DNA of 50,290 nt. Source: an uncultured Candidatus Saccharibacteria bacterium. GTDB lineage: Bacteria > Patescibacteriota > Minisyncoccia > Sungbacterales > JBBTQR01. The translations under genes were made by a program, and so were the position numbers. Location of the stretch: the NCBI GenBank assembly GCA_964365285.1, contig CAYIPF010000002.1, positions 1 to 50,290 of the forward strand. The letters run 5' to 3'. Shown one piece after another: positions 1 to 50,290 of the stretch. Positions within the stretch are counted from its first letter, which is position 1; the number at the start of each line of letters is the position of its first letter. A model generated the notes under the pieces. That model saw only the letters and a list, made by a program, of their open reading frames with translations, was not told the origin of the DNA and ran no database searches.

Positions 1-209
1 GCCATGAGTGCAAGATACAATGCATCTGAACCGTTTGAGACGCCAACACAATGCGAAATTGCAAGCGTTTCAGCAAATTTTTTTTCAAATAATTCAACTC
101 GCGAACCGAGAATAAAATAATTTTCTCTTAGAAACTTTTTCGTTTCAGCAAGATATTCTTTTTCAATCAGCGTTGTTGTGTATGAAAGATCAGTAAACGG
201 CACTTTCAT
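1..209 (-). CDS. DegT/DnrJ/EryC1/StrS-family sugar aminotransferase, N-terminal fragment (gene continues past the left edge)
   Basis: Not in the ORF track because it is truncated. ATG at 207-209 overlaps the upstream stop as ATGA. My translation MKVPFTDLSYTTTLIEKEYLAETKKFLRENYFILGSRVELFEKKFAETLAISHCVGVSNGSDALYLALM fits the family N-terminus (FE..FA....vgvsnGtdAL.lal). Confidence 0.75.
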   Translation of the reverse strand, partial: MKVPFTDLSYTTTLIEKEYLAETKKFLRENYFILGSRVELFEKKFAETLAISHCVGVSNGSDALYLALM

Positions 210-901
210 TTTAATCCCCCACCCTCAAGATACTTGATGCCCTCTGCGACCGTAGCAATGGCATACGCAGAATCTCCCGCTTCCATACGCCTGCGATATT
301 CAATAATTCGCGCACACTCAGAAGCAAAACGTCCTAAACGCGAAGTTGGCCCCATTTCCCCGGCAATCGACCGATGAATCACCTCTTCGTGCCAATTAAT
401 CCCCCAAAATGTGCTCGGCAAAAGCTGAAGCGGATAATTATACTGCGCACACACCGCAAGGCTTGTAAGAAAAGCCCTCGGCAAATGAAATGGAAGCGTT
501 ACAATTGCCACAGACCTAAATCCTTCCTTGCGGGCAATATCAATAAATTCAAGAGCTTCTTCGTGCGTATGTCGAGCAAAACGAGTCGCGCGAATATGCG
601 TCTCTGGAATTAAGTATTGCGTCATAAAAGCCCGTTTCCAAAATTGATAACCGGCGAGTCCAGTTTCATACTCAGGTAATCCATTTAAAACTATACAGCG
701 CGCCCCATGTGCGAGGCGAAAAACTTTAGCGACATGTTGTATTAACTGATACCTAAGATCGCCCCACGCGTGTACAAACACCGCATCAATCGGATGATGG
801 ACAAAATCCACTTCTTTGAATACCAGACGAGCAAATCGCGTCCATTCATTTGGATCGATTGATTTTATATAATTCTTGGATTTGGAACATGCGTTATCCA
901 C
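206..901 (-). CDS. YdcF/DUF218-like protein (tentative)
   Basis: 231-aa ORF with a GTG start at 899-901. Its stop overlaps the next start. The segment ARHTHEEALEFIDIARKEGFRSVAIVTLPFHLPRAF resembles the DUF218 core (nT.eNA....ilVTs.fHm.RA). Assignment is by eye only. Confidence 0.45.
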   Translation of the reverse strand: MDNACSKSKNYIKSIDPNEWTRFARLVFKEVDFVHHPIDAVFVHAWGDLRYQLIQHVAKVFRLAHGARCIVLNGLPEYETGLAGYQFWKRAFMTQYLIPETHIRATRFARHTHEEALEFIDIARKEGFRSVAIVTLPFHLPRAFLTSLAVCAQYNYPLQLLPSTFWGINWHEEVIHRSIAGEMGPTSRLGRFASECARIIEYRRRMEAGDSAYAIATVAEGIKYLEGGGLK

Positions 902-2103
902 TTCCCGCCTCCCTCCTCAAACCATTTTTGATATTTTTGTATTTCTTTCAGATGATTCCACACAAACAAAAGCGCGTAATCAGGATTTCGTTTTTTAAAC
1001 TCTTCCTGCGGAATAACAGGAATATGCATACCGGGATAATACATTCCCTGCTTTGCAGGCGTATTGTCGGTAACATATGGAATAAGTTCAGGAGTGATGC
1101 CGCAATAATTTGCGACGATCACGCCCTTGGACGACGCGCCAAAACCACACAGCGTTTTACCGGACTTCTTCAGCCCATAGAGAATATCGCGAAGCTTCTC
1201 GCGCGATGCTTTGATATTGCGCTCCAACAAAAGAAGTTTCAATTCAATATCGGTCTCGCGCGCGCGCCACTCGGCAACCGCGGGAGTTTCTTTATGAGTA
1301 TCACGATGCCCGATATACATTCGGAGCTCTCCGCCATGAACATCAATATGCTCGCAATGAAACACATGAAGCCCAAGGGATTCGAGCATGGTGTTCATAA
1401 AAGAAATCGTGAAATACCACACATGCTCATCGTAAATTTGATCATATGATGTTTTCTGAACGATATCGAGAAAATACGGATCCTCACAAACAAATATTCC
1501 GTGTTTTCCTATGAGCTGAGAAATGCACGAAAGATATGCTCCAAGCTCCTCGATGTGGCACGAGACATTCGCCGCAAAAACCAGATATATGCCTCGTTTT
1601 TGTACGCCGTACGATTCAAGAATCGCATGCACCGTTGCCATATTCATGAACGCGTTAATAACATTATGTCCGCGTTCACGGGATGTTCGAGCAACATTTG
1701 CAGACGGCTCAACGCCGACAGCAGGAATACCAAGCTCCTTCCACGCTTCCAACATAATTCCGTCGTTCGAGCCAATCTCAACAACGACACCGGAACCAAC
1801 ATACGGCTTTAATGCTTGTGCCGTCTCAAAGAAATGCTTTTGCATTCCTTTTGAGGTTGAAGAAAAAAACGCGTAATGGTCATGAAACATCATTTCCTGC
1901 GGAACAGTATTCACAAGTCCGATAGCGTGCGTTTCAGGATCAAATCCTAAAACCATATTGTACGAATATTCCCACTTGAGACCTTTTTTAATGGAATCGA
2001 ACTCGCTTTCAGACAGAAACGCATTCGCAATTGGCATCTGGCCAAAATCGATAACCGGCGATAATTTTGGGCGCAAGACCATCGAATCATTCACATCGTC
2101 CAT
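865..2103 (-). CDS. SAM-dependent NDP-hexose C-methyltransferase (TylCIII/NovU-like)
   Basis: 412-aa ORF. SAM-binding loop VVVEIGSNDGIMLE. C-terminal GFGASSKGVIVANYCGITPELIPYVTDNTPAKQGMYYPGMHIPVIPQEEF matches the C-methyltransferase C-terminal domain pattern. N-terminal PVIDFGQMPIANAFL corresponds to the usual Zn-ribbon region, but the Cys ligands are absent. GGAGGA lies 7 nt upstream of the ATG at 2103. Confidence 0.7.
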   Translation of the reverse strand: MDDVNDSMVLRPKLSPVIDFGQMPIANAFLSESEFDSIKKGLKWEYSYNMVLGFDPETHAIGLVNTVPQEMMFHDHYAFFSSTSKGMQKHFFETAQALKPYVGSGVVVEIGSNDGIMLEAWKELGIPAVGVEPSANVARTSRERGHNVINAFMNMATVHAILESYGVQKRGIYLVFAANVSCHIEELGAYLSCISQLIGKHGIFVCEDPYFLDIVQKTSYDQIYDEHVWYFTISFMNTMLESLGLHVFHCEHIDVHGGELRMYIGHRDTHKETPAVAEWRARETDIELKLLLLERNIKASREKLRDILYGLKKSGKTLCGFGASSKGVIVANYCGITPELIPYVTDNTPAKQGMYYPGMHIPVIPQEEFKKRNPDYALLFVWNHLKEIQKYQKWFEEGGGKWITHVPNPRII

Positions 2104-2137
2104 TCGCGCGTCCTCCTTTAATTCGGTCTATAAAGAC

Positions 2138-2190
2138 ATGTAAAAGAACAAACAAAAAGTACCATTATTGATGCTTTTGGTCAATTATTG
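2138..2190 (-). promoter_or_regulatory. 53-nt promoter cassette, copy 1 (TTGACC - 17 nt - TGgTACTTT)
   Basis: 50/53 identical to 4141-4193. On the minus strand the -35 TTGACC is at 2179-2184, followed by a 17-nt spacer and an extended -10 TGGTACTTT (-10 at 2156-2161). It lies about 35 nt upstream of the Shine-Dalgarno sequence and ATG of the C-methyltransferase gene. Confidence 0.55.
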
Positions 2191-2216
2191 AAGGGGCAAA
2201 TTCAACAAGTAAGTGC

Positions 2217-2248
2217 AAGAAAAAACACCCCATATTTTGTGGGGTGTT
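2217..2248 (-). terminator. rho-independent terminator after the aminotransferase gene
   Basis: Hairpin AACACCCCA / TGGGGTGTT (2224-2248) with a 7-nt loop, followed on the minus strand by a T-run (A-run at 2217-2225). Confidence 0.75.
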
Positions 2249-2266
2249 CTGCGCTCCATTATAAAT

Positions 2267-3412
2267 CTATAATTTTTGCTTTTTTATTACATCCTTTAAT
2301 GCGTTACAGTAGCGCTCAATTTGTTTGCGAGTAAGATCATATGCTGCCGGCAAGGTAATGGCCCTTGATGACACATCGTACGCAACCGGATTTATGCTCA
2401 CATCTCCCGTTTTATAACAAGAATACGCCGAAAGAGAAGAAAGAGGATAAAAAAATGGCCGTGAAGGAAAACCGCGAAGCGCAAGTTCTTCCATAACTTT
2501 TTGTTTTGTTAAGTTGTGTGATTTGCCAAACACAAGAGAAGTTGCCCATGCGCCATTGTACACATCTGCGGATTCTTCATTAAGCTGAATGTCGGAAACT
2601 TCGCCGAGAAAATCTCGATACATAAAAAACAACTCTCGTTTTCGCGCAATCAATTCATCGATTCGTTTAAATTGCGCATAACCAATCGCCGCCTGAATAT
2701 TAAACGGCATGTATTTTGGCGTTGCCTCAACGGTATAATATGGAATCGTTGCGTGTCTTCCATGATCCCGCAAAAACATTGCACGATTATAGAGACCCTC
2801 ATCATCAAGCAAAAGCATTCCACCTTCGCCGGTCGTTAATGTTTTCGTGCGATGAAAACTAAAAACAGAACCGATTCCAAAACTACCTGCTCGTTTTCCT
2901 TTATATTTTGACCCAAGCGCTTCAGCTGAATCTTCAATGAGCAAAATGTTTTTACTTTTCGCGATCTCTGTGAGTTGCTCCATGTGAGGCATATTGCCAA
3001 AAAGATCCACGGCAATAATTGCTTTTGTTTTTTTTGTGATTCTTTGTGCAACGCTTATTGGATCAAGACACCAATTTGATTTTTCAATATCGCAAAAAAT
3101 TGGCGTTGCGCGCACATAGGTAATTGGAGCCGAGCTTCCCGTCCATGTACACTCAGGAACAATAACTTCATCATCTTCTCCTACTCCTAACGCCAGAAGC
3201 AAAAGATGGATTGCTGTGGTACAGTTTGGCGTCATAATTCCAAATCTTCTGCCGTGATACCCGGCAAATTCACGCTGAAACGCCTCTACATATTCATAAC
3301 TTTTCCATCCTGTTCTCATTGCCTCGGTTACCACCGCAACTTCATATTCGGTTATCCACGGATCAGCCATCCGCATGTCATTCGGAAAACTATCGGACGC
3401 CTTACTATTCAT
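2267..3412 (-). CDS. DegT/DnrJ/EryC1/StrS-family PLP-dependent sugar aminotransferase
   Basis: The ORF track extends this to 3562, but that extension overlaps the acetyltransferase gene. The ATG at 3410-3412 (MNSKASDSF...) overlaps the upstream stop by 8 nt. Motifs PNCTTAIHLLLLALG and SFHRTKTLTTGEGGML (PLP-lysine motif SF...K....GEGG). Confidence 0.85.
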   Translation of the reverse strand: MNSKASDSFPNDMRMADPWITEYEVAVVTEAMRTGWKSYEYVEAFQREFAGYHGRRFGIMTPNCTTAIHLLLLALGVGEDDEVIVPECTWTGSSAPITYVRATPIFCDIEKSNWCLDPISVAQRITKKTKAIIAVDLFGNMPHMEQLTEIAKSKNILLIEDSAEALGSKYKGKRAGSFGIGSVFSFHRTKTLTTGEGGMLLLDDEGLYNRAMFLRDHGRHATIPYYTVEATPKYMPFNIQAAIGYAQFKRIDELIARKRELFFMYRDFLGEVSDIQLNEESADVYNGAWATSLVFGKSHNLTKQKVMEELALRGFPSRPFFYPLSSLSAYSCYKTGDVSINPVAYDVSSRAITLPAAYDLTRKQIERYCNALKDVIKKQKL

Positions 3413-4103
3413 GCGCAATGACCTCCTTTTTCGTGTATGGACGAGCGGGTATCCCAACAACGGTGCAATTTTCTGGTACGCATTTCGTAACAACTGCGCC
3501 AGCCCCAACAATAGCATCTGCGCCGATATGAAGCCGCGGCAAAACTGTTGCCCGCGCGGCAATCCATGCGTTTATTCCTACACGAACTAACCCGCAAAGC
3601 GTAGCGCCTGGACCGATCTCCACCGCATCTTCCAATACACACTCGTGATCAACGCTTGCATTTGCATTAATAATGCATTGTTTTCCGATAATTGCTTCCG
3701 GCTGAACAATCGCGCCGGCAAGAATTTGCACACCTTCACCAATAATAGCATTGTGTGCAATAATCGACTGTCGGTGCACCACATCAACGCACACAAGTCC
3801 TTCTAATTTGAGTTTATTCGAAAGACGCACACGCACACGCCCATGAGGATTCCCGATTGCGATACAAAATCCAATATTATTCCGGTCATTACCTTGACAA
3901 GAAATCCATTCAACAAATTCATTGCCCTGATATATTGGGATATCGACAAATGGCGAGAATAAGTTCGGCGTATCATCAAACACTGCAACAACTTTTGAGC
4001 CATACTCTTCAAGAATTGGACGAACAAGTTTTGCCTGTCCAGTTCCTCCCCAAATTATTACTCGCGACATTATCGTGATTGTTCTTGTCCCAAGATTAAA
4101 CAT
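3405..4103 (-). CDS. PglD/NeuD-family sugar N-acetyltransferase (left-handed beta-helix)
   Basis: 232 aa. GGAGG lies 5 nt upstream of the ATG at 4103. N-terminal Rossmann-like VIIWGGTGQAKLV is followed by hexapeptide repeats (IGEGVQILAGAIV, IGKQCIINANASV, IGPGATLCGLVRV, IGADAIVGAGAVV). Confidence 0.8.
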   Translation of the reverse strand: MFNLGTRTITIMSRVIIWGGTGQAKLVRPILEEYGSKVVAVFDDTPNLFSPFVDIPIYQGNEFVEWISCQGNDRNNIGFCIAIGNPHGRVRVRLSNKLKLEGLVCVDVVHRQSIIAHNAIIGEGVQILAGAIVQPEAIIGKQCIINANASVDHECVLEDAVEIGPGATLCGLVRVGINAWIAARATVLPRLHIGADAIVGAGAVVTKCVPENCTVVGIPARPYTKKEVIAHE

Positions 4104-4140
4104 TGAATCCTCCGTTTTTCCAATTTATCTCATATTTTCT

Positions 4141-4193
4141 ATGTAAAAGAACCTGCAAAAAGTACCATTATTGATGCTTTTGGTCAATTATTG
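4141..4193 (-). promoter_or_regulatory. 53-nt promoter cassette, copy 2
   Basis: Same sequence as 2138-2190 (3 substitutions). -35 at 4182-4187 and -10 at 4159-4164. It sits upstream of the acetyltransferase/aminotransferase pair. Confidence 0.55.
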
Positions 4194-4242
4194 TAACGCA
4201 TTGCAGAGAGTTAATGTTTTTTAATGCGTACACAGCGTACTT

Positions 4243-4273
4243 AAAAAAATACCCCGCATATGCGTGCGGGGTA
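4243..4273 (-). terminator. rho-independent terminator after the RmlC-like gene
   Basis: Hairpin TACCCCGCA / TGCGGGGTA (4250-4273), followed by T7 on the minus strand (A-run at 4243-4249). Confidence 0.8.
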
Positions 4274-4276
4274 GTA

Positions 4277-4732
4277 TCAACGATTCTTTATAGACCAATC
4301 AAAATCGATAGACGAATCGTCAAACGGAATTTTTGTCTCATCAGGATCTTTTGGGTCATACGGCTCATCTGTTGCGTATAACATACAAAGATTGGTATTC
4401 CCAAGAGCTTGGTATCCATGGGCAACGCCGGGAGGAATATAGACAATGCGACGACATTCGCTATTGAGATATATGACATCGGTCATTCCACGCGTTTCTG
4501 AATTCACGCGAAGGTCGTGCAGAACGACTTTTGCAAAACCGCTTATCACATGAAAACACTCCCCCTTTCTCTTGTGCATGTGAAACGCCTTAATCACGCC
4601 AGGGAACGCACATCCAATGCTTACCTGCTTAATCGAAAAAAAATTTCCACTTCCCTCTTTAAGAACTTCGCAAAAAAATCCGCGATCATCGTGATGTGGA
4701 AAAAGTTCATTAATGCATGTTCCCAAAATCAT
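4277..4732 (-). CDS. RmlC-like cupin (dTDP-4-dehydrorhamnose 3,5-epimerase family, short form)
   Basis: 151 aa. HHDDRGFFCEV, KAFHMHK, IPPGVAHGYQALG and YDPKDPDETKIPFDDSSIDFDW fit the RmlC pattern. GAGGTGAGG Shine-Dalgarno sequence just upstream of the ATG. Confidence 0.65.
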   Translation of the reverse strand: MILGTCINELFPHHDDRGFFCEVLKEGSGNFFSIKQVSIGCAFPGVIKAFHMHKRKGECFHVISGFAKVVLHDLRVNSETRGMTDVIYLNSECRRIVYIPPGVAHGYQALGNTNLCMLYATDEPYDPKDPDETKIPFDDSSIDFDWSIKNR

Positions 4733-4740
4733 ACCTCACC

Positions 4741-5682
4741 TCACAAGTTGATTGTTTCTTTAATCTGGTATGGCTGTTTCCCCTGCGATTCATAATAGAT
4801 GCGCATGAGAATTTCAGCGACAATTCCGGTGACAATGAACTGGACGCCGACTAATATAAGGAAAATTGAAAGAATTGGCAAGGGCGTGCGCACAAAACTT
4901 GTGCCCATAAATTTTAATACCAACGCCCCGCCTCCAGCCAATAACCCGAGAAAAAATGTTCCAAGTCCAAGACCGCCAAAAAAATGTATCGGACGCGACA
5001 TATACACCACCAAAAACTTCATAAACAAAAGATCAAGAACAACACGAAATGTCCGTGAAAAACCATATTTACTTTTACCAAAACGGCGTGGCGTATAAGA
5101 AACCGGCAATTCACCTATTTTTGCGCCCTGAAGATACGCGTACGCCGGCATGAAACGATGCATCTCGCCATACAAAGGGATATCGGAAATAACTTTTCGG
5201 CGATACACCTTTAATGTACAACCATAATCATGAAGCTTGGCCCCGCCAATATTTGAGATGAGATAATTTGCAACCATTGAAGGAAGCTTACGAGAAATAA
5301 AATTTCCCTGCCAACGATTAACACGCCAACCGGAGACAACGTCAAGTTTTTCGTTTTTGAGCTTTGCGATAAGCTTTGGAATATCAGCGGGATCATTTTC
5401 CAGATCACTGTCTATGGTAATGAGAATCTCCCCTTTAGCCGCCTGAATGCCCGCAGAAAGCGCCGCGGTCTGACCAAAATTTCGCGCAAAATGGATGAGT
5501 TTTAGCTTTTTATATTCTTTGGCAATTTCAGAAAGCTCTTCAAAGCTTCCGTCAATTGATCCGTCGTCAATAGCCAGAAGTTCATACTCTTCGCCAATGG
5601 CATCTACAACAGACCGCAACGCCTTTAAAAGCGGTTTGATATTTTCTCGTTCGTTATATATTGGAAAAATTATTGAAATCAT
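4741..5682 (-). CDS. GT2 polyprenyl-phosphate sugar synthase (GtrB/ArnC/DPM1-like) with C-terminal TM helices
   Basis: 313 aa. ISIIFPIYNERENI, LLAIDDGSIDGS and ITIDSDLENDP (DXD) motifs. Two hydrophobic helices at the C-terminus. Confidence 0.85.
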   Translation of the reverse strand: MISIIFPIYNERENIKPLLKALRSVVDAIGEEYELLAIDDGSIDGSFEELSEIAKEYKKLKLIHFARNFGQTAALSAGIQAAKGEILITIDSDLENDPADIPKLIAKLKNEKLDVVSGWRVNRWQGNFISRKLPSMVANYLISNIGGAKLHDYGCTLKVYRRKVISDIPLYGEMHRFMPAYAYLQGAKIGELPVSYTPRRFGKSKYGFSRTFRVVLDLLFMKFLVVYMSRPIHFFGGLGLGTFFLGLLAGGGALVLKFMGTSFVRTPLPILSIFLILVGVQFIVTGIVAEILMRIYYESQGKQPYQIKETINL

Positions 5683-7277
5683 TGTTTTCGTCTATAAAGA
5701 AGGAGCGTCCCCCCATCATTGCCTTCCGTATATTTCCGAGGATATACATTTAATTCGGTTGCAATCAATTCAAACCTATCATTCAAGATTTTCTTAAATT
5801 CTTCAAGTTTTTCCGGTACATTTTCCGTTCCTTTCCCCCAAAATGGAGAGCGGACATAAGGCGTTGACCATGTTTCTTGGTGCATAACAATGTAATTTGT
5901 TTCATTGCGAGCCCAATCCAAAAGCATTTCCATATTATAAAAACCGTAACGCTTTACCCATTCAGTATCCGTAATTGCCAGAAAAAGAAAATTTCTGTTT
6001 ACCAACGGCGGAAAAGTTCGAAGATCCGCGGTAAAAACATGCCCCACCGTGTTATCGAAAGCAAGAATTGTTTCGCCCTTTGGTATATAACGCCTCAATA
6101 CGGCAGCGCCGCGATCGAGACGGTGAAGATCGGTCTCTACGCGCGGATCGGAAAAAAGATCGGTACGATAAAGATTTGTGCCAAGATTCATGCCAAGAAC
6201 CACCGCAAACAAAATAAGTGCGTATTTTTTATCATTAAAAAATTTCGCAATTCCTACTGTTATGACAAGCGCGATTAAAGGCATGAAATAGTTGGCATAA
6301 TAAACGCTTCCAACAAAACGCCAATAAAAATAATGTGCCCCGAGAAGACCAAACGATAAAAATAGAAGTAACGCGTACAAACGCTCAGCTCTAAGAAATT
6401 CAAACAACGCCCTTCTCTTGTCTAAAAAAATGGAAATGACAACGAAAAGAAAAAATAAAACAAAGCCATAATATTCCTTAAGAAATTGGGTTAAAATTTC
6501 TAAAAATTCCATAAACGACGGCATGCTTATGGTGTTTATAGGAAGCTCCTTGTAAAAACCGTAACTAAAAAACGCACTCAAAAGATGCCCTAGAGCAACG
6601 GATGGATTTGGAATAATTATAGGCAGATATCCAAACGCTATAACGAAAATCGCTGTTAATCCGTATAGCATAAAAGAGCGCAATGGGGCGTTCATGATAA
6701 AAAGATACGCTATATAAATCGGTATAATAACCGCCATATTCGATCTCGCAAGAAACAATATTCCCGTCATAAAACCAGAAAAAAATGCTCGCTTTGTCCA
6801 AGATATTTCACGCAGTTCCAACCAAACCATGAACATAAGCAAAAACATGGTCATAGCATACATGGTGGCGGTTATATAATTAGAAACGAGAAGAAGGTTT
6901 GTAAACGTAAGAGCGACAGCGCCAATCCCCGCCCACCGACCGCCCAGTTTTTTCCCGACACAGTACACCAAACCTATTAATCCTATAAAAAATAATGCGG
7001 ACAAAACCCTACCGACATAAATACTTGGTCCAAAAAAATATTGAACGAGTCCGTATGTCGGAATAACAAGTGGAGGATAATAAAAAGCGCCAGTTACGAA
7101 AGGAATGGACTCGCCCTTGAGAATAAGATAACTCCGAAATGCTGAAAAGTATTCGTCAACATACATCTCGCGAAAGAAAAATGAAATTATAATTTCGCCA
7201 ATAAAAATAATCGCAATAAAAAATACTGCGCCATAAAACATCCTGTCTGATTTTTCTCTATTTAGATTTAGCCACAT
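5679..7277 (-). CDS. GT-C fold polytopic glycosyltransferase (PMT_2/ArnT-like)
   Basis: 532 aa with more than 10 hydrophobic segments. First-loop acidic motif MYVDEYFSA (the DE motif of the PMT/ArnT families). Roughly 150-aa soluble C-terminal domain. 4-nt overlap with the GT2 gene. Confidence 0.75.
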   Translation of the reverse strand: MWLNLNREKSDRMFYGAVFFIAIIFIGEIIISFFFREMYVDEYFSAFRSYLILKGESIPFVTGAFYYPPLVIPTYGLVQYFFGPSIYVGRVLSALFFIGLIGLVYCVGKKLGGRWAGIGAVALTFTNLLLVSNYITATMYAMTMFLLMFMVWLELREISWTKRAFFSGFMTGILFLARSNMAVIIPIYIAYLFIMNAPLRSFMLYGLTAIFVIAFGYLPIIIPNPSVALGHLLSAFFSYGFYKELPINTISMPSFMEFLEILTQFLKEYYGFVLFFLFVVISIFLDKRRALFEFLRAERLYALLLFLSFGLLGAHYFYWRFVGSVYYANYFMPLIALVITVGIAKFFNDKKYALILFAVVLGMNLGTNLYRTDLFSDPRVETDLHRLDRGAAVLRRYIPKGETILAFDNTVGHVFTADLRTFPPLVNRNFLFLAITDTEWVKRYGFYNMEMLLDWARNETNYIVMHQETWSTPYVRSPFWGKGTENVPEKLEEFKKILNDRFELIATELNVYPRKYTEGNDGGTLLLYRRKQ

Positions 7278-7280
7278 ATA

Positions 7281-8096
7281 CTATTTTTTACGCGCGAAAA
7301 GATAAATTGAAGCCGCGACATCCTCTGCAAACTGAGATTTCGAAAGCGCAAAGTCAAAAATGCGCAATGGAGCAAAAAGAACTATAAAAAAATCTCTCAA
7401 TAAAGAATACCATGACTGGGAACCAAATGAAAAAATAAGCGCGATTGTATATGCCAAAGAGATGGTCAAGGCGGTTATGGGCCCGCCATCAATCCCAGAA
7501 CGAATAATATTAAAGTTCGCCAGACGATGGTCAAACCAGCCAAGCGTAAAACGAACATAATCATTCGGCGCTGAATGGAATGGATACATAAACGGAACGG
7601 CGCAATAAAAATACCCGTTCGGTTTCAACACCCTTATCATTTCGGCTAACGCCTTTTCAGGTTCTGGCATATGCTCCAACAATGAAATTGAAATTATCAT
7701 ATCAACAGACTCGTCGACAAATGGCAGATCTACAGCATCAGCAACAATATGAACTCCGGAATACGCACAGCAATCAAGATTTATTATAGCATTCCCAATG
7801 CGACTGATACCAGAACCGATGTTAACAACCGTTTTCTCTGAATACCCGCGTGGAAAAGCGATTGCCAGCGCCCTTGGAACGCCAAGGCTTTGCTCAAAAA
7901 AAGCGTTCATAAACGCCGTGATAAATTCATAGAACTTCGGAATTTTTTTCTTAACGCGCTCTCTAAAATCATTGCTTTGCGTGTTTGATGAGAGAACTTT
8001 TATATTTATAGGAATGAAAAAAAATACACCACGCTCTTCTTTAAGAGGTTGCCGTTTTATCATACAGTTAATTTTTGCTTTTATATCCTGATCCAT
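7281..8096 (-). CDS. class I SAM-dependent methyltransferase
   Basis: 271 aa. VVNIGSGISRIG (motif I), DLPFVDESVDMIISISLLEHMPEPEKALAEMIRVLKPNGYF (Methyltransf_11-like). Hydrophobic C-terminus. Confidence 0.75.
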   Translation of the reverse strand: MDQDIKAKINCMIKRQPLKEERGVFFFIPINIKVLSSNTQSNDFRERVKKKIPKFYEFITAFMNAFFEQSLGVPRALAIAFPRGYSEKTVVNIGSGISRIGNAIINLDCCAYSGVHIVADAVDLPFVDESVDMIISISLLEHMPEPEKALAEMIRVLKPNGYFYCAVPFMYPFHSAPNDYVRFTLGWFDHRLANFNIIRSGIDGGPITALTISLAYTIALIFSFGSQSWYSLLRDFFIVLFAPLRIFDFALSKSQFAEDVAASIYLFARKK

Positions 8097-8100
8097 TTCG

Positions 8101-9519
8101 TTATTTTGGAAACGATTCTATAAGCGCCTTAAGCACGCGTTCTGATGCTTTACCATCTAGTTTATAACACACTGTATCGCGAAGGTTTTTACGTCTTTCT
8201 GCGTCTAATGTAGGATTCTGAAAATAATCGTATAGAAATTTAAACAATTCTTCAAAGTTCCGAGCAGTTTTCAACGCGCCGGTTTTTAAAACATCCTGAA
8301 AGTGGTCAAACTCTTCAAAACGCCGAATTGAGTGGCGATACGGCCGTGTATGATGTCCGTCAAACGCAATTGCCATAAGTGGTCTGTCTAAAACAGCCGC
8401 TTCAAGCACCATTGTAGAATAAACAGAAATAACAACATCTGAATGATGCATGATGTTTATAAATTCTACGCTTTTCTCAAGGTCACCCCAAAACTCAAGC
8501 TGATAAAAACGCACGCGTGGATGCCCCTCAAAGCGATTGAATTTCTGTTCGTCAATTTCTTTGTCTTTCTTCCTGCCGCCAAGATACGGCCTAATGATCA
8601 CCCGTACATCAGAACCAAATTTTCCTTCATCAGCCCATTGGAGAATTGCATCAATAATCTCTGGTTCATCGGGACAGTACGCGCTTCCAGAAACATACAA
8701 GATGAGTTTTGCGTCAAGCGGAAAATTAAGCGATTTCAAAAGCTCTTCTCGCGAAACGTGATAATCGGTTCGCGAAATGAAATCAAAATGAGGATAGCCG
8801 GTAATCACAATTGACTGCTCACTATATGCCTGATGCTCGAGAGCCATCCGCTTCACCTGCTCGCTCTGCACTAAGAGCGTATCAACGTGAAATGGCAAAA
8901 AATATTTATCAAGATGATCCCAGCCGGCGGGCATACCAACGGTTTTGACCCCCTGCCGTTTTGCCTCGGCAATAAGCATAGTGTCAAACCAACCATATAA
9001 ATGCGGAGCAAAAACAACACCCGGCTTATACCGCTCAAAAGGTTTTTGAAACGGACGATCGATAAAAATTTTTAAATGAAGGGCTGGAACAAGCGCGGTC
9101 TTTAACCACGGAACACGCCCAAGTGTCCGCGCAATTATAATCTTCGCGGGTGCCAAATACCACCTTCCGCCCGCGGGCGGTTCATCAGGGCGCGTCCCCA
9201 TCGTCGCCATAACCTTTGTCGTACCGGTAAAAATAAGATAGGAGTAAAAAAAATAGAACATCTTTTGCAAAAAACTCTTCCGAGAAGGAATACCGACAAT
9301 TTCATACTGTATCCGATCCCCGAGTTCAGGGGTTTTTAAAAACGCACCATATTTTTCGCGAAACTGCGGTGGCACCAAAAATACAACCCGAAGCTCCGCA
9401 TGCGTCTGCATATATTCCTTGATCCGCTCGAAAAAACTCTGCGGAAAAAAGAAGAGATTTCTAAAAACCGCTGAGGATGATAGCGCGATAAAAATTGTTT
9501 TCTGTGTTGGCATATCCAT
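8101..9519 (-). CDS. TagB/TagF-like GT-B transferase, paralog 1 (family unresolved)
   Basis: The track start at 9525 is a TTG. ATGs lie at 9519 and 9513, so the start is uncertain. Shares motifs with three paralogs: KTIFI, YKPGVVF, GWDHL, TGYPHFD, KLILYVSG, VVISVYSTMVLEAAVLDRPL, and C-terminal DGKASERV. Confidence 0.6.
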   Translation of the reverse strand: MDMPTQKTIFIALSSSAVFRNLFFFPQSFFERIKEYMQTHAELRVVFLVPPQFREKYGAFLKTPELGDRIQYEIVGIPSRKSFLQKMFYFFYSYLIFTGTTKVMATMGTRPDEPPAGGRWYLAPAKIIIARTLGRVPWLKTALVPALHLKIFIDRPFQKPFERYKPGVVFAPHLYGWFDTMLIAEAKRQGVKTVGMPAGWDHLDKYFLPFHVDTLLVQSEQVKRMALEHQAYSEQSIVITGYPHFDFISRTDYHVSREELLKSLNFPLDAKLILYVSGSAYCPDEPEIIDAILQWADEGKFGSDVRVIIRPYLGGRKKDKEIDEQKFNRFEGHPRVRFYQLEFWGDLEKSVEFINIMHHSDVVISVYSTMVLEAAVLDRPLMAIAFDGHHTRPYRHSIRRFEEFDHFQDVLKTGALKTARNFEELFKFLYDYFQNPTLDAERRKNLRDTVCYKLDGKASERVLKALIESFPK

Positions 9520-9539
9520 ACACAATTAAATGTTTCCGA

Positions 9540-10955
9540 TTATTCAATCCTATGTTCTAAGCCGACAAATTGCAACAAGGCTTTCGCAAGCCGCTCCCCA
9601 GAGTTTCCGTCAAAAAACTCCGCTTCTTCTCGCACAATAGCACGGCGTTCATTATAAAGGCGCGCTGGCTCATTCAACGATTTCTGAATATGCAAAGCAA
9701 GTTCTTTCTTTGACTTTGCAAAATCAATACCGCCGCACCGCTTAATATCCGCCAAATGTTCCCATTCAAAAAAACGGCGGACGGAATTCCAGTAATTTTT
9801 TTGGCGCTCTCCGTCAAACGCAACGGCAATAAGCGGTTTATCAAAAATCGCCGCTTCAACCAAAAAAGTTGAGTACATGTTTATAACGACATCCGCATAA
9901 TTCAAACTACTTGAAAGAAATGCCAGCGACTCATCATTAAATTCCCACACATCTCTTCCTGTCGCAATATGATAGAGTGATGATTCGGCAAAAAAATCAT
10001 ATCGCCTCCGAATCTCGTCAAGCTTTTCCAAAGAAAAATCAAAACGGGGATACGGTCGAATGAGCACATGAGCATTCCACTCCTTGTGTTCTGAAACAAC
10101 TTCATAAAGAACTTTAAGCATTTCAAGATCGATTGAAAGCCCCGCCTTTCCAGAAAACGCGTACAAAATAAGTTTTTTTGTTGGATCGCCTCCAATGTGT
10201 TGAAAAAATTCTTTGCGCGACAAAATCCCTTCTTTGCGGAAATAACGATCATACTGCGGAATACCGATAACCGATATTTTGTCCGCCGGATAATCGCCAA
10301 ACCGTTCCGCTTGTTTTTTAATTCCGTGCGTATGGACAAGCAAACGGTCAGGATGAACCCGCAAAATCGCCTTGCTGTAAAAATTGTCCCATGAGTGCGT
10401 AAGACCAATCACAGGAATTCCCCGCGTTTTTGCTTCTTTTGCAATGCGATTTTCGGCATACAAAAGCGTTGGACAAAAAACGAGATCCGGTTTGTACTCA
10501 TCAAAAACTGCGGCATATATTCGTGAAGGAGTAATCCGATAAACGGCGCGAATAAATGCGCGCCAAAAATAAAATTGCCCAAAAAACCAACATACCCTCG
10601 CCAAAATAAAAAAGAAAAACCGCCGCACAAAAAAATCTCGCGAACCCTCCCGAAAAAACGCGTGTATCTGCTGAAGTGACGCGGTTCGCGTGTGAATACT
10701 TGAGACCTCAATAAATTTAAAAAAACGCTCTTGAAAACTTTTTGAAGCATCGTCAAAAGGAACGAACCGCGATCCAAAAGCTGAAAATTCTTTTGAGTAA
10801 TACTCGCGTCTGCTTTCCGGCACGAGAAATACGAGCAAAAGATCCGCGCGTTTTTTCAAGAGCTGATACGCATCGGTACGAAAAAAATTCCGCGAGAAAA
10901 ATCCGCTTGTTACCGGAATAAGAATCGTCTTTTTTCTTGAAATATTTTCGGTCAT
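9540..10955 (-). CDS. TagB/TagF-like GT-B transferase, paralog 2
   Basis: I place the start at the ATG at 10953-10955 (MTENISRKKTILIP). The track's longer 510-aa version adds a low-quality extension into the intergenic region. Motifs YKPDLVF, HSWDNF, IGIPQYD, KLILYAFSG, VVINMYSTFLVEAAIFDKPL, DGNSGERL. Confidence 0.65.
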   Translation of the reverse strand: MTENISRKKTILIPVTSGFFSRNFFRTDAYQLLKKRADLLLVFLVPESRREYYSKEFSAFGSRFVPFDDASKSFQERFFKFIEVSSIHTRTASLQQIHAFFREGSRDFFVRRFFFFILARVCWFFGQFYFWRAFIRAVYRITPSRIYAAVFDEYKPDLVFCPTLLYAENRIAKEAKTRGIPVIGLTHSWDNFYSKAILRVHPDRLLVHTHGIKKQAERFGDYPADKISVIGIPQYDRYFRKEGILSRKEFFQHIGGDPTKKLILYAFSGKAGLSIDLEMLKVLYEVVSEHKEWNAHVLIRPYPRFDFSLEKLDEIRRRYDFFAESSLYHIATGRDVWEFNDESLAFLSSSLNYADVVINMYSTFLVEAAIFDKPLIAVAFDGERQKNYWNSVRRFFEWEHLADIKRCGGIDFAKSKKELALHIQKSLNEPARLYNERRAIVREEAEFFDGNSGERLAKALLQFVGLEHRIE

Positions 10956-11006
10956 AGAACAGAAACAAATCCATGCATTCAACAAACCATCGAGACCATC
11001 TAAACT

Positions 11007-11016
11007 ATAATAACAC
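11007..11016 (-). promoter_or_regulatory. candidate extended -10 promoter (TGTTATTAT) for the paralog-2 operon
   Basis: Minus-strand GTGTTATTAT lies about 50 nt upstream of the ATG at 10955, just after the neuB terminator. Confidence 0.3.
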
Positions 11017-11038
11017 AAAAAAGAATGAAAATGTTTGT

Positions 11039-11086
11039 AAAAAATAAACGCCCTATTCTCATTTTGTCTCATTTTGAGAGGGCGTT
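11039..11086 (-). terminator. candidate terminator after neuB
   Basis: Stem AACGCCCT / AGGGCGTT (11047-11054 / 11079-11086), followed by TATTTTTT on the minus strand. The loop is long (24 nt) and contains CTCATTTTG twice. Confidence 0.5.
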
Positions 11087-11105
11087 CGTTAAAATTAGAA
11101 ATAAA

Positions 11106-12152
11106 TTACCTAAACATTTTCGGGGTAAGCTGAACATCTTTTGCGATATTTTGTGTTGCGCGCTTACCAAGAATCTTCGGAAATTGTTCGGCAAGTATTT
11201 TCCCCGTTCCCGGCCGCTTAACCCAAAGATTCTTCATCGTAAACTTCTCACCCCTTTTGACATCAGCGATGGTTACAACGGTTGCGTAGGCAAAATCAAT
11301 CGTCGGTTTCTCTTTCTTGAGAATCCTCTTCTCTCCTCCGCGTGCCTCCCAAATTGCGCGGGATCCAATAATCATATTACAAAGACCCGTTGGATCTAAA
11401 GAAATCTCAATATCGGGACCCGACCATTTCATATCGGAGGTGAAATGCTTTTCAAGAATACTCGCCCCAAGCGCGACAGCTCCGAGACATGTCCAAATCC
11501 CAAGCGAATGATCGCTCAATCCGAGAACGGCATCGGGAAATGCCTTCCTCATCTGCGCGATTGCCCCATACCGAACTTCTCTGTATGGAGTCGGATACAT
11601 TGAAGTACAGTGAAGAAGCGCGTAAGGCGTTTTATATGTATGAAAAATTTTAACGCTCTGTGCAATCGCCCGAATATCATTCATACCGGTACTCAAAATA
11701 ATCGGCTTTCCGAATTTCGCAATATGCTCGACAAGCGGATAGTTGTTGCATTCGCCGGATCCGATTTTATAAGCAACTACCCCGATCTTTTTAAGACGAT
11801 CTGCCGCTGCGCGAGAAAACGGAGTACAAAGATACATCATCCCCTTGCTCTCAACATAAGCCTTAAGCTCACGCTCCTCCGTCTCAGAAAAAGCGCACCG
11901 CGCCATAATATCCCAAATAGAAACATCGGCATTGCCTGGAACGATATTCCGTGCCACCGGAACCATCTCATCCTCAAGGATATGGGACTGAAATTTCGCA
12001 ATCTCACATCCCGCCACATGAGCATCGTCAATCATACGCTTTGCTTTTTTCATGCTTCCTTCATGATTGATGCCAATCTCGGCAATCACAAGGGGCGGAT
12101 AATCAACGCCTATTCTTCTTTTTCCAATCCGTATCTCGGGGTTTTTCTTCAC
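11106..12152 (-). CDS. neuB: N-acylneuraminate (nonulosonate) synthase, NeuB family with C-terminal SAF domain
   Basis: 348 aa. GTG start at 12150-12152 with GGAGGGG 7 nt upstream. PLVIAEIGINHEGSMKKAKRMID, ILSTGM, LHCTSMYPTP and GLSDHS motifs. The sugar specificity (Neu5Ac, legionaminic or pseudaminic acid) is not resolvable by eye. Confidence 0.85.
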   Translation of the reverse strand: MKKNPEIRIGKRRIGVDYPPLVIAEIGINHEGSMKKAKRMIDDAHVAGCEIAKFQSHILEDEMVPVARNIVPGNADVSIWDIMARCAFSETEERELKAYVESKGMMYLCTPFSRAAADRLKKIGVVAYKIGSGECNNYPLVEHIAKFGKPIILSTGMNDIRAIAQSVKIFHTYKTPYALLHCTSMYPTPYREVRYGAIAQMRKAFPDAVLGLSDHSLGIWTCLGAVALGASILEKHFTSDMKWSGPDIEISLDPTGLCNMIIGSRAIWEARGGEKRILKKEKPTIDFAYATVVTIADVKRGEKFTMKNLWVKRPGTGKILAEQFPKILGKRATQNIAKDVQLTPKMFR

Positions 12153-12219
12153 AGTATGGCCCCTCCATTCTTATATTAGCAACGAACTATGCTATGCGCC
12201 TTTCTATAACAACTTGATA

Positions 12220-12945
12220 CTACCTTTTTGTTTCAATGCCACACGCGACAACCTTTTCAGCCATACGCCAATCATCCATCGTGTTTATATCAAGTGCGTA
12301 TTTTTTATCCATAATATATGGTTTAACATTCTTTCCAAAAAAATTCGACTCTTTTTGGTCAAAAAGAAATTTTGTTTTAAAGAGATAGAGCGCGCATGTA
12401 TTCCAAAAAGCATTCGGTAAATCCTGCCGTCGCGATATCCTCTTACGCACCGGTCTACCACTCCAAAGCGTAAGCCATCCATTTTTATCAATTTTCATCG
12501 TCCGATCAGGGTTAAATTGTTCTGGAATTTCAGAAACTCCAAGCACTGAATCTGCGCCGCTGCGCTTAAGAAGCTTTACAGCTTCTTGTATATGAAAGGG
12601 CTGACGAAACGGTGATGTTGGCTGAAGAATCATAATATAATCAGCGCTATAATTTTCTATTTCTTTCAGATAGGAAACCGCATGCAAAAGAACCGGCAGA
12701 GTTGCGGTATCATCTTTCGCAAGCTCTTTTGGACGCATAAAGGGCACCTCCGCGCCGTATCTTCGTCCAACTTCAGCTATTTTCCGATCATCAGTTGAAA
12801 GAATTACGCGATCAAAAACACCCGACTTCAAAGCAGTTTCGATCGTATACGCAATGAGCGGCTTTCCTCCAAGCTTTTTTATATTTTTCCCCGGAATACC
12901 CTTTGAACCGCCGCGAGCGGTTATTATTCCCAAAAACTTAGTCAT
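12220..12945 (-). CDS. neuA: CMP-N-acylneuraminate (nonulosonate) cytidylyltransferase
   Basis: 241 aa. GIITARGGSKGIPGKNIKKLGGKPLIAYTI, LSTDD and ILQPTSPFR are classic CTP_transf_3 motifs. Confidence 0.85.
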   Translation of the reverse strand: MTKFLGIITARGGSKGIPGKNIKKLGGKPLIAYTIETALKSGVFDRVILSTDDRKIAEVGRRYGAEVPFMRPKELAKDDTATLPVLLHAVSYLKEIENYSADYIMILQPTSPFRQPFHIQEAVKLLKRSGADSVLGVSEIPEQFNPDRTMKIDKNGWLTLWSGRPVRKRISRRQDLPNAFWNTCALYLFKTKFLFDQKESNFFGKNVKPYIMDKKYALDINTMDDWRMAEKVVACGIETKR

Positions 12946-14137
12946 AGAATTTTTTTTGAGTATAGAGCCTCATTGTACGCAAAACTCGAGCAATGTTTTT
13001 TGCGGTCCGAGGTTTCCAATATATCCTTGAAGATTTGAATGGTCCGTGAGCGCATTGTTTTTTAACCGCTTTCTCTATCGCCTGTGCGTCACCTTCAATG
13101 ACATCTATGACATTTTCACCGCGCAACCTGCCGTTTTGCCGACTGCCCAAATTTACAACTGGCGTACCAAGATACGAACATTCTTTTATTCCTGAGGAAG
13201 AATTGCCGACAAGGCACGATGCGCGTTTCAAGAGGGCGATAAAATCTTCTGATTGAAGATTGGTTACAAAGCGAATGCCTTTTGTGGTACCGCCTTTATC
13301 CCGCTCGCGCAAATGCCTGATAGCCTCAGATATCTCTCCGGTACCGGCATCATTATTTGGCCAAAACCAAACCGCAGGTAACCCAATCCGGTGGATTGAA
13401 TCGGCAAGCGCCGTCACATAGCGCCAATTTTCTTCTTTGGTCTGTGTGATTACGGGATGATACATAACGACAATAAACGGCATTGAAATATCCAGATCAT
13501 CGCCCGCACCACGCGTCTTGAAAAAATCTGCCTGTAATTTTTTTTTCACTGCCGTGGCAACCTCTATATCGAGCGAACCAACATTGAAAACATACCTTGA
13601 ATCCTCGCCCATCTGTATCACTCTTTTTCTTGATTCTTCATTGGTAACAAAATGCGCGTGAGAAAGTTTTGTCACTGCATGACGAATACTCTCATCAACG
13701 CTCCCCGTTATATCGCCACCCTCTATATGAGCGATCATTGTATTCAAATATGCCGCGGTCATAGCAATGGGCAACTGTTCAAAACGATCCCCATTTACAA
13801 CAACGATATCGGGATTAAGCTTATATATAATATTCGCAAATTCTAATCCAATAAGGGCTGCGGTTTTAGCCATGGCGATGTGATTGCCGCCATCAACAAT
13901 ATGAAAAAGCGTCTCTTCCACGGGAAGTCCGGTCGAAACGATTTCAGCGTGTATATTTTGACTATATTTATCAAGTGGAATCGCCCCACCTAAAATGACC
14001 TGGAGCTCTACATCGGGCGCGCGTTGAAGTTCCGCCAAAAGAAGCTTCACTCGACCATAATAAGCGCGATTTGTTATCGGAAAGCAAATTTTTCTTTTCT
14101 TGATATTTTTTTTCATATGTATACTGCGCCGTGTCAT
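12938..14137 (-). CDS. neuC: UDP-N-acetylglucosamine 2-epimerase (hydrolysing), NeuC-like
   Basis: 399 aa. The ATG at 14137 forms an ATGA overlap with the upstream stop. HIEGGDITGSVDESIRHAVTKLSHAHFV and GNSSSGIKE motifs. Confidence 0.8.
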   Translation of the reverse strand: MTRRSIHMKKNIKKRKICFPITNRAYYGRVKLLLAELQRAPDVELQVILGGAIPLDKYSQNIHAEIVSTGLPVEETLFHIVDGGNHIAMAKTAALIGLEFANIIYKLNPDIVVVNGDRFEQLPIAMTAAYLNTMIAHIEGGDITGSVDESIRHAVTKLSHAHFVTNEESRKRVIQMGEDSRYVFNVGSLDIEVATAVKKKLQADFFKTRGAGDDLDISMPFIVVMYHPVITQTKEENWRYVTALADSIHRIGLPAVWFWPNNDAGTGEISEAIRHLRERDKGGTTKGIRFVTNLQSEDFIALLKRASCLVGNSSSGIKECSYLGTPVVNLGSRQNGRLRGENVIDVIEGDAQAIEKAVKKQCAHGPFKSSRIYWKPRTAKNIARVLRTMRLYTQKKFYD

Positions 14138-15513
14138 ACGAACCGAGCTTTTTGCTGCAAAAGCTCAACAATATGCTTTCCGATTCGTTCGCCCGATTTT
14201 CCATCCTGAAAAAAACACTGCTCCTTCGCGAGCAACGCCCGCGCTACCCCATCAACAGACGGATTGTTAAGATATTCGTTTACCGATGCAATAAGCCCAT
14301 CAACATTTTGAACCAATCGTATACCCCCAGTTGAAAGCGCCTCTTTATAATGCTCTTTGCCATAATAGAGAATTGGGGAGCGAGATAATTTAATGTTCTT
14401 TCGTATTAAAAAATTAATATTTATTATCGGCTTATCAAATACCGCCGCGTCAACCGAAATGCTCGATGCGTAGCATATAATCAATGACATATAATACAGC
14501 GTATCACTTAAATAGCGCAACTCTTCAAATGTCATATCCCAATCCGTTCCCTTTTTTGAAGAAAATCGCTTTCCCGGATAATCATACGCAAACTGAGGCC
14601 GTTTTGCTATTTCGCGTTCATCAACATAATCATTCGGCGGAATCCTGACCAAAATCGCAATATTTTTACCAAACTTGCCTTCGTCGTTTAAGCGCCCGAT
14701 ACAATCAAGCATATTCCAATCATCATCGCTGTATTGATTACCGAGTGGCGAATAGACAATGATTTTTTTCGTAAGATCAATATGAGCTTTTTTATAAAAT
14801 TCTTCCCGCGACATATACGGCGCTTGAAAATGATAATCATAATGCGGCACACCGCCAATAAAAATTTTTTCTGCGGGTATATCATGATGCGCTATAAGCG
14901 TTTTTTTTATTACATCATTAAAAACAATAAGTGTGTCGGGAACAAGACGAAGGACGCACCGTGCGCTCGCCCTATCCCATGAATTTATAAGCCCAACTGT
15001 CTTGATACCGCGCCGTAATGATTCGCGCAACATCGCACATTCACGCTCATCAAACAAATTTGCCATAAAAACTACATCCGGCTTATATTTTTCAAAAAAC
15101 GGACGAAATGTCGCGCTTCCGATAAAATTCAAATCTAAAAAACGAAAAAGTTTTATAAAAAATGGGCGCGCAAATAATCGATTAGCGATGCGACCAAGAT
15201 AATAAATACTGTGGCTCCCCCTGTCATCAAACGCCAATGTGCGTAAAAATTTTGTTGTTCCCGTGCGAAGAAGAATGAACTTTATATGCATGAACAACGC
15301 ATCAAGACCGCGAGGCGGAACAACTGGAACAACTTCATAAAAAATTCTTTCCCCTTCTCCGAATTCTGCCTTATGGTAATCGTAGCGTCCTTCATTCTTA
15401 AGAAAAAGCACCACACGAACATCCTCTTCCTTCATTATCGTTTTAATGATATCGGTACGCAGAATATTTTTTGATTCCACTCCCTCAAAAATCGTTATGA
15501 ATATCGTTTTCAT
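14134..15513 (-). CDS. TagB/TagF-like GT-B transferase, paralog 3
   Basis: 459 aa. MKTIFITIF, YKPDVVF, NSWDRA, GGVPHYD, KIIVYSPLG and DGKSGERI motifs. Confidence 0.65.
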   Translation of the reverse strand: MKTIFITIFEGVESKNILRTDIIKTIMKEEDVRVVLFLKNEGRYDYHKAEFGEGERIFYEVVPVVPPRGLDALFMHIKFILLRTGTTKFLRTLAFDDRGSHSIYYLGRIANRLFARPFFIKLFRFLDLNFIGSATFRPFFEKYKPDVVFMANLFDERECAMLRESLRRGIKTVGLINSWDRASARCVLRLVPDTLIVFNDVIKKTLIAHHDIPAEKIFIGGVPHYDYHFQAPYMSREEFYKKAHIDLTKKIIVYSPLGNQYSDDDWNMLDCIGRLNDEGKFGKNIAILVRIPPNDYVDEREIAKRPQFAYDYPGKRFSSKKGTDWDMTFEELRYLSDTLYYMSLIICYASSISVDAAVFDKPIININFLIRKNIKLSRSPILYYGKEHYKEALSTGGIRLVQNVDGLIASVNEYLNNPSVDGVARALLAKEQCFFQDGKSGERIGKHIVELLQQKARFV

Positions 15514-17441
15514 TGTATGTTCATTTCCTTGACAATTCGTTCAGCGAGAGACCGGGCGTCAAGTTCATGAAACGCAAGAATTTCAGGACCCCATCCGCAT
15601 TCTGGTATTTGAGAAAGCCCCATAAAAACAACGCGCGGATGTTCTGAGGAAATTTTTGCAAATTCAGACGCAAGGAAATTGCCAAAACCAAAACTAGTGT
15701 AGTGATCTTCAAGAATAAAAATTGTTTTATATGAAAAAAGCGTTTTAAGCCACCGTCTATCAGCGCGGTTAAGCCATGGCATATTTATAACAGCCAAAGA
15801 AAAATTTTTTTGTTTAAGGATTTCTGCCGCTTTCATCGCTTCCGTAAGCATAACGGGACCAAAAGAAATGAGTACAGCGTCACTTCCCTTTTTTAAAAAT
15901 GAACCGCGTCCAACGGCGAGTTGATGCCCGCTTGGAAGTTTATAGGGAAGGTTTTGAACAACATTTGAAAATCGTAAATAAGTGCTTTCTTTATTTTTAA
16001 AAATAGCAAAGCGGATAACCTGCCGCGCCTCTTCTTCGTTTGCGGGCTCCAAAAGAACAAGGCCCGGAATTGATCCGACGGCGGAAATATCTCGCACAGA
16101 TTGATGAGAATGACCCGGTCCGGAAGGCAAAATTCCCGACAATGTTGCGACATAAATTATTTTCTTTTTCTCTGTCGCGTTGTTGTACATTTGTTCGTTC
16201 CCACGAGCAGAAAGAAAGCTCGCATACGAATGAACGACAGGCACAAGCCCTTTAAGCGCCATGCCCCCCGCCGCTGAAACCATATCTTGCTCAGCAATAC
16301 CAAACTGAAAAAACCTTTTAGGAAATTTTTTCTTGAACGCCCCAATACCGCCGTCAAGCCATAAATCAGCGTCCAGAACAACGATATTTTTTCTTTTCTC
16401 CGCGATTGAAAGAAGTTCTTGCCCAAAAGCTTCTACTAATTTTTCAACAGGTCCATCAATAGTCGGACGCGACGGCAATTCAACTTCTTTAAGAACTAAT
16501 GTGGAAAGTTTTAGATTCTCAAGTTTTAGATTAATGGCGGTGACAAGTTCATGAACCGCACGGATATAATCATCGGTTTTTGGAGCGCCTGCATGAAAAT
16601 TATAAAATTCTTTATCAACAAATGCCGATGATTCCATGAAAGAAACCCCCTTCCCTTTAATCGTATCGGCAATCAAAACTTTCGGTTTATTTTTTATTTT
16701 TTTAAATTCGGAGAAAACTTTCGCAAGCGCTTTAAAATCGTGCCCGGAAACACGACGCGTTTCCCAACCAAAATCTTTAAACTTTGCTTCTATGTTGCCC
16801 AAGTCGCTCACATTTGTAACCCAATTATCAGACTGCATTTTATTTGCATCAATGATTGCGATGATTTCGCCAAATTTTCCATTTGCAATCGGCTGAAGCG
16901 CTTCCCAAATTTGCCCCTCCTGGAGCTCTCCGTCACCCAACATAACAAAAATTCTTCCGCCCGCGCCAAAATGACGATTTGAGATAGCCATCCCCTTTGC
17001 TTTAGAAAGCCCCATGCCAAGCGATCCGGAATTTGCCGCGATAAAAGGAGTCGCAATATCGGGATGACCAGGCAGTCCGTAAAGCCGTCGCAGTTTGTGA
17101 ATAAAATCAAATGGTAATTTTTCAAGACCGATAAGCGCCGAATATAACGCTGGCGCATCGTGTCCCTTTGATGAAAAATATGTGTCACTCCGCGTTTTCC
17201 CGGAATTAGGATTTTCAAGCTCGTTGAGCCACAACCAAAGCACGATATCCATCGAACTAAAACTTGATCCAATGTGACCGGAACCGGCCCGCGTAATCAT
17301 ATAAAGAGTGTTGAGCCGAAAAATATCAGCAAGAATTGTCGCTTTTTTGAATCGGTCTTTTACTTCCCGTCGCACGCGGCGAATTTCGGAAAGTGGCACT
17401 AAATAAAGTTTTCCTGACTGAAGTTGTTCAAATGTTTCCAT
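15510..17441 (-). CDS. transketolase-family ThDP enzyme, fused N- and C-terminal halves
   Basis: The track start at 17483 is a TTG inside the SDR gene, so I use the ATG at 17439-17441 (METFEQ). GSGHIGSSFSSMDIV, GDGELQEGQIWEA (ThDP/Mg motif) and FGIAEQDMVSAAGGMA (Pyr domain). Confidence 0.8.
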   Translation of the reverse strand: METFEQLQSGKLYLVPLSEIRRVRREVKDRFKKATILADIFRLNTLYMITRAGSGHIGSSFSSMDIVLWLWLNELENPNSGKTRSDTYFSSKGHDAPALYSALIGLEKLPFDFIHKLRRLYGLPGHPDIATPFIAANSGSLGMGLSKAKGMAISNRHFGAGGRIFVMLGDGELQEGQIWEALQPIANGKFGEIIAIIDANKMQSDNWVTNVSDLGNIEAKFKDFGWETRRVSGHDFKALAKVFSEFKKIKNKPKVLIADTIKGKGVSFMESSAFVDKEFYNFHAGAPKTDDYIRAVHELVTAINLKLENLKLSTLVLKEVELPSRPTIDGPVEKLVEAFGQELLSIAEKRKNIVVLDADLWLDGGIGAFKKKFPKRFFQFGIAEQDMVSAAGGMALKGLVPVVHSYASFLSARGNEQMYNNATEKKKIIYVATLSGILPSGPGHSHQSVRDISAVGSIPGLVLLEPANEEEARQVIRFAIFKNKESTYLRFSNVVQNLPYKLPSGHQLAVGRGSFLKKGSDAVLISFGPVMLTEAMKAAEILKQKNFSLAVINMPWLNRADRRWLKTLFSYKTIFILEDHYTSFGFGNFLASEFAKISSEHPRVVFMGLSQIPECGWGPEILAFHELDARSLAERIVKEMNIQ

Positions 17442-17457
17442 GGTATTGTCTCTAAAA

Positions 17458-18303
17458 TTAACGCGCCGTCCATCCGCCGTCAACGATCAGAACCGTACCC
17501 GTCACATACTCCGATGCCCGCGAAGCGAGAAAAAGAACCGCCCCATTATAATCCGTTGGTTTTGCCATTCTTCCAAGAATCGTTCTTTTTTCATATTCGC
17601 GAACAAATTCAGGATCAAGATCAGAAGTATACACACCCCCTGGAGCCAATGTATTTACTCTAATCCCAAAAGGTCCGGCATATTCAGAAAGCCATTTGGT
17701 AAAACCGATCATCGCTGATTTGGCAACGGTATACGACACCGGCTTATAATATTTTTCGCCCTTTCGCCTTCTGAATTCATAAAGCGATTGATCGGGAGAC
17801 ACAACCCCGTATGTGGAAGAAACATTTATAATACTGCCTTTCTTTTTCGCGCGGCGTAGTGCGCGAATAACCGCCTGTGAAACAAAAAAAGCGCTTTTCA
17901 TATGAGAATCAATCATTGTCTCCCACGCCTCGCTAGAATAATCTTCAAACGGCCCATCAATTAACATAGAACTATTCGGCATGGCGCCGAGTCCGGCATT
18001 ATTTACTAAAATCGTCGGTGTCCCAAATCTTTTTTCAACATTCAAAATAATTTCATCAACGGCGTTCTTATCCGTTAAATCAACGCGATATTCAAAAATC
18101 GGAAGCTTTTTCTTTTTCAACAAAGCAATTTTTTTACTACTCGATGTTTTTATGTCTAAAACAGCAACCTTGGCTCCAGCCCGAGCTAATGTTTCGGCAT
18201 ATTCACCGCCAAGCATTCCTTGTCCGCCTGTTACCACGGCAACCTCTCCCGACAAATCAAAAAAAATTTTCAAATCGCGCGTTTTTAATTTAATCTTTTT
18301 CAT
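17458..18303 (-). CDS. short-chain dehydrogenase/reductase (SDR)
   Basis: 281 aa. VAVVTGGQGMLGG (TGxxxGxG), NNAG, and YTVAKSA (YxxxK). Confidence 0.85.
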   Translation of the reverse strand: MKKIKLKTRDLKIFFDLSGEVAVVTGGQGMLGGEYAETLARAGAKVAVLDIKTSSSKKIALLKKKKLPIFEYRVDLTDKNAVDEIILNVEKRFGTPTILVNNAGLGAMPNSSMLIDGPFEDYSSEAWETMIDSHMKSAFFVSQAVIRALRRAKKKGSIINVSSTYGVVSPDQSLYEFRRRKGEKYYKPVSYTVAKSAMIGFTKWLSEYAGPFGIRVNTLAPGGVYTSDLDPEFVREYEKRTILGRMAKPTDYNGAVLFLASRASEYVTGTVLIVDGGWTAR

Positions 18304-18366
18304 AAAATAAATACATTAAACCTTATGCGCATAAAACCTGCTATAAAACAGCATATGATCTAATAT

Positions 18367-18376
18367 AGTATAACAG
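18367..18376 (-). promoter_or_regulatory. candidate extended -10 promoter (TGTTATACT) for the SDR-transketolase-neu operon
   Basis: Minus-strand CTGTTATACT lies between the ALDH terminator and the SDR start. No good -35 element. Confidence 0.3.
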
Positions 18377-18399
18377 AAAAATGCGATAAAAGGTTGCAT

Positions 18400-18448
18400 A
18401 AAAAAACCGTTCCACTGGATAGACAATTATGCCTATCCAGTGGAACGG
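18400..18448 (-). terminator. rho-independent terminator after the aldehyde dehydrogenase gene
   Basis: Perfect 16-bp stem CCGTTCCACTGGATAG / CTATCCAGTGGAACGG with a 10-nt loop, followed by T7 on the minus strand. It starts 3 nt after the stop codon. Confidence 0.85.
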
Positions 18449-18450
18449 AA

Positions 18451-19890
18451 TTATTGATAACTCACCTGCTTCCAATCGGCATAGAAATCCAAAGCCGCAC
18501 GCCCCGGCTCACGCCATCCGTCTCCAGATACCCCCATACCGCCAAACGACATATGAGATTCAGAACCGTGCGTTGGTCCATTGATACGGACAACGCCCGC
18601 CCTATATAAATTTTCAAACGCTCTTTGTCGTTTATAGTCCTGCGTACAAACAGCACCCGTAAGTTTATAAGCGGAATTATTCGCAAGTCGGACAGCATCA
18701 TCGAATGTTGTTGCGCGATACAAAACCGCAACAGGTCCAAATACTTCTTTGTGAGAAATCGGATCATTTTCCGGAACACCTTCCAAAACCGTTGGCGTAA
18801 GAAAATATCCGACTCCGTCGTTTAGGTTATATAAATTCGTCCCCCTCACCGCGACAACAGCCCCGCGCGAAACAGCGCCAAAGATATCCTGCTCGATTTC
18901 CACCAAACGCTTTTCGCTGATAATGGCGCCATAATTATCCGAATCAGCTGTGCCAACTTTTAATCCCCTTACAAGTTCAATAAACTTATTTTTGAATGTA
19001 TCATACACTCCGTCCATAACAATAATACGACTGGCGGCGGCGCACCTTTGCCCGCCGTCAATAAACGCCGATTGCACAGCAAGCTCCGCCGCGCGATCAA
19101 GATCGGCGTCATCACAAACAACAAATGGATTTTTTCCGCCACCTTCGGCAAGCATCTTCGCGTCCCGTTCAACGGCCTCTCTTCGAATGCGCTTTGCCGT
19201 AGCGGACGAACCGGTAAAACTGATAAATCGAACCCGTTGATCATGAACAAGCGGTAATCCAACTTCATTACCAAATCCCTGAATAACTGAAAAAACTCCC
19301 GCCGGCACGCCAGCATCCTTAAGAACCGTTGCAAACCATATCGGAACATACGGAGCATACTCGTGCGCCTTCAATACAACAGCGTTTCCGCATAAAAGAG
19401 CTGGAAACGATTTCCACGCAACTCCAGCGAGCGGATTATTGAAGGGCGTGATAAGCGCCCCAACTCCAATTGACTGGCGCACATAAAACACCCGCCTTCC
19501 GGGAACTCCGCTTTGCAAAATATATTCGCCGAGGTCTTTTCCGAGTTCAGAAATAAATCGCCCGCATTCAATTGTTGCCTCAACTTCTCCCCGCGCACTT
19601 TTTAAAGATTTCCCGCATTCCAACGCTACAATACCCGTCGCCTCATCTTTCCGCGCTTCAAGGAGCTCTGCCGCTTTACGAATAATCTTTCCCCGCTCAA
19701 CGGATGTCATTCGCGACCAGCCCTCATACGCGTATTCTGCCGATGTTATGGCGTCATTCACCGTTCGTTCATTCCCACGCTGAACATCTGCAAGTTTTTT
19801 ACCGGTTGAGGGATCGTTCTTTGTAAACACAGGAAAAGAATAAACACGCTCATTGTAAATCCAGTGCGGTATTGTCTCTGGATACTTCAT
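18451..19890 (-). CDS. NAD(P)-dependent aldehyde dehydrogenase
   Basis: 479 aa. FTGSSATAKRI, EGGGKNPFVV and GQRCAAASR (catalytic Cys region). GGGGG lies 6 nt upstream of the ATG. Confidence 0.85.
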   Translation of the reverse strand: MKYPETIPHWIYNERVYSFPVFTKNDPSTGKKLADVQRGNERTVNDAITSAEYAYEGWSRMTSVERGKIIRKAAELLEARKDEATGIVALECGKSLKSARGEVEATIECGRFISELGKDLGEYILQSGVPGRRVFYVRQSIGVGALITPFNNPLAGVAWKSFPALLCGNAVVLKAHEYAPYVPIWFATVLKDAGVPAGVFSVIQGFGNEVGLPLVHDQRVRFISFTGSSATAKRIRREAVERDAKMLAEGGGKNPFVVCDDADLDRAAELAVQSAFIDGGQRCAAASRIIVMDGVYDTFKNKFIELVRGLKVGTADSDNYGAIISEKRLVEIEQDIFGAVSRGAVVAVRGTNLYNLNDGVGYFLTPTVLEGVPENDPISHKEVFGPVAVLYRATTFDDAVRLANNSAYKLTGAVCTQDYKRQRAFENLYRAGVVRINGPTHGSESHMSFGGMGVSGDGWREPGRAALDFYADWKQVSYQ

Positions 19891-19926
19891 TATAAACCCC
19901 CATATTTTATGTTAATGAACACCCAA

Positions 19927-19954
19927 ATACTACACAAAAACTATATTTCGTCAA
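19927..19954 (-). promoter_or_regulatory. candidate sigma70-type promoter for the aldehyde dehydrogenase gene
   Basis: Minus strand TTGACG (19949-19954), 16-nt spacer, TAGTAT (19927-19932). Located between repeat R1 and the ATG at 19890. Confidence 0.4.
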
Positions 19955-19970
19955 CTCATCATGCACAAAT

Positions 19971-20127
19971 AATAAAGCTCCTCGGGGCAGAGCCCCGAGG
20001 TATCGTTGGGACTCGCTTCGCTCGTACAATCGTAGGCCGAAGGCAGACGGCATTGACCTTTGTTCCGCCGTCGCGTCGAGAAAATGTGCGCATACGCACA
20101 TTTTCCTCTCCGCTAGGCGTAATAAAA
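19971..20127 (-). repeat. R-family structured repeat, copy R1
   Basis: 157 nt, differing from R2 by 3 substitutions. Contains three hairpins, including GAAAATGTGCG-CATA-CGCACATTTTC (plus strand) and CCTCGGGG-CAGAG-CCCCGAGG. Lies between the stop of cytidylyltransferase 2 and the ALDH promoter. Confidence 0.9.
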
Positions 20128-20142
20128 TTAGCGGACACCTCC

Positions 20143-20910
20143 CTAAACTGGGTGTGTGGGATCGACGGGACCAGCGCCTTCTTTAAACTTCTCAATTAAT
20201 TTTTCGGCAATAAAAAAATCGATTGGCGAATCAATGTCAATCGCCCGTTCTTGAGGGATAATATGATAACGCACCCTATCACCGGTTAAAGAACTGGTAC
20301 TCGAAATCACTTCCGGACGAAAAGCGATAACATTTGCTCGAAAATAAACTTTTTCATAATTTTGTCTAGCGATCGGAGTTACATCCCTACCACTTTCTGT
20401 AAAATAAGAAACGAGATGCTTTCCGCCACTACCGTCATTGATCAGCTTCAATGCTTTATGTGGAATTTGCCGAGCTTCGGCAATTACTACGGCAGATTGA
20501 GCGTTTGGGTCCTTTAAAAGCTCTTCTATGCAGGCGTCAATATCAACAACGCTCTGCAATGGCGCAGTAGCCAGCAAACGAACAACCATATCGGGCTTAT
20601 AACCATCATTTTTATACAACCACTCAATCATGTGTTTCACATATTCAAATTCAGGAGAGCCGTCTGATGCCAATTCTTTTGGCCTTAGATATGGCACTTC
20701 AGCCCCAAATTGTCTTGCAACAATAGCGTACTCTTCAATGTCGGTGGAAACAACGAGCCGATTAATATATTTTGATTCACGAGCCGCATCCAAAATCCAG
20801 CCGACAAGAGGTTTTCCGGCTAATGGTTTAATGTTTTTATGGTGCACCCCCTTAGAGCCGGAACGAACACCGACAATTCCCAAAATCTTTAAATTGGATG
20901 TATCTTTCAT
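20143..20910 (-). CDS. acylneuraminate-type cytidylyltransferase, second copy (CTP_transf_3 family)
   Basis: 255 aa. GIVGVRSGSKGVHHKNIKPLAGKPLVGWIL, VSTD, LLATAPLQ. Confidence 0.75.
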   Translation of the reverse strand: MKDTSNLKILGIVGVRSGSKGVHHKNIKPLAGKPLVGWILDAARESKYINRLVVSTDIEEYAIVARQFGAEVPYLRPKELASDGSPEFEYVKHMIEWLYKNDGYKPDMVVRLLATAPLQSVVDIDACIEELLKDPNAQSAVVIAEARQIPHKALKLINDGSGGKHLVSYFTESGRDVTPIARQNYEKVYFRANVIAFRPEVISSTSSLTGDRVRYHIIPQERAIDIDSPIDFFIAEKLIEKFKEGAGPVDPTHPV

Positions 20911-20928
20911 GCGCTGTATATCCTTGTG

Positions 20929-21846
20929 TTATCTGACATATTTTAATGATTTATAAATCCCCTCAATCGTTGGACAAGCAATTCCATGTTTTTTAGCGCA
21001 ACGAAGAATCGCACCAGGAATTGCCTCCAATTCAGAATCTAATCCACTTGCAATATCTCTTTGAAGAGATGTGGTTAAGTTATCCGCGAATGAATAGATT
21101 AATTTAATCGTCTCATCAAAATCCAAATGTACGCCTTCTTTTTTAGCAACCATTACCCCCTCATACGCACAGTCCTCTAATTTTTTGCGCCATTCTTTAT
21201 TTTTTTTAGCGAAACCCAATGGCTGATTGGTCGCCGCGGTAACACACGCAACAGCATTCAGTCGTACGAGCTTTCTCCAGATTACATCTTTTTCATTGTC
21301 TAGAATTTTTGTATTAATTCCGATTGCCATGAGCATATCACAAACTTTTTGCAATGCCTGATGAGATACATCATCAGAAGCAATTTCTACTTCTGGCGCA
21401 CCGGAAGAAACATGGATTATCTCATTCGCTAAATCTTTTTTTGCCTCTGTTTTACCAATCATGCCAACGACCACCCTCCTTCCCAATTGTTTGCGCAACA
21501 AATCTATGTGCTCAAAACCATTAAGAAGCGGAACAACGATTGAATGTTCAATCAAGTGCCGCGGTATTGAATCTAGGGCTCGCGACAGATCGCCTGCTTT
21601 AGTGGTAATACATAAAATATCGGGCTTAAAATCCAACCGCGAAACGAACCGTGGTCCAGCGATAAAATCTCCAAAGACTTGGCTTCTAAGACGCAGACCG
21701 CTTTTATTTAAATCCTTAATGGTATTGGGTCTTACTATACACAATACAGAAAAACCGCTTTTCCAAAAAAGACACGCTAACAATCCGCCAATTCCGCCAA
21801 CACCCAGAATGGCAATAGAAAGATTATTTTGGCCACGGATGGTCAT
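20929..21846 (-). CDS. 2-dehydropantoate 2-reductase (PanE/ApbA)-family oxidoreductase
   Basis: 305 aa. N-terminal IAILGVGGIGGLLACLF Rossmann motif, with length and layout typical of the ApbA family. Confidence 0.6.
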   Translation of the reverse strand: MTIRGQNNLSIAILGVGGIGGLLACLFWKSGFSVLCIVRPNTIKDLNKSGLRLRSQVFGDFIAGPRFVSRLDFKPDILCITTKAGDLSRALDSIPRHLIEHSIVVPLLNGFEHIDLLRKQLGRRVVVGMIGKTEAKKDLANEIIHVSSGAPEVEIASDDVSHQALQKVCDMLMAIGINTKILDNEKDVIWRKLVRLNAVACVTAATNQPLGFAKKNKEWRKKLEDCAYEGVMVAKKEGVHLDFDETIKLIYSFADNLTTSLQRDIASGLDSELEAIPGAILRCAKKHGIACPTIEGIYKSLKYVR

Positions 21847-22999
21847 GAATTACTTTTTCATTAATTTCTGTTCCCCATCCTAATCCGGAAGGAAGCTCCA
21901 GAAAGCCGTCTGTAACCTTTGGAGAATTTGTAAACAGCTCATCTCTCCATGGGACATCGTCAACATCAAGCTCCATCATTCGCAAGTTTGGAGTCACGGC
22001 GCAAAATTGGGCGCTGATGAAAGTAGAAAGATGACCATTATAATTATGAGGCGTAATATTTACTTCATAAAGCTCTGCCAAATCAGCAATTTTTTTTGAC
22101 TGCGCAAAACCATTCCAAATAATATCAATGCTGGCGATATCCATTGCGTGTCTTTCAAAATAAGGACGGTATTGCCGCGAACCATAAAGATTTTCACAAG
22201 AGGCAATCGGGGTCTTTATTGACTGTTTAATCTGTAGAAGCGCTTCCGGATCATAAGAATCAATTTCCAACCAAAGTAAATTATATTTTTCAAGCATCCG
22301 ACCAATTTTAATATATCCTTCGGTTTTAAAATTAAAGTTCAAATCCAAAATAATATCTATGTCATTACCGACCGCTTCACGCAATGCGCCAACCCACGCA
22401 TCAACAGCGGCTAATATTGACCTATCCGCGTTTAATTCGGGTCCGCCAGCGCTTTTAAAAAATCCGGGCATATACACAATTGGATTGTCTCCCAAAATCC
22501 CAATATTGGTTTTCACGATTTTATAACCACTCGCTAAAATTTCTTTGCCAAATTTTTTAACATCGTCAAAAGATTCAATGTGCGGCTTATTAATCATGTG
22601 CCACGCTCTCACCCGCGAAGTTCCGCAATGCGACCAATACACTGGAATCTTTTCCCGAATCGGACCGCCAAAAAGCTCGCATACCGATATGCCCAATGCT
22701 TTGGATTTAATATCCAATAAGGAATTTTCAATCCCACCAATTGCTTTTTGAATAACACTGCCTGGACTTTGACGAGTTCGGGAATACATTTCCCAATACA
22801 ATTTTTCTGTCAGACGCGGATCTTGACCGATGAGCAACGGAGCGAGATCTTTTATAACGCCCTCCATCCCAAGCGGAGAACCGTTTGAATCAGTGCATTC
22901 ACTCCACCCTATTAATCCCTCGTCGGTTGAAATTTTAATAAAGGTCCATGGACGCCAACCGGCATCACAATGCAGGGTTTTAATATTAGTAATTTTCAT
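21824..22999 (-). CDS. enolase-superfamily (mandelate racemase/muconate lactonizing) sugar-acid dehydratase-like
   Basis: 391 aa. MKITNIKT...WTFIKISTDEGLIGWSE capping domain, AIGGIENSLLDIKSKALGISVCELFGG, WLEID. ATGA overlap with the upstream gene. Confidence 0.7.
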   Translation of the reverse strand: MKITNIKTLHCDAGWRPWTFIKISTDEGLIGWSECTDSNGSPLGMEGVIKDLAPLLIGQDPRLTEKLYWEMYSRTRQSPGSVIQKAIGGIENSLLDIKSKALGISVCELFGGPIREKIPVYWSHCGTSRVRAWHMINKPHIESFDDVKKFGKEILASGYKIVKTNIGILGDNPIVYMPGFFKSAGGPELNADRSILAAVDAWVGALREAVGNDIDIILDLNFNFKTEGYIKIGRMLEKYNLLWLEIDSYDPEALLQIKQSIKTPIASCENLYGSRQYRPYFERHAMDIASIDIIWNGFAQSKKIADLAELYEVNITPHNYNGHLSTFISAQFCAVTPNLRMMELDVDDVPWRDELFTNSPKVTDGFLELPSGLGWGTEINEKVIHDHPWPK

Positions 23000-24084
23000 G
23001 CTTCAAGAATTATGTGATCATTCGTAAGAACCGTATCTGCCAAAATATCTTTTTTTGCTTTTTTTCCAATAACTTGAGGAAGCATTCTCGGCTTTAATCC
23101 ATATCCGGGACTCTTGCATGTAAGCATATCCGCGCGTATCAATGCGCCCGCCGGAATATCAATTTTTGCGACTAAACTTTTACTATGCTTATTCCGAGTT
23201 GCCATTTCTTCTTCAAATAAATACTTTCCAGGCGTCCCTAAAGCCACCTCGATTCTTTTTGCGCCATGCACCATTTTTGTGAATTGCTCAGGATCAACGC
23301 TAACAGTGGCGTGATCCGGCCCGGGCAAATTTTTGTCTAAGGTAAAATGCCGCTCAATGCATTTCGCTCCCAAAGTAACGGCCGCGAGCGTGGGGCTATA
23401 ATCTCTTTCGTGACCAGAATATCCAATCGGCAACGGACTATAACGCTCTTTTAAAAATGGGATGGTCAAAAGGCTCAATCTCTCGTCAACCGACGGATAC
23501 ACCGAAACGCAATGCAAAATAATCAATTGTTTATTATAGCGCAGAATTGTTTCTACAGCGCTATCCAATTCCTCCAATGAAGTCATACCAGTTGATAAAA
23601 TAACAGGCTTTCCTTTTTGAGCGACATACTCTAAAAGCGGAAGATTCGTAGTATCAAAAGAGGCGATTTTATAAAGATCAACCCCAACCTTCTCCAAAAA
23701 ATCAACGCTCTTTTTATCAAAAGGGGTTGCAAAAAATATCGTACCCAGCTCCTGAGAAACGCTTTTTAGCTTTACAAACTCTTCAAAATCCAATTCCAAA
23801 GCTTGCCGATATTCACCATAGGTTTTTCCCAAAACCTGGTCTTTGGTTTGTAGTTTTTCTCGGAGTTCCTTCGCAAACACTTCTTCAATAAATCTTTTCT
23901 GAAATTTTACCGCATCAGCGCCGGATTTTACCGCTTCCTCCATAGTTTTTTTCGCCAAAAAATAATCTCCATTGTGATTATTGCCGATTTCCGCGATAAA
24001 AAAAGCTGGATCTCCTTCGCCGATATATTTATTATTGCCAACCGCGATACGATTAGGCAAATTTTTGTATTTCTTTAAAAACAT
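22996..24084 (-). CDS. NeuB-family ulosonic-acid synthase, second copy (with SAF domain)
   Basis: The true start is probably the ATG at 24082-24084 (MFLKKYKNLPNR...). The track's 411-aa version reads through repeat R2. FFIAEIGNNHNGD, ILSTGM, LHCVSVYPS and GYSGHE motifs. Confidence 0.8.
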   Translation of the reverse strand: MFLKKYKNLPNRIAVGNNKYIGEGDPAFFIAEIGNNHNGDYFLAKKTMEEAVKSGADAVKFQKRFIEEVFAKELREKLQTKDQVLGKTYGEYRQALELDFEEFVKLKSVSQELGTIFFATPFDKKSVDFLEKVGVDLYKIASFDTTNLPLLEYVAQKGKPVILSTGMTSLEELDSAVETILRYNKQLIILHCVSVYPSVDERLSLLTIPFLKERYSPLPIGYSGHERDYSPTLAAVTLGAKCIERHFTLDKNLPGPDHATVSVDPEQFTKMVHGAKRIEVALGTPGKYLFEEEMATRNKHSKSLVAKIDIPAGALIRADMLTCKSPGYGLKPRMLPQVIGKKAKKDILADTVLTNDHIILEA

Positions 24085-24100
24085 AACGCATAAAGACTTT

Positions 24101-24257
24101 AATAAAGCTCCTCGGAGCAGAGCCCCGATGTATCGTTGGGACTCGCTTCGCTCGTACAATCGTAGGCCGAAGGCAGACGGTATTGACCTTTGTTCCGCCG
24201 TCGCGTCGAGAAAATGTGCGCATACGCACATTTTCCTCTCCGCTAGGCGTAATAAAA
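24101..24257 (-). repeat. R-family structured repeat, copy R2
   Basis: 154/157 identical to R1 and in the same orientation. It ends 17 nt upstream of the NeuB-2 ATG at 24084. Confidence 0.9.
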
Positions 24258-24401
24258 CTTAGCACGATGTTGTGTCGTCGTCACAATTAGCGAGTACCTA
24301 TTCATTCATGCTTGCATGTTTTTTATAACTTAAAAACCATGCAAAAAGTTTTAGAACAAAGATTTTTGATGCTATACGCATACAATAGTGTAATTTTAAT
24401 T

Positions 24402-24420
24402 AGATCCACTGCACAATTAT
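24402..24420. repeat. solo fragment of the S-element terminal arm
   Basis: AGATCCACTGCACAATTAT matches the start of S-B (AGACCCACTGCACAATTAT) at 18/19 positions and is preceded by TA. No partner arm was found. Confidence 0.5.
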
Positions 24421-24519
24421 ATAAAGAAAAAACACATCAATCAATAAAAAAAGGGGTAATGAGTTTGCAACATCCGTCATTTAACGCGATTAACGGATAA
24501 GAATTGCCTAACCCCATGC

Positions 24520-25869
24520 TTATGCGATTAAAGCAAGTACCGCGCGCGCAATTCGTTCCCCCGCTTTGCCGTCGCGAAAATTACAATATACCCGACGAAA
24601 ACATTCCTGACCTTCAGCGTCAAGCGCTGGATTTTTAAGCCGTTTTTCAATCGCTTTTAAAAATTCGTCGCTTGATCTTGGAAGTTTGCCCGCGCCACAC
24701 GCAATAAACGGCAAAAAGTGACTGTAATCATATCGATGTTCGCCTTCCAGATATTTTCGTTTATATGGATGAAACGCGCCGGTTAATACAATGGGCTTAT
24801 TAAAAAATGCCGCGTCCAAAACGATTGTCGAGGGACCGCACACGACAAGATCGCTATAATAAATCCCGTGCATTAAATTGTCATCGTCCTTATCTCCCAA
24901 TTCCTGATCATCAATCTTTGAATCAAAAAAAGAAACTCCAGGCCGATCAAAACGCATATTGGGATACGGCTTCACTCCATCAAGGGCGCTAACCTTAACC
25001 GTCGGAGAAAATCGCACAATAATATTTACATCGAGAGAACTTAAAAGTTTCAAAACATATGGATCGGTTGTGTTATTTGGAATGTATACATCGCCAATGA
25101 CCGTACAAAAAATAAGTTTTTTTTCAATCGGCAAATCGTATAATGCAAAAAATTCTTCGCGAGAGATTTTTGGCCCTTTTGCGTATTTATCATAATGGGA
25201 AATTCCAACAACCTCAACGCGCTCCGCGGGAACATCATTAATTTTTATTGCCTGCTCCTTTACACGCGCACTCGGCGCCAAAAGTTTATCTGGAACAACG
25301 CGAAGGATGCCGTGCGTTGTAAGATTATCCCACGAACGGACCATTCCGATGCTTGGGATTTTGAAATATCGAGCATTGTGCGCAAGTTCAACATCGCGTT
25401 CATTTTGAATATCGGTAATAAGCACGACATCCGGCTTATAACGCACAAAATATTCCGAAAAACGATATGGAGCGGCAACGCGAAAATCAATCGCACGCAT
25501 AATCGTACGCAGTAAACGAATGTTTGTAAAAAACTTTGCAATAATTGTCGCAAAAATAAAATAAAAAAACTTTCCTTCTCGTTCCAATTTAATGCGGCGC
25601 TCAATAGAAACCGAATGCGAATCAAGTCCAAACTTTGCCAAACGCTTCATGACAAGCGAAAAAAACTTTTTTGAAGGCGGGGGAAGCTGAATTCCTTCAA
25701 TAATAACATTTGAATGTCCAAATTTTTTTTGAAAATAATCCTTCTTATACTCAAAAGTAAAAAGCACAATGCGAACATTGGGCTCGGCAACAAGTATTGA
25801 AAACGCGTCAGTTGCTAATATGTTTCTGGAAATATATGGATGGAAACTTGAAATAAAAATCGTTTTCAT
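24520..25869 (-). CDS. TagB/TagF-like GT-B transferase, paralog 4
   Basis: 449 aa. MKTIFISSF, YKPDVVL, RSWDNL, VGISHYD, KLIFCTVIG and DGKAGERI motifs. Confidence 0.65.
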   Translation of the reverse strand: MKTIFISSFHPYISRNILATDAFSILVAEPNVRIVLFTFEYKKDYFQKKFGHSNVIIEGIQLPPPSKKFFSLVMKRLAKFGLDSHSVSIERRIKLEREGKFFYFIFATIIAKFFTNIRLLRTIMRAIDFRVAAPYRFSEYFVRYKPDVVLITDIQNERDVELAHNARYFKIPSIGMVRSWDNLTTHGILRVVPDKLLAPSARVKEQAIKINDVPAERVEVVGISHYDKYAKGPKISREEFFALYDLPIEKKLIFCTVIGDVYIPNNTTDPYVLKLLSSLDVNIIVRFSPTVKVSALDGVKPYPNMRFDRPGVSFFDSKIDDQELGDKDDDNLMHGIYYSDLVVCGPSTIVLDAAFFNKPIVLTGAFHPYKRKYLEGEHRYDYSHFLPFIACGAGKLPRSSDEFLKAIEKRLKNPALDAEGQECFRRVYCNFRDGKAGERIARAVLALIA

Positions 25870-27068
25870 TGTGCTGTTTCTTCAAAAATTTTAAGCATAG
25901 CGTCGGCGTATTTCTCCCAGGAAAGATTTTTTTCGACAAACTCTCTGCCGTTTTTACTCAGTTCATTGCAAAGGGTCCCGTCATCAACGAGATGGGCTAC
26001 CGCAGTCGCGATTTGCTCGGGCGCACGCGCGTCTACAAGCAGTGCGTTTTTTTCATGTGTTAAAATTTCACTTGCTCCGGATGTCTTGGATACTACGACA
26101 GGCATTCCCGATGCCATCGCCTCAAAAACAGCGAGCCCCCAGCTTTGGAGATGGCACGGAAAAACAAATATATCACCCGTTCTATAATACACCTTTAAGT
26201 CATCATCTGAAACCATCCCGACAAAATTAACATATTCGGCAATCCCCGCTTTTTCCGCGCGATTCACAAGGGCGTCATAAAGACGCGAATTATGAGAGTA
26301 TTCACCGACAATGACACACGAGGCATTATGTCCCTTCTCACGAAGCAGAGCGACGGCGTCAATCAAATCCTCAAACCGGCGATGGGGCAAGAGGATTCCG
26401 GTTGAAAGAATCTTAATATCCGTTTTTAGAACGGTCGTTCTCTCGCAAAAAGAAAAATTTTTAATATCAATTCCGCTTCGAACAACGACTGCTTTTGGCG
26501 CAAAAGATTTTTCCGCCCATCTTTGATCTCGCTCATCCAATACGGCAATTACATCCTGCGCGTTTATAAAACGCCAAGTTTCAAAAATATCAAAAAATTC
26601 ATTAAAAACGATTTTAAAAACCGAAACGCGCTTCGTTTCGTCGAATTGCCGATCCCGCAACAAAGAGAATGAACGGGTTGGCATATCGTTCATCATCCAA
26701 ACCGATGGAATATTTTTTACGCGCTTTTTAAAATACGCGGCGACGCGATACGCTTCTTGGTCGTGAGGATTAAGAATGTCGGTTTCCGGATTTATTTTTT
26801 CCGCGAGCAATTTTGCGTCTTTTAATTCCTGAAGATAATTTTTGAAAAATCCCCATAGACCGCCTCCATAGCGCGGTCTATTTGATTCATACAATGAAAC
26901 GACGGGAATCCCGTCTAAAAGCTCCGAATAACAATCGTTTTTTGAATACAGAAATGAATACAAAGAAACGGCGTGTCCGCGACGCTTCAATTCTTGCGCC
27001 AAAGAAAGCGCCTGACGCTGAGTCCCCCCCCGTATATTTAACCGTCGAACAATAACTGCGATCATCAT
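25866..27068 (-). CDS. GT4-family glycosyltransferase
   Basis: 400 aa. SWGLAVFEAMASGMPVVVSKTSGASEIL (E-x7-E region). Contains a G8 tract at codons 13-15. Confidence 0.85.
   Translation of the reverse strand: MMIAVIVRRLNIRGGTQRQALSLAQELKRRGHAVSLYSFLYSKNDCYSELLDGIPVVSLYESNRPRYGGGLWGFFKNYLQELKDAKLLAEKINPETDILNPHDQEAYRVAAYFKKRVKNIPSVWMMNDMPTRSFSLLRDRQFDETKRVSVFKIVFNEFFDIFETWRFINAQDVIAVLDERDQRWAEKSFAPKAVVVRSGIDIKNFSFCERTTVLKTDIKILSTGILLPHRRFEDLIDAVALLREKGHNASCVIVGEYSHNSRLYDALVNRAEKAGIAEYVNFVGMVSDDDLKVYYRTGDIFVFPCHLQSWGLAVFEAMASGMPVVVSKTSGASEILTHEKNALLVDARAPEQIATAVAHLVDDGTLCNELSKNGREFVEKNLSWEKYADAMLKIFEETAQ
27024..27031 (-). repeat. G8 homopolymer (coding strand) in codons 13-15 of a GT4 gene
   Basis: Plus strand C8. 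Coding strand reads AAT ATA CGG GGG GGG ACT (N I R G G T). Confidence 0.95.
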
Positions 27069-27121
27069 AAAGTCATTAAAAAGAAAAAAGCGACTTTACA
27101 CAAGTCGCTTACAAACACACA

Positions 27122-28099
27122 TTAAGAAGAAATATACTCCCAATCAGCATTGACCATCATTACCACTAACTCGCGCAACGATGTCTTTGGTTTCCATCCG
27201 AGCTCGTTTTGTGCGAGAGAAGAATCTCCGCACAATACATGCACCTCTGCTGGCCGAAAAAATTGCTTATCGACGACAACATAACGCATCCAATCAAGAT
27301 CAAGATGCTGGAACGCTTCCGCAACAAATTCACGGACGGTATGCGTTTCTCCGGTTGCGATGACATAATCCTTCGGATATTCAGCTTGAAGCATCAGCCA
27401 CATCGCCTCAACATAATCACCCGCAAATCCCCAATCCCGTTGTGCGTCCAAATTCCCAAGACGAAGCTCCGACGCATTGCCATATCGAATCTGCGCTGCC
27501 GTATGAGTAATTTTTCGCGTTACAAACTCCATGCCTCGTCTCGGCGATTCATGATTAAAAAGAATCCCCGAAGCGGCTCTGATGCCATACGCTTCGCGAT
27601 AATACTGCGTCAAATGAAATCCGGCAGCCTTTGAAATCCCGTACACTGATCGGGGATGAAATGGCGTTGCTTCGCTTTGAAAAACCTCGGGTGAATTTCC
27701 GAACATCTCGCTTGTTGCCGCAAAATAAAATTTACATTCCGGAACAACGCGTTTCAAGGCAGAAAGCACGTTATGAGTTCCGTCGGCATTCGTCTTGAAT
27801 GTAGAAAATTCATCCTCAAACGAATGCGCAACAAAACTCTGCGCGGCAAGATGGTAACACTCATGCGGCCTTACATCTTGGAAAACCGCGAAAATACTCG
27901 GCATACTTTCCAATGATGCCGCATGCAAATGAAGTTTGTCCTTAATACCGAGAATCCGCGAAAGCCTATGCTTATGATTTTCAATCGCAACGCGCCGCAC
28001 AATACCATGCACTTCATATCCCTTTTTCAATAAAAGCTCGGCAAGATATGAACCGTCCTGACCGGTAATTCCGGTGATAAGCGCTTTTTTCTGCGTCAT
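27122..28099 (-). CDS. gmd: GDP-mannose 4,6-dehydratase
   Basis: 325 aa. KKALITGITGQDGSYLAELLLKKGYEVHGIVRR, YGISKAA and LFNHESPRRG are classic Gmd motifs. Confidence 0.9.
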   Translation of the reverse strand: MTQKKALITGITGQDGSYLAELLLKKGYEVHGIVRRVAIENHKHRLSRILGIKDKLHLHAASLESMPSIFAVFQDVRPHECYHLAAQSFVAHSFEDEFSTFKTNADGTHNVLSALKRVVPECKFYFAATSEMFGNSPEVFQSEATPFHPRSVYGISKAAGFHLTQYYREAYGIRAASGILFNHESPRRGMEFVTRKITHTAAQIRYGNASELRLGNLDAQRDWGFAGDYVEAMWLMLQAEYPKDYVIATGETHTVREFVAEAFQHLDLDWMRYVVVDKQFFRPAEVHVLCGDSSLAQNELGWKPKTSLRELVVMMVNADWEYISS

Positions 28100-28100
28100 A

Positions 28101-28108
28101 CCCCCCCC
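28101..28108 (-). repeat. G8 homopolymer 1 nt upstream of the gmd start codon
   Basis: Plus strand C8. Coding strand reads AACGGGGGGGGTATG. The G-run is the only Shine-Dalgarno-like element present. Confidence 0.95.
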
Positions 28109-28197
28109 GTTAATGTAAAGGAACTATTAAGTAGTAGCGCAAATCCTATAACCGTCAACCAGACGCATTTGTTTTAATGAACAACATTGATTACAAT

Positions 28198-28358
28198 AGA
28201 CCTACTGAACAAAGATTTTTCGTAGCGAAATGTTAATATTTTGAGCGAGACGAAGCAAAAATTATGAAGCATATACAGCGTATCTGTTGAATAATTTTTG
28301 CAAAGTCGCAGCCAAGATATTAACATTTCGCTACGAAAAATCTTTGTTCAGGAGGTCT
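28198..28358. repeat. S element, copy A: 161-nt element with 42-nt terminal inverted arms (MITE-like or structured RNA)
   Basis: Arms 28198-28239 and 28317-28358 are complementary at 41/42 positions. The inner 11-bp stem GCAAAAATTAT/ATAATTTTTGC (28255-28265 / 28291-28301) closes a 25-nt loop. TA dinucleotides flank the element on both sides. Confidence 0.9.
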
Positions 28359-28368
28359 AATAATTTCT

Positions 28369-28920
28369 ATGGAAAAAAGAAAATTAAATCTTGGCTGTGG
28401 AACAAACATACGCGTAGGATGGATAAATTTGGATTCTGCAAAGCTTCCGGGTGTTGATATCGCGCATGATATTGAAAAACTTCCACTCCCGTTTACTGAT
28501 AACGAGTTTGAAGAAATTTTATGCCAGGACATCCTTGAGCATGTGGAATATACGCCCATTCTAAAAGAATTATATCGCGTATTGAGTCCCGAAGGCACCA
28601 TAACTATTCGCGTTCCGCATTTTACTTCGAAAAATAATTATATCGATCCCACGCACAAAAAACTCTTTTCAATAAGCACATTTGAATTTTTCATAAAAAA
28701 TTCGCGCCTAAAAAATGAACGCGATTACTATTTCGATTTTGCGTTTTCAAAAATCCATACACGACACATTACCTTTGAACGGTCATCGCGCATTTTTTTC
28801 TATAATCGTTTTGTTGAGTGGTGCATAAACAGAAACGATCGAACACAAGAAATCTATGAATCAACTTTTCTATCCCGCGTTTTTCCGGCTGAAAACATCG
28901 TCATCACGATTGTGAAATGA
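28369..28920 (+). CDS. class I SAM-dependent methyltransferase (only sizeable plus-strand gene)
   Basis: 183 aa. LNLGCGTNIRVGWINLD and LPFTDNEFEEILCQDILEHV...LKELYRVLSPEGTI motifs. AGGAGG at 28350-28355 lies inside the S-A repeat arm. Confidence 0.8.
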   Translation: MEKRKLNLGCGTNIRVGWINLDSAKLPGVDIAHDIEKLPLPFTDNEFEEILCQDILEHVEYTPILKELYRVLSPEGTITIRVPHFTSKNNYIDPTHKKLFSISTFEFFIKNSRLKNERDYYFDFAFSKIHTRHITFERSSRIFFYNRFVEWCINRNDRTQEIYESTFLSRVFPAENIVITIVK

Positions 28921-30001
28921 CGCGTGTATACACACGTTCATATTCTGAAATTTTATCATCCCACAAAAAATTCTTTACGAATTTCCGCGATTCTTCCGAG
29001 AATCGTTTTTTTAATTGCTGATCTTTCAAAATTTTTAACATCATCTCGGCGGCTTCATCAATGTTTTTTTCATGAACCAAAAATCCGTTTTGTCCATCAA
29101 GCATAGCGTCTTCCGCTCCGCAGTCCCTGCTTCCAATAACCGAAAGTCCCTGCGACGCCGCCTCCAAAAAGACAATGCCAAAACCCTCAATATCATGCCC
29201 CGCATTTCGGGAAAGAAGAAGAAAAAGCTCGGCATTTTGATACAGCGCGCGAAGTTCTCCTTCGGTGTCCACCAACTCAAGCACATGAACACTCCCCTGA
29301 AGATTATGCGCGGCAATACAATCAAAAATTTGCCTGTATGCGACCTCATTGTGTTTCTTCCCGACAATAACATACTGCAAACTCGGAAATATTTTTTTTA
29401 CTTTCGCAAACGCGGGAATGCTTGCCTTAAATCCCTTGCGCCAGCGAAGCGAGCCTATGGTAAGGATGTAGGGCTTATATTTTTGAAACTGTAAAAATTC
29501 TTTAGGAACCGCGCTCATCCACGCTTCGCTGATGCCCGGATGAATGACGTCTATCGTAAGACCTGGGACTTTTTTTAAAATTTCACGCTTCGTGAAATTA
29601 CTAATGGCGACAAGCGCCGACGCACGGCGAAACGCATATATCGCGCACAATTTCAAATGCCACGCGTAGAGCGGAATAATTGAACCGCTCCCAATCGCGG
29701 TAATAACGACGGGCTTTTTAAGGCCATACGCGGCACAAACAGCAAGAATACCGTATGGAAAAACATCCATCGCGTGAATAACATCCGCATCATGAATTAT
29801 TTTTCTTACAGTGATAATATTCGCGAGAAACCCAAAAAATCCCAATCTCAAAATATGCTCCGCTGAAAGCCTGGAGGAAACGGAAACGCACACAGAAACT
29901 TGAACTTCGGGGCGCGAAGAAAGCCCGTCAATAAGCGCGCGGGAAAAAACCCCTCCTCCGTTGTCATATTTCGTATTGTGCGTAAGAAATACAATTTTCA
30001 T
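28904..30001 (-). CDS. GT4-family glycosyltransferase
   Basis: 365 aa. EGFGIVFLEAASQGLSVIGSRDCGAEDAMLDGQNGFLV. Its 3' end overlaps the convergent methyltransferase gene by 17 nt. Confidence 0.85.
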   Translation of the reverse strand: MKIVFLTHNTKYDNGGGVFSRALIDGLSSRPEVQVSVCVSVSSRLSAEHILRLGFFGFLANIITVRKIIHDADVIHAMDVFPYGILAVCAAYGLKKPVVITAIGSGSIIPLYAWHLKLCAIYAFRRASALVAISNFTKREILKKVPGLTIDVIHPGISEAWMSAVPKEFLQFQKYKPYILTIGSLRWRKGFKASIPAFAKVKKIFPSLQYVIVGKKHNEVAYRQIFDCIAAHNLQGSVHVLELVDTEGELRALYQNAELFLLLSRNAGHDIEGFGIVFLEAASQGLSVIGSRDCGAEDAMLDGQNGFLVHEKNIDEAAEMMLKILKDQQLKKRFSEESRKFVKNFLWDDKISEYERVYTRVISQS

Positions 30002-31086
30002 TTGTTTGAATGTATGATCGCAAGAAACTCTTTAGCCATCTTTTCCCATGAAAAATAATCCGCGCGTTTCTTTCCATTCGCGATGAGTCGTGACCGAAGA
30101 ACGGCATTGTGTACTACATCTCGCATTGCTTCCGCGATTGCCTCTTGATTTTTAGGATCAATTAAAATTGCCGAATCATGAGCGCCTAACTCCGCAAGCG
30201 ATGAACTGTTTGAAGTTATAACGGGAAGACCGCACGCCATTGCTTCAAGGACAGGAAAGCCAAATCCCTCAATAAAACTGGGGAACACAAGCGCTCGCGC
30301 TTTTTGATATAAAAACGACAACTGTTCATCGCTTATCTGACCTATACGCATAATCAGTTCGCCTATTTTCTCCTCGCTGATAATTCTTTCAAGCTCCTCG
30401 CGATATGCGCCCGCTCCATACCCAACGATCAAAAGTCGTTCCTTGGCTAACGGATTTTTTTTATGATACAGCGCAAACGCTCGAATGACTCCGGCGACAT
30501 TCTTCCGCTCTTTAAGCGCGCCGATAAAAAGAAAAAAATCTTCGGGTGCTGTAATGCGTGCGCCCGAAAGAGCGCATATGTTTTTAAAACCGCAATAAAT
30601 CACGCGAATCTTCTCAGCAGGCATTCCATATATGTTAATAATATCGCGTTTTGTCGCTTCAGAAATGGCAATAATCATATCCGCCGTTCTAAGAGAATGC
30701 CCGTGATACCATTTGAGAAACGCGCGCTTAATGTAATCGCCAACGCTATGAGACGGAAAAAATTGATACGCAAAATCAAGCGCGATAACAACGGAACGCC
30801 GCGGTCTCCTAAAAAACGGAAGAATTGGGGTATTAAAAATAACGACATCAGCATCTTTCATCCGCGAAAACCCGCGATCAAGCCACAAAAATCCGCCGCC
30901 AAGCACAACTGATTTCCAGCGACTTCCGGAAAATATTTCTTTCGGAATGGATTTTTCTTTCGTACATACGATATATTCATTTTGAGTGTCGTTGGCGATA
31001 AGAGCTTTTGTCAATTCAAAAATAATCCGCGCTAACCCCGCGGGATTTTTCTCACCATATGGATTGAGAAGTATTCCTATTTTCAT
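29998..31086 (-). CDS. GT4-family glycosyltransferase
   Basis: 362 aa. FPSFIEGFGFPVLEAMACGLPVITSNSSSLAELG. Confidence 0.85.
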   Translation of the reverse strand: MKIGILLNPYGEKNPAGLARIIFELTKALIANDTQNEYIVCTKEKSIPKEIFSGSRWKSVVLGGGFLWLDRGFSRMKDADVVIFNTPILPFFRRPRRSVVIALDFAYQFFPSHSVGDYIKRAFLKWYHGHSLRTADMIIAISEATKRDIINIYGMPAEKIRVIYCGFKNICALSGARITAPEDFFLFIGALKERKNVAGVIRAFALYHKKNPLAKERLLIVGYGAGAYREELERIISEEKIGELIMRIGQISDEQLSFLYQKARALVFPSFIEGFGFPVLEAMACGLPVITSNSSSLAELGAHDSAILIDPKNQEAIAEAMRDVVHNAVLRSRLIANGKKRADYFSWEKMAKEFLAIIHSNK

Positions 31087-31099
31087 ACTGTCCTAACTA

Positions 31100-32248
31100 T
31101 TAAAGACATGTATTATTACCTATAAAATCATACACTCGTTTTCCCCGTTTCTCCCATGCAAAAACAGCTGTTTTTGCAAACGCATTACTGACTCTCACAT
31201 CTGCTTCTGCTGAATTTTCAAGCGCTTTTATAATAATCCGCGCCATACTATCTGCGTTATCCGGTTCATAAAAAAACACCTCTCGTTCAGTTACAACATC
31301 TTCAATTGCGGGCGTTTCTGCGGCAATAATCGGACGGCGCGCCGCCATATATTCAAAAAGCTTCATCGGCGAAGTGTGCAAATAAGAGTAATCGCTTTTT
31401 TTCGTTCCAAGCACAATAAGCGCGTCAGCCGCCGCAAACCACAATGGCATTTCAGCGTATGGACGCTTTCCAAAAAAATCTAGATTCGCGGGAAAGTCTT
31501 TCATTCCAAGTCCCGCCCGAACCTCTCGTTCATCCGCGCCAACGACAGCGATTGTTAGATGTTGATTTAAAAGCTTCGCCGCTTCAGGAAAAATTTCAAA
31601 TCCCTTCCACTGATAAAATTGCCCTCCATAAAGAGCGATTTTTATATTCTGGGAAAGGTTTAATTTTTTTCGCGCCGCCTCTTTGCTGATCTCTCCGTTA
31701 AAAAAATTGACATCAATGCCGTTTGGAAAAATAAGGATTTTTTCCGGATTTTTTAATTTAAAATTTTCTAAAAGCTCTTTTTTAATAAGCGAATTAATGA
31801 CAATAAGTCCGTCTGCGTTGTGAAACAGCAAAGAATATGCATATGAATATCTTTTTGCGTCATGGATTTCAACAAAATACGGCACACCAAGCAGAGGAAC
31901 CAGCGCAAAAGAAAATTGATCCATATCAATGGTATACATAATAAATCGCTCACCCCGTATTTTTCTTATCCAAAAAAAAATAAAGTATGAAAGCATGAAG
32001 GAAACGCTCCCCATATAATAACCAATCGCGCCCCACCCATACACATCAAGCGCCCATAACCTTCTCACCGGAATATCGCGCCGTAAACTGTAAAATTCCC
32101 GAATCGACTTTTTATCTATAGCGCGGCGAGGAAGCACAAGCTCCATATCAGCCCCTGCGTCAAGCATGGCTTCGCACATTTTTGCAAGTTGTATGCCATG
32201 CGCCCGTTCAGTTGGCATGCGGGCATTGGCAAGATAGTACATTTTCAT
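31100..32248 (-). CDS. GT4-like glycosyltransferase
   Basis: I place the start at the ATG at 32246-32248 (MKMYYLANARMP), which forms an ATGA overlap with the upstream stop. SPMKLFEYMAARRPIIAAETPAIEDVV. Confidence 0.75.
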   Translation of the reverse strand: MKMYYLANARMPTERAHGIQLAKMCEAMLDAGADMELVLPRRAIDKKSIREFYSLRRDIPVRRLWALDVYGWGAIGYYMGSVSFMLSYFIFFWIRKIRGERFIMYTIDMDQFSFALVPLLGVPYFVEIHDAKRYSYAYSLLFHNADGLIVINSLIKKELLENFKLKNPEKILIFPNGIDVNFFNGEISKEAARKKLNLSQNIKIALYGGQFYQWKGFEIFPEAAKLLNQHLTIAVVGADEREVRAGLGMKDFPANLDFFGKRPYAEMPLWFAAADALIVLGTKKSDYSYLHTSPMKLFEYMAARRPIIAAETPAIEDVVTEREVFFYEPDNADSMARIIIKALENSAEADVRVSNAFAKTAVFAWEKRGKRVYDFIGNNTCL

Positions 32249-33375
32249 GATTTTAAAATAATTTCTAAAAATCGATTCGCGACTTTCGACACATCGAATT
32301 GCTTGACCCAATTTTTTAATTCTTGCGAAAGCCGCTCTTTTTCATCGGAAGAAAGCTCAAAAAGCTCCCTAACAATAGTGTTAAAAACTGCAACATCCCC
32401 CGAAGGCGCTATGTATCGCTTATACTCTGCGGGAATCACCTCTGCAATTCCTCCAACGGCAAACGCCGCGAATGGCACGCCCATGGCGGCGGCTTCAAGC
32501 ATTACGCGGGGAAAACCCTCTTCATCAGACGGAATTATTAAAACATCAGCCATTGAATAATAAAGTGGCATTTGGTGATTCGGCACCGCCCCGACAAACC
32601 GCACTTTCCCCTCCAACTTTAAACTTTTCATTTTTAACTTTACACTTTCTCTCTCCGGCCCATCTCCCGCGACAACCAAAACAGCGTTCTCGTCCTTAAG
32701 CGATTCGGCGATCTCCGAAAGATACTGCGCGCCCTTTCGTTGGGAAAGCCGATGAACGAATAATACGACTTTGGCATCTGTAGAAATCCCTAGCTGAATC
32801 TTAAGCTGAAATGCTCCACCGTCAGGCGTAAATCGCGCGAGCGATACCCAATTTGGCATAATATTTATTTTCTCCCGCGATATGCCGTATACTTCGCTAT
32901 ATTTTTTCGCAAGTCCTTCAGTTCCCGTCACCAAAAACGAAACTGCCTCATACGCCAATCGCTCAAACCAATCGCGAATTTCTCCGCGCTTGTATTTCCA
33001 TGGCTCTCCACAGTTCCAATACCACACCGTACCTCCGAAAGGGCGCATAACGATTGACGAAGCGACTGCCGCTAAAAACGAATAGTGAACATATGCGCGC
33101 GAATATCCCAAAAATCGCGCTTTCAAAAGCCGACAGTGAAGCTCGCACCAACGGAGCGGAAGCAACCGAAACCAAAGAACTTTTACGCGCGTACAACCAA
33201 ATTTTTCTTTCGGCTGTTCGCCTTTCTCAATAATCAAAAAAATGTCGAATTGTTTTGAAATCTCTCGGATAAAATCATAGAGATGCGAAAAATGCGTCGC
33301 ATCATCGTGCGCATATGAGGGAGCGATATAACAAAGCTTCGGTTTTGAATTATTTTCCAACATAATGAACCTCAT
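32245..33375 (-). CDS. GT4-family glycosyltransferase
   Basis: 376 aa (alternative start at 33363). PSDEEGFPRVMLEAAAMGVPFAAFAVGGIAEVI. Confidence 0.85.
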   Translation of the reverse strand: MRFIMLENNSKPKLCYIAPSYAHDDATHFSHLYDFIREISKQFDIFLIIEKGEQPKEKFGCTRVKVLWFRLLPLRWCELHCRLLKARFLGYSRAYVHYSFLAAVASSIVMRPFGGTVWYWNCGEPWKYKRGEIRDWFERLAYEAVSFLVTGTEGLAKKYSEVYGISREKINIMPNWVSLARFTPDGGAFQLKIQLGISTDAKVVLFVHRLSQRKGAQYLSEIAESLKDENAVLVVAGDGPERESVKLKMKSLKLEGKVRFVGAVPNHQMPLYYSMADVLIIPSDEEGFPRVMLEAAAMGVPFAAFAVGGIAEVIPAEYKRYIAPSGDVAVFNTIVRELFELSSDEKERLSQELKNWVKQFDVSKVANRFLEIILKS

Positions 33376-34498
33376 CCCACACGCGCCTTATTTTTTCAAG
33401 ATATGTTTTTTCATCAGGCGCATATTTCATAAGCAATTCGTACGCCGAAACCGCATATGTCTGAAATTTTTCATAGCGCTGGCTCGCGTCAAAAATCGCC
33501 TCGGCCATCGCTTCAATGTCTCCAACCGGCACAATAACTCCCGTAACGGCATTTGAAATAACTTCTCCGGCGACACCGACATCTGTCATAATAACGGGCG
33601 TTTTCGCGGCAACCGCCTCAATAATCGTGCGCCCATATCCTTCGTAGGCAGAACTTAACAGAAAAATGTCTGCATCTTTATAGTATGCCGCGAGCTGTTC
33701 AGCTCCGATGGGTTCTTCTATCTTAACATTTTCTGTAAGTCCAAGTTCTCCCATTGCACATTCAATGTTTTTTTTCTCCGAACCGTTTCCGAGAATCAAC
33801 AAAAGCGGGGATTTGCCGACATACCGCCCAAGAACGAGAGCGAATGCGGCAAGCGCGTCTTCAATTCTCTTTTCTCGAGAAAGCCGTCCTGCCATAAGAA
33901 TATAAAAATTATAATGCGGATAGCGAGCGCGAATGAATCCTTTTTCCGCCTTCGCGATGCGAGATATATCAATAAAAATCGGCAAAACATATATGCGGGC
34001 TTTGAATGTGTTGCTTTTGGATTTTAGCGAATTCCATACCCGTTCAGAAACCGCCCGTATCACATCAGCTCGTCTGATCGCCCACGCGTATATGTGATAT
34101 CGCGCGAAATTGAGAAGTGACTCCCGCCTGAAATATGGACTCATAAAATCAGTATGAATTTGCACTTCAAGCGCTATGATGAATTTTCCGCGAAGCCACA
34201 CGCCGAGAGGATGCGTAAACGCGTCCTGTGAGGTTATGAGCCACTCCGATGCGTTTTTTTTCGCAAGAATTTCGCATGCGATTTTATACGCGTCAAAAAG
34301 ATAGAAAAAACGAAATAATGAACAAGTAGAATACGCGAATATATTTTCCGCAATTTCCAATTTCTCAATTTTTTGCAAAGAAAAAACAATGATATGAAGT
34401 TCTTGAACAACACCCCCATATGAGCGCATGCGCAAAAAAGCATCGCTTCCAGCAGAAAGAATATTCCGATCAATACTCAGCATAAGAACCCTTCTCAT
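33350..34498 (-). CDS. GT4-family glycosyltransferase
   Basis: 382 aa. LLSSAYEGYGRTIIEAVAAKTPVIMTDVGVAGEVI. Confidence 0.85.
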   Translation of the reverse strand: MRRVLMLSIDRNILSAGSDAFLRMRSYGGVVQELHIIVFSLQKIEKLEIAENIFAYSTCSLFRFFYLFDAYKIACEILAKKNASEWLITSQDAFTHPLGVWLRGKFIIALEVQIHTDFMSPYFRRESLLNFARYHIYAWAIRRADVIRAVSERVWNSLKSKSNTFKARIYVLPIFIDISRIAKAEKGFIRARYPHYNFYILMAGRLSREKRIEDALAAFALVLGRYVGKSPLLLILGNGSEKKNIECAMGELGLTENVKIEEPIGAEQLAAYYKDADIFLLSSAYEGYGRTIIEAVAAKTPVIMTDVGVAGEVISNAVTGVIVPVGDIEAMAEAIFDASQRYEKFQTYAVSAYELLMKYAPDEKTYLEKIRRVWDEVHYVGK

Positions 34499-34499
34499 A

Positions 34500-36845
34500 T
34501 CATAATAAAAATTTAATAAGCTCGGTTATCATCGTGTCTTCTGTAAACGAAAGGGCGTCTATAATACCGTTTTCAACAAACTTCTTGCGAAGAGATGTGT
34601 TCGCGTAAAGCTCAATGCATGCCTCTACGATTTCTTTTTCATTATTATAAGCAAAAAGAATCCCATTATGACCGTTCCGAATAATTTCCGGATTTCCCCC
34701 CACATTACTCGCGGCAACCGGAATTTTATGCACAAGCGCTTCAATAAGCTGGTGGGAAAATCCTTCATATGAACTGTTTAAAACAAGCACATCAGCCGCG
34801 CTCATATATGTGCGCACAGTGTTCTGGTCAAGTCCGCCCATAAGAAAAACAAATCGTTCAAAATGACGCGCGATGATTAGTTTCTGAAAATTATCTTTTT
34901 CCGGACCATCGCCAATAATATAGAGCACCGCGTCTGGAAACTTCCGCCTCAGCATATCAATCGCGTTCATAACAGAGGGAATGCCCTTCCACGGCACCAG
35001 TCGCGCAATAGAAAGAAACACGGGAATTTTTTGAGAAATTTTTAATTCTTCCCGCGATTCTTCAACGGACATAATGTTGGATTCCAAACACTGTCGCGCG
35101 GGTATCGCGTTATAGATAACTCGTATATTCTTGTCAAAAATACCCCATCCTATCACAATTTTTTTAAGATATTCGCTTGGCGCGATGACGGCATCGGCGC
35201 GCCGAACAAACCAATGCTCTATTTTTCGCATAATCTCAATTCGCGTGCCGTAAGTTTTTTTCTGAAAATCATCCAAAGAATCGGTGATGCCGAAACGCGT
35301 GCTTCCCTGTTCCCACGAATATTCTCCCGTGATGCGAACGATAAATTTTTTACCGGCACATCGCGCGGCCAAAAACGCGGGCAATCCTCCGCCAAACGAA
35401 GCATCGGCAGACAGAACGGCATCGTTAAACCGCGCGCGCCACACACACTGAAGAAAAAACACAGCATGCCGAACGCCTTTAGGATATTTCCGGGAAACTT
35501 TCACGATATCCGCGCCGCCGTACGTATGCGGCTCATTTCGCGCTCCACCATCTCCATATGTCACAACTGAAAGCCGATACCCGCGTTCAGGAAGTTCCCG
35601 CGCAAGAATAGAGCTATAGGTTGCCGACCCGCCGATATCAGGAAGAAAAATCCCAGTCGTAAGAAGAATTTTTTTTGCGTGCGGCAATTCTAAAAATATT
35701 TTATCAAACTCACGCGCGATGATATCCCAAGAATATTTTTCTTCTGCCATTTTTTTACCCTCATCGGCAAGCGCCTGCCTCAATACATTATTATTAAAAA
35801 GTTCTTTGATCTTTTTTGCCAGATCGCCATCATCTTCCGGTTTTACGAAAAGTCCGGTTTTACGGTCAGTAAGAAAATCCGGAATCCCGCCGACTGGAGT
35901 GGCGATAATGGGTAGCCCAGCCGCCATTGCCTCCAAAAACGCGCTCCCAAGGCCCTCAGAGCGCGATGGACGCACAAAAACATCGCTTACGGCAAAATAG
36001 CGAGGCACCTCATTCTGCTCAACATTTCCGGCAAATATAACTGAAAGCCCGTTCTCCAATGCGTATTTTTCAAGCCGTTCTTTTTCGGGACCAAAGCCAA
36101 GCAAAAGCACGGCAAACTCCTCGCCTTCATTTTTAAGTCGTTGAACCGCCCGCAAAAGAATGTCTATTCCGTTTTTAGGAACAAGACGAGACGCGCTTAC
36201 AATCACAGGCACCCTATCTCGAATGCCAAGTTTTTGCCGAAATTCACGCGAATCATTATCGAAAATTTCTCGTGAAAAAATTGACAGATCAACGCCGTTG
36301 GGAATAATTTCAATGCGATGCGAAGGCGCGCCCTCATGAATACAAAAATCTTTCAAATACGAAGAGATAACCTGAACTTTGTCCGCATATCGAAAAACCA
36401 TCCGCCACAAAGGCAAAAAAATACCGGCGCGCACATGCGCGTATTCCGGCGTGTCGCCCTCCTGAATTGTAAGAAAAAATGGGACGCGCGGAAAACAAAA
36501 TTTGAGAAATAAAACCGGCGCGGAAGCGCGAGACGCCATCAGCGACCAAAAAATTGAATACCGATTCTGTCGATGAAGAAAAAAACCCTTCAAAGACGCA
36601 AAAAATATAAAAAGAAATTTTTCAAATGTTCGTCCATAATACGCATCGCCAAAACGACCAATGCAAACGCGAAAAACACGCACATTACCAATGCGCTCTT
36701 CTTTTTGCCACCGCCGATCAAAGCGGTAGGTAATGAGATCGAAATCATAATTCGGAAGACGATCTGTTATGTCTTTGACCGCAAGTTCAGCGCCCCCAAC
36801 GAAAGGAATATACGCCAAACTTACAATGAGAATCTTTTGCTTCAT
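34500..36845 (-). CDS. tandem double GT4 glycosyltransferase (two complete GT-B modules fused)
   Basis: 781 aa. First module RPSRSEGLGSAFLEAMAAGLPIIATPVGGIPDFL. Second module NSSYEGFSHQLIEALVHKIPVAASNVGGNPEII. Confidence 0.85.
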   Translation of the reverse strand: MKQKILIVSLAYIPFVGGAELAVKDITDRLPNYDFDLITYRFDRRWQKEERIGNVRVFRVCIGRFGDAYYGRTFEKFLFIFFASLKGFFLHRQNRYSIFWSLMASRASAPVLFLKFCFPRVPFFLTIQEGDTPEYAHVRAGIFLPLWRMVFRYADKVQVISSYLKDFCIHEGAPSHRIEIIPNGVDLSIFSREIFDNDSREFRQKLGIRDRVPVIVSASRLVPKNGIDILLRAVQRLKNEGEEFAVLLLGFGPEKERLEKYALENGLSVIFAGNVEQNEVPRYFAVSDVFVRPSRSEGLGSAFLEAMAAGLPIIATPVGGIPDFLTDRKTGLFVKPEDDGDLAKKIKELFNNNVLRQALADEGKKMAEEKYSWDIIAREFDKIFLELPHAKKILLTTGIFLPDIGGSATYSSILARELPERGYRLSVVTYGDGGARNEPHTYGGADIVKVSRKYPKGVRHAVFFLQCVWRARFNDAVLSADASFGGGLPAFLAARCAGKKFIVRITGEYSWEQGSTRFGITDSLDDFQKKTYGTRIEIMRKIEHWFVRRADAVIAPSEYLKKIVIGWGIFDKNIRVIYNAIPARQCLESNIMSVEESREELKISQKIPVFLSIARLVPWKGIPSVMNAIDMLRRKFPDAVLYIIGDGPEKDNFQKLIIARHFERFVFLMGGLDQNTVRTYMSAADVLVLNSSYEGFSHQLIEALVHKIPVAASNVGGNPEIIRNGHNGILFAYNNEKEIVEACIELYANTSLRKKFVENGIIDALSFTEDTMITELIKFLL

Positions 36846-38419
36846 GAAAGAAACATTTTGCGCGCAAAAAAGAATCCGAGTGCGGCAAGTATACTCACAA
36901 ACACAGCAACACCAAAATACATTCCCGCGTTACTTCCGATCATGGCAAGCTGATCATTTTTAGAAACCACTCGAGGTGCCTCTTGTGAAATCTCTTGCTT
37001 TTTCTCTTTTGTCTCTTGCGAAATATTTTTGATCGTTGATTCTTCTATCAGCAACACGCCGTGTTGCTGATTTTTTTGCCCGTTCGCAACGATTACCGTG
37101 GGCGTTTTCAAGCTTGCTTTTAACGGCGCGCCCTTCGGCAACGGATCATCCAACACCCCTGGCGATGATCTATTCGCAAGACGCCATGAACCATCGGGAA
37201 ACGATAGAAAACTGCCCTCATTTTCAGGCACTCCATTCACTATAACACGCCCAGCCATAAGTAAGTTTGGATAAAAAAATGCTATCTGTTCGCCAACAAT
37301 CCCCGCGACATCGAGCGCTGTCACTTCCGCAGAAAAAGCGACTGCCGAACGGCCGTTGATTTTAGTTCCAGAAGGAATAACAAACTTCGCGCCACTCGTC
37401 TCGTTTCGCATTATCCATGATCCGATATCAAGAGTAGAGCCCGAAGTATTGGCGATTTCAATAAAACCGTTTTTTCCCGCAACGACTTCGCTGATAAATA
37501 CCGGATTGGGAACCGCCGTCACAGTCGCATAATCAGAAACGGCTTCGTATTCAGACGAAACAGAAAGCGCCACAAGATATGTCCCAGGAAATCGGAACAC
37601 ACGAACAACAGAACGGCCTTCGCCAATTGTTCCGTCTCCAAAGTTCCACAAAAACCGTCCTCCATCGAGCGGCTTTCCATCAAACCCCAAAACCCGCCCA
37701 AAAAAACGCGCCTCCGCTCCGGCAATAACGGTCTGGTCATCTCCCGCTGAAACGGTAAACCGCGGCTTAACAGTCGGCGACGAAAGATCGCCAGACGATC
37801 CTTCACTTGAAGATTGCGCGGTTCCGTTATTTGTCGCTGGAACTCCTGCATCGGTTCCGCCGTTATTTTGAGATTTTGCACTACTGCCGGGTGTTGGGCT
37901 ATCCGCAATCCATTGTCCATTTTGAAATTGCAGTGATTTTCCATCACCAGCGGCGCCCCATGAACTCAAGTATGAAACGCTGCTCCATACCACGCCCGCG
38001 GAACCAATTTTTAAGCCGATATGTTGAGCAGTATTTGAAAAACTTATAGCAGACGCGACAAAGATCGTCCCGCCATATGAAGGAAATAACGACTTAAAAA
38101 TCGCTCCGTCTTGAGCAATAATCGCAAAATCTCCCGAGGAAATCGTGCTGTTGCCCTGATACGGATCCGTTGCCAATGTATGATTATGTTTAGCGCTTCC
38201 ATGCTCTTCATACACGCGCATACTTTCGTCATTTGAACCAGTTGGAATCACTACGAGACCAACTCCGTCATTATGGATCTCTATCCATTCTCGATCAGCA
38301 TCGGAACCGTCAAGATCATACATAATCTCGGTTATGGAGAGATCGGAAAGCGCCGCCATACCTTTGTATGGATACAACGCCACAATCAGCGCACATAAAA
38401 AAAGCATAAATAGTTTCAT
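36842..38419 (-). CDS. secreted/anchored protein with two lamin-tail (LTD) domains and a PKD domain
   Basis: The track start at 38443 is a TTG, so I use the ATG at 38417-38419 (MKLFMLFLCALIVALYPYKGMA signal peptide). LTD-like ITEIMYDLDGSDADREWIEIHN and ISEVVAGKNGFIEIAN. PKD-like FLWNFGDGTIGEGRSVVRVFRFPGTYLVALSV. C-terminal TM helix. Its stop overlaps the start of the double GT4 gene. Confidence 0.7.
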   Translation of the reverse strand: MKLFMLFLCALIVALYPYKGMAALSDLSITEIMYDLDGSDADREWIEIHNDGVGLVVIPTGSNDESMRVYEEHGSAKHNHTLATDPYQGNSTISSGDFAIIAQDGAIFKSLFPSYGGTIFVASAISFSNTAQHIGLKIGSAGVVWSSVSYLSSWGAAGDGKSLQFQNGQWIADSPTPGSSAKSQNNGGTDAGVPATNNGTAQSSSEGSSGDLSSPTVKPRFTVSAGDDQTVIAGAEARFFGRVLGFDGKPLDGGRFLWNFGDGTIGEGRSVVRVFRFPGTYLVALSVSSEYEAVSDYATVTAVPNPVFISEVVAGKNGFIEIANTSGSTLDIGSWIMRNETSGAKFVIPSGTKINGRSAVAFSAEVTALDVAGIVGEQIAFFYPNLLMAGRVIVNGVPENEGSFLSFPDGSWRLANRSSPGVLDDPLPKGAPLKASLKTPTVIVANGQKNQQHGVLLIEESTIKNISQETKEKKQEISQEAPRVVSKNDQLAMIGSNAGMYFGVAVFVSILAALGFFFARKMFLS

Positions 38420-38428
38420 TTCTAAAAT

Positions 38429-38587
38429 AGACCCACTGCACAATTATTTTCGTAACGAAATTTTCATAGTTTGAGCGAGACGGTCTAAACATTCGAAGCA
38501 TATACGGTGTATCTGTTGAGAATGTTTGGCAAAGTCGGAGCCAAACATAGGGAAATTGCAGTAGAACAATAATTGCGTAGTGGGTCT
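38429..38587. repeat. S element, copy B
   Basis: Homologous to copy A and in the same orientation. Shares TTGAGCGAGACG, GAAGCATATAC(R)G(Y)GTATCTGTTGA and GCAAAGTCG(S)AGCCAA. The inner stem CTAAACATTC/GAATGTTTGG and the outer 19 bp of the terminal arms (GACCCACTGCACAATTATT) are paired. TA dinucleotides flank the element. Confidence 0.85.
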
Positions 38588-38619
38588 AAGATAACAAACA
38601 AAACCATAAAATCAAATTC

Positions 38620-38654
38620 AAAAACCGTTCCACAGCATATGTGGAACGGTTTTT
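38620..38654 (-). terminator. bidirectional rho-independent terminator after the TPR gene
   Basis: Stem CCGTTCCACA / TGTGGAACGG with a 5-nt loop, flanked by A5 and T5. Confidence 0.8.
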
Positions 38655-38668
38655 GCTATATTTTTTTG

Positions 38669-39373
38669 CTATAGCTTGCCATAACTCTCAAGCATCTTTT
38701 GAAGATTTCCGGAATTCATTGGATTTTTTTCTATTCCAATTTTCAAAACCGCTTTTGCTTTTTCGTCATTTTTTAGCACAAAACGATAAAACTCGGAAAA
38801 ATTCCCATACACCTGAATCTGATCGGGACCGACTTCAATTGCCTTTTTGAATGTCGCCTCCGCTTTCACCGGATCTTTAAGATCAAATACGTACAAATTG
38901 GCAAGGTTCCCGTACGCAATCGGGTTTTTTGGAAATACCGCAATAAGATATTCCCACACCTCTTTCGCGCCGACAAAATCATTAATCTGATTTCTCAATA
39001 TACCCAAACTAAGCCAATCTTCCATTGATTCTGGATTCTTTTGTAAAACATCAATTACCTTCATAAATCTTCCCAGTATAAGCACCTTCCCTTCAACGCC
39101 AAACGGATCCGGAACAGCAATCGGACGACTAAGTGATGGTGTTTTTATGCTTTGAACGGGAGTCGGCGGCGCTTCAAAACTCGGTTTATTGTTTTGTTTG
39201 TTTTCGGTATTATTTTTAGCGCTATCAAAACTATCGGAAGTCAAGCCTCCGATAATCGGTTGCTTTGGAATATTTTTGCTTTTAAAAAAGTAAACGAAAA
39301 TACCCGCTCCAACAATAATAAGAAACGCGACAATAATACTCATTTGAATCTTTCTTGTAAACATAAGTGACAT
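38669..39373 (-). CDS. membrane-anchored TPR-repeat protein
   Basis: 234 aa. N-terminal TM helix IIVAFLIIVGAGIFVYFF. TPR-like AKEVWEYLIAVFPKNPIAYGNLANLY and AEATFKKAIEVGPDQIQVYGNFSEFY. Confidence 0.65.
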   Translation of the reverse strand: MSLMFTRKIQMSIIVAFLIIVGAGIFVYFFKSKNIPKQPIIGGLTSDSFDSAKNNTENKQNNKPSFEAPPTPVQSIKTPSLSRPIAVPDPFGVEGKVLILGRFMKVIDVLQKNPESMEDWLSLGILRNQINDFVGAKEVWEYLIAVFPKNPIAYGNLANLYVFDLKDPVKAEATFKKAIEVGPDQIQVYGNFSEFYRFVLKNDEKAKAVLKIGIEKNPMNSGNLQKMLESYGKL

Positions 39374-39573
39374 AGTATCAAATTTTCAAAAAAAATCAAT
39401 TACATTTACATTCGCTCTGCTGAGCTCAGTACTTTTCGCCTTTTCGGCGAAACACGGGGAAATTCTTTGCGCTCGTCGAGGACTCCTCGTTAAATTTCCC
39501 GCTCGAAATGAAGCAGTTCATTTCGAGCCTCACTCCCGTTCGGTCGCGCCTTCGCTCCTCAATCGCATATAAC

Positions 39574-39599
39574 AAAACACCCCCTTACGGGGGTGTTTT
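39574..39599 (-). terminator. rho-independent terminator after the giant surface-protein gene
   Basis: AAAACACCCCC TTAC GGGGGTGTTTT. The hairpin is perfect and U-rich on both sides. Confidence 0.85.
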
Positions 39600-39656
39600 G
39601 GCTAGCCTCTCCTGCGCTAAAACAAGTAAAGCGCGAGGGAGAGCACAAGTGCTAGA

Positions 39657-42600
39657 TTATTGAGTCAAGATCGATTGATTCATGTTTGTCGTCGGAAGTC
39701 CCGGCAAGCCATAACCAGTCGTGTAATCGTTTGCGGTTACACCTTGGGTTGTGGTCGTTGAGAACGGTCTCCACACAAAGTCCTTGTCACCCGACGAAAG
39801 AATATAAGTCGTGGTGGCCATATATGTACCCTGTGAAGTTCCACTCGTTAGACTTGAGACGGTTTTTGAATCACCCTGTACCTGAGTTGCAACGCTGAAC
39901 TGCGTACCAGCAGTTGTTGCATCGCCACGAATAACGAAGTAACGGGTCTGACCAGCCGGCACTACAACCGTTGTAGATGCGTTTGAGGCATCCGCCGCGC
40001 CAATCGTGAGATTGGTTGAAGCTGAAGCCCAACTAGCCGAGATATCCAAGTTACCCTGTTGCATCGCGCCATCCGTCTGAATGCCTGATACCGGTGTTGC
40101 ATATGTTGAATCAGTAAATGCGTAAACATTAAGACCATCAATCATGTCAACCTGTTGGGTTGCCGATGATGTCGCGATACGGAATGTGACATGGTAGATG
40201 CCCACATCACCCGCGCTATTTGCCGACACATTAAAGCGGAAGAGGTCACGGCGTCCCGCAGTAAGCTTCGTGTCGCTCAACGCGACAGAAGAAACTGTTG
40301 GGTACGACTTATAGATAACTACACCCGCTGAAGCTGTATCGGTACCTGTCGTACGAATCGTTGTACCACTGGATACTCCAGCCGCTTCGGTGGCAAGATT
40401 TGCCTCTCCGTCCCAATCAACATGGACACGCGATCCTGGTGTACCGATTTGTGAAGTGCCCTGTGCAGAAAAGTCCGCCTTGACCGTAAGCACCTTTGAG
40501 GTGTCTTTGTCAATTCTAACCGCGGATGTGAAGGTTGAGGTTGCAAAATCCGGATTAACTCCTGATGGAGTGAAAATCGCCTCGCCAACCTTGATTGCTC
40601 CATCCCATACCGTCAATTTCACTAGATCAGACGGCGAGTTGGAAGCAGTATTGGAAAGCTGAAGTCCGACCGACTTCAAATCCATTGCCTCGTTTACTGT
40701 CGTAAAGCGAAGGGTTGCTACAGTGTTGCCTGTTGAACCAGCGGTTGCCACAGCGAATGCCGGGCTTGAAGAATCAAGCGCGACTGTGAATGTACCGCCA
40801 GATGTTAATGTCATTAACTGTCCCGCTGAATCACTTTCAGCAACAGTAACTGATTGTCCTGAAGTAAGGCCTGTTGCAGTCGGTGAAGAAGCAGAATCAT
40901 ATCCCCACGCATAGGTTCCTGAAGCGCCTGACGCGATATTGCACTTCAAGGTAAGCGTTTTGATAGTTCCTTTCGTAACAGTCATGCCGGAGCCGTCAAG
41001 TGTAAATATAGTTGACGAAGCGGCAGCCGATGGATTCACGATATTTGAACCACTGGTTACTGATGTTGCTCCATCATAGAGCTGACAAGAAGTAAGGTTT
41101 GTGGCTCCTGATGCCGCATTGTATTCAATCGGCAATGAAGGCAAACGAACATCTTCCCCTGAAGCAGAGGCATCAAGCTGGTAATTCGCGAAAGTAAATT
41201 GATTACCTCCGGCGACAACCGTCTGTGCGACTGGATCGGTAGATACGCTCAACGCGAGCGATGCTGATTTTGCAGTCATCGTGCTCAAACTAACAGCGGA
41301 GCTCGGGGTCGGGGCAATGGTCTCATTTGTGATCTGACCACGAACCGTAGTCCACTGCGTTGAAGGAGTTGACGAAACTTGAATTGTGCCGTTATTTGAC
41401 CATCCTGATGGTGTTTTACCTTTTACCGTATAAGTTCCTTTTCCTATTGGGAAAGTAACAGTGTCTGTAAAGGTAAGCGTTGCATCGTCGCCGTTATTGT
41501 CATCAACTGGACCGGCAACGATAGCGCCGGATGAATTGTAGATTGCTACGCTCGTCAACTGGCCAATGCCTGTTGAAGTTGTCGCAATGTTGAAAATCAT
41601 CTTTGCAACTGAAACCGGCTCACCGCGAACTTCAACACTAAACCCGCCCAATACCTGGTTTGAAAGATTAACCGCGATATTTTGTGCTTGAATAGCTGTT
41701 GCGTTCTCAACATTCAATGATCCCTTGCCTACAGTAACCTGTGAAGCAAAGTACCAAGGATTGGTTGATGTAAAGCCTGTTCCTGATGTCGGAGGAGTAA
41801 TCCCGTAACCATAGGTTTCTCCTGAAACTGCGAGGTCCGTGGTTCGGTAGAGATCAAACTTTACAGTTCGATTTGCTCCGCCCATGATATCGCCCTTTAT
41901 ATAGATTTCTGCTGACATGCCTTTATCCAAGACCATGCCAGAGCCGAACTTTGAAGTATAGTATTTGCCGTCCGCTGAAGCGACCGCATCATACTCTGTG
42001 CCGTCAAAAACGGTCTTTACATTCGCAACATCTCCAACTCCAGCGGAACCAACCTGATTCCAACGAATTGAAGTGATGCGAACTTTTTCCTGTGAACCCG
42101 CAGTTACGCGGACAGAAGTGAATTTGAATGCTGTTTTTCCAATATCTTCAGTCGTTGTTGCAACAGTTTTGAATGAACCGGTCTGAACTGTTACCGAGCC
42201 GAGCGTCAACGATGCGTTCATTGTCATTCCGTTTCCAACGATTGGAAGCGAGCCGTAAACCATCACTGAACCCGCATCAACTCCGACTAATGCCAAACGA
42301 ATAATCTGTCCCGCTACAGACGATGAGTCTGATGACGGGCGAGACGCGCCTAATGTCATTGTTCGCGAAGTTCCCGCTTTAACTGTAAAAACTTCGTTCA
42401 ACATTACCTGATGATTTGAGTTTAATGTCTTGCCGAGGCCCACCTGAATACCATTCTCATCCAAGAGAACGACTTCGGAGAGAGCCGCGTCAACACCAAC
42501 GCCTTGACGCTCAACGGTCAATGATTTGACCATTACATCTCCGTCAGAAGAAGCCGTGAGAACGACTTTAGTGAACGGAATGCGTGCCGCACTATTTGGC

Positions 42601-43151
42601 GCTAATGCTTCAGAGGGTTGCATGCCTGCGGAAACCGTAAGTCCTGATCCCAATGAAACGACGCCGGGAGTGACACCCGGAACTACCGGAACTACCGGAA
42701 CTACTACCACCATTGAACTATACTTTGCCTGTGAAAGAGGTCCGAAGTATCCAACCGCCGGCGAAACACCGTTTGCCGACTGCCACGCGGCGACTGCCGC
42801 TTTCGTAACTCCCCCAAAGAATCCGGTTGCTCCACCAGAATAGGTGAAGTGACCCGTACCCTTAAGATAATTTTGCAAACACGTTACATCATCACCCCTC
42901 ATTCCCATAGTAAGCGATTTGGTGAAGACGCATTTTGCACTGCTTCCTGACGACATAGAGCCGCCTGAAAGCGCTGTAAGCTGTGATGATAACGCGGCGA
43001 TCTGTGCTTGCAATGAAGCAATCAGATCAGATGTCGCGTCTGCAGACGCTGCTAAAGGCATAACCAACGCACCAGCTGAAAGCGACAAACTGGTCGCGAT
43101 CGCAAGCGCAACGGAGACACCTTTTTTGAAAACTTTATTTTTAGAATTCAT
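39657..43151 (-). CDS. giant secreted cell-surface protein with an N-terminal peptidoglycan-binding domain (S-layer-like candidate)
   Basis: 1164 aa. Signal peptide ...SLSLSAGALVMPLAASADA. PG_binding_1-like GMRGDDVTCLQNYLKGTGHF...GFFGGVTKAAVAAWQSANGV. A VVP linker is followed by about 950 aa rich in Thr/Ser/Gly/Ala/Val. Confidence 0.7.
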   Translation of the reverse strand: MNSKNKVFKKGVSVALAIATSLSLSAGALVMPLAASADATSDLIASLQAQIAALSSQLTALSGGSMSSGSSAKCVFTKSLTMGMRGDDVTCLQNYLKGTGHFTYSGGATGFFGGVTKAAVAAWQSANGVSPAVGYFGPLSQAKYSSMVVVVPVVPVVPGVTPGVVSLGSGLTVSAGMQPSEALAPNSAARIPFTKVVLTASSDGDVMVKSLTVERQGVGVDAALSEVVLLDENGIQVGLGKTLNSNHQVMLNEVFTVKAGTSRTMTLGASRPSSDSSSVAGQIIRLALVGVDAGSVMVYGSLPIVGNGMTMNASLTLGSVTVQTGSFKTVATTTEDIGKTAFKFTSVRVTAGSQEKVRITSIRWNQVGSAGVGDVANVKTVFDGTEYDAVASADGKYYTSKFGSGMVLDKGMSAEIYIKGDIMGGANRTVKFDLYRTTDLAVSGETYGYGITPPTSGTGFTSTNPWYFASQVTVGKGSLNVENATAIQAQNIAVNLSNQVLGGFSVEVRGEPVSVAKMIFNIATTSTGIGQLTSVAIYNSSGAIVAGPVDDNNGDDATLTFTDTVTFPIGKGTYTVKGKTPSGWSNNGTIQVSSTPSTQWTTVRGQITNETIAPTPSSAVSLSTMTAKSASLALSVSTDPVAQTVVAGGNQFTFANYQLDASASGEDVRLPSLPIEYNAASGATNLTSCQLYDGATSVTSGSNIVNPSAAASSTIFTLDGSGMTVTKGTIKTLTLKCNIASGASGTYAWGYDSASSPTATGLTSGQSVTVAESDSAGQLMTLTSGGTFTVALDSSSPAFAVATAGSTGNTVATLRFTTVNEAMDLKSVGLQLSNTASNSPSDLVKLTVWDGAIKVGEAIFTPSGVNPDFATSTFTSAVRIDKDTSKVLTVKADFSAQGTSQIGTPGSRVHVDWDGEANLATEAAGVSSGTTIRTTGTDTASAGVVIYKSYPTVSSVALSDTKLTAGRRDLFRFNVSANSAGDVGIYHVTFRIATSSATQQVDMIDGLNVYAFTDSTYATPVSGIQTDGAMQQGNLDISASWASASTNLTIGAADASNASTTVVVPAGQTRYFVIRGDATTAGTQFSVATQVQGDSKTVSSLTSGTSQGTYMATTTYILSSGDKDFVWRPFSTTTTQGVTANDYTTGYGLPGLPTTNMNQSILTQ
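42678..42704 (-). repeat. in-frame 9-nt x3 tandem repeat in the surface-protein linker
   Basis: CGGAACTAC x3 on the plus strand. It encodes the (V)VP repeats of the VVVVPVVPVVPGV linker. Confidence 0.85.
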
Positions 43152-43528
43152 ATGTTATTCTCTGTTTTTATTTATCCCCCCAAGAAAAGTTGCTTAATCC
43201 CGGGAAGAAGATTTTGCGCGACACATTACTCGACGAATAGCGCGCCCGCAAAACATTTCACAATTTAATTTTCTACCAACGGTACCATTCTGACATCTCT
43301 GCCAAAACAAAATCCAATTGGCCAAAAAAATACTACAATACTTTGAACCTTCTGTGTTTCGGAATTTTCTATACTCAAAAAAATTCCGATTCGTAATCTG
43401 AAATTCAGTAATCTATATTTGCTTTTCAATGAGCTATCGCTTCTGGAAAACAAATCCTTGCATCCTCAGCTCTGCACCTCAAACTCACAGTATATAGAAG
43501 CAGGACCGAAAGTGCAAATTATCAATGA

Positions 43529-43537
43529 TGTGGATAA
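43529..43537 (-). promoter_or_regulatory. perfect DnaA box (TGTGGATAA = reverse complement of TTATCCACA)
   Basis: Exact 9-mer within the 1.07-kb gene-free region. Confidence 0.6.
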
Positions 43538-43697
43538 CTTTTTTCTTAAAAACGCACAATTACAGGAAACTGCGCTTGGTTTCCTTGCCAATTCTTGTGC
43601 TCTATTATTATGACCCATAATGATCGCCGATCAAAAATATTGCAAACAATAGCATCAAACATATTATAGCGCATTATGAAAGTCAAGCAAATAATAG

Positions 43698-43706
43698 TTA
43701 TCCACA
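43698..43706 (+). promoter_or_regulatory. perfect DnaA box (TTATCCACA)
   Basis: Exact 9-mer, 161 nt from the other box and in the opposite orientation. Confidence 0.6.
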
Positions 43707-43882
43707 CCCCTTATTAAGTAAATACCGATTAAACGCGATCAAATGGCATGATTTTTGAATATTTTAAGCGATTTAAGCACTTTGTGCCGATTTCATCTAA
43801 CATGATTAGAGGAACAAGTGGATGAAAACACGCATATTTCGTTTCTAATCTTATCTCTTCCTTATATAGCGCGTTTATTTCT

Positions 43883-43959
43883 GTTTTTATTGTGGCTAGT
43901 GAGGAAGATATGAAAACAGAAGTTTTCATATCGACCGAGCGACGACACAAAATTGTACC
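43883..43959 (+). repeat. X repeat, copy X1
   Basis: 77 nt, 74/77 identical to the reverse complement of 47319-47395. Contains the perfect hairpin GATATGAAAAC AGAA GTTTTCATATC. It directly abuts R3. Confidence 0.9.
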
Positions 43960-44012
43960 CCGTTATATTACCTAGCGAAGATCGGGAAGCGGATACAGCA
44001 GTGTGCGCTTCC

Positions 44013-44048
44013 GAGCGAATGCGATGACCGAGCGCGAATGCGATGACC
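44013..44048 (+). repeat. 17-19-nt tandem duplication inside R3
   Basis: GAGCGAATGCGATGACC is followed by GAGCGCGAATGCGATGACC. Confidence 0.8.
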
Positions 44049-44059
44049 GAACGAGAGTG

Positions 44060-44119
44060 AGGAAATACTGAAGCCAGCAGGCGGAACGTAGGAAATACTA
44101 AGGCTAGCAAGCCGAATGT
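44060..44119 (+). repeat. 30-nt tandem duplication inside R3
   Basis: AGGAAATACTGAAGCCAGCAGGCGGAACGT is followed by AGGAAATACTAAGGCTAGCAAGCCGAATGT. Confidence 0.8.
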
Positions 44120-44223
44120 ACGGGAACAAAGGTTAATACCGTCCGCCTTTGGCGGACGATTGTACGAGCGAAGCGAGTTCCAACGATACCTTGGAGCTTT
44201 GCCCAGAGAAGCTTTATATTATT

Positions 44224-45081
44224 TTATTTTTTTAACGAATACATCGCCCATCTCCGATCCCCCGTTCTTTCAATCGCGTCTCGTTTAATAAGCTCGCTGA
44301 GATCGCGTTGTATTGTTTTTTGACCTATATTATTAAAAGACAATGCTATGTCCCTTATGCTTGCTTTGTCCTTTTTACCAAGAACATCGATAATTAGCTT
44401 GTGCCTCTCTGGGGATTTTTTCTGTATTTGATTTTCGTTTACAAATCGTTTTAAATCGTCTATTTTTGAGTGAGTAGGCAAAAATTCATTGCCCGTTTCT
44501 TTACGAATTAGCGATTCCGCTTTCATTGAAACAGAGTGCCGCTCCTGTGGCGCAGAAATTGCTTTTGCATTTTCCTCTCGCAAGAATCCAATTTTTGCTA
44601 CAAAGAAAAATTCTATTTCAGCGTATTCCCGATCTAAAACCTCTATATTAACGGACGATACAAACCGATTTACTCGCGCAAGCAATAAGACGCTTCTCAT
44701 CCCTCTTATTTTAGAAACAATTGACAGGAGCAATTCAAATGAATCACGAAGTGTTACATCGTAGCGTGTGGAATCTCGAAGTATTTCAAATGCCTCCTCG
44801 CGAAGTCGCCCTGCCAATATCTCGCGTTTTGGAAATAACGAAGTTACGCGATACACCGCGTGCGTTATCTCAAATATTTTTTTCTTTAATGCGTCTGATA
44901 AATCTCCTCGTGGCAAAGCCCCGAGGCATCCATCGGAACTCGCTTCGCTCGTACAAACGCGTGGCAAAGCCCGCGCGGTATTGACATTTGTTCCCGTCGC
45001 TTGCTCGGAAGCGTATACTGCTGTATCCGCTTCCCGACCTTCGCTAGGTAATAATTTTTCCTCGTTCATGTCATAAATCAT
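44224..45081 (-). CDS. helical (four-helix-bundle-like) domain plus C-terminal winged-HTH protein; start uncertain
   Basis: 285-aa ORF. C-terminal IRDIALSFNNIGQKTIQRDLSELIKRDAIERTG looks like a DeoR/MarR-type wHTH. The central FEITHAVYRVTSLFPKREILAGRLREEAFEIL resembles four-helix-bundle (23S-IVS-type) proteins. The first ~60 codons are encoded by repeat R4, and no internal ATG occurs before residue ~127. Confidence 0.55.
   Translation of the reverse strand: MIYDMNEEKLLPSEGREADTAVYASEQATGTNVNTARALPRVCTSEASSDGCLGALPRGDLSDALKKKIFEITHAVYRVTSLFPKREILAGRLREEAFEILRDSTRYDVTLRDSFELLLSIVSKIRGMRSVLLLARVNRFVSSVNIEVLDREYAEIEFFFVAKIGFLREENAKAISAPQERHSVSMKAESLIRKETGNEFLPTHSKIDDLKRFVNENQIQKKSPERHKLIIDVLGKKDKASIRDIALSFNNIGQKTIQRDLSELIKRDAIERTGDRRWAMYSLKK
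44904..45054 (-). repeat. R-family structured repeat, copy R4 (inside the 5' end of the 285-aa ORF)
   Basis: Sense strand: TTATTACCTAGCGAAGG, hairpin GGAAGCG/CGCTTCC, GGGAACAAATGTCAATACCG, hairpin GCGGGC/GCC(A)CGC, TTTGTACGAGCGAAGCGAGTTCC, hairpin CCTCGGGG/CCACGAGG. Confidence 0.85.
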
Positions 45082-45109
45082 GCATCAGTTAATTCCCAAA
45101 AGCTCTGCT

Positions 45110-47224
<2,115 letters not shown>

Positions 47225-47318
47225 TTATAGTATCATAGAGCGACTTGGGATGCCAGCGAAAAAACTTGCTTTGTTTAAATATTTTTGCGATAACAATGAA
47301 GAGTGCGAAATATAACTG

Positions 47319-47395
47319 GGTACAATTTTGTGTCGTCGCTCTGTCGATATGAAAACTTCTGTTTTCATATCTTCCTAGCTAGCCACAATAAAAAC
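47319..47395 (-). repeat. X repeat, copy X2 (inverted relative to X1)
   Basis: GGTACAATTTTGTGTCGTCGCTCTGTCGATATGAAAACTTCTGTTTTCATATCTTCCTAGCTAGCCACAATAAAAAC. Lies 119 nt upstream of the gyrB start. Confidence 0.9.
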
Positions 47396-47438
47396 CTCAT
47401 GAGACGAAACATCACAGGTTCTTATAGGAGGACGATTG

Positions 47439-47525
47439 ATGGCGATTTATTTTGTTGTTGGCTGGATGTTCTTTGTAATAGCGTTAGCAATATTCCTTAT
47501 CGTGCAAAACGATACTGATTTCTGA
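47439..47525 (+). CDS. candidate 28-aa hydrophobic mini-protein
   Basis: Not in the track (under 60 aa). AGGAGG at 47426-47431 lies 7 nt upstream of the ATG. My translation MAIYFVVGWMFFVIALAIFLIVQNDTDF is a single TM-like helix. A plus-strand hairpin plus T-tract follows at 47624-47650. Confidence 0.3.
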   Translation: MAIYFVVGWMFFVIALAIFLIVQNDTDF

Positions 47526-47563
47526 CGATTCTTCGAAAGAAAACCCGTATAATTAAATCATAT

Positions 47564-47594
47564 CCCGTTTACGAGGTTCAACCTCGTAAACGGG
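47564..47594 (-). terminator. perfect 13-bp hairpin downstream of pheT (possible terminator)
   Basis: CCCGTTTACGAGG TTCAA CCTCGTAAACGGG. On the minus strand it is followed by the AT-rich stretch ATATGATTTAATTA. Confidence 0.4.
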
Positions 47595-47623
47595 AACTCC
47601 GTCGCTTGCTTAAAAAGGCGGCT

Positions 47624-47650
47624 CCCGCTCTCACCAGCGGGTTTTAATTT
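47624..47650 (+). terminator. plus-strand hairpin plus T-tract (possible terminator for the mini-ORF transcript)
   Basis: CCCGCT CTCACC AGCGGG followed by TTTTAATTT. Confidence 0.4.
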
Positions 47651-47676
47651 ACCTTGAACCATGACATTATTCGCCA

Positions 47677-49749
47677 TTACCGTATCTCCCAATTTTTTTC
47701 GCGAAGCACATCTCTGATTTTTTCCATTACAACCCCGACTTCTTTGTCCTCAAGTGTCCGTTTTGGATCACGAAACACAAGCCGAAACGCCAAACTCCTC
47801 GTGCCTTGAAGAATGCCCACGCCGGCATACTCGTCAAAAAAATCAACATCTTCAAGAATCGCGCCACCGGCATTTTCAATAATTCCCTGCACTTCTTCAA
47901 TTCTAACATCCGCCGCGACTATAAGCGCGATATCCCGTTCAACCGCCGGAAATTTTGGAATTTCTTGAAATTCAATTTCGCTCTCCGCGTGACGAAAAAG
48001 CGCATCTAAAAGAAATTCCGCAATAAATACCCGCCGATCAATTTTCCAGTTCTCAAGAATTGACGGGTGCGCTTCTCCAAAAACACCAATCGTTTCATCT
48101 CCAATTTTTATCTCGCCACGCCGATATGGATGCAAATGCTTCAAAAGCTGTAATTTTGGATATGCCGGTTTATCTGAAAAATCGCCGTCAAACCAATAAT
48201 CATCAATGCCGAGAGAGTCCATAATCTCGCTCACCGAACCCTTCAGAGTGTAAAATCCCTCCTTTCCGTCATTCTTAATTTTTCGCGTGTCTTTAGCAGA
48301 AAGAATCGTAAGATACTCCTGCTCATTGACCGGAGTGTCTGCTCCGGCACCATGAATATGCAAAAACCCCTTATCAATGGAAAAAATATCAATATCATTG
48401 CGCTCGTTTTCTCCCGCGACAAAACGGAAAAAATTCTCGTATGGCTCGCGCACAAGATATGAAAGATCCGGCGAGATTGGATTTTCAAGCGCAATATACT
48501 CATCAATCCGAAGAGCGTTCTTTTTTATATCCCGCTCGCCGACAAACGCATAGCGATAAATTTCCGTGAAACAAAGACGGATTAAAGTTTTCCGAAGAAG
48601 CGCGCGCCATTCCAATGCATCATTCTTTACGGCTGGAATGAAAACGCGCGGAAGCTCTTCAAGAATCCGTTCATACCCAATCATTCGTACCACTTCTTCT
48701 ATAAGATCCTCCTCAATAGCAATGTCTCTGCGAAACGGCGGTGGCGATACGCGAAACACGGTACCCGATCCAGTCACCGCACAGCCAACGCGAAGAAGCA
48801 AAGATTTATATAATGCGGGTTTTAACGAAAGTCCGGAAAGTGCGTTTGCATACGCGCTATGGAAAAGAATTGCCGATACTTTTTCTTTTTTCGGATAGAC
48901 ATCATACGCACCCTTCAAACATTCGCCTCCAGCCACCCTTTGGATTACAGCGGCGAGCCGTTCCATTGCAAAAAACGCAAAATCAGGATGAAGATTATGT
49001 TCAAAACGACACGAAGAATCGGTTTTAATTCCCGTCCGCGCGCCAGTCGCGCGAACCGCGTAACCTTCAAAATTCGCGCTTTCAAGGATAATGTGTTTTG
49101 TGTTTACATCAACCTCGGCTTTATCTCCTCCTTTAATGCCCGCAATCGCCAGCGGGGCTTTCGTATCGGCAATCACCAGATCGTTGGGCATGAAAACAAC
49201 ATCTTGATTGTCTAAAGTTTTCATGCGCTCGCCTTGTTTGGCACGGCGAACAATAATTTTCCTTCCTTCAAGCTTATCGAGATCAAAAATATGGGTTGGC
49301 TGTCCGGTTTCGAGCATCACATAGTTGGTGGCATCAACGATATTATTTATCGGACGAAATCCGCACGAAACAAGTTTTTGCTTCATCCATTCCGGAGATT
49401 CGGCAATACGGACATTTTCTATGATCCGACCAACATATCTTTTGCACTTTTCTGTATCATCAATACGAACGGAAAGAACAGACGATGTTTTTTTCTTTGA
49501 CTCCTTTAATTTTAAATTTTTAATTTTAAATTTTAAATTTTGCAATGTTGCAATCTCCCGCGCCATTCCCATATGCCCTACCGCGTCAGGCACGCGATTA
49601 GGGGGAAGCTTTATTTCAAGCACCCAATCAGTACCAATTTTTTCTATGCCCTCTATCTCAAAAGCGCGCGCCGTTAAAAACTCCGCCAATTTTTCCGGCG
49701 ACTCTTTAATCGCAATAAATTCTTTGAGCCAATTATATGAAAACTTCAT
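47677..49749 (-). CDS. pheT: phenylalanine--tRNA ligase beta subunit
   Basis: 690 aa. MKFSYNWLKEFI... N-terminus, B3/4 region PTHIFDLDKL and B5 region. Sits downstream of pheS. Confidence 0.9.
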   Translation of the reverse strand: MKFSYNWLKEFIAIKESPEKLAEFLTARAFEIEGIEKIGTDWVLEIKLPPNRVPDAVGHMGMAREIATLQNLKFKIKNLKLKESKKKTSSVLSVRIDDTEKCKRYVGRIIENVRIAESPEWMKQKLVSCGFRPINNIVDATNYVMLETGQPTHIFDLDKLEGRKIIVRRAKQGERMKTLDNQDVVFMPNDLVIADTKAPLAIAGIKGGDKAEVDVNTKHIILESANFEGYAVRATGARTGIKTDSSCRFEHNLHPDFAFFAMERLAAVIQRVAGGECLKGAYDVYPKKEKVSAILFHSAYANALSGLSLKPALYKSLLLRVGCAVTGSGTVFRVSPPPFRRDIAIEEDLIEEVVRMIGYERILEELPRVFIPAVKNDALEWRALLRKTLIRLCFTEIYRYAFVGERDIKKNALRIDEYIALENPISPDLSYLVREPYENFFRFVAGENERNDIDIFSIDKGFLHIHGAGADTPVNEQEYLTILSAKDTRKIKNDGKEGFYTLKGSVSEIMDSLGIDDYWFDGDFSDKPAYPKLQLLKHLHPYRRGEIKIGDETIGVFGEAHPSILENWKIDRRVFIAEFLLDALFRHAESEIEFQEIPKFPAVERDIALIVAADVRIEEVQGIIENAGGAILEDVDFFDEYAGVGILQGTRSLAFRLVFRDPKRTLEDKEVGVVMEKIRDVLREKNWEIR

Positions 49750-49750
49750 A

Positions 49751-50110
49751 TTACTTTTCCTTGCCCTTACGCGCTTTCTTTTGATCTATCTCTTCTTGAA
49801 GCAATCGTACCGCGAGCTTATTCCCTATAAACGCCGAAAAACCATGCCGTGAATCTTCTATGCTCACAAAATTAAACTGCTTGCGATAGCGCGCATATTC
49901 TTCTTTTGTAATGGTATTATCAAGATATTTTTCATAAATTTGTGCGTCTTCTTCGGTGAGTTCGTTCGGATTAATACCCTGAAAATGAGCTGATCCGTGT
50001 TCTCCGCGAAGAAGAGCGCCTTCTTCTGCGCATTTTAATTCCCGCATTTTATTGCGAAATACTTCTAAATTTTCTGAATTATTTTCTCCGTTGTTAGGAA
50101 GTTCGCTCAT
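49751..50110 (-). CDS. hypothetical protein inserted between pheS and pheT
   Basis: 119-aa ORF. It starts 2 nt after the pheS stop and ends 1 nt before the pheT start. Charged/helical composition with a Lys-rich tail. No domain recognised. Confidence 0.5.
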   Translation of the reverse strand: MSELPNNGENNSENLEVFRNKMRELKCAEEGALLRGEHGSAHFQGINPNELTEEDAQIYEKYLDNTITKEEYARYRKQFNFVSIEDSRHGFSAFIGNKLAVRLLQEEIDQKKARKGKEK

Positions 50111-50112
50111 AT

Positions 50113-50290
50113 CTAAAATTGTTTTAAAAATCTCATATCACCGCTGTGAAACAGGCGAATATCCGGAATTTTATACTTCATCATCGCGAGGCGATCAATC
50201 GCCATCCCAAACGCAAATCCCTGCACCTCGGCTGAATTGTATCCTGATGCCTTAAATACATTCGGATGCACCATGCCCGCGCCCAAAATT
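50113..50290 (-). CDS. pheS: phenylalanine--tRNA ligase alpha subunit, C-terminal fragment (gene continues past the right edge)
   Basis: My translation of the minus strand is ...[58 protein letters not shown], with a stop (TAG) at 50113-50115. This is the class II motif 3 region of PheS. Confidence 0.9.

Follow-up and report, generated by a model that had tools for sequence, protein, structure and literature searches.

What is transferred by four related proteins whose genes are interspersed with genes for sialic-acid-like sugars? The window (the whole stretch of 50,290 nucleotides that was analysed) belongs to a tiny uncultured groundwater-type Patescibacteria bacterium, with a genome of 831 kb that is 97.9% complete. 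An earlier note on this DNA had described the four as divergent paralogs of an unassigned TagB/TagF-like GT-B family, and had proposed CMP-nonulosonate as an attractive donor. Our reading is that they are probably membrane-associated inverting CMP-nonulosonate transferases derived from a TagF scaffold. Table 1 lists the features concerned.

Table 1. Features of the window around the four paralogs (coordinates on the window; motif positions in residues).
Feature	Coordinates	Strand	Remarks
SAM methyltransferase	7281..8096	-	Pfam Methyltransf_11; begins 4 nt past the paralog 1 stop
Paralog 1, TagF-fold family	8101..9519	-	472 aa; GWD 199-201, GYPHFD 241, DGKASER 455
Paralog 2	9540..10955	-	471 aa from the ATG at 10955 (longest ORF begins at 11072); SWD 188, GIPQYD 231, DGNSGER 449
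NeuB-1, nonulosonate synthase, NeuB + SAF domains	11106..12152	-	PF03102 234 bits; TIGR03569 360 bits, below the cut-off of 399.65
CMP-nonulosonate synthetase-type cytidylyltransferase 1	12220..12945	-	PF02348 97.5 bits; TIGR03584 (PseF) 201.6 bits, under the cut-off of 205.7
NeuC-type hydrolysing UDP-sugar 2-epimerase	12938..14137	-	TIGR03568 336 bits, above the NCBIfam cut-off of 235.9
Paralog 3	14134..15513	-	459 aa; SWD 178-180, GVPHYD 221, DGKSGER 437
Fused transketolase	15510-17483	-	Pfam; upstream of paralog 3
SDR	17458-18303	-	Pfam; upstream of paralog 3
Aldehyde dehydrogenase	18451-19890	-	Pfam; upstream of paralog 3
Second ulosonate module	20143..24231	-	four genes
Cytidylyltransferase 2	20143-20910	-	second ulosonate module
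PanE-like reductase	20929-21846	-	second ulosonate module
Enolase-superfamily enzyme	21824-22999	-	second ulosonate module
NeuB-2	22996-24231	-	second ulosonate module
Paralog 4	24520..25869	-	449 aa; SWD 179, GISHYD 222, DGKAGER 433

All four genes are open reading frames. Their products are 25-29% identical end to end, and pairwise BLASTP gave 112-188 bits (E 1.6e-31 to 3.8e-59), against a top score of 26.9 bits among 100 shuffles. Judged by these alignments they are true paralogs over their full length, as had been claimed, and the shared motifs YKP, (S/G)WD, G(Y/I/V)(P/S)(H/Q)(Y/F)D and DG(K/N)(A/S)(S/G)ER are indeed present. A search of the whole genome found exactly four copies of the family, these ORFs alone. 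Orthologues of paralog 1, at ∼60% identity, are present in many Parcubacteria, and among the 108 tree rows the paralog 3 clade accounts for 43, mostly adjoining NeuC, and the paralog 4 clade for 39. The four paralogs are old orthogroups, which probably have different acceptors, linkages or donors.

The family is not unassigned, since all four proteins pass the cut-off of PF04464 (Glyphos_transf, 22.1 bits), with 59.9 bits for paralog 1 and 34.2, 32.8 and 29.3 bits for the others, the match coming mostly from the C-terminal half, and since public records name their relatives CDP-glycerol glycerophosphotransferase family proteins. We consider that this label is probably wrong. The likeness to TagB/TagF and the GT-B fold, in turn, were borne out: hhalign of the family against canonical TagF-type proteins of the same phylum gave a probability of 99.6, and the AF2 model of paralog 3 (pLDDT 94.9, pTM 0.92) is a GT-B fold that matches, among others, TarL (8va1, E 6e-11) and TagF (3l7l, E 2e-9). 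Foldseek matches of this model are of the generic GT-B kind, headed by UDP-GlcNAc 2-epimerases (E 1.5e-13, TM 0.56/0.67). Besides the fold, the family shares with TagB, TagF and TarL (PDB 3L7I-3L7L, 8VA1) the linker G-x-P-x-x-D, a donor-site segment 'YxSS...FDKP' and, near the C-terminus, DGxSxER; either group is expected to release CMP, and either is probably made up of monotopic membrane proteins. The family also carries a basic/aromatic helical insert of 80 residues. None of the classical sialyltransferase Pfam families (GT38/42/52/80) matched the four paralogs at E<=1, in keeping with the earlier proposal of a family outside this set. Nor do the four conserve the sialyltransferase motifs D/E-D/E-G and HP: DEG is confined to paralogs 1 and 3, and no HP has a constant position; an invariant H-P is kept in a sister subfamily.

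The association with nonulosonate genes was measured in a sample of 401 genomes of the phylum, 21 of them positive for the family. NeuB was found in 20 of these 21 genomes, versus 46 of the 380 others (12%; Fisher p ∼3e-16, a value computed on related genomes that are not independent), so that the co-occurrence noticed in the window is conserved elsewhere, and the lack of it that would have refuted the earlier note's proposal was not seen. When flanks of up to 10 kb per side were fetched for related loci, NeuA or NeuB lay within them in 41 of 53 cases, and in 26 of the 27 loci of at least 15 kb; three independently fetched contexts had the same arrangement. In the window itself, the translational coupling described for paralog 3 takes the form of a 4-nt overlap between its stop and the start of neuC (14134-14137), followed by an 8-nt overlap between neuC and neuA and a 67-nt gap before neuB. 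On its upstream side, paralog 3 overlaps the transketolase gene by another 4 nt, and the transketolase, SDR and aldehyde dehydrogenase trio adjoins family members also in loci L001, L009 and L039. Paralog 4 does sit beside the second NeuB/cytidylyltransferase cassette, 288 nt upstream of NeuB-2. For sugar cytidylyltransferases of CMP/CDP type, the genome search yielded three CTP_transf_3 genes and no others, all of them close to a NeuB.

Such linkage could arise if the genes simply belonged to one large surface-glycan locus, with ordinary GT-B glycosyltransferases using UDP-, GDP- or dTDP-sugars, or with only some of the paralogs using CMP-NulO. The locus is indeed rich in other sugar genes (∼8 GT4 genes, Gmd, aminotransferase/acetyltransferase genes), and the generic Foldseek matches would suit this explanation. 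A counter-point to a NulO donor is that family members outnumber CMP-synthetases, typically 3 to 1, the commonest locus having 3 members and 1 NeuA; some paralogs may therefore use another donor. A cautionary precedent is B. subtilis SpsB (TagB/SpsB family, COG1887), another protein with a TagB-like domain; its gene lies inside a CMP-Leg biosynthesis operon (sps, legionaminic acid), and its deletion leaves spore-surface Leg undiminished (PMC7439481). We would take SpsB as a caution and not as a model: adjacency plus a TagB-like domain can mislead. Nevertheless we find this explanation unlikely, given the specificity of the association with NeuB across genomes, the near-constancy of NeuA/NeuB in the long loci and the overlap of paralog 3 with neuC. 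Moreover, the sole NDP-sugar glycosyltransferase family among the scoring relatives is a sub-threshold match to the GT4 N-domain, the others being the CMP-releasing enzymes TarL, TarF, TarB and BFO_1060.

Genuine phosphotransfer has to be weighed too, and here the catalytic residues are informative. Phosphotransfer by TagB, TagF and TarL depends on two essential histidines; in TarL, both W299/H300 (the base) and H433 (protonation of the leaving group) are essential (PMC10901376). Across 94 homologues, the invariant residues (paralog 3 numbering) are P145, W179, D180, G221, D226, P362 and D437. The TagF counterparts of the two TarL sites are H444, in the Trp-His base, and H584, the second histidine, contacting the alpha-phosphate. 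Canonical PF04464/TagF proteins of Patescibacteria have WHG, and in a profile alignment the SWD of the sister subfamily falls directly on it (probability 98.1); the sister subfamily in turn aligns with the paralog family SWD on SWD (probability 100). When the profiles of the family and of canonical TagF are aligned directly, WHG falls not on SWD but on the strand before it, so that the equivalence rests on the transitive alignment and on spacing. The earlier statement that W-H-G reads W-D here therefore stood by way of the sister subfamily, and was not cleanly reproduced by the direct route. With this qualification, a replacement of the TagF/TarL Trp-His base by Trp-Asp is supported. At the column of the second histidine ('FRAH' in canonical proteins, 'SVHP' in the sister subfamily), paralog 3 has P, paralogs 1 and 2 have Y and paralog 4 has S. 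By its position after the same strand, we infer that the canonical second histidine would be TarL H433; as aligned, this second essential histidine is missing from the family, as is 'YAPTWR'.

The supply of CDP-polyol bears on the same point. In the 97.9%-complete genome, TagD (TIGR01518) gave no match and IspD/TarI (PF01128) none over cut-off. As a positive control, TagD was over cut-off in 3 of the 401 sampled genomes, all three with a canonical TagF adjoining TagD; it was so in 0 of the 21 family-positive genomes. The latter did not overlap with the genomes holding a canonical TagF (n=8), none of which is on the NeuB-positive list. Unlike TagB, TagF and TarL, the family is linked to NeuA, NeuB and NeuC and not to tagD. 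It is decidedly unlikely, in our opinion, that the paralogs are true TagF-type polyol- or sugar-phosphate transferases making a teichoic-acid-like phosphodiester polymer, with a CDP donor from an unrecognised enzyme and a glycan locus merely shared with NulO genes. The PF04464 scores, the C-terminal similarity to TarL and Cps3D, the agreement of the public annotation and the existence of canonical TagF/TagD in some lineages of Patescibacteria argue for it, but both phosphotransfer histidines are replaced, this genome yielded neither TagD nor TarI, and canonical-TagF and family-positive genomes are separate, with NeuB only in the latter. As for non-transferases of the epimerase_2/GT-B superfamily, modifying a nucleotide sugar such as a CMP- or UDP-linked NulO precursor, the top Foldseek matches, weak hits to NeuC_NnaA (TIGR03568, only E 0.01-0.2) and a C-terminal DG(K/R)(A/S)SER motif common to the family and epimerases point that way, but this is very improbable given that no paralog matches PF02350, that the operon already holds a real NeuC, and that 3-4 divergent paralogs per locus and a membrane-type insert better suit transferases with lipid-linked acceptors than soluble epimerases.

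We come back to CMP-nonulosonate transfer: the loss of two essential histidines, together with the near-constant presence of sialic-acid-like sugar genes, makes it likely that these enzymes add sugars of this kind to a glycan of the cell surface. The four proteins would be monotopic GT-B transferases descended from the CMP-releasing TagB/TagF scaffold, having exchanged CDP-glycerol or CDP-ribitol phosphotransfer for glycosyl transfer, with CMP-activated nonulosonic or ulosonic acids as donors; the neighbouring NeuC/NeuB/NeuA-type genes would supply these. The C-terminal Rossmann domain would retain the cytidine-nucleotide site common to TagF and TarL, including the start of the 'YxSS' phosphate-binding helix and the 'FDKP' strand. 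W179-D180 of paralog 3, an invariant pair in the N-terminal domain, would stand in for the Trp-His base and take the proton from the acceptor hydroxyl, which would then attack C2 of the CMP-sugar with inversion. GT-B sialyltransferases (GT52, GT80, GT38) use a CMP-sugar donor and, for such an attack, an acidic residue of the N-terminal domain, an Asp, as catalytic base; if the proposal holds, donor type, fold and acidic base are common to them and to our family. With the leaving-group histidine replaced, candidates to handle the CMP phosphate would be R290, near-invariant and two residues upstream, and the family-specific H388. Through the helical insert the enzyme probably attaches to the membrane, where it would act on a lipid-linked glycan that is later exported or ligated by Wzx/Wzy_C-type machinery.

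The idea of a TagB-like NulO transferase has a precedent. In T. forsythia, TagB-like transferases of Pse or Leg derivatives were implicated by knock-outs in 2017: the BFO_1060 orthologues are required for these derivatives on the O-glycan, and the knock-outs are devoid of terminal NulO (PMC5420450), evidence for NulO transfer that is genetic and not biochemical. This family (Tanf_01245 / TFUB4_00887 / BFO_1060; NF046086, 'BFO_1060 family glycosyltransferase'; PMC5420450) resembles ours by its TagB-like GT-B domain (∼445 aa in Tannerella) and by being encoded beside CMP-NulO biosynthesis genes. Unlike it, our family was confined, in everything retrieved, to Patescibacteria, one MAG labelled Bacteriovorax apart, and has 2-4 old paralogs per locus. 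NF046086 was the best NCBIfam match, always under its cut-off, of the four paralogs, of 17/17 paralog 3 orthologues and of 8/8 members of the sister subfamily (E 1e-9 to 1e-21), over the N-terminal region that bears SWD. The four are not members of NF046086 itself, as their scores of 37.8-56.9 bits (56.9 for paralog 1; E 1e-9 to 1e-15) are far below the curated cut-off of 200.

A wider scheme is possible, though doubtful: in many Patescibacteria the TagF scaffold, with Trp-His turned into Trp-Asp, may now form glycosidic instead of phosphodiester bonds, and sets of 3-4 such enzymes may use as many as three different CMP-activated acids to build a surface polymer that is anionic and consists of poly- or oligo-ulosonate. 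A polymerising or multi-site role of the paralogs, as opposed to single addition, is conjectural. If true, a ulosonate polymer would be a functional substitute for wall teichoic acid in ultra-small, Gram-positive-like episymbionts, and no reservoir of candidate nonulosonic-acid transferases would be larger than this family, in which the Leg/Pse transferases that have long been sought would be included.

Finally, the methyltransferase gene that comes after paralog 1 is not peculiar to the window: methyltransferases come after family members in other loci too, and a form in which a family member is fused to a methyltransferase exists (P0369).

The earlier note had described four ORFs as alignable with each other end to end, and this was borne out: paralogs 1 to 4 (table below) share 25-29% identity, and pairwise BLASTP between them gave E values of 1.6e-31 to 3.8e-59, where the top score among 100 shuffles was 26.9 bits. 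The motifs listed for them were found as well. Across an alignment of 94 homologues, P145, W179, D180, G221, D226, P362 and D437 (numbering of paralog 3) are invariant, and R290, H388, G438 and R443 nearly so. The source genome, a Patescibacteria genome of 831 kb in 113 contigs, 97.9% complete, was searched as a whole and contains exactly these four members. A 459-aa protein on contig C5, which precedes the third NeuB cassette and has no Pfam hit, was considered as a fifth paralog but proved unrelated (hhalign probability 0.6). Of the 108 members in a tree, 43 fall in the paralog-3 clade and 39 in the paralog-4 clade, and one further basal clade is without representative in the source genome. 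The paralogs are therefore, on this tree, old orthogroups.

Family members and neighbouring nonulosonate genes in the window
Feature	Coordinates	Strand	Remark
Paralog 1	8101-9519	-	family ORF
Paralog 2	9540-10955	-	family ORF
NeuB (NeuB-1)	11106-12152	-	between paralogs 2 and 3
CTP_transf_3 cytidylyltransferase	12220-12945	-	borderline PseF score
NeuC	12938-14137	-	over NCBIfam cut-off
Paralog 3	14134-15513	-	family ORF
Paralog 4	24520-25869	-	family ORF

The family had been thought to be unassigned, which is not the case: each of the four proteins scores over the cut-off of Pfam PF04464 (Glyphos_transf; 29-60 bits versus 22.1), mainly through its C-terminal half. A profile of the four paralogs retrieved 1,598 clusters (50% identity) at E<=1e-30. 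Public homologues belong to Patescibacteria only, except for one MAG labelled Bacteriovorax, and many bear the label 'CDP-glycerol glycerophosphotransferase family protein'. TarL and the TagF-like Cps3D were the only solved structures reached by sequence. An AlphaFold prediction of paralog 3 from the single sequence (pLDDT 37.9) was superseded by an alignment-based model (94 sequences, pLDDT 94.9, pTM 0.92), which has a GT-B fold. An insert of 80 residues before Y-K-P, with 12-17 Lys/Arg, 13-23 Phe/Trp/Tyr and 4-6 Asp/Glu, is helical in this model. Foldseek ranked UDP-GlcNAc 2-epimerases and MshA highest, ahead of TarL (E 6e-11) and TagF (E 2e-9), a pattern which, as far as the model goes, is a generic GT-B signal. 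Some database relatives are fusions: proteins of ~900 aa (P0121-P0125) are tandem fusions matching the family profile in two stretches, and in at least one, P0369 of 699 aa, the partner is a SAM methyltransferase domain. A methyltransferase gene also lies in the window, at 7281-8096, its start 4 nt beyond the stop of paralog 1.

Among NCBIfam models, the top match of each paralog was NF046086, 'BFO_1060 family glycosyltransferase' (E 1e-9 to 1e-15), but scores of 38-57 bits lie under the cut-off of 200, so that membership fails on score. The same model was also best, but below cut-off, for all 17 orthologues of paralog 3 that were run and for all 8 proteins from a sister subfamily of ~395 aa. 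BFO_1060, from Tannerella forsythia strain 92A2, is the counterpart of the TagB-like proteins Tanf_01245 and TFUB4_00887, whose deletion leaves an O-glycan without its terminal pseudaminic- or legionaminic-acid derivative (PMC5420450). It is the N-terminal half of the paralogs that resembles these Tannerella nonulosonic acid (NulO) transferases, whereas the donor-binding C-terminal half resembles TarL/TagF. The concept thus has a precedent, in Tannerella in 2017, where the support is genetic only. A TagB domain in a NulO operon is also found in SpsB of B. subtilis (Leg operon), which is yet dispensable for Leg transfer (PMC7439481). A literature search found no paper joining Patescibacteria with nonulosonic acids or giving biochemistry of such enzymes, and TagF, CMP-Neu5Ac, GT-B and nonulosonic searched together returned general reviews only.

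The association with nonulosonate genes seen in the window is conserved elsewhere. Among 401 Patescibacteria genomes, 21 were family-positive (E<=1e-30) and 66 had NeuB. NeuB was present in 20 of the 21 family-positive genomes versus 46 of the 380 others, the sole family-positive genome without it being 92% complete. The Fisher test (p ~3e-16) counts genomes as independent, and overstates the association because related genomes are not; the 21 genomes fall into 9 families, 8 of them with NeuB. At the level of loci, GTDB species genomes were queried with the 17 paralog-3 orthologues, with flanks of up to 10 kb per side. NeuA or NeuB was found within the flanks of 41 of 53 loci (45 if NeuC is included), and, for loci of 15 kb or more, in 26 of 27; loci without NulO genes were mostly short contigs. 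Exact protein look-up gave three contexts where Epimerase_2, CTP_transf_3 and NeuB stand beside 2-3 family members, together with Wzy_C-TPR and flippase genes.

The supply of a CDP-polyol donor, as the public label implies, was looked for as well. Neither TagD nor a match over cut-off for IspD/TarI was found in the source genome, 97.9% complete as it is. TagD passed the cut-off in 3 of the 401 genomes, all three carrying a canonical TagF with TagD adjoining, and in none of the 21 family-positive ones. Canonical PF04464 proteins occur in 8 of the 401 genomes, none of them among those positive for NeuB. In this sample, the NulO-linked family and teichoic-acid-like chemistry look mutually exclusive, since the TagF and TagD genomes G010, G334 and G355 are absent from the NeuB-positive list. 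In these three genomes of the same phylum, the canonical TagF-type genes and TagD lie side by side, with WHG in G010 and G334.

We consider it fairly probable that the four paralogs are CMP-nonulosonate transferases. A scheme with one transferase per donor was rejected, as the commonest locus has three members and a single NeuA; family members outnumber CMP-synthetases in most loci, most often 3 to 1. The paralogs may not all use a CMP-NulO, or several may share one donor with different acceptors or linkages.

TagB, TagF and TarL depend on two invariant histidines; the catalytic base is W299/H300 in TarL and H444 in TagF, while H433 of TarL contacts the alpha-phosphate and is the proposed proton donor to the CMP leaving group (PMC10901376). 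The earlier note had read the Trp-His of TagF as Trp-Asp in the paralogs, and the alignments agree on this only in part. WHG was found in 7 of 11 canonical proteins examined, several of which also have G-x-P-R-x-D and YAPT. The sister subfamily, in which S-W-D-N, G-x-P-R-x-D and H-P-G-G are invariant, aligned with the present family at probability 100, SWD on SWD, and with canonical proteins at 98.1, where W falls on W and D on H. In two alignments that pass through the sister subfamily or include it, WHG comes to lie at SWD or immediately before it. The distance from SWD to G-x-P-x-x-D, 43 aa versus 47-55 in most canonical proteins, is compatible with this equivalence. However, direct hhalign of the family with canonical TagF (probability 99.6) placed WHG one strand before SWD. 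We take this to be an artefact of the helical insert and of a long insertion in one template; given the disagreement, the equivalence is supported but not proven. The second canonical histidine ('F-R-A-H') aligns with the H of 'S-V-H-P' in the sister subfamily, and its column reads P in paralog 3, Y in paralogs 1 and 2, and S in paralog 4.

The sister subfamily (loci L069-L076, e.g. L069 6606-7787, minus strand) is without the helical insert. In two Patescibacteria families it adjoins a cytidylyltransferase and a fused NeuB of ~630 aa, and in a third there is no NeuB linkage. A homologue search gave Patescibacteria proteins only. It has the look of a form intermediate between TagF and the present family.

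CMP is released by TagF-type enzymes and CMP-sugar transferases alike, which would be why the C-terminal half retains its similarity to TagF/TarL, for example 'CYASSISVDAAVFDKP' versus 'SDYSSLIYEYAVFKKP' in TarL, and DGxSxER. In the proposed reaction, a nonulosonic or ulosonic acid would be transferred from its CMP ester with inversion, D180 being the putative base, held by W179. Such a role agrees with the GT-B sialyltransferases of GT52 and GT80. By its composition and its helices in the model, the insert would suit binding at the membrane interface and a lipid-linked acceptor.

Transferases for bacterial nonulosonic acids, such as legionaminic and pseudaminic acid, are for the most part not known, and the support for the few candidates is mostly genetic. 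If confirmed as CMP-NulO transferases, the ~1,600 clusters would offer a large and diverse enzyme set for chemoenzymatic synthesis, and the change from His to Asp would be a clear catalytic switch turning a phosphotransferase scaffold into a glycosyltransferase. The label 'CDP-glycerol glycerophosphotransferase', as propagated in public records, is probably wrong, and implies teichoic acids where the donor pathway was not found.

Every gene of the region is on the minus strand, and the start of neuC overlaps the stop of paralog 3 by 4 nt. Upstream of paralog 3 lies a second, unusual ulosonate module without NeuC (15510-24231): a fused transketolase, an SDR and an aldehyde dehydrogenase come first, then a cytidylyltransferase, a PanE-like reductase, an enolase-superfamily enzyme and NeuB-2. 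Paralog 4 is the next gene. The transketolase-SDR-aldehyde dehydrogenase trio again stands beside family members in the related loci L001, L009 and L039. The nearest model of NeuB-1 and NeuB-2 is Neu5Ac synthase, both under cut-off, and that of the cytidylyltransferases is PseF; a LegC-family aminotransferase and a NeuD/PglB-type acetyltransferase are also present in the window.

A single large surface-glycan locus takes up the remainder of the window; it has ~8 GT4 genes, Gmd, a C-methyltransferase and a GT2 and PMT_2-like pair. In this pair (4741-7277), the GT2 is of polyprenol-phosphate-sugar-synthase type and has membrane helices at its C-terminus. Its gene shares 4 nt with that of a multi-pass membrane protein of 532 aa, for which PMT_2 (GT-C) is a weak match; such an arrangement is typical where a lipid-phosphate sugar is the donor for extracytoplasmic glycosylation. 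The glycan locus is flanked by two likely surface proteins (36842-43151), one of 533 aa with PKD and lamin-tail domains, the other of 1,164 aa, Ser/Thr/Ala-rich with an N-terminal PG_binding_1 domain; both are possible glycosylation targets.

A third ulosonate cassette lies outside the window, on contig C5 of the source genome (locus L003, 401-9733). In it, a methyltransferase gene is accompanied by genes for a 514-aa fusion of NeuB with a cupin, an oxidoreductase of the GFO/IDH/MocA type, a cytidylyltransferase (CTP_transf_3), a transporter (EamA) and a Wzy_C-TPR protein of 759 aa that is O-antigen-ligase-like or PglL-like. Three ulosonate cassettes and four such transferases serving the surface, in a genome of 831 kb, suggest that acidic sugars are important for the cell envelope or host attachment of CPR bacteria. 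In the close relatives L001 and L039, the paralog-3 orthologue has a pair of NeuB-cupin and cytidylyltransferase genes immediately upstream.

Follow-up and report, generated by a model that had tools for sequence, protein, structure and literature searches.

Closest described systems

Kdn is made and activated by Kdn-9-phosphate synthase, Kdn-9-phosphate phosphatase and CMP-Kdn synthetase, as exemplified by BT1714/BT1713 of Bacteroides thetaiotaomicron. Acid-sugar dehydratases of the mandelate racemase subgroup yield 2-keto-3-deoxy acids, and an enolase-superfamily enzyme requires a carboxylate with an alpha-hydrogen and a beta-leaving group. Apart from a few bacterial reports, the only glycan-borne ulosaric acid known to us is Dha (3-deoxy-D-lyxo-hept-2-ulosaric acid) of plant rhamnogalacturonan-II. 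The biosynthesis and the nucleotide form of Dha are unknown, so no gene-level comparison with it is possible (PMC12168206). In the tartrate route, which has been validated experimentally, a Gno-type short-chain dehydrogenase (gluconate 5-dehydrogenase) forms 5-keto-D-gluconate, a transketolase cleaves it to tartaric semialdehyde, and an ALDH-family dehydrogenase of the succinate-semialdehyde type yields tartrate; the transketolases are ordinary ones, promiscuous on free hexonate (PMC13527115).

The module described here resembles the Kdn pathway in NeuB-family PEP condensation without amino-sugar enzymes, in CTP_transf_3-type activation and in the YrbI/KdsC-family phosphatase that adjoins the synthase in most orthologous modules. 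However, that phosphatase matches the Kdn-9-phosphate phosphatase model only below cut-off (93 versus 180 bits), no KdsC-type phosphatase was found in the genome studied here, and the SDR, transketolase, ALDH, MR/MLE enzyme and ketoacid reductase of the module have no Kdn counterparts. With the NeuC/NeuB/NeuA pathway to CMP-Neu5Ac it shares the synthase fold with SAF domain and the cytidylyltransferase family, but not a hydrolysing 2-epimerase. The tartrate route uses the same SDR, transketolase and ALDH classes and shortens an acid sugar by its terminal C2 unit to leave a carboxylate, as we propose for the module. Its transketolases differ from the module enzyme, which belongs to a dedicated clade within a sugar-nucleotide operon and whose substrate is only inferred. 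An acid of the same class as Dha is predicted as a module intermediate, whereas the predicted final product is further deoxygenated. We found no characterised sugar-nucleotide pathway with the enzyme combination of the module. No curated equivalog model claims any member, and a literature search found no published description of the cassette, in line with the original prediction.

Organisation of the locus

The window, that is the whole 50,290-nt stretch of DNA analysed, comes from a tiny bacterium of the candidate phyla radiation. The five genes first assigned to the set, from NeuB2 to ALDH, are real: all lie intact and co-oriented at the positions originally given (Table 1), with family scores far above the Pfam cut-offs, and direct reading of the sequence found intact catalytic motifs in every module member. 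NeuB2 starts at the Met at 24084, as had been supposed, and comprises 362 aa. A longer reading frame starting at 24231 was rejected, as this start lies inside repeat R2 and the identical ATG in R1 has no gene behind it.

Table 1. Coordinates and characteristics of the module and its neighbouring features within the window.
Feature	Position	Strand	Remarks
NeuB2, PEP-dependent ulosonate synthase	22996..24084	-	NeuB TIM barrel + SAF domain
MR/MLE, enolase-superfamily mandelate racemase subgroup enzyme	21824..22999	-	MR_MLE_N + MR_MLE_C
ApbA/PanE-family 2-ketoacid reductase	20929..21846	-	ApbA + ApbA_C
CTP2, CMP-ulosonate synthetase-type cytidylyltransferase, subfamily unassigned	20143..20910	-	CTP_transf_3
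NAD(P)-dependent aldehyde dehydrogenase (ALDH)	18451..19890	-	Aldedh
Classical short-chain dehydrogenase (SDR)	17458..18303	-	adh_short_C2
Fused transketolase-family ThDP enzyme (TK)	15510..17483	-	Transketolase_N, _pyr, _C
TagF-like GT-B protein	14134..15513	-	weak Glyphos_transf + BFO_1060_trans matches
Canonical neuC-neuA-neuB (CMP-Neu5Ac) set	11106..14137	-	context, outside conserved module
Repeat R2, 158-nt direct repeat	24100..24257	-	ends 16 nt upstream of NeuB2 start codon
Repeat R1	19970..20127	-	starts 15 nt past CTP2 stop; ends 80 nt before ALDH start
Strong intrinsic-terminator-like hairpin	18407..18448	-	19-bp stem + T run, directly after ALDH

The four-gene cassette NeuB2-MR/MLE-ApbA-CTP2 is exactly bracketed by the two 158-nt repeats, which are 98% identical; R1 terminates in a GC hairpin of 8-9 bp. 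Within the cassette, MR/MLE overlaps NeuB2 by 4 nt and the reductase gene overlaps MR/MLE by 23 nt. The SDR, TK, GT-B, neuC, neuA and neuB genes are tightly packed, and the canonical neu set shares an operon with SDR-TK-GT. The repeats and the terminator-like hairpin divide the window's gene set into three transcription units. The separate canonical set was correctly recognised from the start: its NeuB1 scores 416 bits against Neisseria meningitidis NeuB and keeps Arg314. The earlier placement of ALDH behind the cassette holds as well, but the unit does not end there, as SDR and TK accompany these genes in other phyla. The module is 15510-24084, probably extending to 14134, and its genes fall into two separable sub-modules. 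The surrounding 40-kb region is wholly concerned with glycan biosynthesis.

Conservation across public loci

Co-occurrence was counted in 156 non-redundant public loci, in which MR/MLE homologues with at least 56% identity were taken as orthologues and those with less than 56% as paralogues. A 2-ketoacid reductase lies directly downstream of MR/MLE in 38 of 40 cases for orthologues versus 2 of 88 for paralogues. Likewise, a cytidylyltransferase is found nearby in 24/27 versus 1/61 cases, and NeuB or an aldolase in 16 of 18 well-flanked orthologous loci versus 0 of 54. The genes co-occur in dozens of loci, the stop codon of one often overlapping the start codon of the next. The juxtaposition is not fortuitous; a chance juxtaposition would have refuted the original prediction. 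Carriers comprise Patescibacteria lineages, Pseudomonadota, a Deltaproteobacteria MAG, Nitrospira, Omnitrophota and Hadarchaeota; the module ranges from groundwater bacteria to archaea.

The window's order, NeuB2-MR/MLE-ApbA-CTP-ALDH-SDR-TK, recurs in two loci (L114 and L124). Pseudothioglobus, the Deltaproteobacteria MAG, Polaromonas and Omnitrophota have NeuB-HAD-SDR-ALDH-(TK)-MR/MLE-ApbA-CTP, and a further locus (L021) has CTP / NeuB-SDR-MR/MLE-ApbA-ALDH-TK. The interleaved arrangements carry one synthase and one cytidylyltransferase each, and most modules outside the candidate phyla radiation add a KdsC-type phosphatase. A NeuC-type epimerase, noted as missing from the second set, belongs to the module neither here nor in the orthologous loci. 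In Harrisonbacteria, whose loci carry KpsC/KpsS-type transferases, a 2-Hacid_dh protein replaces ApbA and an HpcH-type aldolase-like gene (weak Pfam match) replaces NeuB. These replacements support an order in which a 4-hydroxy-2-ketoacid is made, followed by dehydration, reduction of a 2-keto acid and CMP activation.

The trio of SDR, TK and ALDH is not obligatory: it is missing within 10 kb from about half of the well-flanked orthologous loci and absent from the whole assemblies of four genomes of the candidate phyla radiation. In the MR/MLE tree, such core-only loci are interspersed with complete ones.

Enzymes of the four-gene cassette

NeuB2 (NeuB 260.8 bits, SAF 43.1 bits) remains below the equivalog cut-offs for NeuB (313.6 versus 399.65) and PseI (258.9 versus 340.25) and is 31% identical to NeuB1. 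It retains the metal and PEP residues, but Glu134 and Arg314 of N. meningitidis NeuB are replaced by Asp and Ser, respectively. Asp at the former and a non-Arg residue at the latter position are common to all module NeuBs, which implies that their substrate is not ManNAc.

The MR/MLE enzyme (MR_MLE_C 140.8, MR_MLE_N 57.6) has the fold of GalD, ManD, GlucD and PDB 2OO6/3GO2/3SN0/3SN1/3SN4 (Burkholderia xenovorans). Every named equivalog scores far below cut-off, the best being GalD with 160 versus 311. It matches PDB 2OO6, to which no function is assigned, with 381 bits; the clade of that structure has no module neighbours. Orthologues are 60-80% identical across phyla, and in 16 of them K163, D219, N221, E245, E269, H318 and E343 are invariant and D292 nearly so. 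By spacing, D219, E245 and E269 are the metal ligands and His318-Asp292 the dyad. Unlike in GalD, ManD and GlucD, Asn replaces His after the first metal ligand (D219-x-N221), a position occupied by the general-acid His in GalD and ManD. The protein is probably an acid-sugar dehydratase, but this exchange means that it could be an epimerase instead. At C1/C2 the NeuB product lacks the required alpha-hydrogen and beta-leaving group; hence the enzyme needs a second carboxylate, which ALDH can supply. The original assignment of MR/MLE to a NeuB-linked set is upheld, but making a 2-keto-3-deoxy end is probably not its role, because it cannot use the product's own carboxylate.

The reductase (ApbA 81.4, ApbA_C 71.2) matches TIGR00745 at subfamily level (168.4 versus 141.35). 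CTP2 (CTP_transf_3, 79.9 bits) has PseF as its best equivalog (114.9 versus 205.7), with KdsB models scoring much lower, and is 54-73% identical in orthologous loci from other phyla.

SDR, transketolase and ALDH

The SDR (adh_short_C2, 152 bits) cannot be placed in a subfamily because its best NCBIfam model, gluconate 5-dehydrogenase, scores 157 bits versus 154 for FabG. The ALDH (Aldedh, 437.6 bits) contains both catalytic residues, Cys (GGQRC) and Glu (AEGGGK); its best NCBIfam models, 2,5-dioxovalerate and alpha-ketoglutarate-semialdehyde dehydrogenases, are both below cut-off. PDB matches of the two proteins were not diagnostic. Orthologues within module loci are 41-54% (SDR) and 36-56% (ALDH) identical.

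The module TK is the second transketolase of the genome, besides a split housekeeping enzyme on another contig (C24). Its catalytic His residues are retained, as are the ThDP Glu and the equivalent of yeast His481. R318, S345, H416, D424 and R474 of the human enzyme are V, D, L, P and N, respectively, in the window's protein. At the R318, H416, D424 and R474 positions, none of the eight module transketolases compared has the canonical residue, and Ser persists at S345 in both Hadarchaeota ones; the housekeeping enzyme retains S, H, D and R. Judged from these residues, the module TK is without a sugar-phosphate pocket: the residues that bind phosphate have been replaced, as has the Asp that recognises the hydroxyl of the acceptor.

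Proposed pathway and alternatives

We tentatively interpret 15510-24084 as one route to a CMP-activated acidic sugar other than Neu5Ac, Pse, Leg, Kdo or Kdn, a reading that is possible though short of probable. It builds on the observed gene content, catalytic motifs, cross-phylum conservation, loss of the phosphate site in TK and lack of competing pathways in the genome; substrates, step order, chain length and product are all inferred, and there are no biochemical data for any member. NeuB2 would condense PEP with a non-phosphorylated, non-N-acetylated aldose to a Kdn-like 3-deoxy-2-ulosonic acid. The SDR could then oxidise the penultimate carbon of the side chain, giving a terminal -CO-CH2OH, and TK, devoid of a phosphate pocket, may accept this ketol donor and cut off the last two carbons. 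The resulting aldehyde would be converted by ALDH to a second carboxylate, yielding a 3-deoxy-2-ulosaric acid, which from a nine-carbon start would be a seven-carbon, Dha-like acid. MR/MLE is predicted to abstract the proton alpha to the new carboxylate with elimination of the beta-hydroxyl, and ApbA to reduce the resulting 2-keto group, the net effect being deoxygenation beside the distal carboxylate. CTP2 would finally activate the anomeric C2 hydroxyl, and the TagF-like protein would transfer the sugar to a surface glycan. Chain length and stereochemistry of the product are guesses. It would be an undescribed acidic surface sugar, probably with two acid groups, and agrees with the modified or shorter-chain CMP-activated keto-deoxy acid envisaged originally.

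Because SDR and TK are co-transcribed with neuC-neuA-neuB, the trio could serve Neu5Ac instead. The repeat-bracketed cassette would then be a pathway of its own, starting from an aldehyde-acid made elsewhere, for example a free hexuronate that would lead to a nine-carbon 3,7-dideoxy-ulosaric acid, while ALDH, SDR and TK trim Neu5Ac. Such a division, unlikely in our judgement, is consistent with the exact repeat boundaries, the strong hairpin after ALDH, the tight packing from SDR to neuB and two UDPG_MGDP_dh-family genes beside three core-only loci. Core-only loci exist at all, four such genomes lacking module TK or ALDH, and where their second carboxylate would come from is unexplained; the case for MR/MLE acting on the ALDH product is weaker for it. 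The trio also occurs in genomes with no MR/MLE homologue: one (G434) and partly another (G608) combine it with NeuB, a KdsC-like HAD protein and a cytidylyltransferase. There, NeuB with its phosphatase is the sole carbon-chain builder, and the simplest reading is that the trio works after condensation. On the other hand, L114, L124 and L021, the closest same-order relatives, have the trio with no neuC or canonical neuB nearby, and L021, with just one synthase, has SDR and ALDH interleaved with MR/MLE-ApbA around it. Moreover, CTP2 and MR/MLE are conserved to the same degree whether or not the trio is present, which points to a single product. The trio might alternatively precede condensation, converting hexose via hexonate (ALDH) and 5-keto-hexonate (SDR) to a four-carbon aldehyde-acid, or tetruronate (TK), that NeuB2 joins with PEP to a heptulosaric acid for deoxygenation by MR/MLE and ApbA. 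Experimental validation exists for the conversion of 5-keto-gluconate by transketolase to the semialdehyde (PMC13527115), the window's order ALDH, SDR, TK fits, and core-only loci would be workable if the aldehyde-acid came from elsewhere. We nevertheless regard this as quite improbable: in most modules outside the candidate phyla radiation NeuB and a KdsC-family ulosonate-phosphate phosphatase are followed directly by SDR-ALDH, a pairing that implies a phosphorylated neutral sugar as NeuB substrate, and ALDH would have to leave untouched the tetruronate aldehyde required by NeuB.

There is only a slim chance that MR/MLE dehydrates an aldonic acid to a 2-keto-3-deoxy acid, or acts as an epimerase, and that this product is CMP-activated with NeuB2 otherwise employed. 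Dehydration of this kind is what the acid-sugar dehydratases of the subgroup are known for, as the original prediction also noted, the triad of MR/MLE, reductase and CTP2 is the most invariant and the best conserved, and the usual acid His is replaced by Asn. However, the adjacent 2-ketoacid reductase, replaceable by 2-Hacid_dh, would destroy the keto group that the cytidylyltransferase needs, and a synthase accompanies the triad and its single cytidylyltransferase in nearly all well-flanked loci. That the genes met by accident, or that dehydratase, reductase, ALDH and TK serve central or catabolic acid-sugar metabolism, is hardly credible. All of these families are chiefly known for roles in catabolism or in making cofactors, and more distant MR/MLE paralogues (51-55% identity, like PDB 2OO6) occur in unrelated, heterogeneous contexts. 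The co-occurrence counts across phyla and domains contradict this idea, as do the separate housekeeping transketolase and the glycan-biosynthetic surroundings. PanB, PanC, KDPG aldolase and a DHDPS-type aldolase were not found in the 98%-complete genome; without pantothenate genes or acid-sugar catabolic partners, reductase and dehydratase are not part of central metabolism, the other objection foreseen in the original prediction.

Candidate glycosyltransferase

The TagF-like GT-B protein adjoining TK is a candidate transferase for the module sugar and probably belongs to the module. A member of this family with 440-470 aa follows the module in seven loci (L006, L008, L009, L017, L020, L021 and L114). 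The window holds three further paralogues of the protein adjoining TK, at 24520-25869, 9540-11072 and 8101-9525. The AlphaFold model of the TK-adjoining protein (pLDDT 86) has a generic GT-B fold.

Gene content and organization of the locus

The five genes that the original prediction had grouped into a second ulosonic-acid module encode a NeuB-like synthase (NeuB2), an enolase-superfamily enzyme (MR/MLE), an ApbA/PanE-like reductase, a CTP_transf_3 cytidylyltransferase (CTP2) and an aldehyde dehydrogenase (ALDH), and family matches confirmed all of them at the positions assigned. They do form a set, but this set had been drawn too narrowly, and an SDR, a transketolase (TK) and a candidate transferase, a TagF-like GT-B protein, have to be added. 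The canonical neuC-neuA-neuB set recognized beside it does exist, its synthase NeuB1 scoring 416 bits against the N. meningitidis enzyme. The genome is of candidate-phyla-radiation (CPR) type, 831 kb in size and 98%-complete, and the window is all of its contig C2. Between about 4.7 and 38 kb nearly all genes lie on the minus strand and serve glycan synthesis, among them about ten GT4/GT2 glycosyltransferases, a PMT_2-type protein, GDP-mannose 4,6-dehydratase and methyltransferases.

Coordinates of the features discussed (C2, the window; G000, its genome; L092 and L005, public loci)
Feature	Sequence	Coordinates	Strand	Remark
NeuB2	C2	22996-24084	minus	confirmed
MR/MLE	C2	21824-22999	minus	confirmed
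ApbA/PanE-like reductase	C2	20929-21846	minus	confirmed
CTP2	C2	20143-20910	minus	confirmed
ALDH	C2	18451-19890	minus	confirmed
SDR	C2	17458-18303	minus	downstream of ALDH
Fused transketolase	C2	15510-17483	minus	downstream of SDR
TagF-like GT-B protein	C2	14134-15513	minus	downstream of TK; then canonical neuC, neuA, neuB
neuC-neuA-neuB	C2	11106-14137		canonical set
TagF-like paralogue	C2	8101-9525
TagF-like paralogue	C2	9540-11072
TagF-like paralogue	C2	24520-25869
Repeat R2	C2	24100-24257		158 nt
Repeat R1	C2	19970-20127		between CTP2 and ALDH; 98% identical twin of R2
Housekeeping transketolase	contig C24	G000:C24:5371-8407
Third ulosonic-acid-like set	contig C5	G000:C5:1-10000		locus L184
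Harrisonbacteria-type variant module	L092, ERZ4903125	4270-13588 and 17543-20489
Broken transketolase	L005, ERZ25039504 contig	16550-18439

At the first three junctions of the cassette, from NeuB2 through CTP2, the genes overlap or are less than 20 nt apart. Exactly these four genes are bracketed by the direct repeats R1 and R2, each of which has a GC-rich hairpin at its end and lies shortly before a gene start (ALDH and NeuB2, respectively). An ATG within the repeat gives the NeuB2 ORF a spurious N-terminal extension of 49 codons; the start originally chosen, 24084, was upheld, the alternative at 24231 falling inside R2. A terminator with a 19-bp stem directly follows ALDH.

Conservation of the module across phyla

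Public relatives of the MR/MLE protein included more than 100 cluster representatives at 66-80% identity. We fetched 80 genome and 80 metagenome loci encoding MR/MLE relatives and identified the ORFs of these loci by BLASTP comparison with the window proteins. After removal of duplicates, the loci were divided into orthologues (at least 56% identity, n=53) and paralogues (<56%, n=103). A conserved-neighbourhood search, which had been proposed as a check on the module, bore it out, as MR/MLE orthologues co-occurred with the reductase, the cytidylyltransferase and the synthase in most of the loci that could be scored. The gene combination is more than chance.

Neighbours of MR/MLE genes; denominators are the loci with flank sufficient to score the neighbour in question
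Neighbour	Orthologues	Paralogues
2-ketoacid reductase, immediately downstream	38/40	2/88
Cytidylyltransferase, within 10 kb	24/27	1/61
NeuB or aldolase	16/18	0/54
HAD	11/18	0/54
SDR	8/18	0/54
ALDH	9/18	0/54
Transketolase	9/18	0/54

The genes of the full module, namely NeuB, a KdsC-like HAD phosphatase, SDR, ALDH, transketolase, MR/MLE, ApbA, CTP_transf_3 and one for a protein of about 450 aa, stand side by side in a Deltaproteobacteria MAG, in a Pseudothioglobus genome and on a 410-kb metagenome contig; the transketolase on the contig consists of short broken frames. Locus L005 has its TK in several short frames in an otherwise complete module, which may reflect decay or an assembly error. Carriers were found among Wolfe-, Harrison-, Giovannoni- and Sungiibacteria, Paceibacterota, Polaromonas, Pseudothioglobus, Nitrospira and Omnitrophota and in two Hadarchaeota. 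From CPR bacteria to Proteobacteria the dehydratase keeps 60-80% identity, and in the archaea about 60%. None of 400 other genomes sampled from the window's phylum contained a module orthologue, so the module is rare and patchy there; its distribution is patchy and probably horizontal.

The clade of PDB entry 2OO6 falls in the paralogue group. Its members (loci L022-L087 and L134-L173) are 51-55% identical to the window's MR/MLE enzyme and are common in Dehalococcoidia, Latescibacterota and Poribacteria. Substrate hints from these paralogues were dropped, their neighbours being varied and unrelated to the module (Ham1, DM13, PhyH, GFO/IDH/MocA, nitrilase and others), and nothing relevant was found in the literature on the PDB codes of this group.

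Two sub-modules

The module is built from two sub-modules, X and Y. Sub-module X comprises NeuB, HAD, SDR, TK, ALDH and a cytidylyltransferase; it is present in the proteobacterial genome G434 and partly in another, G608, and no MR/MLE homologue was found in either genome. Sub-module Y comprises a synthase, MR/MLE, a ketoacid reductase and CTP2, and stands without SDR, TK or ALDH in several loci. In four CPR assemblies with Y no module-type TK or ALDH was found anywhere, and in one Wolfebacteria genome TK and ALDH lie 20 kb from Y on the same contig. The window combines the tailoring trio of X (SDR, TK and ALDH) with Y but has just a single non-canonical synthase and a single CTP2, and the same holds for its nearest relatives (loci L114, L124 and L021). 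Loci with and without the trio are interspersed in the MR/MLE tree.

In Harrisonbacteria the reductase is a 2-Hacid_dh enzyme, an HpcH-type aldolase-like gene (weak Pfam hit) occupies the synthase slot and two KpsC/KpsS-type transferases come next; although the replacing genes are not orthologous, the chemistry is preserved. In locus L092, which holds a variant of this type, an HpcH/HpaI aldolase-like gene (again a weak Pfam hit) and 2-Hacid_dh enzymes take the places of NeuB and ApbA. Also encoded in this locus are two cupins and a putative cyclase, two transferases of the KpsC/KpsS type (Capsule_synth) and a KdsC-like HAD that is fused to an EamA-like membrane domain.

The NeuB2 synthase and relation to known CMP-sugar pathways

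NeuB2 scored 313.6 bits against the N-acetylneuraminate synthase equivalog TIGR03569, below its cut-off of 399.65. Together with its orthologues it keeps the NeuB-family residues His215 and His236 (metal), Lys53 and Lys129 (PEP), Glu25 and Asp247 (NmNeuB numbering). It has Ser at the position of Arg314 and Asp at that of Glu134. Arg314, in the SAF domain of NmNeuB, contacts the N-acetyl group of ManNAc and is essential. All 27 module-linked NeuBs, mutually 35-69% identical, have Asp at the Glu134 position and a residue other than Arg (S, I, C or N) at the Arg314 position, with Glu and Arg kept by the canonical NeuBs in the same alignment. Because both residues are replaced in all module NeuBs, the substrate of NeuB2 is predicted not to be ManNAc. 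The second set had been described as lacking a NeuC-type epimerase, and no Epimerase_2 (NeuC) gene was found in the conserved module of other phyla either; the window's NeuC pairs with NeuA1 and NeuB1.

Membership in the pseudaminic acid pathway was not supported, the PseI (258.9 bits, cut-off 340.25) and PseF (114.9 bits, cut-off 205.7) equivalogs not being met and the module, of which PseB, PseC, PseH and PseG would be expected in that case, containing no aminotransferase, acetyltransferase or 4,6-dehydratase. The Kdo pathway test was not met either, with 24-41 bits for KdsB models on CTP2 against cut-offs of 155-255, and the synthase is of the NeuB, not the KdsA, type. The HAD of orthologous modules appears to be an ulosonate-phosphate phosphatase of the YrbI/KdsC family, and it adjoins NeuB in 11/18 well-flanked orthologous loci. 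Against TIGR01670 (cut-off 106.95) it scored 115.5 in locus L006 and 95.5 in locus L004, and it stayed below the cut-off of the Kdn-9-P phosphatase equivalog. A phosphatase of this family is absent from the window's genome. The phosphatase does not accompany the NeuBs closest to NeuB2 (54-69% identity) but does accompany the others, locus L102 being the single exception. The nearest described system is the Kdn pathway, followed by the CMP-Neu5Ac set of the same window. Shared features are the synthase fold, the cytidylyltransferase family and, in other carriers only, the phosphatase family. None of the window's module proteins passed an equivalog-level membership test, and five added enzymes are without counterpart.

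The MR/MLE enzyme and the ApbA-like reductase

In enzymes of the mandelate racemase subgroup, barrel strands 3-5 each end in an acidic metal ligand, strands 7 and 6 carry a His-Asp dyad and strand 2 a Lys. The MR/MLE enzyme conserves D219, E245 and E269 (metal), the H318-D292 dyad and K163 with similar spacing; the assignment to the subgroup rests on alignment and spacing, not on structure. Subfamily assignment of the dehydratase, which had been proposed as a check, gave no named subfamily, as the best score against the acid-sugar dehydratase models (GalD, ManD, gluconate/galactonate, AraD, TalrD/GalrD and RhamD) was 160 with a cut-off of 311. Two residues after the first metal ligand stands an invariant Asn221, at the position of the general-acid His in GalD and ManD.

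The reductase met the subfamily model TIGR00745 (168.4, cut-off 141.35) and fell below the cut-off of every equivalog model. PanB and PanC are absent from the window's genome; the ApbA homologue does not, therefore, serve pantothenate synthesis and belongs to the PanE/ApbA family by fold, not by pantothenate function. Since KDPG aldolase and DHDPS-type aldolase are absent as well, a 2-keto-3-deoxy acid has no catabolic outlet. Pantothenate and catabolic roles were rejected on these grounds, and with them the placement in central metabolism that would have refuted the original prediction, the genome also having a separate housekeeping transketolase.

Transketolase, cytidylyltransferase and dehydrogenases

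The module TK aligns best with short, human-type transketolases. The ThDP and catalytic residues (human H37, H77, H110, H258 and E366) are conserved in 8/8 module transketolases compared, and the equivalent of yeast His481 is conserved too. The phosphate-binding residues R318, S345, H416 and R474 and, in addition, D424 of the human enzyme are replaced in the window TK by V, D, L, N and P, respectively. The R318, H416, D424 and R474 positions are non-canonical in all eight, and S345 is Ser in the two Hadarchaeota copies. The housekeeping transketolase, whose N- and C-terminal parts are encoded by separate genes on either side of a 190-aa ORF, has retained S, H, D and R (the R318 region was not aligned). 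Given the loss of phosphate-binding residues, the module enzymes are predicted to constitute a distinct transketolase clade for a non-phosphorylated substrate.

CTP2 matched CTP_transf_3 with 79.9 bits, met no equivalog and remained below the cut-offs of both PseF and KdsB models. Its N-terminal nucleotide-binding motif R-x-G-S-K-G-x-x-x-K-N is present and reads VRSGSKGVHHKN. Identity of mostly 54-73% from CPR bacteria to Proteobacteria suggests that CTP2 has one defined substrate. ALDH has the catalytic Cys and Glu, and its best models, 2-keto-acid semialdehyde dehydrogenases, are not decisive; the SDR subfamily was not resolved by models, and matches of both proteins in the PDB were generic only.

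A proposed pathway

The mechanism proposed here is an inference from gene anatomy and established enzyme chemistry. Catalysis in the enolase superfamily begins with abstraction of the proton alpha to a carboxylate. At C2 of a 3-deoxy-2-ulosonic acid there is no proton to abstract, and the C2 ketone is needed for CMP activation, so that the MR/MLE-reductase pair must act at a second carboxylate, for which we infer ALDH to be the obvious source. ALDH in turn requires an aldehyde as its substrate. A transketolase cleaving a donor that ends in -CO-CH2OH yields an aldehyde, and an SDR can make that end from a -CHOH-CH2OH tail. By our own derivation, an acid of Kdn-type stereochemistry has at C6 and C7 the 3S,4R configuration that transketolases require of their donors. 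The same three-step logic has been validated experimentally in a route to tartrate, in which gluconate 5-dehydrogenase, transketolase cleavage of 5-keto-gluconate and a semialdehyde dehydrogenase act in succession (PMC13527115). NeuB2 would act first, followed by SDR, TK and ALDH, then by MR/MLE and ApbA and finally by CTP2 and the TagF-like transferase; starting from a nonulosonic acid, if that is the case, a CMP-activated 3,5-dideoxy-hept-2-ulosaric-type acid would result. Trimming after rather than before condensation is favoured because X exists alone with a KdsC-type phosphatase and because the order NeuB-HAD-SDR-ALDH recurs. As a whole this sequence of steps is tentative, and we rate its chances as somewhat short of even. 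The narrower claim, that of a conserved, undescribed CMP-acid-sugar pathway, is much firmer, and the original interpretation is supported.

Alternatively, two independent pathways could be present, the four-gene cassette acting alone and the trio trimming Neu5Ac. The arrangement in the window speaks for this, as the repeats and the terminator split the set into three units and SDR-TK is co-transcribed with neuC-neuA-neuB. In the relative L021 the trio and Y genes are interleaved, and we consider two separate pathways improbable. The Y-only loci, in which no source of a second carboxylate is visible, do not fit the single pathway preferred here. Near them lie two UDPG_MGDP_dh-family dehydrogenases with an epimerase, small cupins, an APH-like kinase and EamA transporters, none of them a convincing source. 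The EamA transporters were dropped as precursor importers for core-only loci, since EamA also follows the cytidylyltransferase of an unrelated set on contig C5. For the small cupins a role in place of the trio, through oxidative C-C cleavage, had been considered; in view of a NeuB-cupin fusion on C5 and of a weak match to mannose-6-phosphate isomerase, a sugar isomerase is more likely.

Three metagenome contigs (L108, L110 and L111) carry a core-only NeuB-HAD-MR/MLE-ApbA-CTP2 set and, in two arrangements, the same three neighbours, UDPG_MGDP_dh-family dehydrogenases of 376 and 425 aa and an NAD-dependent epimerase, which may be an alternative means of carboxylate installation.

CMP-activated ulosonic acids (sialic, legionaminic and pseudaminic acids, Kdo and Kdn) are central to the recognition of microbial surfaces, and to our knowledge their biosynthetic logic is narrow. 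We know of no sugar-nucleotide pathway with an enolase-superfamily enzyme, a PanE-type reductase or a transketolase devoid of the phosphate pocket. Full-text literature on the enzyme combination, ulosaric acids and nonulosonic acid with transketolase contained no description of the gene set that we could find, and none was found on nonulosonic acid in Patescibacteria. The gene set is a new variant of CMP-ulosonic-acid pathways. A more far-reaching reading would see in it the first route to an ulosaric (dicarboxylic) sugar in nucleotide-activated form. A Kdn-like sugar would be trimmed by a dedicated transketolase, in an enzymatic equivalent of periodate trimming, and deoxygenation by the dehydratase and ketoacid reductase would yield CMP-3,5-dideoxy-hept-2-ulosaric acid or a close relative on the surfaces of CPR, marine and groundwater bacteria and Hadarchaeota. 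This is possible and, as it stands, rather unlikely. If true, the product would be a new class of activated sugar, and a new transketolase clade as well as the 2OO6-like orphan clade from structural genomics would gain a function. Dha of plant rhamnogalacturonan-II is, a few bacterial reports aside, the only glycan-borne ulosaric acid known to us. Its biosynthesis and nucleotide form were still listed as unknown in a 2025 review (PMC12168206), and the trimming half would be a candidate model and testable template for the Dha pathway.

Candidate transferases and a third gene set

The window encodes four mutually alignable TagF-like GT-B paralogues (27-29% identical), and a fifth lies on contig C5. 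The AlphaFold model of the paralogue adjoining TK (pLDDT 86) matches UDP-GlcNAc 2-epimerases, MshA and TarL/TagF at a TM of about 0.55 only, and the protein is predicted from it to be of the GT-B family without a close solved relative. The model displays no more than a generic GT-B fold, and the transferase role is inferred from gene position. Three synthase/cytidylyltransferase pairs and five related transferases in a genome of this size suggest that acid sugars on the cell surface are of great importance to the CPR way of life.

The third ulosonic-acid-like set, on C5, comprises a 459-aa TagF-like paralogue, a methyltransferase, the NeuB-cupin fusion, a GFO/IDH/MocA oxidoreductase, CTP_transf_3, an EamA transporter and a Wzy_C/TPR protein. 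In the fusion (514 aa) the NeuB domain is joined to a C-terminal cupin, with no SAF domain.

Follow-up and report, generated by a model that had tools for sequence, protein, structure and literature searches.

What is the hairpin repeat, here called R, that recurs in both orientations in this DNA? In the window, the whole 50,290-nucleotide stretch that was analysed, a first-pass annotation had listed four copies (R1-R4) and had read them mainly as a folded regulatory RNA upstream of genes, with a single-stranded DNA substrate for recombination or transposition as the alternative. We conclude with high confidence that R is a mobile element.

All four copies were recovered where they had been listed, and their limits were refined, each element being taken from the first base past its left pentamer to the last base of its terminal TTTAT (Table 1). 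The family is larger than the four members first claimed. S1 and S2, recognised as partial R copies by nhmmer and cmsearch, bring it to six in the window. R1 starts 16 nt past the TAA of CTP_transf_3 and ends 81 nt ahead of the ATG of the aldehyde dehydrogenase (ALDH) gene; the short-read contigs L031, L033 and L034 are all interrupted within it. R2 ends ~17 nt ahead of the probable NeuB start codon. The upstream flank of R2 (24258-24285) is similar to block B of the S-type partial copy. R3 carries an insert of ~105 nt of internally duplicated modules (~44017-44121), in which the pattern of AATACT plus a small hairpin is repeated and which is also found in R5 on the same contig. S1 is made up of the left end, one hairpin, a CCGAGCGACGAC block and a terminal TATAT that doubles as the target pentamer of R3. 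For S2, a weak covariance-model alignment runs on to 47205 (..GACTTTAT), 4 nt from the gyrB ATG at 47200. A candidate promoter for a small RNA, consisting of a TTTAT box and an 87-nt inverted repeat (43883-43969 / 47309-47395, ACGACA-16-TATATT), was rejected, its arms being S1 and S2.

Table 1. Copies of R in the window and features of R1
Feature	Position	Strand	Size or score	Remarks
R1, full element	20121->19972	-	150 nt; covariance model 154 bits	
R1 target pentamer TTTAT	20126-20122	-		Element starts with T right after it
R1 HP1	20078..20110	-		GAGAGGAAAATGTGCG-TAT-GCGCACATTTTCTC; sequence differs among subfamilies
R1 HP2	20031..20049	-		Imperfect; conserved CAAT(G/A)CC directly 5'
R1 18-mer	20011..20028	-		TGTACGAGCGAAGCGAGT; d(GCGAAGC) mini-hairpin with tandem GA on either side
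R1 HP3	19980..20000	-		CCTCGGGGC-TCT-GCCCCGAGG; (C/G)(A/G)ATACC 5' of stem; right end 9-11 nt on
R1 own terminal TTTAT	19976-19972	-		
R2, full element	24251->24102	-		98% identity to R1
R2 target pentamer	24256-24252	-		
S1, partial copy	43891-43968	+	78 nt; 33 bits	Diverged subfamily; 95% identity to S2
R3, long full element	43969-44217	+	249 nt	Ends 6 nt short of the stop of the convergent HTH gene
R4, full element	45050->44898	-	153 nt (51 codons)	In 5' coding part of HTH gene
R4 left pentamer ATTAT	45055-45051	-		
R4 right-end TTTAT	44902-44898	-		
S2, S-type partial copy	47387->47310	-	78 nt; 34 bits over 47198-47396	gyrB upstream region

Read in element sense, all 17 copies compared have a T[TA]TAT-like pentamer on the left and TTTAT on the right (once TATAT). 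What had been described as a U-rich tail is this conserved terminal pentamer, and the same pentamer stands 5' of every copy; nothing is conserved 5' of the copies past TTTAT. Comparison of the ends of the 17 copies, T(n2-7)TAGCGAGG on the left and ..GGAACCTTTAT on the right, showed no complementarity and no terminal inverted repeats. Orientation is fixed, with TTTAT and never ATAAA on the left in 17/17 copies. A DDE-type MITE was rejected on both counts. Conservation is stronger on the right, with TTTAT in 15/16 copies, than on the left (11/16, with ATTAT, CTTAT and TATAT as variants), and the two pentamers are unequal in 5/16 copies. Such a difference is expected if the right pentamer is part of the element and the left one part of its target.

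Two empty sites show that these limits are those of insertions. R4 and R3/S1 are missing from the syntenic relative L129, whose gyrB is 97% identical at the protein level and whose nucleotide identity is 80-90%. The R4 junction is exact: the empty site of L129 reads GAACGAAGAAAA-TTTAT-CAGATG and the filled site of the window GAACGAGGAAAAA-TTAT/TACC..GGAGA-TTTAT/CAGACG (slashes mark the element boundaries). The second site lies in a HemK-like open reading frame (ORF) of locus L104, where a 52-codon insert is absent from P0121 (256/268 residues identical) and from all 120 best homologues (245-283 aa); at the nucleotide level, an empty TTCAT corresponds to a filled TTTAT/element..TTTAT/. Thus, two independent comparisons of close relatives reveal precise insertions of 153 and 156 nt at a T(T/C)TAT pentamer. 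The TTTAT on both sides fits both a 5-bp target duplication and a transposon-adjacent motif (TAM) plus a transposon-encoded motif (TEM), and under either reading both empty sites need one substitution.

Such junctions raise the possibility that R moves as double-stranded DNA. A site-specific recombinase (DEDD as for IS110/IS492, serine or tyrosine) would exchange strands at a TTTAT core, and a circle with one TTTAT would be excised and would integrate at another TTTAT, making the pentamers at its flanks a genuine direct repeat. IS492 offers a parallel, being reported to have a specific 5-bp direct repeat at its flanks and to leave precisely as a circle. The same pentamer flanks every copy of R, empty sites hold a single pentamer, terminal inverted repeats are lacking and insertion is strictly orientation-specific, all as this mechanism would have it; half elements ending at AAT/T pseudo-sites could be deletions produced by pseudo-core recombination. 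However, the inequality of the pentamers and the much better conservation of the right one speak against strand exchange at a shared core, and none of the copies was seen to have a recombinase gene nearby. Moreover, the stems covary without sequence conservation (below), which argues that a folded single strand is recognised rather than duplex sites. We therefore consider movement as a duplex unlikely.

That the stems keep pairing while changing sequence had been proposed from the four original copies, together with a check of covariation, and it is borne out by 17 copies from the window and from other metagenomes and genomes. In an alignment fitted to the covariance model, HP1, HP2 and HP3 are paired in 94% of cells and 19/27 pairs are compensated, with both sides changed. 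This count was reached by 0/500 shuffles, and controls slid out of the true register gave pairing of only 34-52%. RNAalifold, run on an independent MAFFT alignment, found 17/27 pairs compensated. All 10 modelled pairs of HP1 have changed on both sides across the copies. The fold of R1 has a z-score of -3.95 as RNA and -4.67 as DNA. G.T outnumbers A.C among the mismatches of HP1 by 14:2, favouring the sense strand, an asymmetry limited to this hairpin.

The order along the strand is HP1 (variable), HP2, a GCGAAGC mini-hairpin and HP3, with AATACC 5' of both HP2 and HP3. The foot of HP1 lies 12-15 nt past the left junction and that of HP3 9-11 nt before the right end. HP2, ~90 nt from the left end, is a perfect 8-bp GC-rich stem in most copies. 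Its claimed position and pairing stood, although in R1 and R2 the stem is imperfect (6/8 pairs). HP2 and HP3 are alike, both consisting of ACC, a GC stem of 8-9 bp and a CTTTG-type loop. A long-range pairing of the 5' TAGCGAGG with the 5' arm of HP2, seen in the minimum free energy fold of copy L011, was rejected, as it shows no covariation across copies.

The 18-mer TGTACGAGCGAAGCGAGT is exact in 4/4 of R1-R4, as had been claimed, against 0.01 expected. Its invariance across phyla is by construction, since the off-contig copies were all retrieved through the exact 18-mer; R5, retrieved without it, has one mismatch. This block had been called unpaired. Nevertheless, it can fold on itself with the d(GCGAAGC) mini-hairpin at its centre, as G(T)AC-GA-GCGAAGC-GA-GT(T)C. 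The d(GCGAAGC) sequence is an ultra-stable DNA mini-hairpin (PMC13037366), and its presence in the 18-mer hints at a single-stranded DNA form. The GCGAAGC-tip motif also occurs at hairpin tips of many unrelated contigs, and of the 29 matches to the 18-mer in genomes and 90 in metagenomes, the majority are due to chance or to other GCGAAGC-tip repeats rather than to R.

Compensated hairpins and a stable fold would also suit a functional structured RNA, either a multi-copy small RNA or a cis-acting leader, terminator or insulator module, whose spread would be secondary. The excess of G.U over A.C in HP1 on the sense strand is in keeping with this reading, as are the resemblance of HP3 plus UUUAU to a weak intrinsic terminator in R1 and the co-orientation of three of the four originally listed copies with neighbouring genes. 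However, over all eight copies on the contig orientation is mixed (~4 with the genes and ~4 against). The genes beside the copies are functionally unrelated and the insertions are polymorphic, close relatives lacking them. One copy lies antisense in a conserved methyltransferase gene and another within the HTH coding region, HP3 passes the terminator consensus scan in only 1/4 copies (R1), 5' conservation stops at TTTAT, and truncated, nested and degenerate copies are present. A search of Rfam, as had been proposed, gave 0 matches for the window at the gathering threshold, noise only at E<=10 on R1 (mir-563, 17.8 bits vs 73) and none on L058. The riboswitch or leader reading was rejected on gene context, and the main reading of the first-pass annotation is not supported; a primary function as a structured RNA is improbable. 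The annotation had recognised no known riboswitch, REP, attC or RNA-family consensus in the conserved blocks, and this held, the features of REP and attC being absent as well.

An RNA could also serve as the intermediate of movement, in the manner of a SINE: a transcript ending in ..UUUAU would anneal to a nicked TTTAT/ATAAA and be copied by a reverse transcriptase of the host. Such enzymes are common in CPR (group II introns, DGRs), and the terminator-like 3' end and the identity of the target with the 3' terminal pentamer would fit. The truncated copies of R, however, keep the 5' end and have lost the 3' end, the opposite of target-primed reverse transcription. In addition, there is no internal promoter and the two boundaries are equally sharp. 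Such a route is highly improbable.

The first-pass annotation had further held that indels break every reading frame and that a coding relation is ruled out. As a generalisation this is wrong: the net insertion length is divisible by 3 in 11/17 copies. R4, which had been placed upstream of the HTH gene, lies within its 5' coding part, where ORF 45081..44224 runs through it in frame (sense, +51 codons). The L104 copy, antisense in the HemK-like methyltransferase gene, adds exactly 52 codons and keeps the frame. The dismissal of a coding relation was too strong, since these intragenic copies (2 of ~20) preserve the host frame. In R1, R2, R4 and L011, 4/6 frames are stop-free (P <= 0.01 vs shuffles); in many copies most frames contain stops. 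One might suppose that R is kept mainly as a protein-coding module, a peptide insert like the Rickettsia palindromic elements (RPEs) selected for its effect on the host protein, in line with the two in-frame, stop-free copies, the lengths and the open frames. Against this, copies are mostly intergenic and many are interrupted by stops, and the two intragenic copies, being on different strands and frames, share no peptide. Frame preservation is the expected remnant of purifying selection on the host gene, and we regard retention as a coding module as extremely improbable. If R is an insertion, copies within genes would persist only where they add whole codons without a stop, and in-frame, stop-free intragenic copies are what survival on these terms predicts. 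A 53-aa antisense peptide gave one match among 1.84 billion representative proteins, a spurious ORF that spans a further long copy of R; other ORFs upstream of 18-mer matches are likewise spurious.

R elements are gene-less, about 145-250 nt long, and dispersed in both orientations within 63 kb. Homologues were found in Patescibacteria only (Saccharibacteria, Nomurabacteria and Lloydbacteria). BLAST against phages and plasmids gave no match, and a scan of viral contigs gave four chance matches. The contig of the window holds two discrete 66-nt half elements, which share their limits and carry HP1 only, as well as nested or tandem copies, degenerate copies and internal module duplications; head-to-tail pairs are S1-R3 and R5a-R5b. 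R is a family without an earlier description, comprising ~150-base gene-less elements of ultra-small groundwater Patescibacteria/CPR.

On balance, R is best explained as a non-autonomous, gene-less mobile DNA of CPR, for which the most likely mechanism is movement as folded single-stranded DNA by a transposase acting in trans. The evidence favours the alternative given in the first-pass annotation: the insertion polymorphism, the target and end sequences, the fixed orientation, the covarying hairpins and the in-frame copies within genes are shown, and we infer the single-stranded intermediate and the class of enzyme. The folded single strand would be the form both cut out and put in, with the transposase supplied by a gene at another place in the genome. 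This enzyme would most likely be of the HUH/Y1 type, as in the IS200/IS605 peel-and-paste elements and their ORF-less derivatives, the palindrome-associated transposable elements (PATEs), which TnpA mobilises in trans; that specific mechanism is proposed tentatively. The left pentamer would take the role of the TAM and the terminal TTTAT that of the TEM. With TAM and TEM so nearly alike, each copy would offer a new target at its end, which fits the S1-R3 and R5a-R5b pairs. The discrete 66-nt half elements would stem from TEM-like sites within the element (..A(A/C)AAT).

In IS608, cleavage occurs 19 nt 5' of the hairpin foot on the left and 10 nt 3' of it on the right, with the guide 5' of the foot (PMC3201880). 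The hairpin geometry of R matches this. In Geobacillus, IS200/IS605 elements use TTTAT (ISGst2) and TTCAT (ISGst5) as TAMs, their TAMs resemble their TEMs, motif-guide spacing is flexible, alternative TEM-like ends are used and ORF-less PATEs exist (10.1101/2023.03.14.532601). A guide in R is loosely supported. The AATA 5' of HP2 and HP3 is complementary to TTAT/TATT, and in the L106/L063/L100b subfamily a TATAT right end and a change from AATAC to ATTAC 5' of HP3 occur together. Of these three, only L106 has its left part intact, and it retains the standard left pentamer and motif 5' of HP2. However, this single co-variation could reflect shared ancestry, and other copies have different motifs ahead of HP2 and HP3 (GATA, GATG, AACA, AATG) with no matching change of TTTAT.

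Some observations fit an IS608-type mechanism less well. HP1 and HP3 are not alike and HP1 is hypervariable, whereas the end hairpins of IS608 are alike, and the half elements, with HP1 alone, do not obviously accord with a requirement for two hairpins. Along the 85-kb contig there is no strand bias. No transposase gene of any kind was found beside a copy or elsewhere in the loci that bear R. When the ORFs of 137 loci (~0.9 Mb, of which R-bearing contigs make up much less) were searched by phmmer with an approximate IS608 TnpA query, the only match was L058, an unrelated IS608-like element whose right end is 140 nt from a short R-like sequence. A TnpB omega-RNA was rejected as an identity for R: the 18-mer lies 150 nt downstream of TnpB in L058, yet outside the IS, which has its right-end hairpin at 1772-1793 and ends at ~1806 (TCAA).

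The likeness of HP2 and HP3 admits a further reading, which we rate as very improbable. The two homologous modules (GAGCGAAG-type linker, AAUACC, hairpin) might act, as RNA or folded single-stranded DNA, as paired readers of target and junction. One would read the TTTAT(T) core of the target and the other the element's own junction, like the target and donor loops of an IS110 bridge RNA or the DNA guides of IS200/IS605. An ORF-less element would then bring its own targeting device for a CPR recombinase, and the GCGAAGC mini-hairpin would prime or protect the single-stranded intermediate.

The tiny genomes of CPR are generally regarded as poor in mobile DNA. R, being active enough to differ between strains of one aquifer and common to several CPR classes, can serve to follow strain-level dynamics and horizontal exchange among uncultured episymbionts. 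It also makes assemblies of CPR metagenome-assembled genomes break, and it leads both to spurious ORFs, where gene callers annotate through it, and to real peptide insertions in conserved proteins. Its TTTAT target, defined ends and folded strand offer a handle for finding its transposase. R would be a second, independent case of a 'protein-coding palindrome', a behaviour so far seen mainly in Rickettsia, and a second case would suggest that such palindromes arise generally where genomes are reduced and intergenic space is scarce.

Among known systems, an attC site was rejected because the TTTATT..TAGCG and GGAACCTTTAT ends are not complementary, the RYYYAAC...GTTRRRY core sites are missing and there are three separate hairpins. 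R is like IS110/IS492 in lacking terminal inverted repeats and in having a specific short core at both junctions, the unequal pentamers being mildly against this kinship; Correia and ERIC elements differ from it in having terminal inverted repeats. The TAGCG motif of R resembles the CS-6 motif of ssoA origins. Like the single-strand origins (sso) of rolling-circle plasmids, the phage G4 origin and ssi priming signals, R is ~150 nt long, orientation-specific, hairpin-rich, more conserved in structure than in sequence, and equipped with a GCGNAGC-type mini-hairpin (PMC13037366); unlike them, it has many chromosomal copies in both orientations, insertion polymorphism and no plasmid or phage context.

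R shares with REP/BIME sequences a short motif 5' of each GC-rich hairpin (AATACC in R, GTAG in REP), and with these and other small repeats, BOX among them, modular duplicable units, a mostly intergenic location and a terminator-like hairpin, as in SPRITE. However, R is a composite of different hairpins in fixed order, with defined ends and empty-site polymorphism. REP/BIME with a RAYT was rejected, as AATACC rather than GTAG precedes the hairpins and no Y1 gene adjoins any copy. The RPEs resemble R as hairpin repeats of ~100-150 bp in reduced-genome, host-dependent bacteria and in lacking a known transposase. RPEs lie in intergenic regions and in frame within unrelated protein-coding genes, to which they add a peptide segment (PMC10969869). 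The likeness is one of behaviour, and R is not classed as an RPE: it has a defined pentamer as target and end, its hosts are unrelated, 2 of ~20 copies are intragenic as against nearly half for RPE-1, and its intragenic copies are read on opposite strands with no common peptide.

The PATEs and other members of IS200/IS605 are among the closest in organisation. R differs from PATEs in that no cognate TnpA or parent IS was identified, in its hypervariable HP1, unlike the right-end hairpin, in having 3-4 hairpins plus the GCGAAGC mini-hairpin, in its single-hairpin half elements and in its CPR hosts; no sequence similarity to IS or omega RNAs in Rfam was found. Nevertheless, R has in common with PATEs and IS200/IS605 the lack of terminal inverted repeats and of a gene of its own, hairpins on a single strand whose distances from the ends resemble those of IS608, insertion in one orientation 3' of an AT-rich pentamer with a similar pentamer, the putative TEM, at the element end, and alternative TEM-like ends.

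Two independent empty sites establish that R, a dispersed hairpin repeat family of ~150 nt, is an insertion. The first is in L129, a contig from another Hainich well (gyrB 97% identical in protein, DNA 80-90% identical) that has the gene order of the window (gyrB, HTH gene, 1166-aa gene) and contains no R copies. With slashes marking the limits of the element, the R4 site reads GAACGAAGAAAA-TTTAT-CAGATG when empty (L129) and GAACGAGGAAAAA-TTAT/TACCTAGCG...GGAGA-TTTAT/CAGACG when filled (window). The site is within the HTH gene itself, the L129 protein having the N-terminus MMNEENLSDVLKKK; the first-pass annotation's placement of R copies upstream of same-strand genes therefore fails for R4. 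The window ORF 45081..44224 reads through R4 and gains 51 codons. R3 and S1, a partial copy of a diverged subfamily, are also absent from L129; there, divergence of the flanking sequence prevents an exact junction from being drawn.

The second empty site concerns L104 (the locus of L014, a Nomurabacteria genome), where an R copy lies antisense within a HemK/PrmC-like methyltransferase ORF. PDB HemK chains match this ORF on either side of the insert. The ORF is 320 aa long, against 245-283 aa in all 120 best homologues, and protein P0121 aligns with it at 256/268 identical residues with a single clean 52-residue gap. Read in the sense of the element, the allele of L137 (empty) is ..TAT-TTCAT-TTTTCTC and the filled allele ..TAT-TTTAT/TTTGTCTAGCG...GGAACC-TTTAT/TTTTCTC. 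The GTDB copy of the Nomurabacteria element, L014, has ~95 N exactly within R in place of 24 nt in L104, probably a scaffolding gap due to the repeat.

The host frame is kept in both intragenic copies. Net insertion is divisible by 3 in 11 of 17 copies (~10 of 16 lineages; one third expected), and four of the six frames are stop-free in R1, R2, R4 and L011 (P ≤ 0.01 versus dinucleotide shuffles) but not in the other copies. The reading strand differs between the two intragenic copies, so that no common peptide is implied. We regard the coding compatibility of R as tolerance on which selection has acted as a filter, perhaps with reinforcement at the family level, and not as the function of the element. 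ORFs called through R include one of 96 aa antisense to R1 (L030), an HTH gene call lengthened to 281-285 aa via R4 (L135) and a 186-aa 'protein', P0242, that is the antisense of a long R copy. MAGs of Patescibacteria (CPR) thus acquire spurious or lengthened protein predictions from R.

The repeat family described by the first-pass annotation was borne out on reading, with a common architecture in all four stretches. In each stretch TTTAT, a short variable spacer and TAGCG(A/G)(A/G)G precede hairpin 1 (HP1), after which come a linker with CAAT(A/G)CC at its end, hairpin 2 (HP2), the block TTGTACGAGCGAAGCGAGT(T/C)CC and then (A/G)ATACC, a GC-rich hairpin 3 (HP3), GGAGC/GGAACC and TTTAT. Over 150 nt, R1 and R2 share 98% identity. 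HP1 has a wholly different sequence from subfamily to subfamily. HP2 and HP3 resemble one another, each comprising ACC, an 8-9-bp GC stem and a CTTG/CTTTG/CTCTG loop, with AATA 5' of each. With this likeness and three occurrences of the GAGCGAAG motif, R looks like two homologous modules preceded by a 5' module that varies. In R3 and R5 (the latter a member beyond the window), both of them long copies, internal tandem duplication has produced two extra small 'AATACT + hairpin' modules. At one locus represented by L001 and L068, one allele has an extra 20-nt perfect hairpin, CCTGCCTGCCGGCAGGCAGG, after CCGAGC. Its position is that of the ~100-nt module insert in R3 and R5, which marks a hot spot for internal insertion.

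R1 folds far more stably than its shuffles, with z = -3.95 as RNA and z = -4.67 as DNA. In an independent MAFFT alignment of 16 copies, three hairpins emerge and compensation is seen at 17 of 27 pairs. We then built a covariance model of R and used it to align 17 copies; because this alignment is fitted to the model, its pairing figures are somewhat favoured (94% of cells paired, both-side changes in 19 of 27 pairs, 0 of 500 shuffles matching the pairing and slid partners pairing at only 34-52%). The stem compensation proposed earlier is upheld by this covariation. The annotation's failure to recognise a known RNA family in the conserved blocks is also borne out: the window has no Rfam match at gathering score, and R1 at E ≤ 10 returned noise only.

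The 18-mer, a conserved block of R, is exact in all four window copies as claimed (0.01 expected by chance) and has one mismatch in R5, which was retrieved without it; because copies outside the contig were ascertained by a perfect match to it, invariance of the 18-mer across phyla follows from the search itself. It had also been called unpaired, which probably does not hold. The block contains d(GCGAAGC), a classic, extraordinarily stable DNA mini-hairpin known, for example, from the single-strand priming sites of phage G4-type origins (PMC13037366), and TGTAC-GA-GCGAAGC-GA-GTACA caps longer hairpins in many unrelated contigs. Given GCGAAGC at hairpin tips elsewhere, the 18-mer block is probably a fourth, compact hairpin of R. 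The 18-mer is also found in other repeat families, as ..ATCTG-18mer-CAGTGTTGAAT in Syntrophomonas (Syntrophomonadaceae MAG loci L007-L009, L012, L013, L016 and L020) and as 18mer-GTTAGAG in ~16 contigs of metagenome Ga0307985 (e.g. L039, L040, L061 and L079). These occurrences suggest wide reuse of the GCGAAGC mini-hairpin as a module.

The Hainich groundwater metagenome is the origin of the 85,275-bp contig to which the window belongs. The window gyrB carries the annotation 'Patescibacteria group bacterium' (MEK7067255.1), and the nearest named relatives are Sungbacteria/Parcubacteria at ~66% identity. A search of the window and the remainder of the contig raised the original count of four copies to eight members of the family within 63 kb, roughly half of them co-oriented with genes and the other half not. 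An '87-nt inverted repeat' was rejected as a duplicated promoter, its arms being the partial copies S1 and S2. Other contigs (L057b, L100b) contain copies that are degenerate or have internal deletions. The genes flanking R in 10 loci have no common function and include no transposase. R1 is a break point of short-read assemblies. In the window, an unusually long stretch without a convincing ORF separates the 1164-aa PG_binding gene from S1/R3, and the matching spacer in L129 is shorter and diverged.

An 18-mer scan of one genome per species yielded 29 loci, of which only five have the complete element; each of these belongs to Patescibacteria (two Saccharibacteria, one Nomurabacteria, one Lloydbacteria and one unclassified). 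The metagenome 18-mer scan added about a dozen full copies; the remaining matches were rejected as chance or other repeats. R had no match in phages or plasmids. Contig L058 carries an IS608-like element (Y1_Tnp fragment and TnpB, right end TCAA) with a short R-like sequence 140 nt away, and a short element related to it, with terminal GGATTTTAT, is present in L103 of the same metagenome. From these short elements, R-like elements may exist outside CPR. The TnpA of L058 was the only one in the loci collected here, and it belongs to an unrelated element with the 18-mer 140 nt outside its right end.

The window also contains a second small repeat family that looks like a classical MITE. Each copy is a long, almost perfect hairpin bounded by the terminal inverted repeats TAGACCYACTG...CAGTRGGTCTA, and its conserved core is TTTGAGCGAGACG ... 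GAAGCATATACRGYGTATCTGTTGA. A 53-nt direct repeat may represent a regulatory or terminator sequence common to both sites, or else a duplication remnant. The same sugar cluster holds the tandem Glyphos_transf genes, two NeuB, two CTP_transf_3 and several methyltransferase genes, and is a large, internally duplicated locus for making nonulosonic-acid and teichoic-acid-like glycans in a CPR genome.

Locations of R-related and other features in the window and in collected loci
Feature	Position	Length	Remarks
S1, S2		78 nt each	95% identical; R3 starts exactly after S1 terminal TATAT
R5	beyond window, same contig	66-nt half element	long copy directly after
Solo half element	same contig	66 nt	limits identical to R5 half element; terminus ..GGGAACACAAT
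Stretch before S1/R3	window 43152-43880	~730 nt
Second repeat family	window 28197-28359 and 38430-38590	~160 nt	unrelated to R; 81-84% identical
Direct repeat	window 2138-2190 and 4141-4193	53 nt	94% identical; two intergenic spacers, sugar-modification cluster
Glyphos_transf genes	window ORFs 8101-9525, 9540-11072		tandem paralogues; similar segments 8356-8450 / 9810-9904
ORF antisense to R1	L030 9692-9982	96 aa
Lengthened HTH call	L135 12158-13003	281-285 aa
IS608-like element	L058 1-1806		hairpins LE 6-27, RE 1772-1793
Short R-like sequence	L058 1862-1986
Related short element	L103 1016-1121
N run	L014 ~1850-1945	~95 N

All 17 full copies have a (T)TTAT-like pentamer on the left and TTTAT on the right (TATAT once), each in constant orientation relative to the hairpin strand. 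This strict orientation coupling is evidence against a DDE cut-and-paste MITE. No terminal inverted repeats were found when the ends of the full copies were compared. Within subfamilies, conservation across loci extends to the bases that follow the left pentamer directly, which are therefore part of the element. The right pentamer is nearly invariant and the left one variable (ATTAT, CTTAT, TATAT), so that a target on the left and the element's own end on the right fits better than a true duplication, though the two are formally inseparable.

R is very probably a mobile, non-autonomous element. Its combination of ends, hairpins and pentamers is the signature of IS200/IS605 elements and of PATEs, their ORF-less derivatives, and R would move as these 'peel-and-paste' elements do; we consider an HUH/ssDNA mechanism possible, at slightly less than an even chance. 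Hairpin feet are placed 12-15 nt inside the left end of R and 9-11 nt inside its right end. IS608 is cleaved 19 nt 5' of the left foot and 10 nt 3' of the right one, directed by the four nucleotides 5' of each foot (PMC3201880). Geobacillus elements have the transposon-adjacent motifs (TAMs) TTTAT and TTCAT, which differ from the transposon-encoded motif (TEM) at only two positions; spacing is flexible, alternative TEM-like ends are in use and PATEs exist (10.1101/2023.03.14.532601). The AATA 5' of HP2 and HP3 is complementary to TTAT/TATT. One R subfamily has changed jointly at its right end, to TATAT, and at the motif on the HP3 side, to ATTA, and L106, the member of that subfamily with an intact left part, has the left pentamer and HP2-side motif of standard form. 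In other copies the putative guide motif varies without a matching TEM change. A TEM equal to the TAM would also fit head-to-tail R pairs. No Y1 transposase for R was found in the loci collected here. This negative result and the unmatched variation of the putative guide are weak points of the HUH/ssDNA reading, as are the unlikeness of HP1 to HP3 and the single hairpin of half elements; its main rival is movement of R by a core-specific recombinase, e.g. of the IS110/IS492 type.

R resembles PATEs in having no inverted repeats, in hairpins on one strand that are conserved as structures, in an AT-rich pentamer that is fixed on its 5' side and in a similar pentamer as its 3' end. However, matching end hairpins, one defining feature of PATEs, are absent; for this reason, and because no transposase for R was found, we do not assign it to them. 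The in-frame intragenic copies are comparable with Rickettsia palindromic elements (RPEs; PMC10969869) in behaviour only; what counts as an RPE is set by the sequence families of Rickettsia, and R is not filed there. No description of a comparable CPR element was found in the literature searched. R is best called a new family among the small hairpin-bearing, non-autonomous mobile repeats of bacteria, and would be more notable if its mobilising enzyme were unusual or its modules proved to be guides.

Follow-up and report, generated by a model that had tools for sequence, protein, structure and literature searches.

A probable MITE-like transposon family with a covarying hairpin core and 3-bp target duplications in CPR bacteria

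What is the repeated, rod-shaped hairpin that occurs twice in this stretch of DNA, a gene for a structured RNA or a mobile element? The window (the whole stretch of 50,290 nucleotides that was analysed) contains two copies of about 160 nt, S-A (28198-28358) and S-B (38429-38587), and a sequence-only reading of the window had proposed either a 6S-like RNA or a MITE of the IS630/Tc1 type. In agreement with that reading, both copies lie in the same orientation, on the + strand; they share 84% column identity. Our analysis favours, with a probability of roughly 0.7, a MITE-like non-autonomous DNA transposon that is abundant in CPR bacteria, makes a 3-bp target site duplication, and is mobilised in trans by an IS5-type transposase.

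The genes of the window comprise a polysaccharide/cell-envelope cluster followed by gyrB and pheT, and are otherwise only housekeeping and polysaccharide genes; the annotated gene content of the window includes no transposase gene, as had been stated from the sequence. A protein flanking the element is identical to one encoded on an 85-kb Hainich groundwater contig (ERZ1292636 Hain_PNK108_H32_02um_47), and homologues of the neighbouring methyltransferase carry the names Sungbacteria, Kaiserbacteria, Parcubacteria or Patescibacteria, which identifies the host as a CPR bacterium. The genes on either side of S-A are divergent, and the ATG of the methyltransferase gene (28369) follows 10 nt beyond the element; S-B has a bidirectional terminator (38619-38655) on one side and, on the other, the start of an opposite-strand gene for an LTD/PKD protein.

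S-B has the layout typical of the family. Its left terminal inverted repeat (38429-38447) forms the 5' arm of helix 1 (P1) and pairs with positions 38569-38587, as supported by the fold and by covariation, both sides having changed in 16 of the 18 pairs of this helix. This arm is followed by conserved left block 1 (TTTCGTAACGAAA, 38448-38460; family form TTTCGTNNCGAAA, near-invariant across 109 copies), which is the 5' side of internal loop 1, and by left block 2 (GAGCGAG, 38473-38479), the 5' side of internal loop 2. The apical loop (GAAGCATATACGGTGTATCTGTTGA, 38495-38519) belongs to one subfamily only, other subfamilies having different apical domains. On the descending strand, the alignment of copies places right block 2 (GGAGCC, 38537-38542; family form GCAGCC) as the 3' side of internal loop 2 and right block 1 (TTGCAGTAGAA, 38556-38566; family form TTGCAGYAGAAA) as the 3' side of internal loop 1. 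The sequence of S-A contains left block 1 (TTTCGTAGCGAAA, 28218-28230), left block 2 (GAGCGAG, 28243-28249), an apical loop (28266-28290) and right block 2 (GCAGCC, 28308-28313). We could thus recover the blocks named in the sequence-only reading, namely TTGAGCGAGACG, the 25-nt apical loop, and GCAAAGTCG(C/G)AGCCAA, together with the changes it had listed in the inner stem (U-A to C-G, A-U to C-G, and A-U to U.G); in addition, 1 bp of this stem is deleted in S-B. The predicted folds are very stable, at -91.9 kcal/mol for S-A (z = -17.8) and -62.5 kcal/mol for S-B (z = -8.5), with 0 of 200 dinucleotide shuffles as stable in either case, and the family covariance model (R1) scores the two copies at 161.5 and 143.5 bits, respectively.

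The near-perfect terminal stem of S-A, in which 41 of 42 arm positions pair, had been noted from the sequence. The pairing is present in S-A, but it is atypical of the family: the right arm (28317-28358) repeats the left arm as its reverse complement, which explains the near-perfect stem, and TTGCAGYAGAAA, retained in S-B and in nearly all other copies, has been lost. S-A, with its 'symmetrised' ends AGACCT...AGGTCT, is an outlier of the family, and we infer that it is a decayed copy in which left-arm sequence has replaced the original right arm. Within 28350-28371, the right arm reads CAGGAGGTCT where other copies have CAACAGGTCT, and this variant yields a canonical GGAGG located 12 nt ahead of the methyltransferase ATG (28369). 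A solo fragment at 24402 had also been reported, and it is a genuine left terminal arm (AGATCCACTGCACAATTAT, 24402-24420), positions 24401-24420 being identical to the S-B arm at 19 of 20 positions when 0 matches are expected by chance. Solo arms of 19 nt are probably deletion remnants, in this case of an S-B-like copy.

Searching for the exact 25-nt apical loop in 185,579 species-representative genomes retrieved 16 loci, 13 of which were in CPR MAGs (one Uhrbacteria MAG alone has 5, and one Saccharibacteria MAG has 3). The remaining three loci (L002, L009 and L015) come from co-assembly MAGs with a Gammaproteobacteria label, in which they occupy short contigs of 5.6-14 kb, and point either to mis-binning or to spread beyond the CPR. 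A metagenome scan with a right-half pattern, chosen to tolerate a distant left half or another apex, matched at least 120 stretches. A covariance model built from 15 copies (R1) recovered about 120 full copies and additional truncated ones. Altogether, CPR/Patescibacteria MAGs and groundwater or sediment metagenomes yielded more than 130 further copies, at unrelated intergenic sites and in either orientation relative to genes. The lineages represented include Saccharibacteria, Uhrbacteria, Falkowbacteria, Sungbacteria-like bacteria and others, with up to 3 copies per 8-14 kb locus and up to 5 per MAG. Copies measure 150-240 nt throughout, with no conserved ORF or ORF-sized interior. Viral contigs gave 0 matches to the apical-loop pattern, and three viral matches to the right-half pattern were dismissed as chance hits in GCA-rich coding repeats with no match to the covariance model; phage and plasmid collections gave no match to the element. 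A search of the literature on MITEs, REPs and structured RNAs of CPR bacteria found no description of such elements.

Some copies depart from the standard form. Five carry insertions of 50-80 nt in the apical domain (L035 11821-12057, L060 799-1021, L037 887-1097, L084 4961-5182 and L070 6866-7060), which are themselves perfect small hairpins and possibly represent a second, smaller element nesting in the apex. Two others (L066 3672-3870 and L055 332-531) have an insertion of about 45 nt within the conserved TTTCGT..CGAAA block, with the terminal arms and the rest intact. Deletion derivatives take two forms, solo terminal arms of 19-20 nt that end exactly at the boundary between the arm and block 1, and 'mini' elements in which the two arms are joined with little or nothing between them; they occur at 24402-24420 of the window, L145 1049-1067, L003 5659-5679, L030 4892-4928, L131 6051-6107 and L110 about 169-215. 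At L003 692-894 and L011 4508-4672, one copy has its right half tandemly duplicated and another is without its left arm; in the latter, a UvrD-like ORF of 1004 aa reads into the element and takes its stop codon from it.

The boundaries of the inserted unit were examined by scoring all 3-mer registers around the model ends against a permutation control. The best register, AGACC...GGTCT, yields a perfect 3-nt direct repeat in 32 of 108 copies (permutation mean 6.1, maximum 14 in 2000 trials), as compared to only 7 copies for an inverted repeat. Within the AGACC group, 31 of 59 copies have a perfect duplication and 15 more match at two of the three positions, the commonest triplets being AAT (12), ATA (7), ATT (4), TAT (3) and ACT (2); in the GGGGAC group, 8 of 17 are perfect and mostly of the form T-N-A (TAA 4, TTA 2, TCA, CTA). 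About a quarter of the copies have no recognisable duplication. S-A is flanked by AAT on both sides (28195-28197 and 28359-28361), and S-B by AAT on its left (38426-38428; AAC in a relative) and AAG on its right (38588-38590), a match at two of three positions.

The TA that had been described on both sides of both copies is therefore part of this 3-nt direct repeat: it consists of the last base of the left triplet and the first base of the element, mirrored at the right end. The register test excludes a TA duplication as well as a terminal TA that would extend the inverted repeat, which measures 18-20 bp. The notion of a non-autonomous mobile element holds, but its assignment to the IS630/Tc1-mariner type fails because the duplication is 3 bp and not TA, with triplets such as ACT, TCA and ATT incompatible with TA. 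A fixed duplication of 3 bp indicates a staggered double-strand cut. The IS3 and IS30 families, too, make 3-bp duplications. The ends of the S family, G(A/G)NNCTGTTG, are presumably similar to the termini of IS5, IS903 and Tourist elements. Targets of 3 bp are described for the IS1031 group within the IS5 family (PMC2516522), and canonical PIF/Harbinger elements, which are grouped with the IS5 family, have 3-bp target site duplications (PMC12730594).

Comparison between genomes shows that the element has moved. Forty pairs of copies are 93-99% identical and have unrelated flanks, including copies at three sites within one MAG. In a relative of the window organism (Hain_H41 contigs / CAYHHZ010000026.1) the gene order is kept, with 87% identity for the methyltransferase and 80% for the TPR protein, and the S-B site (L150) is empty, the spacer measuring 87 nt as compared to 250 nt in the window. 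When the S-B flank with one AAT (TTTCTAAAATATAACAAAC) is set against the relative (TTTCTAAAACATAGCAAAC), the two align ungapped with 17 of 19 positions identical, and the inserted unit is therefore the whole hairpin including its arms. This is the sole empty site that we found, with the third base of the duplication differing across the three compared copies (T, G, C), and no others were found among the fetched loci of the family. The unit of about 159-161 bp (in the AGACC...GGTCT subfamily) thus inserts as a block into AT-rich intergenic DNA and duplicates 3 bp of the target. At the S-A site, the relative has only a 19-nt arm (AGACTTCCTGTTTAAAGAT, L145 1049-1067) after the triplet AAC, equal in extent to the solo arm at 24402-24420 of the window, and the spacer of a more distant relative has kept ACATTTCGCTAC; the insertion at this site is older and has since eroded in the relatives. 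Logan contigs of about 920 nt that carry the TPR gene (L019-L021) all end inside S-B.

Alignment of the family revealed an unusual distribution of conservation. On the left the conserved blocks are TTTCGTNNCGAAA and (Y)GAGCGA(R), and on the right TTGCAGYAGAAA and GCAGCC(R)AA, whereas the helix between the blocks is variable, the apical domain is of at least three unrelated types, and the terminal arms occur as TAGACC, AAGACC, GGGGAC, GAGC, GAAC, GAAAC and TGAGATGG. In the 15-copy alignment, 33 of 62 predicted pairs have changed on both sides, and 95.8% of cells are paired, as compared to 32-45% with the partners displaced by 1-3 columns; values this high did not occur in any of 500 shuffles. 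A larger set of 109 distinct copies, whose two halves were aligned independently of the covariance model, gave the same picture, with at least two Watson-Crick types in 40 of 48 pairs and 91.6% canonical cells, against 40-48% with the partners slid by -1 to -3 columns. Covariation is present in every helix of the rod. The sequence-only reading had reasoned that a pure MITE would have conserved terminal inverted repeats around randomly decaying interiors; we observed instead that the interior is the most conserved part and the one with the strongest covariation.

Both internal loops are formed by the same near-invariant asymmetric motif, GA opposite GCA (5'-(R/G)C|GA-3' versus 5'-GCA|G(Y/C)-3'), repeated about 13 bp apart. 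In TTTCGTNNCGAAA, the base at the third central position is paired with the Y of TTGCAGYAG (A-T 51, G-C 37, G-T 18, A-C 2), and this distant pairing fixes the register of the rod. A local TTTCG-NNN-CGAAA hairpin, which would make a three-way junction, was excluded by this covariation of the central base with the right block across the rod. G.U pairs are tolerated and A.C pairs are rare (198 versus 95 in the 109 copies; 350 versus 148 in the comparison of strand folds), and the top (+) strand folds more stably than its complement in 83 of 84 copies (mean -75.0 versus -61.4 kcal/mol). These counts of strand bias and covariation are inflated by shared ancestry from a few master copies and do not represent independent events, but their direction is consistent. 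They suggest that a single-stranded folded form matters for propagation.

Copies of the family fill tiny AT-rich spaces between genes, and for about half of them a gene begins 0-15 nt beyond one end of the element, with either end used equally. Between co-directional genes, 14 copies are in the sense and 22 in the antisense orientation (p = 0.24). Insertions often lie exactly at a stop or start codon: of 141 ends, 25 have an ATG immediately after GGTCT(T/A), as compared to 4.5 expected, and the left junction supplies a TAG or TAA stop to several upstream genes. In the AAGACC subfamily, the adjacency to ATG arises from TAT|G targets, in which the start codon survives thanks to the duplicated triplet. 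This placement raises the question of whether the element chooses such targets, whether harmless insertions are those that survive, or whether the AGG-containing end serves as a ribosome-binding site.

No recurrent gene, including reverse transcriptase, Y1-transposase and RAYT genes, was found beside the copies; the only cluster of neighbours at distance 0 was an artefact of ORFs that read into the element downstream of a DUF559-like gene. Nor did we find an autonomous version, either among the approximately 120 copies or as pairs of inverted repeats with these ends spaced 0.6-3 kb apart in about 1 Mb of fetched loci. Two candidate insertion sequences were rejected, as L061 9593-11046 encloses an FtsA-like cell-division gene, and the ORF within L032 5835-7669 is not a transposase. 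Two copies flanking a single ORF (L016) had led us to consider an integron attC/cassette arrangement, which we discarded given that copies are dispersed, have no R-box consensus, and make a 3-bp duplication.

These observations fit best with the MITE-like element proposed above. The S family is short and non-coding, with terminal inverted repeats, a fixed target site duplication, a filled/empty polymorphism, and near-identical copies at different loci, as generically expected of MITEs, and its triplets (TAA, TTA and TCA in the GGGGAC subfamily; AAT, ATA, ATT and TAT in the AGACC subfamily) agree with the 3-bp, often TNA, target of the IS5 family. We propose that a transposase acting in trans would make a 3-bp staggered cut. 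The most likely enzyme would be a DDE transposase of the IS5 family (IS1031/IS427-like, the prokaryotic kin of PIF/Harbinger), as judged from the 3-bp WNW duplication and from the terminal motif G(A/G)NNCTGTTG, the IS5-like character of which we assume. Since no autonomous element with matching ends was found, the identity of the transposase family is deduced from just these two features, the length of the duplication and the resemblance of the inverted repeats. The folded single-stranded top strand (DNA, or possibly RNA) may bring the ends of the element together, and its two internal loops may present two putative binding sites for the mobilising protein. The absence of an orientation bias relative to genes leads us to place the structural constraint on propagation rather than on a host function at each site. 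One tension remains in this explanation, as an enzyme that cuts and pastes double-stranded DNA leaves the covariation of the interior and the preference for folding of one strand unexplained. The family would thus be a MITE of bacteria whose structured core is under unusually strong constraint, and one that is apparently undescribed. A more speculative thought, which we hold to be doubtful, gives that core the leading role: what is invariant is not the transposon ends but a folded top-strand module of two internal loops about 13 bp apart, covarying helices and an exchangeable apex. This module could be the recognition structure of an undescribed CPR mobilisation system, in which a protein dimer reads a single-stranded DNA or RNA rod yet produces a 3-bp duplication; or else the elements could survive in such highly compact genomes because the rod joins an upstream stop to a downstream start and supplies a ribosome-binding site.

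In an unlikely alternative, the element moves through a single-stranded intermediate instead of the classical DDE reaction on dsDNA, either REPIN-like with an HUH/RAYT-type enzyme or SINE-like as a reverse-transcribed RNA, with the double-loop rod as the substrate of the enzyme. This would account for the top-strand-specific fold with its excess of G.U over A.C, the covariation in every helix, the conserved and non-palindromic loop blocks, and the subfamilies, which resemble master-copy evolution; the balanced gene orientations, which imply that selection is not on the local transcript, and the approximately 120 copies devoid of a transposase-bearing version also agree with it. However, a direct duplication fixed at 3 bp is what a staggered cut of both strands leaves behind. 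Target sites are not duplicated by HUH/IS200-type or RAYT systems, and target-primed reverse transcription produces variable duplications and usually 3' tails. Such tails are absent from the copies, and neither a reverse transcriptase nor a Y1-transposase gene recurs near them. REPINs share with the S family a symmetric hairpin repeat, selection on pairing and a presumed single-stranded mode of action, and their mobilising enzyme is a single-copy gene encoded elsewhere; they differ in consisting of REP doublets with a GTAG-type motif and no target duplication, and the arms of the S family are not REP-like. With a 3-bp duplication and no recurrent neighbouring gene, we do not count the S family among REPIN/RAYT systems.

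Selection could instead act on the host transcript, where the hairpin might serve as an RNase III site, mRNA stabiliser or insulator between the genes of very compact operons, and the ends (AGGTCT, or GGAGGTCT in S-A) as a ribosome-binding site. The proximity of gene starts in about half of the copies, the excess of ATG after GGTCT(T/A), the GGAGG of S-A ahead of the methyltransferase ATG, and the stability of the hairpins formed by both strands (-75 and -61 kcal/mol) are all in keeping with this explanation, which we nevertheless regard as improbable: close relatives differ in the presence of the element, the two orientations are equally common although the conserved features are strand-specific, the GGGGAC and GAGATGG subfamilies have no SD-like end, and the adjacency to ATG is also produced by TAT/ATA targets that overlap start codons together with the loss of insertions that hit genes. 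Least probable, to the point that we give it hardly any weight, is a multicopy gene for a trans-acting RNA, 6S-like or otherwise binding RNA polymerase or another protein. The rod with internal loops and a conserved apical loop, the strong covariation and the top-strand preference do recall such RNAs, and 6S RNA, at about 160-190 nt, is likewise rod-shaped and has an internal bubble; but the gene for 6S RNA is single-copy and has its own promoter, and the central bubble of the RNA resembles an open promoter, none of which is true of the S family. Scanning the window against Rfam gave no family at the gathering score, and both copies, at E values up to 10, matched only generic long-hairpin plant miRNA-precursor models, with no 6S (RF00013 and related) or other bacterial RNA model among them. 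Promoter and terminator patterns at the elements did not exceed chance. An RNA gene would also sit poorly with the numerous copies in a genome, their non-orthologous positions and their target duplications, with the empty site in the relative, and with apical 'bubbles' that are exchanged for unrelated domains in other subfamilies. The 6S hypothesis of the sequence-only reading was thus abandoned.

Among known elements, the S family most resembles the IS5-derived MITEs (IS1031/IS427) and the Tourist MITEs of PIF/Harbinger, which are also non-coding, multicopy sequences of about 160 bp with terminal inverted repeats, A/T-rich 3-bp duplications (TAA, TTA, AAT), presumably ends of the form G(A/G)NNCTGTT, and subfamilies with different inverted repeats. 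Unlike the described IS5-type MITEs, it has an interior more conserved than its inverted repeats, covariation in every helix, two asymmetric internal loops and a top-strand folding bias, and no parent insertion sequence was found for it. The Correia elements of Neisseria and the ERIC/IRU elements of Enterobacteria are likewise intergenic palindromic repeats of about 100-160 bp near gene ends that are co-transcribed as long hairpins, with compensatory changes in ERIC and functional signals in the ends of Correia. The S family has no sequence similarity to either and occurs in different phyla; it is found across many classes of the CPR, with apical domains that can be exchanged while the two internal loops stay fixed, and it duplicates 3 bp where Correia duplicates TA.

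CPR/Patescibacteria have tiny, tightly packed genomes that are usually described as poor in mobile DNA. The near-identical copies inside single genomes, and the occurrence in many lineages, therefore make the S family a marker of recent transposition and horizontal exchange among uncultured organisms. Since it often abuts start or stop codons, one may ask how genomes with intergenic spaces of only tens of bases tolerate a selfish element of this kind. The family breaks metagenome assemblies, and it can inflate screens for 'novel structured RNAs' because it shows textbook covariation, an error that correct filing prevents. The conserved double internal loop provides a handle for finding the mobilising enzyme.

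The window contains further repeats. A second, GC-richer intergenic family that is unrelated to S is present at 19970-20127, 24100-24257 and 44123-44217, with two direct copies that are 98% identical and an inverted partial copy at 86-87%. An 87-nt inverted repeat (43883-43969 / 47309-47395; 95% complementary) brackets gyrB and an HTH ORF of 285 aa, and a 51-nt inverted repeat (43966-44016 / 45003-45053) brackets the HTH ORF alone; the ORFs enclosed by these two repeats contain no transposase domain. Short tandem repeats occupy positions 44010-44120, between the inverted repeats of the gyrB region. Finally, hairpins resembling intrinsic terminators, with the common stem core CCGTTCCAC...GTGGAACGG, are found at 18400-18455 and 38619-38655, and the one at 38619-38655, beside S-B, scores as a terminator in both directions.
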